Shown here piece after piece: positions 1 through 64,000 of a stretch of DNA of 64,000 bases. The notes beneath the pieces were generated by a model. That model worked only from the letters and a program-made list of their open reading frames with translations. It was not told the DNA's origin and searched no databases. The DNA is from an uncultured Aquimarina sp. (lineage in GTDB: Bacteria > Bacteroidota > Bacteroidia > Flavobacteriales > Flavobacteriaceae). The first letter of the stretch is position 1. Each line of letters begins with the position of its first letter. The stretch is from contig CANLMN010000004.1 in assembly GCA_947492105.1 (NCBI GenBank), forward strand, positions 113,894 to 177,893. The letters run 5' to 3'. The position numbers and the translations under genes were made by a program.

Positions 1-8478: not shown

Positions 8479-10198
8479 ATCATTAGTAATAATACTATTC
8501 TTTACTTCAGTTACATTGGAGTTCCTTTTTTGTCAGGTATCTACTCAGACAGATAAAAAAAAACTTTACCAAAAGGGAAAAAAAATATGTAAAACTGATA
8601 CTCAAGTAATTTTTTGTAAAGCTTTTAATTTTTATAGAAACAAAGCTTTTGATTCTTGTTATATTTATAGTAACATGGCGTTTTCAGAAAATTTATCAAA
8701 AGAAAAACGTGATATTTTAAACTATATACAAGGAGTTAGCGCACTGAATAAAAAGCTTTACAAAAAAGCATTAAATAATTTTCATTCCATATCAAGCACT
8801 ACTGATTATCAAAATTTTAAAAACCTTAAATTAGGACAAATACACCTAAAGCTTGAAAAGTATGATAGTGCAATCTATTATTACCAAAGATGGGATACGA
8901 ATAGCATTCATACTGATCTCGTTTTTAAAAAGAATGGATATCATAATCTAGCGCTTTCATATTTACATAAAAAAGAATTCTCTAATGCAAAAAAATATTT
9001 TGACAAGGAATTAGAACTGATTCATACAGCAGATACTTTGGAGATAATCACCAATAAAATGGAATTAGCGAATATTTATTATACCCAATACAAAGATGAG
9101 ATAGCGATTCCTCTTTTTCAAGAGGCATATGAATTGGCTAAATCTTTTTCAAATCTCGAATTAAAGCTCAATACCAGCAAAAATTTGGCAGTAGTTGAAA
9201 AAAACAGAAAAAACTATAAAAAAAGTATTGAGTACTATACCGTATATGACAAATGGAAAGATACTATTTGGAACAGAGACAAAATATGGGAGCTTACAGA
9301 GCGGGATAAAGAATTGGCCGTAGCACAAAAACAAAATGAAATTACGATACAAAAAGAAAAACTGAAACAGCGAAACATACAACGTGCAAACTTGATTATA
9401 GGAACAGTTATCTTGATTATTTTTAGTGGATTTCTCTGTTATTTTTACAGAAAACTGATCCTAAGTAACAAGTTAATTATATACCAACAGGAAAAATTAA
9501 AGAGTGTCAATAAAACCAAAGACTATTTGTTTTCTGTAGTTTCTCATGACTTACGTTCACCAATTAATACGTTGAAAAAACAGCATCAACAGATTTTAGA
9601 TTGTATGATTTCTAAGGATTTTTCAGGAGTTGAAAAAACAACAAAAACAGCAATCGCTATAACTGAAGATACTTTTCACTTATTAAACAATGTGCTTCAT
9701 TGGTCATTAGAACAAAGTGATCAGTTGCTTTTTAATCAACATATATATCCACTACAATCCCTTGTTGCACAGACTTGGTACAATTTGGAAACTATAGCCA
9801 AAACGAAAGAAATCACCTTTCGCAATCAAGTAAACACTGCTATTTTAATAAAAGTTGATAAAGAATCTTTAAAAATTGTGCTTCGAAATCTTTTTGATAA
9901 TGCCATAAAATATACTAGAGCAAAAGGAAGCATAACTGTAACCACAGAGATGATTCCTGAGGATCAAATTGCCATTGTAATTAAAGACACTGGGATAGGA
10001 ATCTCCAATGAGCGAGTCGTACAAATTAATCATCTAAAAGATATTTCTATTGACAGAATAGATAGATCCAAGGGTATAGGGCTTGGCTTATTACTCTGCC
10101 AAACATTAATTAGAAAAAATAATGGTACACTGATAGTTCATAGTACACTTAATAGTGGTACCCAAATGAAAATAGTATTACCCTTTGTAAATACATAG
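8468..10198 (+). CDS. TPR-repeat sensor histidine kinase
   Basis: N-terminal signal/TM segment, TPR-like repeats, a TM helix (LIIGTVILIIFSGFLCYFY), H-box FSVVSHDLRSPIN, N-box NLFDNAIKYT, and G-boxes DTGIGIS and GIGLGLLLC. Confidence 0.9.
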   Translation: MINKSLVIILFFTSVTLEFLFCQVSTQTDKKKLYQKGKKICKTDTQVIFCKAFNFYRNKAFDSCYIYSNMAFSENLSKEKRDILNYIQGVSALNKKLYKKALNNFHSISSTTDYQNFKNLKLGQIHLKLEKYDSAIYYYQRWDTNSIHTDLVFKKNGYHNLALSYLHKKEFSNAKKYFDKELELIHTADTLEIITNKMELANIYYTQYKDEIAIPLFQEAYELAKSFSNLELKLNTSKNLAVVEKNRKNYKKSIEYYTVYDKWKDTIWNRDKIWELTERDKELAVAQKQNEITIQKEKLKQRNIQRANLIIGTVILIIFSGFLCYFYRKLILSNKLIIYQQEKLKSVNKTKDYLFSVVSHDLRSPINTLKKQHQQILDCMISKDFSGVEKTTKTAIAITEDTFHLLNNVLHWSLEQSDQLLFNQHIYPLQSLVAQTWYNLETIAKTKEITFRNQVNTAILIKVDKESLKIVLRNLFDNAIKYTRAKGSITVTTEMIPEDQIAIVIKDTGIGISNERVVQINHLKDISIDRIDRSKGIGLGLLLCQTLIRKNNGTLIVHSTLNSGTQMKIVLPFVNT

Positions 10199-10204
10199 TA
10201 CGTT

Positions 10205-10948
10205 ATGAAAAAACTAAAACTATTGGTTTTAGAAGACCAACCACAAGAAGCTAACGAAATTAAGCTGTTTCTGGAAAACAACAATTATGATGTAATAGTA
10301 TCCAAAAACTTAGACGAAGCTAAACAAATAGCAGAAATCATTGTTTTTGATATGATCGTTTTGGATATTCTTATTAATGGAAAACCTGAGGGTATTAATT
10401 TTGCCCAGTATCTAAATAAACAAGGGATTGATATCCCTTTTCTATTTGTAACTAGTGTACAAAGTAAATTGATTTTTGATCAAGCAAAGCTCACCAATCC
10501 TTTCAGTTATTTACTAAAACCCTATAATAAACTAGAGCTTTTATTTTCTCTAGAACTTGCTATCGAATCTCATTACCAACAATCAAATGCATTGAGTTAC
10601 CAGCCTAAAAATGCGGTTTTGAGTCCCATTTTTTTCTTTATCAAAAAAAAGAATAGTGTCGTAAAAGTTGAGGTGCAATCTATAAGTTATATAGAAGTAA
10701 AAGAAAAATATTGTTGCCTGAAATGTGACAAAGATCAATACCAAATTAAATTATCACTGACACGAATAAAAAAAACACTTTCCAATCCAGATTTTAAACA
10801 AGTTCACCGGAATTATCTCGTCAATATAAAAAAAATTAAAAAGATCTATTTTGAAGATAATCTTATACTATTAGATAATAATGACAAAATTTCATTTAGT
10901 GAACGCTACAAAAACTTGTTTATCAAGGATCATATTATTTTTAGATAA
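10205..10948 (+). CDS. LytTR-family response regulator
   Basis: REC domain (LVLEDQ..., acceptor Asp in MIVLDILINGK, LLKP) plus a C-terminal LytTR motif (FKQVHRNYLVNIKKI). Confidence 0.9.
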   Translation: MKKLKLLVLEDQPQEANEIKLFLENNNYDVIVSKNLDEAKQIAEIIVFDMIVLDILINGKPEGINFAQYLNKQGIDIPFLFVTSVQSKLIFDQAKLTNPFSYLLKPYNKLELLFSLELAIESHYQQSNALSYQPKNAVLSPIFFFIKKKNSVVKVEVQSISYIEVKEKYCCLKCDKDQYQIKLSLTRIKKTLSNPDFKQVHRNYLVNIKKIKKIYFEDNLILLDNNDKISFSERYKNLFIKDHIIFR

Positions 10949-11072
10949 CACTTATTCATCTAAACGAATACCAGTCAAAATAGAACTTATACTATTTAAA
11001 AAGTTATAACAGTAATAATCATAATACCACATCTTTTTGTTTTTGCTATAAACTCAATAATATAACCAATAC

Positions 11073-11108
11073 AAAAAAAGCTGCCAATAGATCTTTGGTA
11101 GCTTTTTC
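11073..11108 (+). terminator. intrinsic terminator after the response regulator
   Basis: AGCTGCCAA-tagatct-TTGGTAGCT (one mismatch) followed by TTTTT. Confidence 0.5.
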
Positions 11109-11270
11109 TATTTAAAACTTTAAATATCCTTCATTTTTTTTCAAGACCAAAAACAATGTCAAAATAGCTTAATTATACTTCTAGAGCAGAAAAAAAATTA
11201 TTCAACAAATACTTTATCCCCTGAAATACTTACATTTAGACTAACTTAATTAACGCTAACAATACTATTT

Positions 11271-14200
11271 ATGAAAAGTCTTTACAATGACAAAGAAAGA
11301 GAAGACGGTAAAAAAGATAGAGATCTTGCACCAAAAGATGCCAAATATTACAATACCACCTGTGATTGTAAGGACCCCATCGATTGCTTGGAACACATGT
11401 TCTGCACAATGACGCAAGAACGCCGTGTGGTTATGGAAGGGCAATGTCCTGCAAGACGTCCTGTTTTTTTGCGAACTCATGGTATTATTGAAGGTGAAAT
11501 CACTATTCTTGAAAACGACAACCTGTCCAAAGACTATAAACAAGGTATTTTTAAGAAACCGTCCAAACACCCTGTATACGTGCGTTACTCTTCGGATTTG
11601 GCAGATGGTAGACCTGATTGGAAAAGTACCATCGGCATTGGCATCAAAATTTTCAATATTGATAGTACTGACCCCATAGAAAAAGATAAAAAAGCAAAGA
11701 AAACAGATACCGCCGATTTATTACTACAAAACGTTCCCAATTTCTTTGTGAATACAGCTAGGGATATGTGCAATTTCACAAAAGCTAGTTTTGAAGGATG
11801 GGGTGATGAATGGATACAAGATAATGCACCCAATACCAATCAATTATTAGGTGATATGGCAAAACCGATCCGCTCTGTATTTGAAACCTCTCTATGGAGC
11901 GTAGTACCTTTCAAGTTGGGAGATGGATTCTGTAAATATATCGTTAGGCCTGGTACCTCTACATTTTTTGAAGAACCAGACATTAATGATCCTGATTTTT
12001 TGGCCAAAGATTTGGCTGGCCGTATGGCAACAGGACCAGCAACATTGGATATATATATACAGAAACGTCCAACGACAACAGATGGTTTTAGTCAAACATA
12101 TATAGACGAACATTTTCCATTGGATAGGGCAACCGTTATTTGGGATGAAAAAGAAGCGCTTCCTGTAAAAGTAGCCACGATCAAAATGAAAAAGCAAGAC
12201 ATAACCAAAAAAGAACAAGAGATATATGGTGATTGGTTAGCTTTTAATATCGGTCGCACAGCCGAAGACAACAAACCTGCTCCACAAAGTAGTGTAGCAC
12301 AAGCACGTGTTCGCGTATATCAAGCAAGTGCCGATTATAGAAGAAAAATGAATGCGCAGCCAATAGAAGAACCAACGGCTCCAGGTAAACCAGAAATAAA
12401 AAATCCCAAATGCCCATTCAGTGGTGTAAAACCACAACCTCCAAAAGAGCACCCCAAAGCCCTAACCCAAAATCAGATTGATGCTATTACAAACGTTCGT
12501 ATTCATCCCGGCATAGGAATAGCACGTGTAGGTAATAGCACCAAAGAATATTATATTGGACCAGAGGTATCTAACCCAAAACCAACGCCCTTCGGTGATA
12601 CGAGAGATAAAACGGGTGCTATAAAAAGACAAGCTGCACGTTTTAGAGTATATGGCTATGACAAGAACGGTACTATTGTTGCCGAAATACAACAATCCAA
12701 AAACACGCAAATAGAATGGACTGTCCATGTGGCAAATAAAAAATCTGCTTGGTACGAGTTTAATGCTGCAATGGATATTCCTGCAACAGTAACCTTAGAA
12801 GTTCCTCTTAGAAACCCCGATGTCAAAGGCAATGCAAGAGCTGCTTTGGCAATAGATCCGGGAGAAAAGAAAATTATGGGATTAGAAATGAATGACTCTA
12901 GTTACAATCTAAATGGAAATTTTCAAGGTACTCCTGTCCTGTTGGGACAACTACGTACTGATTCCGTAGGACGTTTATTATTCATGCCTGGGTTTGGTGT
13001 TTCTGCAAGCCCTGCAAATACACCTGTCTTTGACCCTGCAAATCCAAGTACATTCAATAACCCAGCAGGATGGTATGACGATATTGCCGATGGACCTGTA
13101 AGAGCAAAAGTGACAATCGGTGACAAAGATTTTGAAGCAGACCCTGCATGGGTAGCATCCGCTCCGCCAAATTATGCGCCAAACATTGTGGGCTGGAGAA
13201 CGATGAACGATCTTTTACAAAATGTATATATGTCCTCGGGAATGTTGGCCCTACCCACTCGTGTTTCCTTTCAAAAACACGTAAAACCAATTCTAACACG
13301 TTTGAGTGAATTACAATGGGTAAACAAAGGTTTTTTATCAATGTTTGGAGCAGGAGCTCCAATGGATTTTAATGATACAACACTACTCAAAAAATTAGCA
13401 ATAGCTCCAGTAAGTATGATCTATCCTGATCCTAACGGCGAATTAAGACGTACAATATATAATAGTTTTAGAGCCAAAGATGTCAAATCTGTAGAAGAAG
13501 GAGCTTGGCCCTGGATCTATGGCGATGCTTTTGGGTATACCAATCCAGATCCTACAGTAGCTCCCTCTGCAAGTACCTATTTGCAGTTACCTGCATTTTA
13601 CGATTACGTACTTTCTGCTTGGGTCAAAGGGGATTTTATTAGCGATTACAATCCTAATGAAAACAAACACCAAACATTTGATACAATACCGCTACAAGAG
13701 CAACCTAATGTATTGGATGAAGCCAATATGCATTTTTGTCTTGCTGATGCCTTTCATCCAGGAGCAGAATTGACTTGGCCAATGCGGAATGCTTCCATGT
13801 ACCGAGCACCATATCGTATAAGGATGCGCGCAGCCGGAAAAGACGCTCCTATTTACGGGTCCAAATTAACAACAGAAGAAGTCATTGCTATGAATGGTCC
13901 GCTGTATGACCAAGGTCCGGGAGATCTAACTCGATGGATGGCCGTACCATGGCAAGGGGATACTGCTTTTTGTCGTTCTGGTTATGATATGGAATACGAT
14001 CCATACCTACCAACATTCTGGCCAGCTAGAGTTCCAAATCAAGTGCTTACTCGTATTGACTACTATACGCTTATGGATAAAAACAAAACAGACGAAGAGC
14101 GTATCGCTGCATTCCATAACAGACCTAGTTGGTTACGTCAACTGCATGGTGCTAACCCTGTAGCCGAACAAATGATCTATATGATTGAGCATTTTGGAGA

Positions 14201-14441
14201 AATGGGGATTATGGAAGCCATGCCTTCTCCTAATAAAGAAAAAGGCTTTGAATGGATGCCGGACCAATTATATGTAGAAAATTTGACTTCGGTTAAAGGC
14301 GCAGAATTAGATGAAGCACATAAACTATTTTTAGAAAATTATGGAGCCATGAATGACAAAAATCGAGCCTTGACAGAAGCTGGATGGTTTAGTGAAGAAC
14401 AACGAAATGAATTTGCAACCATTAAACGGAGAGGAAACTAA
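11271..14441 (+). CDS. catalase-like domain fused to a LodA/GoxA-family (CTQ-dependent) amino-acid oxidase domain
   Basis: The N-terminal region (about residues 55-360) shows RRPVFLRTHGIIEG...VYVRYSS...IGIGIKIF...VIWDEKEALPVKVATI...ARVRVYQASADYRR, the pattern of catalase-related heme proteins. From about residue 405, ITNVRIHPGIGIARVGNS..EYYIGPE is the LodA N-terminal signature. The C-terminal part has FCLADAFHPGAELTWP and WMAVPWQGDTAFC. Confidence 0.75.
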   Translation: MKSLYNDKEREDGKKDRDLAPKDAKYYNTTCDCKDPIDCLEHMFCTMTQERRVVMEGQCPARRPVFLRTHGIIEGEITILENDNLSKDYKQGIFKKPSKHPVYVRYSSDLADGRPDWKSTIGIGIKIFNIDSTDPIEKDKKAKKTDTADLLLQNVPNFFVNTARDMCNFTKASFEGWGDEWIQDNAPNTNQLLGDMAKPIRSVFETSLWSVVPFKLGDGFCKYIVRPGTSTFFEEPDINDPDFLAKDLAGRMATGPATLDIYIQKRPTTTDGFSQTYIDEHFPLDRATVIWDEKEALPVKVATIKMKKQDITKKEQEIYGDWLAFNIGRTAEDNKPAPQSSVAQARVRVYQASADYRRKMNAQPIEEPTAPGKPEIKNPKCPFSGVKPQPPKEHPKALTQNQIDAITNVRIHPGIGIARVGNSTKEYYIGPEVSNPKPTPFGDTRDKTGAIKRQAARFRVYGYDKNGTIVAEIQQSKNTQIEWTVHVANKKSAWYEFNAAMDIPATVTLEVPLRNPDVKGNARAALAIDPGEKKIMGLEMNDSSYNLNGNFQGTPVLLGQLRTDSVGRLLFMPGFGVSASPANTPVFDPANPSTFNNPAGWYDDIADGPVRAKVTIGDKDFEADPAWVASAPPNYAPNIVGWRTMNDLLQNVYMSSGMLALPTRVSFQKHVKPILTRLSELQWVNKGFLSMFGAGAPMDFNDTTLLKKLAIAPVSMIYPDPNGELRRTIYNSFRAKDVKSVEEGAWPWIYGDAFGYTNPDPTVAPSASTYLQLPAFYDYVLSAWVKGDFISDYNPNENKHQTFDTIPLQEQPNVLDEANMHFCLADAFHPGAELTWPMRNASMYRAPYRIRMRAAGKDAPIYGSKLTTEEVIAMNGPLYDQGPGDLTRWMAVPWQGDTAFCRSGYDMEYDPYLPTFWPARVPNQVLTRIDYYTLMDKNKTDEERIAAFHNRPSWLRQLHGANPVAEQMIYMIEHFGEMGIMEAMPSPNKEKGFEWMPDQLYVENLTSVKGAELDEAHKLFLENYGAMNDKNRALTEAGWFSEEQRNEFATIKRRGN

Positions 14442-15586
14442 TGACAACACCACACTATGATGTTGTTATTGCTGGAGCAGGTCCTGCGGGATGTGCTGCT
14501 GCAATACGGTTACGCCAATTTGATATATCTGTATGCCTAATAGATGATGTTCAGGATAAGATATGGAAAATTGGCGAATCCCTTCCCGGAGCAGCCATCC
14601 GACTTCTAGATCGTTTGGGAATACAAAACCTAGATCAATTACTCACACCTAGAGAGTATGTAGCTTGTGTTGCGAATGTAGCTGCCTGGGGCACTAATGA
14701 CTGGACATACAACGATGCAATTAGAAACCCCCAAAGCGGAGGATGGCATATTTTGAGACATAGGTTTGATACTGCATTACGGCAATTAGCACTGCAAAAA
14801 GGTATTGCTTTTTATACTGCCAAAATTGGAAAAATAACACGGAATAATGTGGTAGAGACTACTACAAAAACTACTTATACAATAGCTTTCAAAACCAACA
14901 AAAAACAAGTCCCAAGAACCATCATATCACAATGGCTTATTGATGCCACAGGACGTTCTGGAGCAGTTCTAAAACAGCTAAATATTAAGCGTTGGCAATT
15001 TGAAGAACAGTTTTCTGCTTTTGCTTGGTTAAAACCAGATTCTACAAAAAACCTGACACAAACAACCCGTATCAAATCTGTAGAACACGGTTGGTGGTAT
15101 AGTGCTAAGTTACCAGATAACACTAGAATAATTGCTTTTTATGGACTGTCAAATAGGGTTTCTGATATGGTCAAATCTTCAGAATTTTTTATAGCCGAAG
15201 CTAATAGAAGTACTCTTTTAGAAGATTCCATTGTTCAGGAAGCTATTCTAGAAGGCGTTGCTGCTTGTAATGCATCGACCTCTTTGGCCCAAGAAGTTAC
15301 TGGAGCATCTTGGCTAGCTATTGGTGATGCTGCATTCTCGTTGGATCCCATTTCTTCTCAAGGGATCTTTTTTGCCCTATACAGTGGTATAAAAGGTGCC
15401 GAAACGATAGCTACCTCTCTAGGAAAAAACTCTAATACCGCACAAACACTTGCACTCTACAAAGAACAGATTAAAAATGTATTCCTTGCGAATCAAAATT
15501 CAAGAACACATTTTTATACCTCAGAATTACGTTACACAACACAAGTTTATTGGAAACAATATCATCAACGCTCAAAAATCATATAA
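14441..15586 (+). CDS. LodB-like FAD-dependent oxidoreductase (putative CTQ-maturation flavoprotein)
   Basis: GxGxxG dinucleotide fold in YDVVIAGAGPAGCAAA. The ATG overlaps the upstream TAA by 1 nt (TAATG). Position matches the lodAB-type gene pair. Confidence 0.75.
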   Translation: MTTPHYDVVIAGAGPAGCAAAIRLRQFDISVCLIDDVQDKIWKIGESLPGAAIRLLDRLGIQNLDQLLTPREYVACVANVAAWGTNDWTYNDAIRNPQSGGWHILRHRFDTALRQLALQKGIAFYTAKIGKITRNNVVETTTKTTYTIAFKTNKKQVPRTIISQWLIDATGRSGAVLKQLNIKRWQFEEQFSAFAWLKPDSTKNLTQTTRIKSVEHGWWYSAKLPDNTRIIAFYGLSNRVSDMVKSSEFFIAEANRSTLLEDSIVQEAILEGVAACNASTSLAQEVTGASWLAIGDAAFSLDPISSQGIFFALYSGIKGAETIATSLGKNSNTAQTLALYKEQIKNVFLANQNSRTHFYTSELRYTTQVYWKQYHQRSKII

Positions 15587-15872
15587 ACTACCAAAGTGAT
15601 TTAAATTTGTTGATGTGGTTTTGTGGTCGTATGACATCTAAAAAAAAACATAAATCATTTCTTGTACTACCATCGACCTCTGTAGCACTCCATATCATAT
15701 CAAAATTATAGAAGTGTGATCAAAAAAGCCAAAAACGATATCTCCCCAAAACTTAACGATTCCTTAGGACAAAAACTTCTTCAAGATTTTGTAATTTGTC
15801 ACTCTGGGATGATTTCTCTCCTCACAATAATTAAGAAGGAATTACTTAGTTTTTTTAGTAAAACCAAATACC

Positions 15873-17153
15873 ATGTCATTAGTACAACAAAACAAATCAA
15901 CAGAGTTCATTGCTTTAGAAAATCAATATGGAGCTCATAATTACCATCCACTACCTGTAGTTCTGAATAAAGGAGAAGGTGTCTATGTCTGGGATGTAGA
16001 AGATAATCGCTACTATGATTTCTTAAGTGCATATTCAGCCGTCAATCAAGGACATTGTCATCCAAAGATTATCAATGCAATGTTAGAACAAGCAAAAACA
16101 CTCACACTCACTTCTCGAGCCTTTTATAACGATCAATTGGGACAGTATGAAAAATATGCAACAACCTACTTTGGATTTGACAAATTACTCCCCATGAATA
16201 CGGGTGCAGAAGCGGTAGAAACCGCTATCAAGATCTGTCGAAAATGGGCATATGAGAAAAAAGGAATTCCAGAAACAGCTGCACAAATCATTGTGTGTGA
16301 TAATAACTTTCATGGACGGACCACCACCATTATTTCTTTTTCTAATGATGAGGATGCTCGGAAGAACTTTGGCCCCTATACTCCTGGTTTTATCAAAATT
16401 CCTTATGATGATATCCCTGCACTCCAAGATGCACTAGAGAAAAACCCAAATGTAGCTGGTTTTTTGGTAGAACCTATTCAAGGAGAAGCTGGAGTGTATA
16501 CTCCTCAACCTGATTTTTTGGCAAAAGCAAAAGATTTGTGTAACAAGAATAATGTATTATTTATTGCAGATGAGATTCAAACTGGGATTGCGCGTACAGG
16601 ATCCTTATTAGCGGTATGTGGTAATTGTACATGTTCGGGTCACTGTGAACAACAAAAAACATATTCCCAACCCGATATTTTGATTTTGGGCAAAGCACTC
16701 TCTGGCGGTGCATATCCCGTTAGTGCAGTATTGGCTGATAACAAAATTATGGAAGTGATACAACCAGGACAACATGGCTCTACCTTTGGCGGTAATCCTA
16801 TTGCCTCGGCAGTAGCTATAGCTGCACTAGAAGTAGTGAAAGAAGAAGGTCTGACACTGAATGCACGAAAAATGGGTAATTACTTCAGAGAAAAACTTTC
16901 TGAATATATCAAAAACTCTAGTATAGTATCACAAGTCCGTGGCAAAGGTTTACTTAATGCTATAGTAATTAACGATACCCCGGATAGTAGTACAGCATGG
17001 GATATATGTGTGGCCCTGAAAGAAAACGGGCTTCTTGCCAAACCCACGCATGGGAATATTATCCGTTTTGCTCCTCCACTTGTGATCAACCAAGAACAAC
17101 TGGATGCTTGTATTGCTATAATAACAATGACACTAAAAGATTTTGAAAAATAG
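15873..17153 (+). CDS. rocD: ornithine--oxo-acid aminotransferase
   Basis: Class-III aminotransferase with typical OAT blocks: NYHPLPVVLNKGEGVYVWDVE, LSAYSAVNQGHCHPKI, DEIQTGIARTG, GKALSGG, HGSTFGGNP. Confidence 0.9.
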   Translation: MSLVQQNKSTEFIALENQYGAHNYHPLPVVLNKGEGVYVWDVEDNRYYDFLSAYSAVNQGHCHPKIINAMLEQAKTLTLTSRAFYNDQLGQYEKYATTYFGFDKLLPMNTGAEAVETAIKICRKWAYEKKGIPETAAQIIVCDNNFHGRTTTIISFSNDEDARKNFGPYTPGFIKIPYDDIPALQDALEKNPNVAGFLVEPIQGEAGVYTPQPDFLAKAKDLCNKNNVLFIADEIQTGIARTGSLLAVCGNCTCSGHCEQQKTYSQPDILILGKALSGGAYPVSAVLADNKIMEVIQPGQHGSTFGGNPIASAVAIAALEVVKEEGLTLNARKMGNYFREKLSEYIKNSSIVSQVRGKGLLNAIVINDTPDSSTAWDICVALKENGLLAKPTHGNIIRFAPPLVINQEQLDACIAIITMTLKDFEK

Positions 17154-17508
17154 ATTCAATATTGAAATCTTATATAACTAAAAATAATATAATGAATTAC
17201 ACCTGCTACCTAGAACAACAATTTAGGTATATTAATTGGTATATTAATTCCTATTATAGACAACGGGATGCTATGACATAGTCTTTAATTAGTGCTGTTG
17301 TTATTTAAAAAAGAATTAATAATCATTAAGTTATAAAATAAGGAGGAAGCATTTGATTACCTATATACAACACACTACTTCAAAACCTTCCTCCTTAAGT
17401 ATAGCTTTTTGAACTTAAAATTTTTGGTCAGAGTACAGCTGTATGGGAATTAAAAAATACCTTAATGGGCGCATACTATTGTTGTTAAAATTCCATTACT
17501 CTTAAGCA

Positions 17509-17646
17509 GATCTAATTTAGGTATATAAACTCGTATTAGTGACACTGCTATTTTTTTGTGTAAAAACACCGTGATACTATTGCATAGCCTTAGCTATGGA
17601 ATACATGAACAAGGGGGTATGCGACATTATATAGCTAATTTGAGAT
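17509..17646. repeat. family-C MITE-like repeat
   Basis: CTAATTTAGGTATATAAACTCGTATTAGTGACAC...CACCGTGATACTATTGCATAGCCTTAGCTATGG...ATATAGCTAATTTG is colinear with 39815-39971 in reverse orientation. Confidence 0.75.
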
Positions 17647-17660
17647 AAGATAGAACCATA

Positions 17661-17778
17661 ATACTAGTTAAAATGTAATTGTCGACTAAAATAGTTGAAC
17701 TATTTTTCGCTAGTTTGAGCTAAAAAACAGTAGAAAAAGAACCGAATTATTAGCCTGGAATTATTTTTTAAATGATAT
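17661..17778. repeat. family-B repeat with the centre deleted
   Basis: ATACTAGTTAAAATGTAATTGTCGACTAAAATAGTTGAACTATTTTTCGCTAGTTTGAGCT joins directly to AAAAAACAGTAGAAAAAGAACCGAATTATTAGCCTGGAATTATTTTTTAAATGATAT. Confidence 0.75.
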
Positions 17779-18073
17779 GAAAAACAAAAACGTAATCTCG
17801 GGAAATTAAATATTTCTAATTTGGTGGAAGTTTACGCATAAATACTGACGTCATACAGAAGGAAGCTTAGCAGGAGTTAAGTAACGAATTGTTATGATAC
17901 CTACCGCACTACATACTTTACCTCTGCGACTTTTTGAATTGTTCGTTTTGTAAGAAAAACGTACTGGATGCGAATTTTTAGAACTAAATCCGTGAGAATT
18001 ACACCTTCTTCTATTTTTTGATTAAAGAACTCTACCACCATTCTAGCGATTTCATAATCACTAATATCCGTTT

Positions 18074-18538
18074 TTATTTAATTCGTTTTTTAATAAGTAT
18101 TATTTGTCCAAGATGATAATACGTGTGTTCAATCATTGCGTCAATATTCCGGCAATAAGTCCCGTATTGTTTATCTACAAAGTCCGATATCATTTTTTCT
18201 TCTGACATCTTTTTAACAAGTTCAATAAATTCTTCCGAGTCAAGGCAAAACTTATTCACTAAATTTTGCCAATCTTGTTCAGATTGTATCGGTGGATAAT
18301 CAAAACTATATTTGTCTCGTATATCAAGTGTTCCTCCTTCGAGAACTTTTTTTACTCCAGCTATATAATAATCAATATGAAAAGTCAAATCAGCAATAGT
18401 GTTAAAGTCATCTATTCTTTGAGTTGCTTGTTTCCAATCAAGATTAATTATTTGTTCTTTGAAATTTGTTCCTAAAACCCATTCTCCTTCAATAAAAATT
18501 TCCTTCAGTCGGTTGGCTAAATATTCGTTTAATTTCAT
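18074..18538 (-). CDS. DinB-superfamily (DUF1572-like) protein
   Basis: Size and pattern fit a four-helix-bundle DinB-like protein (FHIDYY..., IEHTYYHLGQI). Confidence 0.6.
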   Translation of the reverse strand: MKLNEYLANRLKEIFIEGEWVLGTNFKEQIINLDWKQATQRIDDFNTIADLTFHIDYYIAGVKKVLEGGTLDIRDKYSFDYPPIQSEQDWQNLVNKFCLDSEEFIELVKKMSEEKMISDFVDKQYGTYCRNIDAMIEHTYYHLGQIILIKKRIK

Positions 18539-18776
18539 TTTATGTTAACCTTTATATTTTTTGGCAGTTTTATCAAATGGCTTACAATATTTTGGCGTCA
18601 AGTACAGACAATATTTTTTTGTACTGCATAGCGGTACAATGAGTTAAAAAAAGACAAAAATTGTGTTATAAAACTTAAAACCGCTTCAATATCCAAAAAA
18701 AACTATAAAAAACGATTCCTAGCTACAATTATGCTTTAAATAGCATATTTTGCTATTATACTCCTGCCGAATACTG

Positions 18777-19172
18777 TTAAGATGGCGCTAATAATACATA
18801 TGGATACATTTCGATATTTCTAAGTATCCAGAAAATCACAATAAAAATCAAGGTAACAATAGGTGTATACGGATGATAGAGATAATTGTAGTATTCTTTT
18901 TGAGTATACTTGTTCACTATCGTTATCACTATATTATAACTTACGACTAGCAGTCCCACTAAGAATAATATATTATATTTGAGTACACCGACAAAGTCAA
19001 AATGCAATAGTTGATGTAAGGCTCTTTGACTACCACATCCGGGACAATATAAACCTGTAACTTCATGAAACGGACATTTAGGAAAAAAATGGGATTCCAT
19101 GGGGTCAAATAAAAAATATAGAGACGCTATTATCATTAATAACATCCCTATAAATATTTTCTTTTTTGACAT
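18777..19172 (-). CDS. DUF2752 membrane protein
   Basis: CPFHEVTGLYCPGCGSQRA motif plus TM helices. Confidence 0.8.
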   Translation of the reverse strand: MSKKKIFIGMLLMIIASLYFLFDPMESHFFPKCPFHEVTGLYCPGCGSQRALHQLLHFDFVGVLKYNILFLVGLLVVSYNIVITIVNKYTQKEYYNYLYHPYTPIVTLIFIVIFWILRNIEMYPYVLLAPS

Positions 19173-19177
19173 ACTAA

Positions 19178-19453
19178 TTAAAACGAACTAGCGATTATCC
19201 CGGCAAAAACAGCTACGTTAATAATTATATAGATGACAACGGCAACAATCCCCGTAATCCCACCTATTAAAGTCCATTTTTTTGCATCCGCAGAAGCACG
19301 AACAGCTTCTTCATAATTCCCCAAATCATAGGCAGAATTTACTTTTGAGGCATGTATAATACCAACAATCCCCAAGGGTAAACAACAAAAAATTGTTACC
19401 AGAATTGATTCTACTAAATAGTTTTTAGGTTTTGGTTGATTACTACTATTCAT
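19178..19453 (-). CDS. CD225/dispanin-family small membrane protein
   Basis: PKNYLVESILVTIFCCLPLGIVGIIHASKV followed by a second TM helix. Commonly paired with DUF2752. Confidence 0.8.
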   Translation of the reverse strand: MNSSNQPKPKNYLVESILVTIFCCLPLGIVGIIHASKVNSAYDLGNYEEAVRASADAKKWTLIGGITGIVAVVIYIIINVAVFAGIIASSF

Positions 19454-19534
19454 AAATTTCTATAAAAATTAACTGATGATACTTTTGATCTATATGATGG
19501 TATTTACTAGACTCCTATTGTATTGTGAACTATT

Positions 19535-19676
19535 ATACCTTAAAAAAAATTAAAGGCTCATAATTAGCGTCTTTTTCTACTATTTTTTCACTATAACATT
19601 AAACCAGAGCCACGGTTATGCTTAAATTTCATAGTTCAAGTTATTTGAGTCTATAATTACATGTTAACTGGAGTAT
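19535..19676. repeat. family-B MITE-like repeat
   Basis: ATACCTTAAAAAAAATTAAAGGCTCATAATTAGCG...CAGAGCCACGGTTATGC...ACATGTTAACTGGAGTAT. Confidence 0.75.
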
Positions 19677-19690
19677 CTTGACTTTTTATT

Positions 19691-19790
19691 TTCTCTAAAA
19701 AAACAGATCAAATTCGTCTATATTTCGATACTTTGCTCAATCTAAGTGCTGCCATAAATTTTAAAAGCCTTTCTCTGGCCAAATTTTATC
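19691..19790. repeat. family-E short repeat (second copy at 25586)
   Basis: TTCTCTAAAAAAACAGATCAAATTCGTCTATATTTCG...AAATTTTATC aligns with 25586-25687. Both copies abut an A or B element. Confidence 0.4.
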
Positions 19791-19922
19791 CCATTTTCAA
19801 TCAAAAACAAAAAGTCCTGATGAATTTTACTAAAATAGTTTAAATATTTTCTACGAATTTAAAAAAGTTTAAACTACTTCGATAAGTTCATTCTTATCTT
19901 TGTTCCACAAAAATACAGATTA

Positions 19923-20480
19923 ATGGTTCAAAAAGGTGATAAAGTTGCAGTTGTTGACGATGATATTTCGGGAATTGTCATAAGTACCGAGGATGATATT
20001 ATTGTAATCGAAGATCAAAATGGTTTCGAAATGAGATTTCATCGATCAGAAGTAGTACAAATTTTAAATGAAGATCTCTTGTATCAAACTCCAGAAAACA
20101 TGCAGCAAATCCTGGAAGAAAAAGAACGACCCAAGAAGCGCACTCTAATCCGTGATACAAAAAAAGAGCGACAACATCCACCTATGGAGGTAGATTTGCA
20201 TATTGATAAACTTATCAAACATTACAAAGAACTATCCAATTATGAAATACTTGATATACAGTTAGAAACTGCAAAACGGCAATTAGCATTTGCTATCCGC
20301 AAACGTATTCAAAGAGTAATCTTTATACACGGTGTCGGAGCTGGAGTTCTAAAAAGTGAATTAGAATATCACTTTCAAAAATATGATGGCATCAAAATTA
20401 CTGATGGTGACTATAAAAAATATGGTCTAGGTGCCATGGAAATTTACATTCCACAATATGTTACCGAATTGGAATATTAA
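19923..20480 (+). CDS. Smr-domain protein
   Basis: C-terminal Smr pattern MEVDLHIDKL...RVIFIHGVGAGVLKSEL. Confidence 0.8.
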   Translation: MVQKGDKVAVVDDDISGIVISTEDDIIVIEDQNGFEMRFHRSEVVQILNEDLLYQTPENMQQILEEKERPKKRTLIRDTKKERQHPPMEVDLHIDKLIKHYKELSNYEILDIQLETAKRQLAFAIRKRIQRVIFIHGVGAGVLKSELEYHFQKYDGIKITDGDYKKYGLGAMEIYIPQYVTELEY

Positions 20481-20582
20481 AGTCTATTCTTATCTAAAGC
20501 TATTTTTTATGGAACGGCTACTATAATGTAATATTTCTGTATTTTTGAGCATCAAATAACTAGCAACACTAAAAAATACTTC

Positions 20583-21200
20583 ATGAAAATTGTAGCCATT
20601 GGAAAAAACTATGTTAATAGCACCGAAGAATTAACAACCATATCTAAAGATGGACCACTCATCATTTTTACTAAACCAGAATCAAGCTTAGTACAAAACA
20701 ATGAAGACGTTCCTTTTCCAACTTTTACTAATGACTTACGCTATGAAGTAGAATTGGTTTTGAAAATCGGCAAAAAAGGAAAGAATATATCAGAACAAGA
20801 AGCTCACTCCTATATCGAATCTATAGCGGTAGGTATCGACTATACTGCCAAAGATATTCTGAACACGTACAGAGCTATCAAAGGTCCTTGGGACTTGGCA
20901 AAAGGATTTGATGGTGCAGCCCCGATCTCCAGCTTCAAAGCTATCTCTAATTTCCCTGATCTTGGTAACATTAACTTTGATCTAAAAATCAATGATACGC
21001 AAGTACAAATAGGAAATACAGGTCTTATCATCACTAATTTTGCTACAATCATTGCTTTTATTTCAAAATATATGACCTTAGAACCTGGAGATTTAATTTT
21101 TACAGGGACTCCTGCTTCAGGAACAGGACAAATACATAAAGGAGACCATTTACAAGCCAGTATTGAGGGTGACTTATTACTGGATTTTAAGATGTTGTAA
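20583..21200 (+). CDS. fumarylacetoacetate hydrolase (FAH) family protein
   Basis: KIVAIGKNY, LRYEVELVLKIGKKGK, GIDYTAKD, KGFDGAAPIS, GDLIFTGTPAG-like motif. Confidence 0.85.
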   Translation: MKIVAIGKNYVNSTEELTTISKDGPLIIFTKPESSLVQNNEDVPFPTFTNDLRYEVELVLKIGKKGKNISEQEAHSYIESIAVGIDYTAKDILNTYRAIKGPWDLAKGFDGAAPISSFKAISNFPDLGNINFDLKINDTQVQIGNTGLIITNFATIIAFISKYMTLEPGDLIFTGTPASGTGQIHKGDHLQASIEGDLLLDFKML

Positions 21201-21218
21201 TCTGCGAGTATCTATTGA

Positions 21219-21257
21219 AAAAACCAGAGCTCTATAAAAAGAACTCTGGTTTTTTCA
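21219..21257 (+). terminator. intrinsic terminator after the FAH gene
   Basis: AAAAAACCAGAGCTC-tataaaaa-GAACTCTGGTTTTTT. Confidence 0.7.
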
Positions 21258-21423
21258 ATGTACACTTTCTAAGGAGTTATTCTTTTTTTGATAAGCATCT
21301 CTATTTTTAATAGATAGCATGCCTTTAAAACAAACAAAATCCTTTTTCTTACGCTCTTATTTCACTAAAAAATTAGCGATTAGAAAACATCCTAAATTTC
21401 CATATATTCAAAAAAAAGATTCT

Positions 21424-22440
21424 ATGAATATTAATGACAAATCTCGATCTACTAGCTATAGCCCGTCAAAAACACGCTATGACTATATGCACTACAACCG
21501 GGCCGGAAAAAGTGGGATACAATTACCTGCAATTTCGATTGGTTTATGGCACAATTTCGGCTTTGTAGACTCGCTTCAAAATGGACGACATATTCTAAGA
21601 ACAGCCTTTGACCTAGGAATTACTCATTTTGATCTTGCTAATAACTATGGGCCACCCTATGGGTCAGCTGAAGAAACTTTTGGCACTATCTTTCGCAAAG
21701 ATTTTGAACCCTACAGAGATGAACTTTTTATTGCGACCAAAGCTGGGTTTGATATGTGGCCTGGACCCTACGGAAATTGGGGATCTAGAAAATATTTGAT
21801 AGCCAGTCTGGACCAAAGTTTAAAACGCATGGGACTAGATTATGTTGATATTTTCTATCATCATCGTTATGATCCTGATACACCTCTAGAAGAAACAATG
21901 CTTGCATTGGCAGATATTGTACGACAAGGCAAGGCACTATATGTAGGGATTTCTAATTATCCAGCAGAAGCATCTGCAAAAGCAACAGCATTATTACGGG
22001 AATTAAAAGTTCCATTTATCCTACAGCAAGAGAAATATTCCATTCTTGAACGCACTATTGAACAAGGAATTCTTGATACTATTACAAAAAATGATCTCGG
22101 ATGTATTGTATTTTCGCCTTTGGCTCAAGGAATGTTGACAAATAAATATCTAGAAGGTATTCCGGCTAATTCACGTGCCTCCAAAGATCTCACCTACTTG
22201 GATACAACGCTAGTAAAAAAAAATCTTAACAAAATACAGCATCTCTCAGAAATTGCTTCACAAAGAGGGCAAAAACTTTCTCAGATGGCAATAGCGTGGT
22301 TATTAGACAAACCGCAAATTACTTCGGTACTTATCGGCGCCAGCTCACCAGAACAGCTTCAAGAAAATGTACAGTCACTAGAAAATTTAACTTTCACTGA
22401 TGAAGAAATAGCTTCTATTCATGCTATTTCGAACAAATAA
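21424..22440 (+). CDS. aldo/keto reductase, YghZ/Gpr-like (L-glyceraldehyde-3-phosphate reductase type)
   Basis: RYDYMHYNRAGKSGIQLPAISIGLWHNFG matches the YghZ-type N-terminus. The track start at 21319 adds 35 implausible residues and overlaps terminator-proximal sequence, so I prefer the ATG at 21424. Confidence 0.8.
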   Translation: MNINDKSRSTSYSPSKTRYDYMHYNRAGKSGIQLPAISIGLWHNFGFVDSLQNGRHILRTAFDLGITHFDLANNYGPPYGSAEETFGTIFRKDFEPYRDELFIATKAGFDMWPGPYGNWGSRKYLIASLDQSLKRMGLDYVDIFYHHRYDPDTPLEETMLALADIVRQGKALYVGISNYPAEASAKATALLRELKVPFILQQEKYSILERTIEQGILDTITKNDLGCIVFSPLAQGMLTNKYLEGIPANSRASKDLTYLDTTLVKKNLNKIQHLSEIASQRGQKLSQMAIAWLLDKPQITSVLIGASSPEQLQENVQSLENLTFTDEEIASIHAISNK

Positions 22441-22532
22441 AAATATTCAAAAGCGCATTAGTATCATTTTAGGAATAACAATAATGCGCTTTTGAAAACT
22501 TCTACCAATCTCGTACTCCTTTTACTGCTATA

Positions 22533-22620
22533 ATACCATTTGTTGTTTGAATTTACCAGAAGGAAAAATTAAGCTTTTTTTGTGTCAGCTTCAGCAGAAA
22601 AATCAAAGGATAAATGGTAT
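22533..22620. repeat. family-A repeat, internally deleted (88 bp)
   Basis: ATACCATTTGTTGTTTGAATTTACCAGAAGGAAAAATTAAGCTTTTTTTGTGTCAGCTTCAGCAGAAA joins to AATCAAAGGATAAATGGTAT. Both termini are kept and the centre is lost. Confidence 0.75.
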
Positions 22621-22647
22621 AAATTACACTTACAACAAAAGAATCCC

Positions 22648-23826
22648 TTATGCATTACCACGCCATTTTTTGGTAAGCTCAAAAACATGTTTCAAAATTT
22701 TTTGATCTTGTTCTGTAAATTCGAGTGTTCGTCTGGCCATTACAACTTTGGCTACTTCAAATGCTTTTTTGGTTAAAAACGTAACAAAACCGCTACTACC
22801 TCCCCAACTAAAACTTGGTATAAAATTACGAGGAAAACCACCTCCAAAAATATTCGCACTCACACCCACTACAGTTCCAGTATTGAACATTGTATTAATT
22901 CCGCATTTGGAATGGTCCCCCATCATCAGACCGCAAAATTGCAAACCAGTTTTGGCAAAACCCTCTGTTTCATAACTCCATAAGCGTACTGAAGCATAAT
23001 TATTTTTAAGGTTCGAGTTATTACTATCCGCTCCCAAGTTACACCATTCCCCTAATACAGAGTTTCCCAAAAACCCATCATGCCCTTTATTAGAGTATCC
23101 AAAAACAACCGAATTACTAACCTCTCCTCCAACTTTTGAGTGCGGACCGACTGTAGTACCAGTATATATTTTTGCTCCCATTTTTACGGTAGCATGCTCA
23201 CATAATGCAAAAGGTCCTCTGATCATACTCCCTTCCATGATTTCTGCATCTTTTCCAATATAAATCGGCCCTTTACTTGCATTAAGTATTGCAAATTCTA
23301 ATTTGGCTCCTTCTTCGACAAATATATTTTCTCTACCCAAAACTTGATTACTTTGAGGAATCTGTTGACTTTCTCTTCCGTCAGTCAACAAAGCAAAATC
23401 TTGACGAATGGCTGCTTCATTTTTTGCAAAGATATCCCAAGTTTGTTTTACCGTTAGCCCATCCTCTGTATCTAAAGGAAAAATTTCATACGAATCAAAA
23501 TCTACTTCTTGATCCTCTTTGGTATAAAAAGCAACTGGTTCTTCTCCATCAAAAATAGCTTGTTGCGGACTCAAATGTTCAATCATTTTGACCAAACTAG
23601 GTGTCGGCAAATAAGAGGCATTGATCATAATATTGATCTCTAACTCTACCATTGGGTATTTTTCTTCCAAATAGTCTTCTGTAACGGTAGAAATTGTATA
23701 CCCTAGGTGTTTCTCCCATTTTTCGCGGATGGTCAATATTCCAATACGTATTTCTGCTACTGGACGCGTAAAAGTAAACGGTAATAACGCTTCTCTAGAA
23801 GGTCCATCAAAAAGTATGTAATTCAT
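22648..23826 (-). CDS. GlmU-family putative sugar-phosphate nucleotidyltransferase (left-handed beta-helix C-terminus)
   Basis: The N-terminus MNYILFDG...LPFTFTRPVAEIRIGILTIREKWE and hexapeptide repeats match the Bacteroidota GlmU-family protein. Confidence 0.7.
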   Translation of the reverse strand: MNYILFDGPSREALLPFTFTRPVAEIRIGILTIREKWEKHLGYTISTVTEDYLEEKYPMVELEINIMINASYLPTPSLVKMIEHLSPQQAIFDGEEPVAFYTKEDQEVDFDSYEIFPLDTEDGLTVKQTWDIFAKNEAAIRQDFALLTDGRESQQIPQSNQVLGRENIFVEEGAKLEFAILNASKGPIYIGKDAEIMEGSMIRGPFALCEHATVKMGAKIYTGTTVGPHSKVGGEVSNSVVFGYSNKGHDGFLGNSVLGEWCNLGADSNNSNLKNNYASVRLWSYETEGFAKTGLQFCGLMMGDHSKCGINTMFNTGTVVGVSANIFGGGFPRNFIPSFSWGGSSGFVTFLTKKAFEVAKVVMARRTLEFTEQDQKILKHVFELTKKWRGNA

Positions 23827-23896
23827 TGTTGATTTGTATTTTTACAGCTCTAAAACTATTTTAGCTTTCTAACAAAAATAAGTAACTTTAGTCCAT

Positions 23897-23933
23897 CAAA
23901 AAAGCCTTTTGGAAGATTCCAAAAGGCTTTTTC
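23897..23933. terminator. bidirectional hairpin terminator downstream of rpmE
   Basis: AAAAAGCCTTTTGG-aagatt-CCAAAAGGCTTTTT. Confidence 0.8.
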
Positions 23934-23956
23934 AAATATATAACTGTAAGACTAAA

Positions 23957-24208
23957 TTATTTTTTAAATTTAGCGTATTTGTTCTTGAACTTATCAATTC
24001 GACCTGCAGTATCGATAAGTTTTGATTTTCCTGTATAAAACGGATGAGATGTTCTAGAGATTTCTAGCTTTACTAATGGATACTCTACACCTTCAACTTC
24101 TAAAGTTTCTTTAGTGTTTGCTGTTGATTTTGTTAAGAATACCTCGTCATTTGACATATCCTTAAATGCTACTAATCTATAATTATCTGGGTGAATATCT
24201 TTTCTCAT
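23957..24208 (-). CDS. rpmE: 50S ribosomal protein L31, type B
   Basis: [17 protein letters not shown]...HPFYTGK. The CxxC zinc motif is absent. Confidence 0.95.
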
Positions 24209-24503
24209 GATTATCGTTGTCTATTTTTGAGATTGCAAATTTAATAATTTTCATTTAAATAACAATAGTCTACAGCAAAATTATCCAAAAAATATAATCT
24301 TCTCTCATTTTTCACCAACGGAAAATAATTTTATTAAAAAAAATCATTTTTTTTCAAAATGTAAGAAAGCCGCAAAAGACTTTGAGTAAAACACTTGAAC
24401 TACCACTAAGTCTTCCTACAAAAATCAAAAGCAGAATTCGAAAAAAACCTTGTAATGCACCGTGATTAACGGCGACTTATTTAACAACTAAAACTTCATA
24501 ATT

Positions 24504-25304
24504 ATGAAAAACATACAACTTTTACTCGTAACTCTTCTTACAACAGCCTTTAGCACTTTATCATATGCGCAGACCTTATCTATAGCCAAAGTAAATTCCG
24601 TCCAAAGCTATAATTCACAATCCACACAAAACAACTCCAATACTAGAGAAAAATTAGATTATGCACTTTGGCAAGATTTATTACAAACACATGTTTCTAG
24701 ATCTGGTGTTGTTAATTATGGTGGATTCAAAAAAGATGTGGTGAAATTAAATGCCTTCCTCAGACAACTCTCCACAGCTAAAATTACTAGTAGTTGGTCC
24801 AAAAATGATAAAATAGCATATTGGATAAATACCTATAATGCCTATACAGTAAAACTTATACTAAACTATCTTCCTGTAAATAGCATCAAGGAAATTGATA
24901 ATCCTTGGAAAAAATCATTTTTTAGCATTAACAATAAAACAATGAATCTTGCGACCATAGAACATGATATTCTAAGAGATTTTAAAGACCCTAGAATACA
25001 TTTTGCGATTAATTGTGCATCGGCATCTTGCCCAAAATTACTAAGAGAACCATACAAAGCTCACAATCTAGAACGCCTATTAGAACAACAAACAACTAAT
25101 TTTATCAACGATCCTTTTCATAATACAATTTCTCCGTATGCGGTTCGTGTTTCCAAAATATTTGATTGGTACAAAAAAGATTTTAAAGAGACTCATGGTA
25201 GTGTCACCAGCTTTATTAATCAATATAGCAAATCACTTATAGTAGATCAAAAAGACAAAGGTTATAAGGAATACGATTGGACTATTAATTCTGTTGCCTA
25301 TTAA
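24504..25304 (+). CDS. DUF547 domain protein with signal peptide
   Basis: AYWINTYNAYTVKLIL...IHFAINCASASCPKL is the DUF547 pattern. Confidence 0.8.
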   Translation: MKNIQLLLVTLLTTAFSTLSYAQTLSIAKVNSVQSYNSQSTQNNSNTREKLDYALWQDLLQTHVSRSGVVNYGGFKKDVVKLNAFLRQLSTAKITSSWSKNDKIAYWINTYNAYTVKLILNYLPVNSIKEIDNPWKKSFFSINNKTMNLATIEHDILRDFKDPRIHFAINCASASCPKLLREPYKAHNLERLLEQQTTNFINDPFHNTISPYAVRVSKIFDWYKKDFKETHGSVTSFINQYSKSLIVDQKDKGYKEYDWTINSVAY

Positions 25305-25585
25305 TTTTTTACTTTGCACAACATCAAATACCCCCATAAGACACTATATATGACTACAAAATTATCTTTCTACAGCAGTGATTTTATACTAGTACTAGGA
25401 TCTGACTTGAGTCCAAAACATATTATAAACTAGATTATTTCATTTTTCATCTCCTATGAGGTGAAATTTTATTTTTAATATAGCAAAAACTCAAAAAATC
25501 TAAATTCACAAAATACTTTATCCTAAGTATCCTACAAACTACAGACCTAAAAAGTAATAATATCGCACTCATCCTAACTTTCTCT

Positions 25586-25687
25586 TTTTCCTAAAAAACG
25601 GATCAAATTTTCCCATATTCTGTTACTCGTCCAATTCGTAGTACTGGTAAGAATTTCAAAAAATGTCTTAGTTAATCGAATTTTATC
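25586..25687. repeat. family-E short repeat (second copy)
   Basis: TTTTCCTAAAAAACGGATCAAATTTTCCCATATTCTG...GAATTTTATC aligns with 19691-19790. Confidence 0.4.
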
Positions 25688-25705
25688 TAAGGTCGATAAC
25701 AAAAG

Positions 25706-25870
25706 ATATCCCATTGGTTGTCTGAATTTACCCGAAAGAAAAATTAATGTTTTTTTGTTGCAGTTTCAGTAGAAACATCAAGCATAGCCTTCGTTACGGT
25801 TTATTATAATACTGAAAATGAGGCGAAAAAAGAAACTTTTATCCCAGTAAATTCAAAGGATAAGTGGTAT
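25706..25870. repeat. family-A MITE-like repeat, intact
   Basis: ATATCCCATTGGTTGTCTGAATTTACCCGAAAGAAAAATTAATG...CAAGCATAGCCTTCGTTACGG...CCCAGTAAATTCAAAGGATAAGTGGTAT. Confidence 0.8.
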
Positions 25871-26373
25871 CAGAAGGAATTTATCATTTTGGTTTTTAAG
25901 TTTGTCAAAAAACACAATTTTTATAAAAGTATGTTTTTTGAATTTTGGAGACCACCTCCCTTTTTAGTTCTAAATTTTAATGTATCCCCGATATCGCCCC
26001 CCTCTCCTAGCATATATACCATTATTTATATAAAAACAGCTAATGTTATTTTCTTAGAAAGAAGAACTAATTTGCGATACCTCTTATACCATCTATTTCT
26101 ACTCGTTTTTAGGTTTTTGATAGAGCACCACAAAATGATCTTGATTTTGTGAAAATTTCTAAGTTATACCCGTTAAAATGCAATTTTAGGTTAAAATATT
26201 TTTTTTTAAATGGTATTAAACTCACATCACAACGAAACTGCAATTCACGAAGAACTATACCCGTAAAAAAACAAAAAACAGATTTTCTATTAGCCAACCA
26301 AAAGTTTGACCGAGATCACTATCTTTGTTTATTCATTACAACGTACGAAGCTCCACTAATTTTATTTTAAAAC

Positions 26374-26895
26374 ATGGAAAATACAACAACAGCGCTAAGC
26401 AAAAAACACATACTTAACTACGGTCTGCTACTAGGACTGGTATCGGTGCTTTTTGGTGTGATTATCTACATTACCAATAGTTATACACAACAAAGCTGGG
26501 TTATTTCTATTGCTGGATTTGCCATTCTTATTGCTTCAATTGTACTAGGCATTAATGGATTCAAAAAAGAAAACAACAATCTACTATCATTATCACAAGC
26601 CCTAAAAGTAGGGATTGGGATTGCTACGATTGGTGGACTTATAGGAGCCGCTTGGATGTACATATTGATGAATTATATCGAGCCAGACATGGTCAACCAG
26701 ATAGTCAATGCAGCAGAAGAGCAAATGATCGAACAAAATCCAAATATGACCGAAGCACAAATAGAAACGGCTATTGAAATAACGAGAAAATTTACGTCTC
26801 CAGGAATTAACACTGCAATCTCCTTAATAGGAAACCTCTTTTTTGGTTTCATCATCTCCATTTTTGCAGGTTTGATCATGAAAAAAGAGTCTTAA
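26374..26895 (+). CDS. DUF4199 membrane protein
   Basis: Four TM segments, size, and position directly upstream of a GT2 gene, as is usual in Bacteroidota. Confidence 0.7.
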   Translation: MENTTTALSKKHILNYGLLLGLVSVLFGVIIYITNSYTQQSWVISIAGFAILIASIVLGINGFKKENNNLLSLSQALKVGIGIATIGGLIGAAWMYILMNYIEPDMVNQIVNAAEEQMIEQNPNMTEAQIETAIEITRKFTSPGINTAISLIGNLFFGFIISIFAGLIMKKES

Positions 26896-26899
26896 ATTA

Positions 26900-27847
26900 A
26901 TGAACCTCTCTATCATCATACCTTTACTCAACGAAGAAGAATCGTTGAATGAACTATATCGTTGGATCACCAAAGTGATGCAAGATTATAAACTGTCATA
27001 CGAAATTCTATTTATAGATGACGGCAGCACAGATGACTCCTGGAAGACTATCACAAAGCTTTCGAATCAAGACACCCAGGTAAAAGGTATTCGGTTTCTA
27101 AAAAACTTTGGAAAATCACAGGCACTACATGCTGGCTTTGCTGCCTCTGAAGGAGATGTTGTCATAACTATGGATGCCGATCTACAAGACAACCCCGAAG
27201 AAATTCCAGAAATGTATAAAATGATATATGATCAAAAGTATGATCTTATTTCTGGTTGGAAGAAAAAACGCTACGACTCTGTCATTGCCAAAAATATCCC
27301 TTCCAAATTATTCAATGCCGCAGCACGAAAAACTTCTGGCGTACAATTACATGATTTTAATTGTGGTCTAAAAGCTTTTCGAAAAGAAGTTGTCAAAAAT
27401 ATTGATGTCAATGGCGAAATGCACCGCTATATCCCCGTATTAGCCAAAAATGCTGGTTACAACAAAATAGGTGAAAAAATCGTACAACATCAAGCACGTA
27501 AATATGGTAAAACCAAATTTGGAATGGAGCGATTTATCAATGGCTTCTTGGACCTAGTAACAATTTGGTTCATTTCTCGATTTGGAAAACGTCCAATGCA
27601 TTTTTTTGGATTAATTGGAACATTTCTATTTATCAGTGGATTTTGTATTTCTTTGTTTCTAGGCATCGACAAACTGTTTATTGACAAAACAGCAAGACTA
27701 ATTACGCAGCGCCCCGAGTTCTATATAGCACTCACTACCATGGTGCTAGGAACGCAATTTTTTCTTGCTGGCTTTTTGGGAGAAATTGTACTAAGAAGTA
27801 AAGAACAAAAAATACGATATAAAATTCTACAAAAAACAAATCTATAA
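26900..27847 (+). CDS. family-2 glycosyltransferase (polyprenol-phosphate sugar transferase-like)
   Basis: LSIIIPLLNEEESL, FIDDGSTDDS, ITMDADLQD, and C-terminal TM helices. Confidence 0.85.
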   Translation: MNLSIIIPLLNEEESLNELYRWITKVMQDYKLSYEILFIDDGSTDDSWKTITKLSNQDTQVKGIRFLKNFGKSQALHAGFAASEGDVVITMDADLQDNPEEIPEMYKMIYDQKYDLISGWKKKRYDSVIAKNIPSKLFNAAARKTSGVQLHDFNCGLKAFRKEVVKNIDVNGEMHRYIPVLAKNAGYNKIGEKIVQHQARKYGKTKFGMERFINGFLDLVTIWFISRFGKRPMHFFGLIGTFLFISGFCISLFLGIDKLFIDKTARLITQRPEFYIALTTMVLGTQFFLAGFLGEIVLRSKEQKIRYKILQKTNL

Positions 27848-27920
27848 AAACAACGGATATTCATCGCATCTAGCCTATTATAGCGAACTATTTTATATTT
27901 TTACGATACAAAACATACTC

Positions 27921-29648
27921 ATGCAAAAATTAGATACCACTACACAAGCAAAAATTAATGAATGGATGACTCCTGTTTTTGATGAAAAAACACAGGAAAC
28001 TATCAAAAAAATGATTGATAATGATCCCACAACCCTACAAGAATCTTTTTACAAAGATCTAGAATTTGGTACTGGTGGTATGCGTGGTATTATGGGAGTA
28101 GGCACCAATCGTATCAACAAATATACACTTGGCAAAAGTACTCAAGGGCTGAGCAACTATTTATTGCGCAATTTTGAGGAGCAGCCAAAAGCAGTCATTG
28201 CCTATGATTGTCGTAACAATAGTGATACCCTCGCCAAAACAGTAGCAGATGTATTTTCTGCAAACGGAATTCAAGTCTACTTATTCTCCAGTTTGCGCCC
28301 AACTCCAGAATTATCGTTTGCGGTAAAACATTTACAATGTCATTGTGGTATTGTACTTACCGCTAGTCATAATCCTCCGGAGTATAATGGATACAAAGTA
28401 TACTGGGAAGATGGTGGGCAATTAGTACCGCCACAAGATCAAGAAATCGTCACAGAAATCAATACACTTGAATATGCTGCTGTCAAATTTGATAGTAATC
28501 CTGACTTGATTACTTATATTGACAAGGAAGTCGATGATGCGTTTATCAAAGAAAGTGTCAAAAACGGTAGTAATGCAGCATCTCAAGAAGCAAAGGATGC
28601 CGTAAAAATAGTTTTCACCTCACTACACGGAACATCTATTACCGCTGTGCCCCAAACATTGGCGCAAGCCGGTTACAAAAATGTGCATATTGTACCTGAA
28701 CAAGAAAAACCTGATGGTAATTTCCCAACAGTAGTATCACCAAACCCCGAAGAACCAGAAGCATTGGCCATGGCAACTGCTCTTGCAGAAAAAGAAGGTG
28801 CAGATATTGTAATAGGCACAGATCCAGATTGTGACAGATTAGGGATTGCAGTACGCAATACCAAAGGAGATCTTGAACTCCTTAATGGTAATCAAACCAT
28901 GATCGTTATGACGTGGTTCTTATTAGAACAATACAAAAAACAACAAGGTATCAAAGGCAATGAGTTTGTAGCATCTACCATTGTTTCCACTCCTATGATG
29001 CGGGTACTAGCTAATGCATATGATGTAGAATACAAAGAAGTCTTGACCGGATTTAAGTGGATCGCTAAACTTATCAAAGATTTTCCAGAACAACATTTTA
29101 TTGGTGGTGGAGAAGAAAGTTTTGGATACATGGTAGGAGATTTTGTTCGAGATAAGGACGCAGTTACTGCTACCCTACTTGCTTGTGAAATTGTTGCCTA
29201 CACCAAAGCACAGGGAAGCTCTTTCTATAAAAAACTCCTAGAACTTTATGTGGCACATGATTGCTATAAAGAACATCTAGTTTCGCTAGTAAAAAAAGGC
29301 ATTGAAGGTGCTGAAGAAATTAAACAAATGATGATTGATTTGCGCAAAAATCCATTAACGGAAATCGATGGATCCAAAGTAGTTCTCATTGAAGATTATC
29401 AAACCAGTATCGCTACCAACACGCAAGATGGCACAGAAACTGTAATGGATATTCCCAAAGCAAATGTATTAATATATTACACAGAAGATGGCAGCAAAAT
29501 TGCGGCACGTCCGAGTGGTACGGAACCCAAAATAAAATTCTACATGAGTGTCGTAGCGCCTCTTGAAAAAACGCAAGATTATTCAGCTATACAACAGCAA
29601 TTGGATGCAAAAATCGTGCGTATAAAAGAAGTCCTGAAACTCACCTAA
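27921..29648 (+). CDS. phospho-sugar mutase (phosphoglucomutase/phosphomannomutase family)
   Basis: Active-site TASHNPPEYNGYK, metal loop GTDPDCDR, GGEESFG. Confidence 0.9.
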   Translation: MQKLDTTTQAKINEWMTPVFDEKTQETIKKMIDNDPTTLQESFYKDLEFGTGGMRGIMGVGTNRINKYTLGKSTQGLSNYLLRNFEEQPKAVIAYDCRNNSDTLAKTVADVFSANGIQVYLFSSLRPTPELSFAVKHLQCHCGIVLTASHNPPEYNGYKVYWEDGGQLVPPQDQEIVTEINTLEYAAVKFDSNPDLITYIDKEVDDAFIKESVKNGSNAASQEAKDAVKIVFTSLHGTSITAVPQTLAQAGYKNVHIVPEQEKPDGNFPTVVSPNPEEPEALAMATALAEKEGADIVIGTDPDCDRLGIAVRNTKGDLELLNGNQTMIVMTWFLLEQYKKQQGIKGNEFVASTIVSTPMMRVLANAYDVEYKEVLTGFKWIAKLIKDFPEQHFIGGGEESFGYMVGDFVRDKDAVTATLLACEIVAYTKAQGSSFYKKLLELYVAHDCYKEHLVSLVKKGIEGAEEIKQMMIDLRKNPLTEIDGSKVVLIEDYQTSIATNTQDGTETVMDIPKANVLIYYTEDGSKIAARPSGTEPKIKFYMSVVAPLEKTQDYSAIQQQLDAKIVRIKEVLKLT

Positions 29649-29684
29649 TTTTTTAAAACACTTGTTGGTGTCACCAACCCTTTA

Positions 29685-31514
29685 ATGAACTACTTTAAAC
29701 AAATTTTGAGTTACGCAAAGCCTTATAAGTTTTATGGAGGCATGAATATTTTGTGTAATATTTTTTACGCATTTTTTAACGCTATAGCCATGCTTTCTCT
29801 ATGGCCCGTGATTAATGTTTTATTCGGTAGCACAGAAAAAAACTATATAAAACCGGTTTGGAAAGGGCTATTTGAACTTAAAGATTACGGAACAGATTAT
29901 CTCAATTATTTTGTTACTAGACAAGAAGAATTAGCAGAGGGTAGCTCACTCACTTATGTAGTTATTACTATCATTTCCATGTTTTTGCTAAAAAATGCAT
30001 TCAGTTATTTGGCTAATTATTTCATTACTTTTTTACGTAATGGGGTGCTTCGAGATTTGCGAAATGATGTGTACGACAAAACCATAAGACTTCCCTTGTC
30101 TCACTTTTCTGAAAAAAGAAAAGGCGACACCATCTCTAGAATTTCGGGTGATGTTAACGCCATACAAACATCTTTTTTGGCAGTATTAGAGCTTATCATC
30201 AAAGAACCGCTCACCATTGTTTCTTTTATCATAATGATGTTCGGAATTAGTGTCAAACTCACAGTATTTGTTTTCATTTTTATTCCAGTTTCGGGTTTCT
30301 TTATCTCCCTACTAGGGAAAAAATTAAAAAAACATTCGGATAAGGTCATGAAAGAACAAGGATTCTTCTTTTCTATTGTAGAAGAGACCTTGGGTGGACT
30401 AAAAGTAATCAAAGGATTTACGGCAGAAATGCTATTTAATAAGAAGTTTCAAGAATCTACTTCTCGATTCTACAAACACTCCAACAACCTTGCTAATAGA
30501 CAAAACTTAGCATCACCCATAAGTGAGTTTCTTGGCATTAGTGTTATCGCTGTTATTTTGTGGTATGGCGGCAGAATGGTATTAATCGAAGGCTCTTTGG
30601 ATCCGGGGTTATTTATAACCTACATGGGGTTCTCCTACTCGATATTAACACCTGCAAAAGCAATAAGTAAAGCCTCTTACAGTATCAAAAGTGCCAATGC
30701 CTCGGCAGAACGTGTCTTAGAGCTCCTGAACACAGAATCTGCCTTGAAAGATCGTCCAAATGCACAAACCAAGCAAACATTTACTTCCAACATCACCCTA
30801 GAAAATGTATCCTTCAAGTATGACACCGACTATGTGTTACAAAACTTCAACTTAGAGGTTCTTAAAGGAAAAACAGTAGCACTTGTTGGACAGTCTGGAA
30901 GTGGAAAATCTACTATTGCCAATTTGGTTACCCGCTTTTATGATATCAACAAAGGAACTATCAAAATAGATGGTACCGATATTCGCGATCTTACCAAAAA
31001 TTCCTTACGCTCCATGATGGGTTTAGTGACACAGGACTCTATCTTATTCAATGACACCATTAAGAATAATCTTCTCATCGGAAAAGAAAATGCTACAGAG
31101 GAAGAAATTTTGGATGCACTCAAAATTGCCAATGCCTGGGAGTTCGTTAAAGAACTACCCCAAGGAATAGAAACCAACATTGGAGATAGCGGTAATAAAT
31201 TAAGTGGTGGCCAGAAACAAAGACTATCCATCGCAAGAGCTGTCCTTAAAAACCCACCTATCATGATCCTCGACGAAGCTACATCTGCTTTGGATACAGA
31301 AAGTGAACGGTTGGTACAATCTGCTCTAGAAAATATGATGAAAAATCGCACTAGTATTGTAATAGCACATCGCTTATCTACCATTCAAAACGCAGATTTG
31401 ATCGTTGTCATGAAAAAAGGACGCATCATAGAACAAGGAACACATGGAGAATTACTGGCCAAAAATGGTTCCTACCAGAAATTAGTCAATATGCAATCTT
31501 TAGAAAACGCATAA
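29685..31514 (+). CDS. ABC transporter, fused permease/ATP-binding protein (MsbA-like exporter)
   Basis: Six-TM domain, then Walker A GQSGSGKST, signature LSGGQKQR, Walker B ILDEATSALD. Confidence 0.9.
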   Translation: MNYFKQILSYAKPYKFYGGMNILCNIFYAFFNAIAMLSLWPVINVLFGSTEKNYIKPVWKGLFELKDYGTDYLNYFVTRQEELAEGSSLTYVVITIISMFLLKNAFSYLANYFITFLRNGVLRDLRNDVYDKTIRLPLSHFSEKRKGDTISRISGDVNAIQTSFLAVLELIIKEPLTIVSFIIMMFGISVKLTVFVFIFIPVSGFFISLLGKKLKKHSDKVMKEQGFFFSIVEETLGGLKVIKGFTAEMLFNKKFQESTSRFYKHSNNLANRQNLASPISEFLGISVIAVILWYGGRMVLIEGSLDPGLFITYMGFSYSILTPAKAISKASYSIKSANASAERVLELLNTESALKDRPNAQTKQTFTSNITLENVSFKYDTDYVLQNFNLEVLKGKTVALVGQSGSGKSTIANLVTRFYDINKGTIKIDGTDIRDLTKNSLRSMMGLVTQDSILFNDTIKNNLLIGKENATEEEILDALKIANAWEFVKELPQGIETNIGDSGNKLSGGQKQRLSIARAVLKNPPIMILDEATSALDTESERLVQSALENMMKNRTSIVIAHRLSTIQNADLIVVMKKGRIIEQGTHGELLAKNGSYQKLVNMQSLENA

Positions 31515-31683
31515 AAATTGTAGCCAAGGTTTTGTTTTTCTTCTCGTATTTTTTAGAAACCAATCCTTAATTTTAGATGATGGATGATGGATGAAATCCC
31601 CCTTCATCTTTCTACAAATTGAAGCGGTCTAAAAAAGACATTCTTAGATTACTAAAAAAATATACATTTGGACCAAAGATACA

Positions 31684-31768
31684 TGATACAATTATAGGCT
31701 AGTAATTCACTTCTATTACTACTATTTTTTCACTAAACAACGAAACTGTAGCCACGGCTATGTCTAAG
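31684..31768. repeat. family-B repeat, half copy ending at its hairpin tip
   Basis: ATTATAGGCTAGTAATTCACTTCTATTACTACTATTTTTTCACTAAACAACGAAACTGTAGCCACGGCTATG. Confidence 0.6.
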
Positions 31769-31928
31769 ACTATGTATCCTTTGAATTTACTGAGATAAAA
31801 TTTTCTTTTTTCGGCTCAGCTTCGGCATAAAAACAAACCGTACTAAGCCTATGCTTAATTTTTCTGCTGAAGCTGAAACAAAAAAATCTTAATCTCTCTT
31901 TCCGGTAAGTTCAAACAACAAATGGTAT
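31769..31928. repeat. family-A MITE-like repeat
   Basis: ACTATGTATCCTTTGAATTTACTGAGATAAAATTTTCTTTTTTCGGCTCAGCTTCGGC...TTCCGGTAAGTTCAAACAACAAATGGTAT. Confidence 0.8.
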
Positions 31929-32048
31929 AAATTCATATTCATAACACTGTCATTTTTTAATGTAAATACACCGTGATGCTATTGCATAGCCCTTAGCTAT
32001 GAAATATAAAACAAGTCAATATGCGACACTATATAGTCAATTTGGCAT
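31929..32048. repeat. family-C repeat, truncated and internally deleted
   Basis: ...ACACCGTGATGCTATTGCATAGCCCTTAGCTATG...GCGACACTATATAGTCAATTTGGCAT. Confidence 0.65.
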
Positions 32049-32152
32049 AAGAATATACACGATAGAGAAAATCTAGAAAAAGTGATGTAAAAGACACATT
32101 GAGACACTACCGTCTACGTACTTGAGAGTATCTATTTAAAAACCGATACTAT

Positions 32153-32280
32153 TAAAAGCAAACAAGCACCCCGAAGGGTGCTTGTTCTCACACAAATCAT
32201 TTTAATTTAGGGGTTAATCTAAAATTAAAACTCAAACTATAAACTTTATACGAATACCATAACTTTATTACGGTATTTAA
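32153..32280 (-). ncRNA. tandem small-RNA unit 1 (most divergent copy)
   Basis: -7 box TATATTTG (plus-strand caaatata, 32286-32293). Hairpin ATACC/GGTAT. Core ...TTTTAGATTAACCCCTAAATTAAAATGATTTGTGTG. Terminator AACAAGCACCC-ttcg-GGGTGCTTGTT followed by a T-rich tail. Confidence 0.55.
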
Positions 32281-33153
32281 TACTACAAATATACGGTCTT
32301 TTTTGAGTCTCACAAATTTTTTTCTCATTTTTTATCGAAAAAAAAAAGAGGCTTTCAATAAATAATCAAATAACTCACTACTAAACAGTTATTTAACGCT
32401 TGCTATTTCTACAGGTTTTACCCTATTCCCTGTAAGTTTAACCTATAAGATATTGTCTATAAGGAAGTCATAACAATCGGTAGGCCTTGTCTTTCAAAAT
32501 AACATATTTGAAATATGTTTATGCTGTCACGAATAAACACAATAGCGTACAAATTATATAAAAAACACATTTATGTATTCATATATTGTATAGACAGAAG
32601 GAATTAAGAAAACTTTATACTTCAAATAGGAAACCAACAAAAAGCTAATTCCTAGTAAAAATACTACAACTTAGACACATAATTAGTTGAATTGTTTTTA
32701 CATAATATAATTATGGTTACTACACCTATCACAAATATAATTCCTATATCAGAATTTCCATAACAGATCAAACATCTTACATTCGAACACCTTTAGAAAC
32801 ATTACAATATACTAACTCCAAAACATCATGAGTCTATGATCTAAACTCATTAATACACCATAGTATTACACTACTCCACATCAAAAAAGATGTTCAGAAC
32901 TCAATTACTATGTAACGCAAAATCTTCCACTCTATTATTTAAACAGTTGATTAATAAGTAAACCAATTAAAATACTTGAATAAGTAAAACTTCATCTCAA
33001 AAAAATAATTATTAGATTTTGACCCTTTTGTTATTGCGACGATAAAACAAGAATCTTCTCGTTTTCATGAAGAAAAAAACATAGAAATACCACTAATTGA
33101 TTGGAATAATCTGAAATCACTAAAAGGACACAAGCCTAATTAATTTTGCAATA

Positions 33154-33297
33154 CAAAAAACGCCCAACTGATATGAAGGGCGTCCAAACACAAATCATTT
33201 TAAATCTAGAGGTTAATCTAAATCAAAAAAACACTAACTAAAACTTTTAAATCATAATCGTCTTGGGGAGGACGTCTATCATTCATCAGCATTATTA
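33154..33297 (-). ncRNA. tandem small-RNA unit 2
   Basis: -7 box TATATTTG (33303-33310). 5' hairpin GACG-UCCUCCCCAA-GACG region. Conserved core ATTATGATTTAAAAGTTTTAGTTAGTGTTTTTTTGATTTAGATTAACCTCTAGATTTAAAATGATTTGTGTTTG. Terminator ACGCCC-N12-GGGCGT plus T6. Confidence 0.65.
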
Positions 33298-33348
33298 CTA
33301 TCACAAATATACTACAAAATTCCAAACCACCTACAAAATTAACACTAT

Positions 33349-33378
33349 TTATCTATAAAATACGTTTTTTATAGATAA
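33349..33378. promoter_or_regulatory. palindromic operator-like site upstream of unit 2
   Basis: TTATCTATAAAA-tacgtt-TTTTATAGATAA, perfect 12-bp arms (TTATCT-N18-AGATAA frame), 38 bp upstream of the -7 box. Confidence 0.55.
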
Positions 33379-33645
33379 TCTAACAGTTATCATTCAGCTC
33401 CAAAACCCAATTATTTAGACAAAAAATAAAACTAACTGAATAAAACATAAAATATAAGATACTGATATAAAGAAAATTATATTACAAAAAACTAACTATT
33501 TGTACTTACAATAGAGTTTAAAAAGGCGAACAGAACACATTACAATTAGACAATATCCTACAAACCTAAAACATTCTAAAAAAAGTACCATAAATTAATC
33601 ATTCAATTTGTATTTGAATGCTACAATTTTTAGAAATAGTTCAAA

Positions 33646-33787
33646 ATAAAAAACACTCTACCTAAAAGGTAGAGTGTTCAAACACAAATCATTTTAAATT
33701 TAGAGGTCAATCTAAATCAAAAAAACACTAACTAAAACTTTTAAATCATAATTGCCTAAGGCAGACACTTATCATTCATCAGTATTC
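33646..33787 (-). ncRNA. tandem small-RNA unit 3
   Basis: -7 box TATATTTG (33793-33800). Hairpin TGCC-tta-GGCA. Same core as unit 2. Terminator AACACTCTACC-ttta-GGTAGAGTGTT plus T6. Confidence 0.65.
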
Positions 33788-34195
33788 TACTACAAATATA
33801 ACATATTCTTGGACTAAACAGCAATAAAAATCATTTTATCTTGAAAAAAAGTATTTAATCGAATACAAAAAACTATTGAATCCATACTATCAAAAGAAAA
33901 ATACATCATTTTACCTCATACTTAGACGCAGCGCAATTACATGTTTCACTTCATTAAAAAAATTTCTTATCGGCTATAAACTTTAATAGAGTTACCCAAC
34001 TATGAGTTCGTAATAAAATATTAGACCAAAGCACTTAGAGAACTTCAAAAAAGACTTATATGTAATAAAACAAGACACACTTAACCGAAGTAATTAATCT
34101 TTTGTGGATTTTAGACTTTTAGAGACTTAAAACAAACTACCTGTTTACATTTACAGAAAACAGCCACATGCACACACCTTATTTCTTGGTATTAC

Positions 34196-34336
34196 CAAAA
34201 AAAACGCCCAACCAGAAGGAAGGGCGTTCAAACACAAATCATTTTAAATTTAGAGGTCAATCTAAATCAAAAAACACTAACTAAAACTTTTAAAATAATA
34301 CTTGCCGTAAGAGGCATGTATTATTTGTAAGTAGTA
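34196..34336 (-). ncRNA. tandem small-RNA unit 4
   Basis: -7 box TATATTTG (34342-34349). Hairpin ATACATGCC-tcttac-GGCAAGTAT. Same core. Terminator AACGCCC-N12-GGGCGTT plus T8. Confidence 0.65.
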
Positions 34337-34386
34337 CACTGCAAATATATCAAAATATTATGGTAAACAAAAAATAATACAGTTTT

Positions 34387-34416
34387 TTATCTTAAAAAAA
34401 TGCGCTTCACAGATAA
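34387..34416. promoter_or_regulatory. palindromic operator-like site upstream of unit 4
   Basis: TTATCT-N18-AGATAA, 37 bp upstream of the -7 box. Confidence 0.5.
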
Positions 34417-34832
34417 AAATCATGATAAATATCTAATAATCAGGGTTTAACAATAAAAACACATTACCCTATTATTAGTACAGTAAAACCATAATCAACA
34501 AATACCCGTATAATTCAAATAAACTATCAGAAAAGCATCTTAGAATTACAGAATATTCGCTTCTAAACATCGAACTAATTCTTCAAAAAAGCATGGATAC
34601 TTACTTCTAATCATATTTACCAAATAGAAATGAATATCAATCTAAGGATATACTTCTCTATTTCGACTGGAGTATATTAAATTCTATGTCCAAAAGAATT
34701 TAATCCTACAAATATGTTATTTATAGATCAAATATCTCTCCTGCATTTGGTAAGATCTTACTTTCAGAATCTTTTTTAGAACTATTTGATTCAATACTCT
34801 GACAAATAGAAAAAATAGTATTAGGTTTTACT

Positions 34833-34974
34833 ACAAAAAAACGCCCTACCTTATAGTAGAGCGTTCAAACACAAATCATCTTAAATTTAGGGGTTAATCT
34901 AAATCAAAAAAACACTAACTAAAACTCTAAATCATAATCGTCTTGGGGAAAACGTGTATCATTTGTAAGTATTA
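34833..34974 (-). ncRNA. tandem small-RNA unit 5
   Basis: -7 box TATATTTA (34980-34987). Hairpin CGT-tttccccaag-ACG. Same core. Terminator AACGCTCTAC-tataag-GTAGGGCGTT plus T7. Confidence 0.6.
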
Positions 34975-35014
34975 TAACGTAAATATACTACAATATCTTA
35001 AACAAACAAACATT

Positions 35015-35044
35015 TAATCTGTATTTTATGCATTTTATAGATAA
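35015..35044. promoter_or_regulatory. palindromic operator-like site upstream of unit 5
   Basis: TAATCT-N18-AGATAA, 27 bp upstream of the -7 box. Confidence 0.45.
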
Positions 35045-35140
35045 AAAATATTACTACAACCACTATATTTAGCTTTCTACTTTTCCAAAAAAGAGACTTC
35101 TCTATCTATTATTTTATACAAAAACTTAAAATAAGTAAAT

Positions 35141-35283
35141 ACAAAAAACGCTCTACCAATAAGTAGAGCGCTCAAACACAAATCATCTTAAATTTAGAAG
35201 CTAATCTAAATCAAAAAAAACACTAACTAAAACTTTTAAACTATAATTGCCTCGGGGAAAAGACAATTATAACGTAAGTATTA
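35141..35283 (-). ncRNA. tandem small-RNA unit 6
   Basis: -7 box TATATTTG (35289-35296). Hairpin TTGTC-ttttccccga-GGCAA. Core with loop variant TTAGCT. Terminator CGCTCTAC-ttattg-GTAGAGCG plus T6. Confidence 0.65.
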
Positions 35284-35321
35284 TAAGACAAATATAATAA
35301 AAAAAACCAAATAAAAACACT

Positions 35322-35351
35322 TTATCTTAAAAAAATGTCTTTAATAGATAA
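35322..35351. promoter_or_regulatory. palindromic operator-like site upstream of unit 6
   Basis: TTATCT-N18-AGATAA, 25 bp upstream of the -7 box. Confidence 0.5.
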
Positions 35352-35461
35352 AAAAAAGATACTGCTTACTTTTCGTGCTACTACGTATTTGTCGTCATAT
35401 TTTCTATGACAAATAGTATAATACTAAATAAATCAAAGAGTCTATGTATTCATAAATCATC

Positions 35462-35600
35462 AAAAAAAACTCTATTTATCAATAGAACATCCAACTACAA
35501 ATCATACAAAGCTTAGGAGATAATCTATAGCAAAAAACACTTACTAAAACTCTAAAATTACATTTATAACAGAAACCACAATTATATATTTGTAAGTATT
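35462..35600 (-). ncRNA. degenerate seventh unit (possible pseudo-copy)
   Basis: Recognisable but eroded core (GTTTTAGTAAGTGTTTTTTGCTATAGATTATCTCCTAAGCTTTGTATGATTTGTAGTTGG). Weak terminator TCTATT/AATAGA plus T8. No clear -7 box. Confidence 0.35.
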
Positions 35601-35837
35601 ATGTAATATTAGTAGTACAAAAAAATCATGAAACATCACTTCAACTATATAAAATACACTTTAAAGAATTATTATTTGATTTTTTCTTACATAATATTTC
35701 AAATAATATCATTTGAGCTGATAACGCAACCTTTATATCAATTAACGAGTTATATCGTTACGTCATAACTCTTTTTTCTATCTCTTTTTCTAATCTAAAC
35801 AGCTCAACAGTGTTATCATGTCCCTTTTTTCAGTATC

Positions 35838-36413
35838 TTGATTTTAATTTTTTCTAATTATCGTTATTTGAGTAGTCAAGAAGAAGAGGCGCTTATTGCA
35901 GCCTTACAATCCGAAAAACATGTAAATGAAGCTTTCAAAAAGCTCATTACGCTTTACAAAGAGCGTTTGTATTGGCATATACGATACATAACGAAAAATC
36001 ATGCTGATGCCGATGATGTGCTACAGAATGTTTTCATTAAAGTTTATAAGAATATAAAAAAATTTAAAGGAGATAGTAAATTATACTCTTGGTTATATCG
36101 TATCGCCACCAATGAAAGTTTGTCTTTTTTACAGCAAAAAGCAAAAAAGCAAAACATTAGTGATGGTGAACTACAGGAACAACTCATTCATAACCTCAAA
36201 GCAGATATCTATTATGATGGTGATGAAATACAATACAAATTAGAACAAGCTATTGCCACACTTCCATTTAAACAACAACAGGTTTTTATGCTCAAATACT
36301 ATCAAGAATTAAAATATCAAGAAATCTCAGAACTCTTAGGCACTAGCGAAGGTGCTCTCAAAGCCTCTTATCATCTAGCGGTCAAAAAAATTCAAAAATT
36401 TTTAAAAGAGTAA
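35838..36413 (+). CDS. ECF-type RNA polymerase sigma-70 family factor
   Basis: Region 2 (DADDVLQNVFIKVYKNIKKFKGDSKLYSWLYRIATNESLSFL) and region 4 (LPFKQQQVFMLKYYQELKYQEISELLGTSEGALKASYHLAVKKI). No ATG is available. Start is TTG at 35838 or the in-frame TTG at 35868. Confidence 0.85.
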   Translation: MILIFSNYRYLSSQEEEALIAALQSEKHVNEAFKKLITLYKERLYWHIRYITKNHADADDVLQNVFIKVYKNIKKFKGDSKLYSWLYRIATNESLSFLQQKAKKQNISDGELQEQLIHNLKADIYYDGDEIQYKLEQAIATLPFKQQQVFMLKYYQELKYQEISELLGTSEGALKASYHLAVKKIQKFLKE

Positions 36414-36450
36414 TTAAACCTTTTAAACATTTATTGATCTTACCTATATA

Positions 36451-36981
36451 ATGAAACAAAAATCACCACATACTAATAGAGGTTATAAAGTGCCGGATGA
36501 TTATTTTGCTAATGTCGAAAGCTCTTTTTTTGATACTATCAAAAACTCGGATCCAAAAGAACATGCTATACTTGACCATCCAAATCCCTCAGCCTACAAG
36601 GTACCCGACTCCTATTTTGAAGATCTAGAGGATCGCATACTAAAGAGAGTTCCTCCAACTAAAACTGAGGTAATCCCTTTATTTTCCAGAAAAAAACTTA
36701 TCTATACTACCATATCTATAGCTGCATTATTTGTATTAATACTATCCATTTATAAACAAAGTAATACCGCAAATAGTGACACAATCAATTTGATAGAGAC
36801 TGCATATCTACAAGACTATATAGACAATGGAGAATTAGAATTATCTCTTTTTGAAGTTGAAGACATTTTATTAGACCAAAATATCGATATTAGTGCAATA
36901 GATTCTGATGCCCTACAAGAAGAATCCTTATATCAATATCTAGAAGATCACATAGAAACAGAATATATATTAACAGAATAA
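36451..36981 (+). CDS. single-pass membrane protein, putative anti-sigma factor
   Basis: Operon position after the ECF sigma gene. One TM helix (LIYTTISIAALFVLILSIY). Internal duplication YKVPDDYFANVES / YKVPDSYFEDLED. Confidence 0.55.
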   Translation: MKQKSPHTNRGYKVPDDYFANVESSFFDTIKNSDPKEHAILDHPNPSAYKVPDSYFEDLEDRILKRVPPTKTEVIPLFSRKKLIYTTISIAALFVLILSIYKQSNTANSDTINLIETAYLQDYIDNGELELSLFEVEDILLDQNIDISAIDSDALQEESLYQYLEDHIETEYILTE

Positions 36982-36983
36982 TT

Positions 36984-37505
36984 ATGATTAAAAATAACAT
37001 ACTACTACCCCATAGAATTTTAGTAATACTACTTGTTTGCATATCTATCAATGCAATAGGCCAAAAAAGAGGTAATGAAAAGATAAAAGCCTTGAAAATT
37101 GCTCATATCACTCAGGAATTAAACCTAACTTCGGAAGAAGCGCAAAACTTCTGGCCAATTTATAATGCGCATATTACGACTATGAATGCCCTAAGAAAGA
37201 AAGAAAAGACTACCGTTTCTTCTGACATGCAACTTCTTGGAAGACTTACTGAAAAAGAAGCAACTACTGTTTTACAAGAATTACAAGATATCAAAAAACG
37301 AAGATTTGAAGCCAAAGAACAACTGATAGCAGATCTTGGCAAAGTAATATCAAATAAAAAAATAGTCTTACTCTCCCGAGCTGAGGATAATTTCAAGCAT
37401 ACCTTATTAAGACAATATGGTGATCAAAAAAAGATGATCGACCTACGAAGGAAAGCAATAGAAGAACGAAGGAAAGCGAAATTAGATGCTAAGATGAATA
37501 ATTAA
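36984..37505 (+). CDS. periplasmic Spy/CpxP-like helical protein (ECF-associated sensor type)
   Basis: Signal peptide, LTSEEAQNFWPIYNAH motif, Lys/Glu-rich helical remainder. Start is 3 nt after the upstream stop. Confidence 0.55.
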   Translation: MIKNNILLPHRILVILLVCISINAIGQKRGNEKIKALKIAHITQELNLTSEEAQNFWPIYNAHITTMNALRKKEKTTVSSDMQLLGRLTEKEATTVLQELQDIKKRRFEAKEQLIADLGKVISNKKIVLLSRAEDNFKHTLLRQYGDQKKMIDLRRKAIEERRKAKLDAKMNN

Positions 37506-37598
37506 TGCCACCAGTTATAAAATTACTTCTTTGAATATGCCATGCAAACCCAACCTAAAAAGGTATCTTTGCAAGCTTATTATTAATTTTGCTAAGAC

Positions 37599-38810
37599 AT
37601 GAGGTTACACCGCACATTGGTTTTTGCTGTTATAGACGGATTACATCAGATTTTTAATGAAGAAAAATATGCTGACAAAGTCATCCAAAAAATATTAAAA
37701 CGTGACAAAAGATGGGGTTCTCGAGATCGTAGTTTTATTGCAGAGACTACCTATGAGATTGTACGTTGGAAACGCCTGTATACAGAAATTGCCGAAGTAA
37801 GAACTCCATATACAAGAGATAATTTATGGCGTGTTTTTGCTGTTTGGGCTACTTTGAGAGGAATTCAATTACCGGATTGGAATCAAATCGAACCTACCCC
37901 TACTCGACGTATCAAAGGAAAGTTTGACGAACTTAGTAAAATTAGAAAATTTAAAGAAGCTATACCTGACTGGTTAGATACCTTGGGAGAAAAAGAACTA
38001 GGTTCGCAATGGGATGCAGAAATACATGCACTTAACGAACAAGCTCCAGTTGTTTTGCGAGTTAACACACTAAAAGCTACCAAAGATCAAGTTCGTAAGG
38101 CATTAATAAAGGAAGATATCGACACCAAACCGGTCAAAGGATATCCCCACGCATTACAGCTTATAGAGCGTAGTAATGTTTTCAGTACAGAAGCCTTTAA
38201 AAATGGTTTTTTTGAAGTACAGGATGCGAATTCTCAATTAGTAGGAGGCTTACTCAATCCGCAACCAGGTGAACGTATTGTGGACACTTGTGCTGGTGCT
38301 GGTGGTAAAACCTTGCATATAGCCGCTATGATGCAGAACAAAGGACAAATAATTGCCATGGATATTTATGGTAATAAATTGAAGGAACTTAAACGTCGTG
38401 CGAGACGAGCGGGAGCACATAATATAGAGCCTCGTATCATAGAAAGTTCTAAAGATATCAAAAAACTATATGACAAAGCTGATAAAGTGTTAATTGATGC
38501 TCCTTGTAGTGGTCTAGGGGTATTAAGCAGAAATCCAGATGCCAAATGGAAATTACAACCAGAATTTTTGGATACCATTCGCAAAACCCAAGCCGATATC
38601 TTATCAAAATACTCTAAAATGGTAAAACCAGGAGGAAAACTCGTGTATGCCACTTGCTCTATACTGCCTTCAGAAAATGAACAACAAGTACGACAGTTTC
38701 TAAAAACTCCAGAAGCTGCTGATTTTAATTTTGTCAAAGACAAAAAATTGTTGTGTCATACCTCTGGCTATGATGGATTCTATATGGCTCTTTTGGAAAA
38801 GAATGGATAA
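37599..38810 (+). CDS. RsmB/NOP-family RNA (cytosine-C5)-methyltransferase
   Basis: SAM motif DTCAGAGGKT. Catalytic DAPCSG and YATCS cysteine motifs. Confidence 0.85.
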   Translation: MRLHRTLVFAVIDGLHQIFNEEKYADKVIQKILKRDKRWGSRDRSFIAETTYEIVRWKRLYTEIAEVRTPYTRDNLWRVFAVWATLRGIQLPDWNQIEPTPTRRIKGKFDELSKIRKFKEAIPDWLDTLGEKELGSQWDAEIHALNEQAPVVLRVNTLKATKDQVRKALIKEDIDTKPVKGYPHALQLIERSNVFSTEAFKNGFFEVQDANSQLVGGLLNPQPGERIVDTCAGAGGKTLHIAAMMQNKGQIIAMDIYGNKLKELKRRARRAGAHNIEPRIIESSKDIKKLYDKADKVLIDAPCSGLGVLSRNPDAKWKLQPEFLDTIRKTQADILSKYSKMVKPGGKLVYATCSILPSENEQQVRQFLKTPEAADFNFVKDKKLLCHTSGYDGFYMALLEKNG

Positions 38811-38980
38811 TACATAACAAATCTGCACCCCTCTTAATTTCCTGATCTATTTCATAGACCTGTCTTAATACTACAAACTTGTATAGCATTACTTGTTTAT
38901 GTAGCATTCCTTAGTCATCTTTTTTGTTAAAAATTGACTCAATAAGTCATGCCCATTTTTTCTTCCTCAATGGTACCCTA

Positions 38981-39141
38981 GTACCAATTAGAACGTACCT
39001 ATGGGCCAAAATTATTAAACTATTTTTTGCAAGTTCGTACTGTAAAATTTAAGCATAGCTGTACTATGGCCTAATTTTGTAGTGCAAAAATAGTAGAAAA
39101 AGAAGCTAATTATTAGCCTGGACATATTTTTTAAATGATAT
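38981..39141. repeat. family-B MITE-like repeat
   Basis: GTACCAATTAGAACGTACC...TTTAAGCATAGCTGTACTATGG...AGAAGCTAATTATTAGCCTGGACATATTTTTTAAATGATAT. Confidence 0.75.
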
Positions 39142-39171
39142 TATCCTATATTTTTGGAAGTAGTACTTTCA

Positions 39172-39358
39172 CAAGCCTTTTTTGGTTCTGGTAAGATCCA
39201 CCGAAATAGAAGATCAGTTTGTAATGATGTACCTATTTTTTTGATCAATTGAAGTATTTTTTGGCATTCATAAAATATAACGCGTTACGAAAAAGATAAA
39301 AATTGAATAAAAAGACATCTTTCTAGTAAATTGAAAAAAGTTTGAATCACTTCAAAAC
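39172..39358. repeat. family-D repeat (second copy, inverted, at 57012-57228)
   Basis: Blocks CTTTTTTGGTTCTGGTAAGATC, TTTTTTGATCAATTGAAGTATTTTTTGGCA, GCGTTAC and AAAGATAAAAATTG are colinear with the reverse complement of 57012-57228. Confidence 0.5.
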
Positions 39359-39533
39359 TAAAATCAGTTTTACCTCCCCTGTTACTCTAGCTTATCCAAG
39401 ATGATACTGAATACCTCATTAAACATTTTTAGGTTAGCCTAGGAGTGCACACACTCCTTTTAATACAACATGTACACCTCTCCTCAACGTGTCCTATCAA
39501 AATATTCTTATTTTCTATTTCTTATTCAAACTA

Positions 39534-39696
39534 ATACCATTTGTTGTTTGAATTTACCGGAAAGAAAAATTAAGATTTTTTTGTTTCAGCTTCAGCAGAA
39601 ACATCAAGCATAGCCGTAGTTATGGTTTATTTTTATGCTGATGCTGGGTCGAAAAAAGAAAATTTTATCCCAGTAAATTAAAAGTATAAATGGTAT
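39534..39696. repeat. family-A MITE-like repeat, intact reference copy
   Basis: ATACCATTTGTTGTTTGAATTTACCGGAAAGAAAAATTAAG...CAAGCATAGCCGTAGTTATGG...CCCAGTAAATTAAAAGTATAAATGGTAT. The two halves form an imperfect palindrome. Confidence 0.85.
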
Positions 39697-39814
39697 AAAA
39701 TTAAAACTACTAGCTACGTCTGGTTTATTTGCTAAAACTTACATAAAAACCATTACTATCGAGTTGGGTTTACGATTTGGTAATACCACATCATCTAGTA
39801 CCAAAGACACTATT

Positions 39815-39971
39815 ATACCAAATTAGCTATATAATGTCTCATATTGACTTGTTCTTTTTCCATCTAAATGCCTTGTTTCTATATTCCATAACTAAGACTA
39901 TGCAATAGAATCACGGTGTTTTACCTAAAAAAACGTGTCATGAATACGAATTTACATACCTAAATTGGTAC
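39815..39971. repeat. family-C MITE-like repeat, intact reference copy
   Basis: ATACCAAATTAGCTATATAATGTCTCATATTGAC...CCATAACTAAGACTATGCAATAGAATCACGGTG...ACATACCTAAATTGGTAC. Confidence 0.8.
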
Positions 39972-40531
39972 TACGTCTCCTTGACAGCTAGTTCTGAACA
40001 GAGGTGAAATTACAAATAAAGTCCCTAAACACAGACGATATGATCGATCAAGTGCCTAAATTAACACTTCACAGCATAATGTTTCCCGTATTCATTAACT
40101 AAGCAAAACATGAGGTTTTAACACAAACTACCCCTCTTCATTTAAAAAAATTCTATGGTTTGTCTACAAATTTGAATAATTGTCAAAAGTCTCTTTTGTT
40201 TGTTACAAATCATCTTTTTCTAATTTTTAAAAAAAACAGCAACATATCGCATAAATAAAAATCTATACTTATTCTATACAGACCAAAGTTTTCAAAAAAC
40301 AATAAAAACTCTAATTATATTATTTTCAGAATTTTGAGTAAAAAATTGCGTCTATTTTCTCCATATTAACCTTCCGTAATGGCTTTTTTCTAAAATTATA
40401 TATCCTAATTTAACATGACGATGGAAAACAGAATAGAGAGACATTATTAACCTAACATCCTTTCTTTCTTAAAAATACCATCAAAAATTAATTCATAATT
40501 ATTGTAAGAAAACACTTTAATCAAACCAACT

Positions 40532-43153
40532 ATGAAAAAAACACTTTTCGCATTAGGAATTCTATTTTTAGGATTTACTTCCATTAAGGCTCAACGATCT
40601 GCGCCTGTAATACCAGAAAAAGGAGCATTCGAAACTGGTAACTACCGTAATGTCCTAGCAGAAGCAGGATATACTCAAACTGAAATTGACGCTAAACTTG
40701 AAAACGCATGGCAACACCTCTTTTATGGGGACGACGAAAATGAACGTGTATATTATCCCGTAGGAGATGATTTGGCATACGTAAAAGACATCAATAATAA
40801 CGATGTCCGATCAGAAGGCATGTCTTATGGTATGATGATTTGCGTACAATTAGACAAAAAAGAAGAATTCGATAGACTATGGAAGTGGTCTAAACAAAAT
40901 CTACAACACCAATCTGGAAGCCGTATAGGATATTTTTCTTGGCAAACAGATATCGAAGGAAAAACAATTGATCCCAACCCTGCATCTGATGGAGAAATCT
41001 ACTTTGCTACAGCACTATACTTTGCTTCAGCTAGATGGGGTAATGGTTCTGGCATCTATGATTATCAAGCCGAAGCTGATTACATCTTGAGAGTAATACA
41101 AGACAAAGATAATGTGGGAGATGGTATTACAAACATGTTCAACAAGGACAATAACCAAGTAGTATTTACTCCTATTGGAGATGCTGCTTTGTATACTGAC
41201 GCTTCTTATCACTTACCTTCTTTTTATGAAGTTTGGGCACGAGTAGCAGATGAAAATAATGATTTTTGGAAGGGTGCAGTAACAGCTAGTCACAATTTCT
41301 TCCCAACTACAGCAAATCCAAATACAGGATTAATGCCAGAATATTCTAACTTTGATGGTAGCCCAAAAAGTGATATTGGTAAGGGTGATTTCGGTTTTGA
41401 TGCATTTCGTTGTATCATGAATCTTGCTATGGATTATTCTTGGTTCAAAACAAGTGAAGTAGAGAAAGAACTCGTAGAGAAGCAATTGGCATTTTTACAT
41501 AATATCGGAATCGATAACTATGTTTCTGGATATACTTTGGATGGTATGCCAACGGTAGATTTTAACACTACAGCTTTGATATCTACCAATGCAGTTGGAG
41601 CTTTAGCTTCAGAATCTATAATTGCATGGGATTTTGTTGACAAATTTATGCAAACTGGTGCTCCAACAGGTAAATATCGCTACTATGATGGTATGCTGTA
41701 TTTCTTGAGTCTTTTGCATGTTTCTGGAAACTTCAAAGTATACCTTCCAGACAGTACAACAGTACCAGTACCACCTGTAAATAATGCTCCAACAACAAGT
41801 ATAACTTCTCCTGCAAATAATAGCCAGTTCGAAGAAGGTACAGCAATTACAATCAATGCAGAAGCAAGTGATAGTGATGGAACGATTACTAAAGTTGAAT
41901 TCTTTAATGGTTCGACCAAACTAGGTGAAGATACTACACAACCGTATAGCTACACGATAAGCAACTCAATTGCAGGAAACTATACACTTACAGTAAAAGC
42001 AACTGACGATGACAATGCAGAAACAACATCTGAGCAAGTTGCGGTTAATGTTATTAAAAGCGAAGAACCTGAACCTACACCTACAACTTGTACAGGAGAT
42101 GGATTCCCTATTACTCGTCGTATACAGGCAGAGTACTATTGTAACATGAGTGGTGTTCAAGTGCGAGTTGCTATGGACATCGGAGGAGGTTTTATGGTAA
42201 GCCAAATTAACAAAGGTGATTTCATGGATTATCGTGTCGATGTACCAAAAACTGGATCTTATACCTTAGCTTTACGTGTATCGAGTATGCTTAACACTGG
42301 AGAGGTTGACATACAAGTAGGAGGTTCTTCAAAAGGAAAAATTTCTATACCAACTACACGTTCTAGACAAACATGGACTACCGTACAAAAAACAATTATG
42401 TTAGATGGTGGATTACAAACATTACGTCTTTTTGCTACAGGTCCAAGATGGAATATCAACTGGTTCAAATTGACTGAAGTTGCAACTCCAGCCCCTACTA
42501 CATCTTGTGCTTTTGGAACTCCGTCAAATACTGCGTTACCAGCATTTAATAGCATGAATTACCAAAATGCTTATGTATTAGGTCAAAATGGTCCTAACGC
42601 TGATAATATCACAAACTTTGCTATAAGCTGGAGTCCTGCACAAAACGGACTATATCAGTTTGCATTATCAACTGCGAACGGAATACCAGGATACTATGTT
42701 GATTTAAAGTCAAATATCACACACTCTTTCAATACAGTATCACCTTCTCTAACAATTACAAACTCCAAAGTACCAAATCTAGATGGTTCTTACTGGGTTA
42801 CAAAAAATGGAGATGATTTTGTAATGGTTTCTAAAACAAAAGGGTTTACGCTATATTTCACCAATTCTAGCAATGCACCTTCTTGTGGTGCTGCAAAAGC
42901 TAATTCTTCGACAGCAGCTGCATTGTCGATTTATCCTAATCCTGTTCAAGAAACACTACGAATCAATGGTGCCACTGAAGGTGCGTCTTTGGTTAAAGTA
43001 TCTGATGTATTAGGAAAAATTGTTTTGACTACTCCTATTTTAGGAAAAAGCCAAAATGCAATCGATGTAAGTTCTTTAAAAAATGGCATGTACTTTTTGA
43101 CTGTATCGTATGCTGATGGATTAAGTGTGACAAAATCTTTTGTAAAAAAGTAA
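40532..43153 (+). CDS. secreted GH8 glycoside hydrolase with Ig-like and CBM6-like modules and a T9SS C-terminal sorting domain
   Basis: Signal peptide. GH8 motifs RSEGMSYGMM and ASDGEIYFATALYFASARW. Tandem beta-sandwich region. CBM6-like IQAEYYCNMSGVQV. C-terminus LSIYPNPVQETLRING...GMYFLTV is typical of T9SS CTDs. Confidence 0.85.
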   Translation: MKKTLFALGILFLGFTSIKAQRSAPVIPEKGAFETGNYRNVLAEAGYTQTEIDAKLENAWQHLFYGDDENERVYYPVGDDLAYVKDINNNDVRSEGMSYGMMICVQLDKKEEFDRLWKWSKQNLQHQSGSRIGYFSWQTDIEGKTIDPNPASDGEIYFATALYFASARWGNGSGIYDYQAEADYILRVIQDKDNVGDGITNMFNKDNNQVVFTPIGDAALYTDASYHLPSFYEVWARVADENNDFWKGAVTASHNFFPTTANPNTGLMPEYSNFDGSPKSDIGKGDFGFDAFRCIMNLAMDYSWFKTSEVEKELVEKQLAFLHNIGIDNYVSGYTLDGMPTVDFNTTALISTNAVGALASESIIAWDFVDKFMQTGAPTGKYRYYDGMLYFLSLLHVSGNFKVYLPDSTTVPVPPVNNAPTTSITSPANNSQFEEGTAITINAEASDSDGTITKVEFFNGSTKLGEDTTQPYSYTISNSIAGNYTLTVKATDDDNAETTSEQVAVNVIKSEEPEPTPTTCTGDGFPITRRIQAEYYCNMSGVQVRVAMDIGGGFMVSQINKGDFMDYRVDVPKTGSYTLALRVSSMLNTGEVDIQVGGSSKGKISIPTTRSRQTWTTVQKTIMLDGGLQTLRLFATGPRWNINWFKLTEVATPAPTTSCAFGTPSNTALPAFNSMNYQNAYVLGQNGPNADNITNFAISWSPAQNGLYQFALSTANGIPGYYVDLKSNITHSFNTVSPSLTITNSKVPNLDGSYWVTKNGDDFVMVSKTKGFTLYFTNSSNAPSCGAAKANSSTAAALSIYPNPVQETLRINGATEGASLVKVSDVLGKIVLTTPILGKSQNAIDVSSLKNGMYFLTVSYADGLSVTKSFVKK

Positions 43154-43191
43154 TGGTTTTTCGTTAAGCCAAATTCTAATTGAAACCTATT

Positions 43192-43350
43192 AGTACTATT
43201 TGTAGTTTGAAATTACTGGAAAATAAACTTATCCTTTTTTCTATATAAATGGAGAAAGAAAACTAAAGCCGTAGCTATAGTTCATTTTATCTTCAAACAG
43301 CAAGAAAGAAAGAGTAGTTTACTACAGTAATTTCAAATGACAAATGGTAT
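43192..43350. repeat. family-A variant repeat
   Basis: AGTACTATTTGTAGTTTGAAATTACTGG...AAAGCCGTAGCTATAG...CAGTAATTTCAAATGACAAATGGTAT. Confidence 0.7.
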
Positions 43351-43566
43351 ATATTTTAAATTTATCATTCAAGAAGAAAAACTAAAGACAGCTTTTATGG
43401 CTTCTTTCTCTTCTAAAATTAAGGTAAAAGAAGACGTTTTTGTCCTACCAATAAATTCGAAATATAATAGGAAATAGTTTAGAAATAGCGTTGTTTGTTG
43501 TTTATCAAAAATAGCCGTCAATTCATTGACAAACGCTACTTCAAAACTAAAATAACAGAATACTAC

Positions 43567-43607
43567 AAAAAAAGCTGATTGCCCCAGAGGGGCAATCAGC
43601 TTTTTTT
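43567..43607. terminator. orphan bidirectional terminator hairpin, about 400 nt from both neighbouring genes
   Basis: AAAAAAA-GCTGATTGCCCC-aga-GGGGCAATCAGC-TTTTTTT, a 12-bp perfect stem. Confidence 0.75.
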
Positions 43608-43616
43608 ATTTTTCTT

Positions 43617-43779
43617 ATACCAGTTACAATGTAATTCTAGACTAAAATAATTGAACTATTTTTCGCTAGTTTGAACTATAAAACTTAATTAAAGCCGTGG
43701 CCACGGTTTAATTTTCTAGCACAAAAATATGTAGAAAAAGAACCGAATTATTAGCTCATAATTATTTTTTAAATAGCAC
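43617..43779. repeat. family-B MITE-like repeat
   Basis: ATACCAGTTACAATGTAATTCTAGACTAAAATAATTGAAC...AAAGCCGTGGCCACGGTTT...GAACCGAATTATTAGCTCATAATTATTTTTTAAATAGCAC. Confidence 0.8.
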
Positions 43780-43849
43780 TAATTAAAGAGCCTTTACTAT
43801 TTTGCTCATAAATTAGATTCTACTTCCAATTTAGTTGTGCAAATACTGT

Positions 43850-43975
43850 AATACGACCTTTGCATTTTTTCTATAAAAACACGACAGCTTAGACATATTA
43901 TAGAATAGAGTTACAGACTATGCAATCCTGTAAATATCACTTTTAGATAAACAGAGAACAAGTCCATATGTACAA
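43850..43975. repeat. degenerate family-C fragment
   Basis: The reverse complement CATATGGACTTGTTCTCTGTTTATCTAAAAGTG...GGATTGCATAGTCTGTAAC resembles the C consensus. Confidence 0.4.
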
Positions 43976-43999
43976 TAAAAAACAGCTAATATCTAACTA

Positions 44000-45094
44000 T
44001 TATACATTAAACAAAAAATGCATAACATCCCCGTCGTTTACGACGTAGCCTTTTCCTTCTACTCCCAATTTTCCTGCTTCTTTTACTTTAGCTTCGCTAC
44101 CATATGTTACATAATCATCATATTTGATAACCTCAGCGCGGATAAATCCTTTTTCAAAATCGGTATGAATTACTCCAGCAGCTTGTGGAGCTGTTGCTCC
44201 AATTGGGATAGTCCAAGCGCGCACTTCTTTTTCTCCGGCAGTAAAATACGTTTGTTGATTCAACAATTTATATGCTGCCCTAATCAATACAGAAGCTCCT
44301 GCCTCTTCTAATCCCATATCCTGCAAGAATAACTGACGCTCTTCATAATCATCTAATTCTGTAATATCTGCTTCTGTCCCTACCGCAAGTACAATAACTT
44401 CGGCATTTTCATTTGCTACATTCGTACGTACTTGTTCTACATAGGCATTTCCATTTACGGCTGCTCCCTCATCTACATTACATACATACAAGACAGGTTT
44501 ATCAGTAATAAACTGTAATGGTATGACAAAAGCTTCTCTATCGTCATCAGAAATCGTTATTGCTCGAACGGACACCCCTGCCTCTAATCCTTCTTTGAGT
44601 TTTAGTAATACAGCTTCTTCTTTTTGAGCTTCTTTATTCCCTGTCTTTGCAGCTCGTTTTACTTTTTCAAGTTTTTTATCAGCTGTTTCTAGATCTTTGA
44701 GTTGAAGTTCCATATCAATTGTCTCCTTATCTCTAATCGGATCTACAGAACCATCTACATGTACAATATTATCATTATCAAAACAACGCAATACATGAAT
44801 AATAGCATCTGTTTCTCTAATATTACCCAAAAACTGATTCCCGAGTCCTTCTCCCTTACTAGCCCCTTTGACTAAACCTGCAATATCAACAATATCGACA
44901 GTTGCCGGTAATACACGTTCTGGATTTACCAAGGACTCCAATTTCTCTAATCTCGGATCTGGTACATTGACTACTCCTACATTCGGTTCTATTGTACAAA
45001 AAGGAAAATTTGCACTCTGTGCCTTTGCATTAGATAAACAATTAAAAAGTGTTGATTTTCCAACATTGGGCAATCCTACAATTCCTGCTTTCAT
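44000..45094 (-). CDS. ychF: redox-regulated ATPase YchF
   Basis: [36 protein letters not shown]-terminal TGS-like domain, 364 aa. Confidence 0.95.
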
Positions 45095-45332
45095 GTGATT
45101 TACTATTTTTTGTGCCGCAAAGATACATTTCTACTAGCAATTATTTACAGCCATTACAAAAAAGATAAAACGAAAGAGTTTTCGTCTAAGAATAACAAAA
45201 AAACAACGCTTAAATAATCAACATATGATAAATCCTGTTTTTTTTAAGATAATATTATGATAGTTATTATTCAGCAAACCTTTTCTTTAAGTAATAGTAA
45301 TACCAAAAAAACACTCATTTAAATTTTATTTT

Positions 45333-48287
45333 ATGAAACAAACATTCCTTATTATTTTTAGTCTATTGTGGACTATAACTTCTTTTGGACAACAAAACGT
45401 ATCTGGTAGCGTAACAGATACAGACAACAATCCTCTTCCTGGAGTTAATATCAAAGAGCAAGGAACTTCTAATGGCACAGTAACTGATTTTGACGGTAAC
45501 TATACCATAGATGTTCAGGAAGGAGCTACTCTAATTTTTAGTTTTGTTGGTTTTGAAACTAAAAATATTGCTGTATCTGGAGAATCTCAAATTAATGTAG
45601 TATTGGCACCAGGAGAATCTTTAGATGATGTGATTTTAGTAGGGTCAAGAACTCCTGCCCGGAGTAACACGACAGTAGCATTACCTGTCGACATTGTAGG
45701 CTCTCAAGATCTAGTCAATACGGGTCAAGCCACTTTTGACAAAGCACTACAATACAAGATACCTTCATTCAACACAGTACAAACTCCAGTCAATGATGCA
45801 ACTTCTCTACTAGATCCTTATGAAATACGTAATATGGGACCCAGTAGAACCCTGATTTTGATCAATGGAAAAAGAAAAAACCTAAGTGCATTACTCTACA
45901 CACAAACCTCTCCAGGCCGAGGCGAGACAGGTGCAGATATCTCTGCAATACCTACCGATGCAATCAAAAGAGTAGAAATTCTTAGAGATGGTGCTTCTGC
46001 TCAATATGGTTCTGATGCCATTGCTGGAGTAATGAATATTATTCTAAAAGATGATGCCAATCGTGGTTCTGCGACGGTACGATCCGGAGTAACAATAGAA
46101 GGCGATGGAGAGATGTTCGGTGTTGCTGTTAATAATGGTAGTACTATTGGAGATGACAAAGGGTTTATTAATTATACCATTGACCTTTCCAAAACAAATC
46201 TATCCAATAGACCTGGAACAGTAGATGCCGATGGAGAGTTTAATGATTTTGTTTTTCAAGACCCAGAATCTCCTAATCCTTTTATTGACAAAACCAACAA
46301 GACATTAGGTGGTGTGGATATAAGTGGTCTGGATAGTGATCAACTCCAAGCAGAATTTGACAATAATTATGTTGGAACGGCAGATTATAACACCTTGTTA
46401 TCGCAAATAAACACTAGCAATGAAAGTGGAGAAAAATATGTCCGTGATTTTCTCAGAAATAATCCCGATGCTAATAATGTAAATGGTTCTCCTGAAAATG
46501 CTGTTGCCAAATTTTTGGTAAACGGTGCATATGATGTAAGTGAAGAATCGAAGTTGTATTTTAATGCGGCGTATGTTTACAAAAAAGTAAATAGTTTTGC
46601 CAATTACAGAGTTCCATATTGGAGACGATCACGAGCTTTTTATCCAAATGAAATTGAAGGAGTTGATTATTACCCATATCTCAATAACTTCTTTGGAGAC
46701 GGAACCAATGAGGGATATCAAGGATATGCCCCTACCTTTGATGGATTATTAAGTGATTACAATGGAACTGTTGGTTTCAAAACTAAAAAAGATGAATGGA
46801 ATATTGATTTGAGTTTTACTACTGGAGGTAATTTACAAACTTACAATGTTCGTAATTCTCATAATAGAAATGCCGTTTTTGCTCCTACATTCGATGACGT
46901 CAATCAAAATGGTATTCCTGATAACGGAGAGGTTTTTGAACCTACAGAATTATATAGACAATTTAGCCCGATTGATTTTGATCCAGGTGGAACACGGTTC
47001 ACGCACAATGTAGGAAATATAGATATTTCTAAAATCTTGAATGATTATGTTTCTATAGCAGTTGGAACAGAGTTCAGAACTGAAACTTTTGAAATCATCG
47101 AAGGTGGTCTTGCTTCTTATGACGGCGGTGGTGCAGATTCTTTTGCAGGAAATAGTCCCGAAAACTCAGGAAAATTTAACCGCTACAATATCGGAGGGTA
47201 TTTGGATATTGCCGTTGATGTTACCGAAGATTTCTTGATCAATGGTACAGCCAGAGTAGAAGAATATAGTGATTTTGGAAACGCTTTTGTATGGAAGTTT
47301 AGCTCTAGATATAAATTCTTAGAAGACAAATTAACCCTTAGAGCATCTGCTTCTACGGGGTTCCGCGCTCCAACATTACACCAGATTTATACTCAAAAAG
47401 CGCAATATAGCTTTGTCCCTGGACAAGGTATTCAAGTTGGCGGCCTTGTAAATAATGTATCTCCACAAGCGAGACTTTTAGGTCTTTCTGCTCTTGATGC
47501 AGAAAAATCTTTTAATTTCACTGGTGGTATTGGAGCCAAAATCCTTCCAAATCTTAATTTAACTATTGACTATTATAATATTGCTGTAGAAGATAGAATC
47601 ATTTTAGGTTCAGAGGTTGCTCCACCAGACTCCCCGGCATTTGCTGGTTTTTCTGATCTCAGCTTTTTCACTAATGCTATCGACACAAGAACTTCTGGTA
47701 TTGATGTAGTGATTGGTTATAATAATATTGCATTAGGTGATGGCAAATTAGGGTTTAACCTATCTGGAAACTATACCATCCAAAACGAACGAGAAGGAGC
47801 CGTTAAAGAACCTTCATTTTTAAATGAGACAGGACAATCAGTCATTAACGAAACACAAGAAGCCTTATTTTTTACCTCTAGACCAATAACCAAATGGATT
47901 TTGGGTGCCAATTATAAAATTGAGCAATTTGACTTTTCTTTAAACAATACGTATTTTGGCAAAACAACCTTCAAACAACAAGGCCTAGATAGCAACTTGA
48001 GGACAGAGTTTATTCCAAAAATTGTGACAGATATTGCTGTCAACTTTGCTTTTACAGAAAAAACAACCTTGGCACTTAATATCAATAACATACTCAATGT
48101 CTTACCAGAATGGGAATTTGTTGCAGAAAATGCTGCGGGACAAGCAATTATTAACGATGCTGCTGCAATCAAAGGTCAGTCTAATTTGATTACCTTCAAC
48201 CAAAGGTATTCTCAAATGACTTATGATGGTTATCATTTCAGTCAATTAGGAACGATGTTTAACCTTTCTTTGAACTACCAGTTCTAA
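45333..48287 (+). CDS. TonB-dependent receptor with an N-terminal CarboxypepD_reg domain
   Basis: Signal peptide. VSGSVTDTDNNPLPGVNIKEQGTSNGTVTDFDGNYTI. Plug motifs (RVEILRDGASAQYGSDAIAGVMNII). Terminal aromatic residue ...LNYQF. Confidence 0.9.
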   Translation: MKQTFLIIFSLLWTITSFGQQNVSGSVTDTDNNPLPGVNIKEQGTSNGTVTDFDGNYTIDVQEGATLIFSFVGFETKNIAVSGESQINVVLAPGESLDDVILVGSRTPARSNTTVALPVDIVGSQDLVNTGQATFDKALQYKIPSFNTVQTPVNDATSLLDPYEIRNMGPSRTLILINGKRKNLSALLYTQTSPGRGETGADISAIPTDAIKRVEILRDGASAQYGSDAIAGVMNIILKDDANRGSATVRSGVTIEGDGEMFGVAVNNGSTIGDDKGFINYTIDLSKTNLSNRPGTVDADGEFNDFVFQDPESPNPFIDKTNKTLGGVDISGLDSDQLQAEFDNNYVGTADYNTLLSQINTSNESGEKYVRDFLRNNPDANNVNGSPENAVAKFLVNGAYDVSEESKLYFNAAYVYKKVNSFANYRVPYWRRSRAFYPNEIEGVDYYPYLNNFFGDGTNEGYQGYAPTFDGLLSDYNGTVGFKTKKDEWNIDLSFTTGGNLQTYNVRNSHNRNAVFAPTFDDVNQNGIPDNGEVFEPTELYRQFSPIDFDPGGTRFTHNVGNIDISKILNDYVSIAVGTEFRTETFEIIEGGLASYDGGGADSFAGNSPENSGKFNRYNIGGYLDIAVDVTEDFLINGTARVEEYSDFGNAFVWKFSSRYKFLEDKLTLRASASTGFRAPTLHQIYTQKAQYSFVPGQGIQVGGLVNNVSPQARLLGLSALDAEKSFNFTGGIGAKILPNLNLTIDYYNIAVEDRIILGSEVAPPDSPAFAGFSDLSFFTNAIDTRTSGIDVVIGYNNIALGDGKLGFNLSGNYTIQNEREGAVKEPSFLNETGQSVINETQEALFFTSRPITKWILGANYKIEQFDFSLNNTYFGKTTFKQQGLDSNLRTEFIPKIVTDIAVNFAFTEKTTLALNINNILNVLPEWEFVAENAAGQAIINDAAAIKGQSNLITFNQRYSQMTYDGYHFSQLGTMFNLSLNYQF

Positions 48288-48310
48288 TAACAGAGTGTTC
48301 ATAAACAACT

Positions 48311-48348
48311 AAAAAACGTCTGATCCAACTACGGATCAGACGTTTTTA
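48311..48348 (+). terminator. intrinsic terminator after the TonB-dependent receptor gene
   Basis: ACGTCTGATCC-aactac-GGATCAGACGT plus TTTTT. Confidence 0.8.
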
Positions 48349-48425
48349 TTTTAATAAATTCCACATACTTCAATTATTCAAATTTTGGAAAAATCCAAGT
48401 GTTTCACGAACAAGAGTACCTTTAA

Positions 48426-48598
48426 AACCAATTAATATCAAATCAAATATATAATGTCACCTATCGCGACTTGTTCTTTTTTCTATCTAAATGTCTTATT
48501 CATATATTCCATAACTAAGATTATGCAATAGCATCACGGGGTGATTACAAAAAAAAATAACAGTATCACTAATACGAATTTATATACCTAAATTGTAT
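48426..48598. repeat. family-C MITE-like repeat
   Basis: ...ATATAATGTCACCTATCGCGACTTGTTC...CCATAACTAAGATTATGCAATAGCATCACGGGG...ATATACCTAAATTGTAT. Confidence 0.75.
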
Positions 48599-48599
48599 A

Positions 48600-48761
48600 A
48601 TATCATTTATCCTTTGAATGTACTGGGATACAATTTTCTTTTTTCGCCTCAGCTTCAGTATAACAATAAACCGTAACCAAGGCTATGCTTGATTATTCTA
48701 CTGAAACTGCAACAAAAATACCTTAATTTTCTTTCCGATAAATTCAAACAGCAAATGGTAT
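48600..48761. repeat. family-A MITE-like repeat, directly abutting C and B copies
   Basis: ATATCATTTATCCTTTGAATGTACTGGGATAC...CCAAGGCTATGCTTG...CCGATAAATTCAAACAGCAAATGGTAT. Confidence 0.8.
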
Positions 48762-48911
48762 AAAATGTAATTGGAGACTAAAATAATTGAATTATTTTTC
48801 GCTAGTTTGAACTATATAGTTTAAGCATAATAGTGTCTACGGTTTCATTTTGTAATAAAAAAAGTAAAAAAGAAGCTAGTTACTAACCTGTACTTATTTT
48901 TTAAATGATAT
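48762..48911. repeat. family-B repeat lacking its first ~10 nt
   Basis: AAAATGTAATTGGAGACTAAAATAATTGAATTATTTTTCGCTAGTTTGAAC...AGAAGCTAGTTACTAACCTGTACTTATTTTTTAAATGATAT. Confidence 0.75.
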
Positions 48912-49174
48912 ACGAATGAAATTATTGACGATCTCGTCTAAATTCCTGTTCAAGACAAAAAAATCAAGATGAATTCAGAAAAGATCATACCAATTGATTC
49001 TTGGGACCGTTATATAAAAAAAGAAAAAACAATGTTGTGTCAGCAAACTCAAAATCCAGCTACTACCACAATAGTATTTTCTCATTAACTCCAATATCAT
49101 GTTAGAAAAGACATTATATATAAAGTTCTAAATTTGTTTGTTATATTTGGCTCCCTAATCACGTAAATGACCTA

Positions 49175-50068
49175 ATGACACCATACCTACAACTAATTCG
49201 ATACAAAGAGTTATTATTTATTGCTTTTACTCTATTAGCAATCAAATTTGGTTTTTTTAAGCCTTTTGGTTTTCACACAGCATTAGGTACTTTTGAATAT
49301 ATACTATTAGTCTTAGCTGCAGTCAGTATTGCTGCAGGTGGAGCGGTAATGTTATATATTGTAAATAAAGGCTCTAAAAATTTTGTTGGTGCCTTATTGT
49401 CTGAAAAAAAAGCGAATACCCTTTTTGTTGTATTAAATGTGATAGGTGTTGTATTAGGCTTTTATATCGCAAATCACATTAATAAACCTAATTTTTCTTC
49501 TATATTTATTATAATCTCTGCCCTACTCTATGTCTACGCCACCTATCTTAGATCGATTCCTTTTACCGGTTCACTTACCGTAGCTGCACTCTTGTTTGTC
49601 TTAGTTATTTTTCCAGGGATTTTTGATCTCTTACCGGCAATAAGCACACAGAACAAAGTAACACAATCTACTATTTTTTCTATCCTTATAGATTATGGAA
49701 TATTAGCTTTTCTATTAGGTATTCTTTCTGAGATGATCAAAGACTGTAGAGATATGGATACTGATCGCAATACTGGAGGACAAACACTCCCAATGCTCTT
49801 GGGACGAGATCGAACAGCAAAACTAGGTACCTTATTGGCTTTTATCCCTATGATAGCTGTAATATTTTTTAGTTATCAATATTTATTTCAAAACACCAAA
49901 GCTGTTATCTATGTATTACTACTCATAGTGGCTCCACTACTCTATTTTGCTATAAAAAGTTGGAGTGCCAATAGTCAAAAGGATTTTTCGCATTTACAAT
50001 ATGTCATCCGCTTTGTCATGTTTGCAACAGTAGTATCTATCACACTCTTTAGTTCTATTTTGAAATAA
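49175..50068 (+). CDS. UbiA-family prenyltransferase homolog with a degenerate first Asp-rich motif
   Basis: Eight or nine TM helices. Second motif KDCRDMDTDRNTGGQTLP is present. The position of the first NDxxDxxxD motif reads AAGGAVMLYIVNKGSKNF. Confidence 0.75.
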   Translation: MTPYLQLIRYKELLFIAFTLLAIKFGFFKPFGFHTALGTFEYILLVLAAVSIAAGGAVMLYIVNKGSKNFVGALLSEKKANTLFVVLNVIGVVLGFYIANHINKPNFSSIFIIISALLYVYATYLRSIPFTGSLTVAALLFVLVIFPGIFDLLPAISTQNKVTQSTIFSILIDYGILAFLLGILSEMIKDCRDMDTDRNTGGQTLPMLLGRDRTAKLGTLLAFIPMIAVIFFSYQYLFQNTKAVIYVLLLIVAPLLYFAIKSWSANSQKDFSHLQYVIRFVMFATVVSITLFSSILK

Positions 50069-50094
50069 TAGCTGTTTAATCCTATCAATATTTC

Positions 50095-50187
50095 ACAACC
50101 CATATCAATATAGTTACACGATGTTGCATATTGATTTGTTTCTGTTCTATCTACATCCTTTTTTTCCTGTATTCTATAGTTTAGGCT
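50095..50187. repeat. family-C half copy ending at its hairpin tip
   Basis: ...GATGTTGCATATTGATTTGTTTCTGTTCTATCTACATCC...TTCTATAGTTTAGGCT, followed immediately by the terminus of the next C copy. Confidence 0.55.
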
Positions 50188-50329
50188 ATACCAAATTAGC
50201 TATGTAATGTCGCATATCGCCTTGCTCTTTTTCCATCTAAATGCCTTGTTCATATGTTCCATAGCTAAGGTTATACAATAGCATCGCGGTGTTTTTACAT
50301 AAAAAAATAACAGTGGCATCAAATGGTAT
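50188..50329. repeat. family-C repeat (3' arm shortened)
   Basis: ATACCAAATTAGCTATGTAATGTCGCATATCGCC...CCATAGCTAAGGTTATACAATAGCATCGCGGTG...CAAATGGTAT. Confidence 0.75.
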
Positions 50330-50357
50330 AAAGGATAGAAACCGTTTGGATATTTTT

Positions 50358-51155
50358 TCAATCCTCTTCATCAAACACCACACTATTAAGAATAAGTCCG
50401 CTCGATGGCGCTACCCATGTAATTGTATTCTCACTACCTTCTATCAAAGAATCTTTGAGATAGGTCAAATCTAAAGCGCCCTTGCCCAAAGAAAACAAAG
50501 CTCCCATCATTAATCGGATCTGATATCTCATAAAACCAGGGCCACAAACTCGTAATACATAGCTCTCTTTTGGAAAAAAATTTGCTGTATATATCGTATT
50601 AGGCATTATCGTACATGTTGTAACCTCTCGATAGAACTCTGCTGTAGGACTTGGCCTGGCGCAATAATTTTTGAACCAATGTCTACCTATAAATAACTTT
50701 GCACCTTCTTGCATTAATGCTATATCTAATTGATTCGGAATATTCACCATGAGTGAAGCCGCAAAAGGATGGGGCTTCTCTCCAAAAGAAAAAAGATATA
50801 AATACTCCTTTTGCTTAGCTTGATTAATAATATTAAAACGTTCATCCACTTCTCGTATAGATAACGCTCTAATATCTGCCGGTAAGTTTTCATTGAATAC
50901 TATTAAAAAAGAATCCATTTCTAATGGAACTTCTTCTACAAAAAGTTCAAAAGCAGCTTGATTAGCAGAAACTTTGGCATCCGTTCGCCCAGAAGCAAGT
51001 GTCTTGAATCGGATATCCTTCAAGATCCATTTCAGGGTTTTCTGTACCATTCCTTCTACCGTCTTGAGTTCCGCTTGTTTTTGTTTTTGCCAACCATGAT
51101 AGCGAAAACCTAAATACTGCAACTCTATTAAATAATAAAAACGTTTACGGAACAT
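50358..51155 (-). CDS. truA: tRNA pseudouridine(38-40) synthase TruA
   Basis: YLGFRYHGWQKQ and the catalytic-Asp block ASGRTDAKVSA. Confidence 0.85.
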   Translation of the reverse strand: MFRKRFYYLIELQYLGFRYHGWQKQKQAELKTVEGMVQKTLKWILKDIRFKTLASGRTDAKVSANQAAFELFVEEVPLEMDSFLIVFNENLPADIRALSIREVDERFNIINQAKQKEYLYLFSFGEKPHPFAASLMVNIPNQLDIALMQEGAKLFIGRHWFKNYCARPSPTAEFYREVTTCTIMPNTIYTANFFPKESYVLRVCGPGFMRYQIRLMMGALFSLGKGALDLTYLKDSLIEGSENTITWVAPSSGLILNSVVFDEED

Positions 51156-51179
51156 TATTCTGTTTTATATAGTGTATAA

Positions 51180-51208
51180 ATGCCCTTCTCTAATCAAGAG
51201 AAGGGCAT
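51180..51208 (-). terminator. hairpin between glmM and truA (weak U-tract)
   Basis: ATGCCCTTCTC-N7-GAGAAGGGCAT. On the minus strand it is followed by TTTATAC. Confidence 0.45.
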
Positions 51209-51310
51209 CTGATTATTTGAATGATTTCTTAGAAATAACTGAGAGTATAACACTAATTATCTCTATTTACTTCAAATTATTATCATTTAACTTGAAGTAT
51301 TATTTTGCAC

Positions 51311-52699
51311 TTAGATTCCTGCTATTTCTTTTAATGTAGCAATAGTTTCTTCTGCCAACTGATCTGCTTCTGCTTGGCTTAATGCCTCTGTATAAATTCG
51401 AATAATGGGTTCTGTATTACTCTTACGTAGGTGCACCCAACTTTTACTAAAATCAACTTTGACACCGTCAATTGTTGTTACTGTTTCCTGAGCATGTTTA
51501 GCTTCAAAACCTTTCAAAATTGCATCAACATCCAATTGTGGAGTGAGTTGAATTTTATTTTTACTCATAAAATAAGATGGGTAACTAGCGCGCAAAGCAC
51601 TTACTGACATTTTTTGCTCTGCCAAATAGGTCAAAAACAAAGCAACCCCTACCAATGAATCACGTCCATAATGAGATTCTGGATAGATAATCCCTCCATT
51701 ACCTTCTCCTCCAATGATGGCATTATTCGCTTTCATTTTTTGGACAACATTGACCTCTCCAACCGCACTAGCCTCATAGGTTCCATCATGTTTCTCTGTA
51801 ATATCACGCAATGCTCGACTAGAAGATAAGTTTGATACCGTATTACCCGGTGTTTTGCTAAGTACATAATCTGCACAAGCCACCAAGGTATATTCCTCTC
51901 CAAACATCTCTCCATCATCACTAATAAAAGCCAATCGATCCACATCTGGATCTACTACAACACCAAAATCTGCTTTCTCTTTGACAACCAAAGCAGAAAT
52001 ATCTTGCAAATGCTCCTTTAAAGGCTCTGGGTTATGCGGAAAATGCCCCGTAGGATCACAATATAATTCTATAGGTGTCACTCCCATTTTTTTCAATAAT
52101 CGAGGTATTGCAATCCCCCCCGTAGAGTTCACTCCATCTACTGCTACTTTGAATCCAGCAGCTTTTACCTTATCGACATCGACTAATGGTAGCTTGAGTA
52201 CTTCTTCTATATGAATATCTATATACGTATCATTTGCAGTAATTGTACCCAAATCATCTACTTCTGCAAAGCTGTAAGCATCATTTTCTGCTATTTCCAG
52301 TATTTTTTCGCCATTTGCACCGTTCAAAAACTCTCCTTTATTGTTTAATAACTTTAGTGCATTCCATTGCTTGGGATTATGACTTGCTGTCAAGATAATA
52401 CCTCCATCAGCTTTTTCTAATGGAACAGCTATCTCTACTGTAGGCGTAGTAGATAATCCTAGATCAATGACATTTATTCCTAATCCAACTAAACTATTCA
52501 TTACTAATTGTTGGATCATTGCTCCAGAGATTCTGGCATCACGTCCGATTACGACAACCGGATGTTCTTTGGCACTTTCGATTTTGAGCCAAGTACCATA
52601 AGCCGAAGCAAATTTTACGGCATCCAAAGGTGTAAGATTGTTCCCCACTGTACCCCCTATTGTCCCGCGTATTCCAGAAATTGATTTTATTAATGTCAT
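51311..52699 (-). CDS. glmM: phosphoglucosamine mutase
   Basis: SGIRGTIGG, active-site TASHNPKQWNALK, metal loop VVDPDVDR, GGEGNGG. Confidence 0.9.
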   Translation of the reverse strand: MTLIKSISGIRGTIGGTVGNNLTPLDAVKFASAYGTWLKIESAKEHPVVVIGRDARISGAMIQQLVMNSLVGLGINVIDLGLSTTPTVEIAVPLEKADGGIILTASHNPKQWNALKLLNNKGEFLNGANGEKILEIAENDAYSFAEVDDLGTITANDTYIDIHIEEVLKLPLVDVDKVKAAGFKVAVDGVNSTGGIAIPRLLKKMGVTPIELYCDPTGHFPHNPEPLKEHLQDISALVVKEKADFGVVVDPDVDRLAFISDDGEMFGEEYTLVACADYVLSKTPGNTVSNLSSSRALRDITEKHDGTYEASAVGEVNVVQKMKANNAIIGGEGNGGIIYPESHYGRDSLVGVALFLTYLAEQKMSVSALRASYPSYFMSKNKIQLTPQLDVDAILKGFEAKHAQETVTTIDGVKVDFSKSWVHLRKSNTEPIIRIYTEALSQAEADQLAEETIATLKEIAGI

Positions 52700-52756
52700 G
52701 TGCTTGTATATTCTTTTTTTCTATTTTGTTATGTATTCTTTTTTTTTAGGAAGCCA

Positions 52757-53992
52757 CTATTGCTTCACAAACTCTACCCGTCTGTTATTTGCTTTTCCTT
52801 CCTGAGTGGTATTATTTGTTATTGGTTCGCTTTCTCCTTTACCCAAGGTTGTTATTCTTTTGGCATCAATTCCTTTTGCAATAATAGCCGCTTTGATTGC
52901 TTCTGCTCGTTTTTTGGATAATGCAAGGTTACTAACTTCGCTACCATCTGCATCTGTATGGCCTATGATTAAAAACTCCCAATCGCTATATTCTTTCATC
53001 ACACCTGCCACTTTATTGACTATCCCCATAGATTGTGCTTTAATTATGGCCTTTCCTGAGTCAAACAAGATTCCATTGGTACTATATTTACCTTCTGCTA
53101 TCATACGTTTGTACATTTGACCTCCACCATGAGCAATACGGATATTTTTAATAGCATAATTCATTTTTCCATCTTTAAAACCATGACCAGTTACTGCTTC
53201 TAATTCTATGGCAAAAATATCTGGTGTTACAGGTAACTTAGGAAGGTTTGCAATACGCTTCTCATCATAATACAATTTGAATTTTCCTTTGTGATAAGAC
53301 AGTGCAATGTGATGCCATGTATTGAGTACTCCTAAAGATACGCTTTCTAATTGAAAATCATTCTTACAAACCCGTCCAGAAGTTTTTCCGCTTCTAAATT
53401 CTAGTTTTAATTCTGGAGAATTTGCACTAGATTCTAGTTCTTTTTTCACAAAAAACATATTATAATTAACCCAAGAATTATTGTTTTCTTGGGATAAATC
53501 ATCTACAAAAACATCAAATTCTATGGTAAATTCATCAGACAAATAATCAGTATTATCAAATAGTGGTAAAATCGTATTATCATAATCTGCAGTCCCTATA
53601 ATCACTTTTTCTCCGTCAAAAGTAGCTACCTCAGCTCCACCCTTTCTCAAATCCCATCGAGAGGGAAACTCTCCCACCTCTTCCTGTTTGAGATTATCGT
53701 AGAAAATAACTTTTTCGCCAGGGATAAATTTATAATTCCTCCATACGGCAACCTCGGTTTTTTTAGTTTTAGAATCAATAGAAACAGTTCTTTCCTGATC
53801 ATCCTCCTCCTGGGAATCTGAAGGTTTGCTTTTTTTATCAGCATCCTTGCCCTTCTCTGTTTTTGTTTTTTTTGTAAGAGCTTCTTCTAATTTTTCTTCA
53901 GCTTTCTTTTTTAGTTTATCCCACAATTGGGCTTCTGCCGAAAGAGTCGTAGCTATAAAAGCCATGATGAGGAGTACGTATGATTTCTTCAT
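52757..53992 (-). CDS. OmpA-family protein (C-terminal OmpA domain, N-terminal beta-sandwich region)
   Basis: Signal peptide MKKSYVLLIMAFIATTLSAEAQ from the ATG at 53992 (the track start at 54040 adds 16 residues). OmpA motif IIGHTDADGSEVSNLALSKKRAEAIK...NRRVEF. Confidence 0.85.
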   Translation of the reverse strand: MKKSYVLLIMAFIATTLSAEAQLWDKLKKKAEEKLEEALTKKTKTEKGKDADKKSKPSDSQEEDDQERTVSIDSKTKKTEVAVWRNYKFIPGEKVIFYDNLKQEEVGEFPSRWDLRKGGAEVATFDGEKVIIGTADYDNTILPLFDNTDYLSDEFTIEFDVFVDDLSQENNNSWVNYNMFFVKKELESSANSPELKLEFRSGKTSGRVCKNDFQLESVSLGVLNTWHHIALSYHKGKFKLYYDEKRIANLPKLPVTPDIFAIELEAVTGHGFKDGKMNYAIKNIRIAHGGGQMYKRMIAEGKYSTNGILFDSGKAIIKAQSMGIVNKVAGVMKEYSDWEFLIIGHTDADGSEVSNLALSKKRAEAIKAAIIAKGIDAKRITTLGKGESEPITNNTTQEGKANNRRVEFVKQ

Positions 53993-54327
53993 TATCGTTC
54001 TGTTTTTTATAATAATAACTAGACAACAACACCATTTCAACTTTCAAACAGCCCTAAAAATAAGATTTGTAACATCATCTGCTCCAAAAACAGTGTACAA
54101 ATAAGTAACGAAGCATTTTCAAAGTTAGACTGGTTTTAAGCAAATATAATCGCAATCTACCATTACCTAAATATTCCTTCATTATTTTTTTATAATTAAA
54201 TTAACAAAAGAGGTTCAAAAACAAGAATATCCGCTAAAAAGAAGCTCTTGTAAGAAAATTAAAAAAGGAAAGAAGTTCGATAGAAAGAATTCCTTATTAA
54301 CTAACTTTATTTGTCTATTTTCATGCT

Positions 54328-54924
54328 ATGAATTTTTTAGCACATATTTATTTATCAGGAGATGATACGCAACTACAATTAGGCAACTTCATAGCAGATG
54401 CCATAAAGGGAAAAAAATACCTTACCTACCCAGAGGGAATCCAAAAAGGAATTTTGGTCCATCGTGCTATTGATAGCTATACCGACACACATCCAATCGT
54501 ACGCCAAAGTATCTCGCGTCTTTTCCCCAAATATCGTCATTATAGTGGGGTAATTGTGGATATCTTATATGACCACTATCTTGCTGCTAATTGGACTAAC
54601 TATTCAGAGACTCCACTAGAAGACTATTGTTCTAACTTTTATAAACTACTAGAAGATAATTATGAATTATTACCAAAAAAAGTTCAGGAGTTCCTTCCTT
54701 ACATGATACGAGATAACTGGTTACTCAGCTATGCTACCATTCCAGGAATTGCAAAAATTCTAGATCAGATGAATCATCGTACCAAAAACGTTTCCAAAAT
54801 GAGTTTTGCTGTAGTCGAATTAGAGACCTATTATTCTGAATTTGAAACCGAGTTTTTTGATTTTTTTCCAAAATTACAATTACATGTATTCAATAAGATT
54901 AGAAAATTAAACGTATCCAAATAA
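54328..54924 (+). CDS. acpH: acyl carrier protein phosphodiesterase
   Basis: N-terminus MNFLAHIYLSGDD...GNFIADAIKG...HRAIDSYTD is typical of AcpH. Confidence 0.8.
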   Translation: MNFLAHIYLSGDDTQLQLGNFIADAIKGKKYLTYPEGIQKGILVHRAIDSYTDTHPIVRQSISRLFPKYRHYSGVIVDILYDHYLAANWTNYSETPLEDYCSNFYKLLEDNYELLPKKVQEFLPYMIRDNWLLSYATIPGIAKILDQMNHRTKNVSKMSFAVVELETYYSEFETEFFDFFPKLQLHVFNKIRKLNVSK

Positions 54925-54942
54925 TGGTGTTTTAACAATCTT

Positions 54943-55105
54943 ATACCAGTTAGAATGTAATTGTAGGCTAAAAATAATTGAACTATTTCTCACTAGTTTG
55001 AGCTATAAAATTCAAGCATAGCCTTAGCTACGATTTAATTTTATAGCGAAAAAACAGTAGAAAAAGAACCGAACTATTAGCCTGTAATTATTTTTTAAAT
55101 AGTAT
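54943..55105. repeat. family-B MITE-like repeat, intact reference copy
   Basis: ATACCAGTTAGAATGTAATTGTAGGCTAAAAATAATTGAAC...TCAAGCATAGCCTTAGCTACG...GAACCGAACTATTAGCCTGTAATTATTTTTTAAATAGTAT. Confidence 0.85.
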
Positions 55106-55306
55106 TTAGAAGAGCTGTAGCAATAAAATCTCAAGAAAATCACCCCAACCTTGCTCATTAAAACAGTTCTTTTTTGTTTCACCAAAACAACAAAAATAGA
55201 ATCTTGTATCTCCTAGAATTTTTAACAGCAATTTTATAGAAAAAAAATAATCAAAAACCTAGTTTTTCCGTATTTTTCCACCTCATAATCACCTTAAAAC
55301 AAAACT

Positions 55307-57010
55307 ATGCGGAAAATTATTCTGTGCTCTTTGTCATTACTAGCTGTATTACTACTCGGCTGTAAAACTAACACCAACATAAGTCACCCAAAAAGCACAG
55401 GAGTCAAAGCTCAAAACGCAATGGTCGTTACAGCACGCCAAGAAGCCTCTAAAATTGGTGTAGCAATTCTACAACAAGGAGGTAATGCTTTTGATGCAAT
55501 GATTGCTACCGAAATGGCATTAGCCGTATCATACCCCTATGCTGGTAGTCTAGGTGGTGGTGGTTTTATGGTATATCGCAAAACTGACGGTACTACAGGA
55601 GCCCTTGATTATCGCGAAAAAGCACCACTAGCTGCTCATCGCGATATGTTTCTTGATTCTCTAGGACAGGTGGTTCCAGAACGTAGTCAAGAAAGCGCAT
55701 TAGCGGTGGGTGTTCCCGGAAATATAGCCGGAATCTTTGCGGTACACCAAAAGTTTGGCACACTACCTATGCAGCAATTACTAAAACCCGTTATTGATTT
55801 GGCCAAAAAAGGGTACGTAGTAACCAAAAACCAACAAAAACGATTAGAGAAATATCGAGAAACCTTTCATCGTATCAATCAAGATACCATCCTTTATGCT
55901 GGTACATACTATGCCAATGACACGATCAAAAACCCAATACTTGCAACTACCTTAGAACGAATTGCAAAATATGGAAAAAAAGATTTTTACCAAGGAGAAA
56001 CTGCCAAAACACTCGTTAGTTTTCTCCAAAAACACGGAGGTATTATGACTCTCGAAGATCTCGCACGCTATGAACCCAAATGGCGCGACCCCATACAATT
56101 CCAATACAAAGAATATACAATCACCTCTATGTCACCACCGTCTAGTGGTGGCATTTGTCTAGGACAGATGTTCAAAATGATTGAACCCTATCCAATATCC
56201 GACTATGGGCATTTAAAACCAAAAACAATACAAACAATTACAGAAGCTGCCAGACGTGCTTATGCAGATCGTAGTTTCTATCTTGGAGATCCTGATTTTG
56301 TCCATGTACCTTCTGATCGCTTATTGGACCGTAACTATCTCCAAAAACGGATGCAAGATTTCAGCTTAGCCAAAGCGACTCCTTCTTCTACTATCAAATA
56401 CGGACAACTCCCAGGCTATGAAAGTTCTGAAACCACTCATTATTCCATCGTAGATGCTGCCGGAAATGCGGTTTCGGTTACAACAACCATCAATGGTGCG
56501 TATGGTTCCAAACTTTATGTCCCTGAATTAGGTTTTTTCTTGAACAATGAAATGGATGATTTTAGCTCCAAACCAGGTGTTCCCAATATGTTTGGGCTCA
56601 TTGGGGCAAAAGCCAATGCAATAGCGCCTCAAAAACGAATGTTAAGCTCTATGACTCCAACATTAGTAGAAAAAAAAGGACAACTTTATATGGTAGTAGG
56701 TACACCGGGTGGCTCTACAATCATAACCTCTGTATTACAAACAATACTCAACGTAATCGAGCATGACATGTCCATGCAAGAAGCGGTGGATGCCCCACGT
56801 TTTCATCATCAATGGTTACCTGATTTGGTATTTTTTGAAGAAAGTTACTCGAACCCGCAGTTATTCGAAACTTTAAAAAACAAAGGCTACAAAACGAGTC
56901 AAAAAGCGGCAGTCATCTCCGGAAAAGTAGATGCTATTCTTATACAACCAGATGGGACATTAGAAGGTGGTGCTGATCATCGTGGAGATGATACAGCTAT
57001 TGGCTACTAG
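55307..57010 (+). CDS. ggt: gamma-glutamyltransferase
   Basis: Lipoprotein-like signal (LLLGC). GGGGFM. Autoprocessing nucleophile block SETTHYSIVD. GTPGGSTI. Confidence 0.95.
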   Translation: MRKIILCSLSLLAVLLLGCKTNTNISHPKSTGVKAQNAMVVTARQEASKIGVAILQQGGNAFDAMIATEMALAVSYPYAGSLGGGGFMVYRKTDGTTGALDYREKAPLAAHRDMFLDSLGQVVPERSQESALAVGVPGNIAGIFAVHQKFGTLPMQQLLKPVIDLAKKGYVVTKNQQKRLEKYRETFHRINQDTILYAGTYYANDTIKNPILATTLERIAKYGKKDFYQGETAKTLVSFLQKHGGIMTLEDLARYEPKWRDPIQFQYKEYTITSMSPPSSGGICLGQMFKMIEPYPISDYGHLKPKTIQTITEAARRAYADRSFYLGDPDFVHVPSDRLLDRNYLQKRMQDFSLAKATPSSTIKYGQLPGYESSETTHYSIVDAAGNAVSVTTTINGAYGSKLYVPELGFFLNNEMDDFSSKPGVPNMFGLIGAKANAIAPQKRMLSSMTPTLVEKKGQLYMVVGTPGGSTIITSVLQTILNVIEHDMSMQEAVDAPRFHHQWLPDLVFFEESYSNPQLFETLKNKGYKTSQKAAVISGKVDAILIQPDGTLEGGADHRGDDTAIGY

Positions 57011-57011
57011 G

Positions 57012-57228
57012 TTTTTGATCACTTCAAGTCAGCGAAGTGGTTTACGGTCTTTCTGTTTGCTATAAAAATGCTCTTTTTTACACAATTTTTATCTTTCCTT
57101 GGCATGTAACGCTTCTATAAAGTGCAAAAAATACGTTAATTGGGTCAAAAAATTATTTGCGATTACTACCCACTAGGCGCTATCCTCTGATCGATCTTGC
57201 CGGAATCCAAAAAGTTTGGAGAACCATA
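57012..57228. repeat. family-D repeat, inverted copy
   Basis: The reverse complement is colinear with 39172-39358 (see that feature). Confidence 0.5.
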
Positions 57229-57413
57229 TTACAGTTATGATTTAATTTAATAGTTCTACCTAGCAAAAAATAGTTTGTGTATTTTGACCTACCATTACAT
57301 TTTAGTTGAAATTAAATTAAGAAATCGCTAGAAAAGAAGCTTTACAAAAAACGATTAAAAGAAATCCATATTTAGTATATTTAACGTTTAAACAATAATT
57401 GCAAACTGCAAGA

Positions 57414-58064
57414 ATGGCTAAATTTACTGTGATCATTGGATTATTGCTTTTTTTGACCCCAAATATAACTGGAGCTCAAGACATTGCTATATTACAATAT
57501 AAAGGAGGAGGTGACTGGTATAGTAACCCAACAGCCTTACCAAATTTAATCCAATTTTGTAATCAAAATATCAAAACGGGAATCAACCCACAACCAGAAA
57601 CCGTAACTCCTGAAAGTATTGATATTTTTCAATACCCTATGTTACACATGACAGGACACGGAAATGTGTTTTTTGATGACGCCGCAGCAAAGAATCTTCA
57701 GAACTATTTGATGAGTGGTGGTTTTTTGCATATCGATGATAATTATGGGATGGAACCTTATATACACAAAGAATTAATCAAGGTCTTTCCGAACAAAAAA
57801 CTAGAAGAATTACCTGCCAGTCACCCGATTTTTTCTTCTGTTTACAAATTCCCAAAAGGTTTACCCAAAATCCATGAACATGATGGAAAACGCCCACAAG
57901 CACTAGGTATCACGCATGAAGGACGCTTACTAGTCCTCTTTACTTTTGAAAGTGACCTCGGAGATGGCTGGGAAAATCCCGAAATCCATAATGATCCAGA
58001 GCCTATCCGCCAAAAAGCATTACAAATGGGTGCTAATATTGTTCATTATGCATTTCAAAACTAA
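57414..58064 (+). CDS. DUF4159 domain protein
   Basis: Signal peptide from ATG 57414 (the track start is a TTG at 57399). ILQYKGGGDWYSNPTALPNL...HMTGHG... pattern. Confidence 0.75.
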   Translation: MAKFTVIIGLLLFLTPNITGAQDIAILQYKGGGDWYSNPTALPNLIQFCNQNIKTGINPQPETVTPESIDIFQYPMLHMTGHGNVFFDDAAAKNLQNYLMSGGFLHIDDNYGMEPYIHKELIKVFPNKKLEELPASHPIFSSVYKFPKGLPKIHEHDGKRPQALGITHEGRLLVLFTFESDLGDGWENPEIHNDPEPIRQKALQMGANIVHYAFQN

Positions 58065-58067
58065 TGT

Positions 58068-58583
58068 ATGCAAGCACAACATGACAATAGTCCTTTCTTA
58101 CAAAAGAAATTCCCACTAATCCTTATCTGTGATTCCTTGCAATCCCCAGCTAATATTGGTAGTATTTTTAGACTAGCAGACAGCTTTGGTATAGAAAAAA
58201 TTTATTTTACTGGACAAGAACCTAATTTAACTAGCAAACGGATGGAACGCACTGCACGTTCTACACACAAATATGTACCTTTTTCGTACGTAGAAAATGC
58301 TGAGCTACTACTAACTCAACTTGAATCAGAAAACTATACCCTCTTGGCATTAGAAATCACAGACACTAGTATCCCAATAAATTCCTACAATTCATTAACT
58401 ATAGGTAAAACAGCATTGGTGATCGGAGAAGAGAACTCCGGAGTGTCAGAAAAAATATTACAATGTGTTGCTACTAGTTTGCACATTCCTATGTATGGAA
58501 ATAACAGTAGTATGAATGTTGCAACAGCTACCGGAATAGCACTATATGAAATCACAAAACAATTGGACGCCTCCAATAATTAA
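58068..58583 (+). CDS. SpoU/TrmH-family RNA 2'-O-methyltransferase
   Basis: NIGSIFRLADSFG, LVIGEENSGVS, IPMYGNNSSMNVATA (knot motifs). Confidence 0.85.
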   Translation: MQAQHDNSPFLQKKFPLILICDSLQSPANIGSIFRLADSFGIEKIYFTGQEPNLTSKRMERTARSTHKYVPFSYVENAELLLTQLESENYTLLALEITDTSIPINSYNSLTIGKTALVIGEENSGVSEKILQCVATSLHIPMYGNNSSMNVATATGIALYEITKQLDASNN

Positions 58584-58953
58584 AACTCAACTTGACTTCT
58601 TCTTTTCCAAAAAAATGAGTCAAATCCCATTGTTTCGTTACGATTCTCATCCATCCCGCTGCTATAAATTTCAAAAAACACCTTATGCTATCAAATTTTA
58701 TTTCTTTGTTCGATCCAAAACAAAAAGTCTAAATAAATTTATTCCCAAAAAATAGTAGAAACACATAGCACTATTCCATTCTTTTCGGGTAATTCCCTAT
58801 ACCTTTTTGTCACTTAAAATATCCTAATAGTAAGCTATAGTAATTTGAAATAGTACACCCTAATTCAATTTTCAAACCTAGTACATAATTACGGTTTAGT
58901 TTTCTAACAAAAAATATAAGAAGTGTCATATTCTTTAATGGGTATAAGTCCTA

Positions 58954-64000: not shown

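Follow-up and report, generated by a model that had tools for sequence, protein, structure and literature searches.

The 4.3-kb intergenic gap between an MsbA-like ABC exporter gene and an ECF sigma operon appears, from sequence and comparative tests, to contain an undescribed putative small regulatory RNA gene in seven copies, six of them intact and one decayed. These tests support the central claim of the earlier note on this DNA, namely that the gap carries tandem, individually promoted and terminated minus-strand non-coding RNA genes of an undescribed family. By analogy with LhrC or FopS, the units are best read as sibling sRNAs that are regulated together and have C-rich loops as seeds (probability about 0.65), and would then constitute a new family of an already known kind. 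The window, i.e. the whole stretch of DNA analysed, comprises 64,000 nt, and the array and its flanking genes are located as follows (R1, covariance model of the units; z, folding z-score).

29685..31514, plus strand: flanking MsbA-like ABC exporter gene (Pfam ABC_membrane and ABC_tran), convergent with the array, conserved synteny anchor
31515..35837, no strand: intergenic gap with the array, 4.3 kb, longest ORF 46 aa
32154..32281, minus strand: u1, predicted sRNA of ~128 nt (R1 105 bits, E 8e-18; z -5.3); hairpin 1 AUACCGUAAU..AUUAUGGUAU, without CCCC; hairpin 2 loop AUUAACCCC (32206-32223); invariant motif AUGAUUUGUGU (32190-32200); terminator AACAAGCACCC-UUCG-GGGUGCUUGUU
33155..33299, minus strand: u2, predicted sRNA of ~145 nt (R1 151 bits, and fold); hairpin 1 loop CUCCCCAA with CCCC at 33265-33268; hairpin 2 33205-33222; AUGAUUUGUGU 33188-33198; terminator GACGCCC..GGGCGU
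33648..33788, minus strand: u3, predicted sRNA of ~141 nt (R1 146 bits; z -5.35); hairpin 1 UGCC-UUA-GGCA, without CCCC; hairpin 2 loop UUGACCUC (33699-33716); AUGAUUUGUGU 33682-33692; terminator AACACUCUACC/GGUAGAGUGUU
34197..34337, minus strand: u4, predicted sRNA of ~141 nt (R1 148 bits; z -5.36); long hairpin 1 AAUAAUAC-a-UGCC..GGCA-a-GUAUUAUU; hairpin 2 34249-34266; AUGAUUUGUGU 34232-34242; terminator ACGCCC..GGGCGU
34835..34975, minus strand: u5, predicted sRNA of ~141 nt (R1 157 bits, and fold); hairpin 1 loop UUUUCCCCAAG with CCCC at 34945-34948; hairpin 2 loop AUUAACCCC (34886-34903); AUGAUUUGUGU 34869-34879; terminator CGCUCUAC/GUAGGGCG, one U-G pair included
35143..35284, minus strand: u6, predicted sRNA of ~142 nt (R1 141 bits; z -5.39); hairpin 1 UAUAAUUGUC-UUUUCCCCGAG-GCAAUUAUA with CCCC at 35254-35257; hairpin 2 loop UUAGCUUC (35193-35210); AUGAUUUGUGU 35176-35186; terminator GCGCUCUAC/GUAGAGCGU
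35462..35604, minus strand: u7, diverged copy (R1 98 bits; z -0.13); hairpin 2 loop UAUCUCC; single-stranded motif AUGAUUUGUAG; terminator stem weak and AT-rich
35838..37505, plus strand: flanking ECF sigma operon (Pfam Sigma70_r2/r4 and homolog names), divergent from the array

We built R1 from the array units and searched it against the 64-kb window, obtaining exactly seven matches, every one on the minus strand (E 2e-16 to 3e-28), at 32155-32290, 33153-33302, 33646-33795, 34197-34344, 34834-34982, 35141-35291 and 35460-35609. Together with a repeat search, the model recovers all seven same-orientation units of 128-145 nt where the earlier note had placed them. The repeats fall into families of 5-6 members whose starts lie 998, 494, 550, 637, 307 and 319 bp apart, and the 19-mer GTTTTAGTTAGTGTTTTTT occurs 6 times (0.28 expected). 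From the ABC exporter stop (31514) to the ECF sigma ORF (35838), no frame contains an ORF of more than 46 aa, in line with the claim that none of 60 aa or more exists there. The array is no assembly artefact, because its units recur in seven other assemblies of the same species, six of them with the whole 7-unit array and the seventh, a partial locus, with 6 units. Units u1-u6 are intact, with folding z-scores of -2.5 to -5.4. Since it has no -7 box, its terminator stem is AT-rich and its folding z-score of -0.13 is no better than that of shuffled sequence, u7 is probably a diverged, decaying copy; it carries 2 strain SNPs, and no counterpart was found beside the sigma gene in the second species of this lineage.

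Read 5' to 3', the long form of the RNA consists of a short single-stranded end, hairpin 1, an AU-rich linker, hairpin 2, the single-stranded motif AUGAUUUGUGU and the terminator. Hairpin 1 had been described as different in every copy, which applies to its stems, found as four unrelated sequences (CGUC/GACG, UUGUC/GCAA, UUUCAU/AUGAAA and UUGUUAG/CUAACAA), but not to its C-rich loop, which is conserved in u2, u5 and u6. The loop motif YCCCCAAG, with CCCC in the apical loop, is present in 14/19 units from at least five taxa and is the most widely conserved RNA element of the family; CCCC is missing from hairpin 1 in u1, the u1 ortholog, u3, u4 and u7. Hairpin 2, in which one compensatory change (A-U to C-G) occurs in u7, presents a second C-rich loop (AACCYC), and this loop together with the invariant AUGAUUUGUGU defines the long form. 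The motif is unchanged in 11 of 12 aligned long-form copies from three taxa, the exception being u7, and likewise in four further metagenome copies. Terminator-like sites number 5 against 1.1 expected, and 7 pairs of the terminator stems stay paired through changes on both sides, as the reported compensatory variation had suggested. The strand is indicated by U-runs, which lie 3' of the stems on the minus strand only, and by many G-U pairs that would become A-C mismatches on the plus strand.

Each unit except u7 is preceded by a -7 box, which, as previously reported, has one sequence in five units (u1, u2, u3, u4 and u6) and a variant in u5. The predicted promoters, all on the minus strand, are the following.

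32286..32360, minus strand: u1 promoter; -7 TATATTTG 32286-32293; proximal box TTCGATAAAAAATGAG 32324-32339; distal box weak
33304..33377, minus strand: u2 promoter; -7 33304-33311; proximal ATAGATAAATAGTGTT 33341-33356; distal TATCTATAAAAAACGT 33362-33377
33793..33864, minus strand: u3 promoter; -7 33793-33800; proximal CAAGATAAAATGATTT 33828-33843; distal ATTCGATTAAATACTT 33849-33864
34342..34415, minus strand: u4 promoter; -7 34342-34349; proximal TAAGATAAAAAACTGT 34379-34394; distal TATCTGTGAAGCGCAT 34400-34415
34980..35043, minus strand: u5 promoter; -7 TATATTTA 34980-34987; proximal ACAGATTAAATGTTTG 35007-35022; distal TATCTATAAAATGCAT 35028-35043
35289..35350, minus strand: u6 promoter; -7 35289-35296; proximal TAAGATAAAGTGTTTT 35314-35329; distal TATCTATTAAAGACAT 35335-35350

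These would be housekeeping-type Bacteroidota promoters (-33 TTG and -7 TAnnTTTG). Upstream of the units stand two direct-repeat boxes, approximately GATAAAATGCAT, 21 bp apart, so that the spacers, described as mutually unrelated, prove not wholly so. A GA[TC][ATG]A[AC] hexamer precedes the -7 box in all 18 promoter-bearing units examined, at a distance of 40-43 bp except in u5 and u6 (30-32 bp), whose upstream boxes lie ~10 bp nearer the -7 box than those of u1-u4, and in Aq_2 (62 bp); most of the 18 have a second similar box 21 bp further upstream. Within the 64-kb window, the paired-box arrangement occurs at array promoters only. Being common to the units, the boxes imply one putative transcription factor shared by all copies. 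Response regulators commonly bind direct repeats and are for this reason the candidate class; one such factor, perhaps a response regulator, would switch all copies together.

The locus itself extends beyond this species. The gene order DUF4199, GT2, PGM, ABC exporter, gap, ECF sigma, anti-sigma, sensor is found in Formosa maritima, Aquimarina sp. M1 and Bizionia arctica, and in Hanstruepera flava it is seen from GT2 onward. The operon encodes a sigma factor of ~181-191 aa, a 176-aa putative anti-sigma protein and then a 173-aa protein that resembles Spy/CpxP and is named 'sensor of ECF-type sigma factor' by its homologs. In Aquimarina the orthologous gap measures 680 bp and contains 2 copies (R1 E 1.6e-9 and 2.9e-8), flanked by the same exporter and sigma operon; in Formosa, in Bizionia and in Hanstruepera it measures ~280 bp and contains 1 short copy, made up of hairpin 1 and terminator. 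At least 3 copies are present in the second species of the window's lineage. Syntenic units in other genera have the same promoter architecture, and the succession of promoter, RNA and terminator is retained across genera and also in unrelated genomic contexts. Unit u1 is of the ancestral type and nearest to the Aquimarina copies, and its ortholog in the second species combines an identical core with a compensatory terminator (ACAGACGCC/GGCGUCUGU). A clustered multi-copy array had been called unusual for Flavobacteriia; this holds for the tandem state but not for the locus, and because the latter is conserved in several Flavobacteriaceae genera, the array would represent a lineage-specific tandem expansion of an existing ancestral sRNA locus rather than a one-off. 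An ancestral sRNA gene between the msbA-like exporter and the ECF sigma operon may thus have expanded in tandem in one lineage. A unit also lies beside an ECF sigma-like ORF in a second, unrelated context (L048). Few taxa were found to carry the family: exact-pattern scans, which miss diverged relatives, gave true matches in one other species genome among 185,579 and in one metagenome sample. The core had not been recognised as any known RNA family, and when the window and the Aquimarina and Formosa loci were searched against Rfam 15, nothing matched, whether gathering thresholds or a limit of E<=10 was applied.

As co-regulated sibling sRNAs, the RNAs of ~130-145 nt would act in trans by base pairing, which their exposed C-rich loops would seed at G-rich sites of target mRNAs. 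Multiple copies may increase the dose and make the response faster, and the loop-altered copies u1, u3 and u4 may permit some diversification. Such seeding would resemble that of LhrC and RsaE/RoxS. The multicopy LhrC1-5 sRNAs require the LisRK two-component system and use three CU-rich sites (PMC4132741), and in Bacteroides the FopS family numbers 14 paralogous sRNAs, whose promoters are of the housekeeping-sigma type (PMC11697453). Target prediction on 39 translation-initiation regions of the window yielded nothing better than shuffled controls, and the rare TTGGGG sites in the examined loci fall within coding regions. As Bacteroidota mRNAs generally have no Shine-Dalgarno sequences, they offer no obvious counterpart to the G-rich site that C-rich sRNAs usually target.

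Five units have no CCCC in hairpin 1, and the functional part could be the near-identical 70-nt core instead of the loops, for example as a protein-binding platform. It is possible, if unlikely, that the RNAs are decoys or sponges like CsrB/RsmZ, whose C-rich loops and 70-nt core titrate an RNA-binding protein, e.g. an RRM-type RbpB-like or cold-shock protein, with copy number setting the titration capacity. Conservation across the core, AUGAUUUGUGU and AU-rich linker included, goes far beyond the needs of a short seed, every RNA of the long form has a pair of similar C-rich apical loops, and high gene dosage, typical of sponge RNAs, fits the array. The sequence-specific binding of RbpB by the Bacteroides sRNAs FopS and GibS offers a precedent (PMC11697453). 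Against titration, the short form of Formosa, Bizionia and Hanstruepera, with a single loop and no core, would make a poor sponge, and no candidate protein partner linked to the locus was found. Sponge RNAs that use C-rich loops for binding are also not known from Bacteroidota.

Readings without RNA function, which even jointly we hold to be very unlikely, regard the array as DNA repeats, either decaying duplicates or mobile-element remnants, or as a cluster of transcription-factor sites or terminators that insulate the flanking operons. They could accommodate the visible decay of u7, an expansion restricted to one lineage, and the bidirectional look (A-run, stem, U-run) that terminators next to the exporter gene have in Formosa, Bizionia and Hanstruepera. 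However, neither terminal inverted repeats nor target-site duplications were found at the array, nor any transposase gene, the stems covary while the loops and the single-stranded motif stay fixed, and the full promoter-RNA-terminator architecture is kept across genera and contexts. Within the species, moreover, units are more constrained than spacers: strains differ by 9 polymorphic events over the 982 nt of the units and by 76 over the 3341 nt of the spacers, a 2.5-fold difference (Fisher p = 0.006). The core of u1-u6 shows no strain polymorphism except one U-run indel, and a strain SNP at 35268 (u6) turns an A-U pair into G-U, retaining the pairing.

That the units encode very small peptides is hardly credible. 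An 11-codon ORF across hairpin 1, MI(H/D)V(F/L)PK(T/A)IMI, occurs in similar form in u2 and u5 and in the two full copies from the second species, and a second ORF could start at the invariant AUG AUU UGU GU (AUGAUUUGU), which opens with a start codon. The former is missing from u1, u4, u6 and u7, is replaced in u3 by an unrelated 9-codon ORF, shrinks to 'MS*' in most Aquimarina-type copies and is not found in Formosa or Bizionia. The latter ('MICV') stops after 4 codons in u3-u6 and reads through the terminator in other copies, so that no peptide is conserved, and invariance of all 11 nt of AUGAUUUGUGU across genera, wobble positions included, is in keeping with constraint acting on the RNA rather than on coding. 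The earlier view that no reading frame is conserved is thereby upheld.

We give scarcely any credence to guide RNAs of an RNA-guided DNA-binding system tied to the ECF sigma factor, like the dCas12f-sigmaE 'RNA-guided transcription' systems of Bacteroidota, with the variable segment as guide, even though the array directly adjoins an ECF sigma gene, the L048 unit neighbours a sigma-like ORF, and tandem guide RNAs, similar in sequence, occur among Flavobacteriia dCas12f systems (PMC13472631): no Cas12f/TnpB/IscB-like ORF was found in the 64-kb window, where the sigma-adjacent ORFs are of 176 and 173 aa, and Sigma70_r4 extends to residue 187 of 191 of the sigma factor, leaving no C-terminal extension. 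Next to the sigma gene comes a canonical pair of anti-sigma and sensor genes, which dCas12f-linked sigma factors are reported to lack (PMC13472631). Whereas the 3' end of dCas12f guide RNAs, 85-105 nt long, is formed by a guide of 14-16 nt (PMC13472631), the array units end in a self-complementary terminator hairpin and U-run, and the conserved part of their 5' hairpin is a loop that provides no free guide.

In the interval between the MsbA-like ABC exporter gene (29685-31514, + strand) and the ECF sigma factor ORF (35838-36413, + strand), ORFs do not exceed 46 aa in any frame, as expected from the protein-free gap described in an earlier note on this DNA. A repeat search revealed families of direct repeats with 5-6 copies, whose starts are 998, 494, 550, 637, 307 and 319 bp apart, and the 19-mer GTTTTAGTTAGTGTTTTTT occurs six times against 0.28 expected occurrences. 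We built a covariance model (R1) from the seven small-RNA units u1-u7 and searched the 64-kb window with it. This search returned exactly seven matches, all on the minus strand and with E-values of 3e-28 to 2e-16, recovering the seven same-strand units that the earlier note had claimed. All seven units are present in six other assemblies of the same species, and a seventh same-species assembly, in which the locus is cut short, carries six. Because these assemblies derive from different samples, the array is not an assembly artefact. The array is real, the putative sRNA family is undescribed, and the array represents a syntenic locus that was expanded in tandem specifically in this lineage; the original observation is confirmed.

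On the minus strand, each unit reads in the order distal box, proximal box, -33 TTG, -7 TAnnTTT[GA], 5′ end, hairpins and terminator. The 5′ end is short and single-stranded (AAUACUUACAAAU or similar) and is followed by hairpin 1, an AU-rich linker (AAAAGUUUUAGUUAGUGUUUUUUU) and hairpin 2, which combines the stem UUUAG/CUAAA with a C-rich loop (AUUAACCUC, AUUAACCCC, UUAGCUUC or UAUCUCC). Single-stranded AUGAUUUGUGU connects hairpin 2 to the terminator, and the unit closes at its 3′ end with a GC-rich stem and a U-run; five terminator-like sites were detected where 1.1 are expected. Units u1-u6 fold better than shuffled sequence (z of -2.5 to -5.4), and folding of the probably decaying copy u7 is no better than that of shuffled sequence (z of -0.13). 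Minus-strand polarity is fixed by two features: (i) several stem pairs are G-U, which would be A-C on the opposite strand, and (ii) U-runs follow the stems on the minus strand only.

Seven terminator pairs stay paired despite changes on both sides, which bears out the compensatory variation proposed earlier. Of the 12 long-form copies that were aligned, which come from three taxa, 11 carry the motif AUGAUUUGUGU unchanged (the exception, u7, reads AUGAUUUGUAG), and so do four metagenome copies; the invariant positions include would-be codon wobble positions. Polymorphism was compared among seven same-species assemblies, the window and six others, and amounts to 9 events in 982 nt of units versus 76 events in 3341 nt of spacers (Fisher p = 0.006). 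Within units, the polymorphisms are located in terminator loops, a U-run, a hairpin 1 stem (A-U to G-U) or u7. Spacer indels among the strains include a 7-bp GATGATA insertion at 31582, in a CATCCATCATCCATCATC repeat just past the ABC exporter gene, and a 14-bp deletion at 32443-32456 in one assembly.

For hairpin 1, the claim that it differs in every copy holds for the stems and fails for the loop, where CCCC is kept in 14 of 19 units from the window and other genomes. The apical loop reads CUCCCCAA in u2, UUUUCCCCAAG in u5 and UUUUCCCCGAG in u6, and the 14 CCCC loops are carried by four unrelated stems (CGUC/GACG, UUGUC/GCAA, UUUCAU/AUGAAA and UUGUUAG/CUAACAA). A loop that is fixed while its stem changes is what we expect of a presented recognition motif.

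At the level of sequence, the copies carry promoters and intrinsic terminators of their own. The -7 box TAnnTTT[GA] is found in six of the seven window units and in all homologs. Its distribution in the window is as previously described, with one form (TATATTTG) in u1, u2, u3, u4 and u6 and another (TATATTTA) in u5; u7 is without any -7 box. In most units, a -33 TTG lies 18-19 bp upstream of the -7 box. Further upstream are the distal and proximal boxes, two direct-repeat elements with the consensus sequences TATCGATAAAAAGCAT and TTAGATAAAATGCATA, spaced 21 bp apart. A GA[TC][ATG]A[AC] hexamer is present in 18/18 units with a recognisable promoter, other genera included, and starts 40-43 bp before the -7 box with three exceptions: u5 and u6, where the distance is 30-32 bp and thus one helical turn shorter, and one Aquimarina copy, where it is 62 bp. 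A second similar box follows 21 bp further upstream in most units. Scored across the window, the paired-box arrangement gives positive values only at the sRNA promoters. Since the boxes are common to all promoters, we predict a single dedicated DNA-binding regulator for all units. Response regulators of the OmpR/PhoB or LytTR families typically bind direct repeats with a period of 21 bp, so that the predicted regulator may be a response regulator. The window also encodes, at 8468-10948 (+), a TPR-containing histidine kinase (HATPase_c only) paired with a LytTR response regulator, as identified by Pfam. The direct repeats bound by LytTR regulators are spaced by ~21 bp, which matches the geometry of the boxes at the sRNA genes; nothing ties this pair to the array.

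An ECF-type promoter-like motif, TTAAAC(C/T)-N16-GTCTAA, precedes the sigma genes of four relatives, as read from their sequences:

Formosa (locus L038), ~8870-8910, + strand, ECF-type motif
Aquimarina (locus L039), ~8700-8740, + strand, ECF-type motif
Bizionia (locus L040), ~8870-8910, + strand, ECF-type motif
Hanstruepera (locus L044), ~4870-4905, + strand, ECF-type motif

Its position suggests autoregulation of the sigma genes in these relatives; in the window, a counterpart of the motif is less evident. ECF-dependent transcription of the sRNAs was considered and rejected, as the TTAAACC-N16-GTCTAA-like motif stands before the relatives' sigma genes and not before the units. Because the sRNA promoters in the relatives' loci that we read do not contain this motif, the units are probably ECF-independent.

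We scanned 185,579 species genomes for an exact pattern and obtained 27 loci, of which only L017 and L019 are true and belong to one metagenome-assembled genome (MAG); the others fail the covariance model. This Flavobacteriaceae MAG is the sole other carrier in the scan. Its array is broken across contig ends, with an ortholog of u1 adjoining the ABC exporter and two more copies adjoining the sigma gene, and in the u1 ortholog the core is identical and the terminator stem rewritten with compensatory changes. The 19-base search pattern also occurs in five Neomarinimicrobiota genomes (L014, L015, L016, L027 and L028) and three Nostocaceae genomes (L011, L022 and L036), none of which fits the covariance model; there, the pattern is probably conserved lineage-specific sequence. 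A viral-contig scan gave 11 loci and no true match, and exact-protein look-ups with the window's sigma ORF, ABC exporter and protein P0022 returned no match.

Using the downstream 173-aa protein as a synteny anchor, whose homologs are named 'sensor of ECF-type sigma factor' or Spy/CpxP family, we found the gene order DUF4199, GT2, PGM, ABC exporter, gap, ECF sigma, anti-sigma and sensor in Formosa maritima, Aquimarina sp. M1 and Bizionia arctica; the locus fetched from Hanstruepera flava has the same order from GT2 onward. The gap of Aquimarina sp. M1 spans 680 bp and holds two tandem minus-strand units (E = 1.6e-9 and 2.9e-8) that resemble u1. The gaps of Formosa, Bizionia and Hanstruepera span 280 bp and hold one short unit each, composed of the same promoter, a 5′ ACUUA stretch, a UUGUUAG-(U/C)nCCCCAA(A/G)U-CUAACAA hairpin and a terminator directly after it. 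In Maribacter, Polaribacter and two further taxa, the context differs or the gap is too short, and no unit was found. From the contents of the syntenic gaps, we infer that the ancestral element was a short RNA bearing a CCCC-loop hairpin and that addition of hairpin 2 and AUGAUUUGUGU gave the long form, which the window lineage expanded to seven copies. Past rsmB, gene content differs by strain: at 13040-20343 of L001, which represents one of the assemblies, a cNMP-binding regulator and molybdenum-cofactor biosynthesis genes occupy the place at which the window (38810-43153) and other assemblies encode a T9SS-secreted GH8/CBM6 enzyme.

A metagenome scan yielded 12 loci, three of them true and all from one sample. 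They comprise four Aquimarina-type units on three contigs, in genomic contexts other than that of the window:

one unit beside a tRNA gene
two units in tandem, located upstream of a lipoprotein-like ORF
one unit at 40-185 (- strand) of contig L048, divergent from an operon at 398-1571 (+ strand) in which a 197-aa beta-barrel-like ORF precedes an ECF sigma-like ORF

Therefore, the family can also be dispersed. Multiple homologous non-coding genes per genome, at least two, are seen in the window (seven) and in Aquimarina sp. M1 (two); the four metagenome units on three contigs were counted as multicopy as well. L048 provides a second, non-syntenic case of an Aquimarina-type unit divergent from an ECF sigma-like operon, and the recurring adjacency may be meaningful.

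The best-supported reading of these features is that the units constitute a co-regulated family of trans-acting base-pairing sRNAs with candidate C-rich seed loops. In this reading, the exposed C-rich loops would serve as seeds, and the amplified genes would supply a higher dose. The divergent arrangement of the array and the ECF sigma/anti-sigma/Spy/CpxP-like operon suggests a possible link to the cell envelope. A search for targets, proposed in the earlier note, found none: RNAduplex pairing of six sRNA segments with 39 translation-initiation regions of the window gave nothing beyond shuffled controls. The best pairing joins the AU-rich linker to the 5′UTR of a TonB-dependent receptor gene at 45333 (+), with -16.8 kcal/mol and z ~ -3 (shuffled mean -9.6, sd 2.3), and is a weak lead that consists of low-complexity A/U pairing. 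An identical ACGTGATAAACGTTGGGGA lies ~113-134 nt into the rsmB coding sequence of three genera (L038 at 11767, L040 at 20014 and L044 at 7703) and is complementary to the CCCCAA loop, yet it is inside coding sequence; TTGGGG is not kept in the window's rsmB.

Alternatively, the units could serve as a protein sponge, a role with which the very high conservation of the core is consistent. A more elaborate scheme, which we regard as improbable, is as follows: the C-rich loops (CCUCCCC, UUCCCCAAG and AACCYC) would mimic the anti-Shine-Dalgarno sequence, and the co-induced dose from seven genes would either silence or compete for the few mRNAs with Shine-Dalgarno-like G-rich leaders or titrate a C-binding RNA protein, in either case adding a post-transcriptional arm to the envelope-stress circuit of the neighbouring ECF sigma factor, with a dedicated direct-repeat-binding regulator in control. 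Bacteroidota ribosomes largely ignore Shine-Dalgarno sequences. If this scheme were true, it would constitute a type of regulatory logic that is so far undescribed in Bacteroidota and would provide initial access to the sRNA biology of abundant marine Flavobacteriia.

For a base-pairing sRNA family, LhrC1-5 of Listeria and FopS of Bacteroides are the nearest functional analogues. Most LhrC copies are clustered head to tail within a single intergenic region and have separate promoters and terminators, and LhrC binds Hfq, a protein that is not known from Bacteroidota. The window array resembles LhrC in its C-rich apical loops, its common upstream direct-repeat element and its position beside an envelope-stress-type ECF sigma, anti-sigma and Spy/CpxP-like operon, but LhrC belongs to another phylum, has no sequence or covariance-model similarity to the units and binds its targets at AG-rich sites that resemble Shine-Dalgarno sequences and are rare in Bacteroidota. 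In Listeria monocytogenes, the multicopy, nearly identical RNAs LhrC1-5 (~110 nt) all need the LisRK two-component system, answer envelope stress and recognize targets through C/U-rich motifs that are redundant and lie in a hairpin loop, in a single-stranded stretch and in the terminator (PMC4132741). FopS shares with the window units the phylum, multiple paralogs and housekeeping-sigma promoters. In Bacteroides thetaiotaomicron, the FopS/GibS sRNAs number 12-15 paralogs per genome (14 for FopS); FopS is transcribed from canonical housekeeping-sigma promoters, probably with an additional stress-responsive regulator, and represses outer-membrane transporter mRNAs through base pairing (PMC11697453). 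FopS differs in its genes of 65-70 nt, which are classed as intergenic, antisense or 3′-UTR-derived and for which a tandem array is not described; its sRNAs pair through a seed at the 5′ end and are linked to RbpB (PMC11697453).

Two further systems share parts of this organization. The window spacers are unrelated and irregular (307-998 bp), whereas the repeats of NsiR1 are regular with the spacer included. NsiR1 of heterocystous cyanobacteria, reportedly described by Ionescu et al. in 2010, is said to form a tandem array of roughly twelve direct repeats, in which every repeat contains a small RNA gene together with a regulated promoter and a terminator, and to adjoin a developmental regulator gene. 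It is unrelated in sequence, stems from another phylum and gave no match in Rfam scans of the units. The CiaR-dependent csRNAs of Streptococcus are sibling sRNAs for which the response regulator binds a direct repeat upstream of each gene. The seeds of these and of RsaE/RoxS of Bacillota are C-rich or anti-Shine-Dalgarno-like, a feature also of candidate seeds of the units (the loops of u2 and L048 read CCUCCCC), but there is no homology to the units, and sequence and spacing of the direct repeats differ.

sRNA regulation in Flavobacteriia, which are among the dominant marine polysaccharide degraders, is almost unknown, and the best-studied sRNA cases of the phylum come from gut Bacteroides. 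The locus offers a tractable system with an undescribed family, obvious candidate seed motifs and a conserved operator that points to a single regulator. Its natural copy series of one (Formosa, Bizionia and Hanstruepera), two (Aquimarina) and seven (window lineage) gives access to gene-dosage evolution of sibling sRNAs, and cultured relatives that carry the locus make experiments feasible. Multicopy base-pairing sRNAs are already known; the advance would be one of breadth rather than concept unless targets or partners prove unusual, and no new principle is indicated so far.

Among other identities, guide RNAs of dCas12f-sigmaE systems were raised by the adjacent ECF sigma gene and are rejected because of the gene content of the window, the architecture of the sigma factor and the anatomy of the RNAs. 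Such systems, known from Flavobacteriia and other Bacteroidota, carry similar small RNAs in tandem beside an ECF sigma gene; they include hth, a nuclease-dead Cas12f gene that shares an operon with the sigma gene, and an extended sigma factor with no anti-sigma partner, and their RNAs are 85-105 nt with a 3′ guide (PMC13472631). The window is without dcas12f, hth and the sigma extension, has an anti-sigma and sensor pair, and encodes RNAs of 130-145 nt with terminator hairpins. No TnpB/Cas12-like domain was found by Pfam in 39 of the 43 window ORFs of at least 120 aa, the other four overlapping larger ORFs. The sigma gene is followed by ORFs of 176 and 173 aa, the second a Spy/CpxP-like 'sensor of ECF-type sigma factor', and this continuation of the operon with anti-sigma-like and sensor ORFs is conserved in relatives. 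The array is positioned upstream of the sigma gene in divergent orientation, and dCas12f guide RNAs would be immediately downstream of dcas12f. A C-terminal extension is absent from the sigma factor, in which Sigma70_r4 runs to residue 187 of 191, and the units (128-145 nt) end in a self-complementary terminator with a U-run, without an 85-105-nt scaffold and 14-16-nt 3′ guide.

Known families were addressed by Rfam 15 cmscan. Gathering thresholds were applied to the entire window, and a cut-off of E ≤ 10 to the array itself and to the loci of Aquimarina and Formosa. No Rfam 15 family fits the units, including Flavo-1, which the earlier note had singled out, the Bacteroides BTnc sRNAs, LhrC, csRNA and NsiR1; the claim of an undescribed family thus stands. 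The best matches at E ≤ 10 within 31300-36100 are csRNA (25.3 versus 57 bits, E = 3.8 and on the opposite strand, hence chance) and BTnc231 (19.9 versus 80.4 bits), the best-fitting BTnc family, which covers mainly the terminator; the Aquimarina and Formosa loci gave no match near threshold. A small peptide is rejected as well, in line with the lack of a conserved reading frame noted before: an 11-codon ORF occurs in only four units (u2, u5 and two sister-species copies), and a 'MICV' ORF shares its start and has no conserved stop across the family, so that neither is family-wide. A mobile element, MITE or REP origin is dismissed by the lack of terminal inverted repeats, target-site duplications and any transposase (no transposase-like Pfam match in the window), with direct-repeat analysis showing only unit and promoter similarity.

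The sole match in the window at gathering threshold lies outside the array and is a DUF805 RNA motif (Rfam RF03081) at 6383-6451 (-), with 58.1 bits versus a gathering score of 51.1. Downstream of the motif, the ORF at 5459-6079 on the minus strand gave no match to Pfam at 1e-5. At 11271-15586 (+), the window encodes what appears from Pfam to be a LodA-like L-lysine epsilon-oxidase (1056 aa, LodA_N and LodA_C) and, after it, a LodB-like flavoprotein that has a tryptophan-halogenase/FAD-binding fold. The two may form a quinone-cofactor amino-acid oxidase pair, which would yield hydrogen peroxide.
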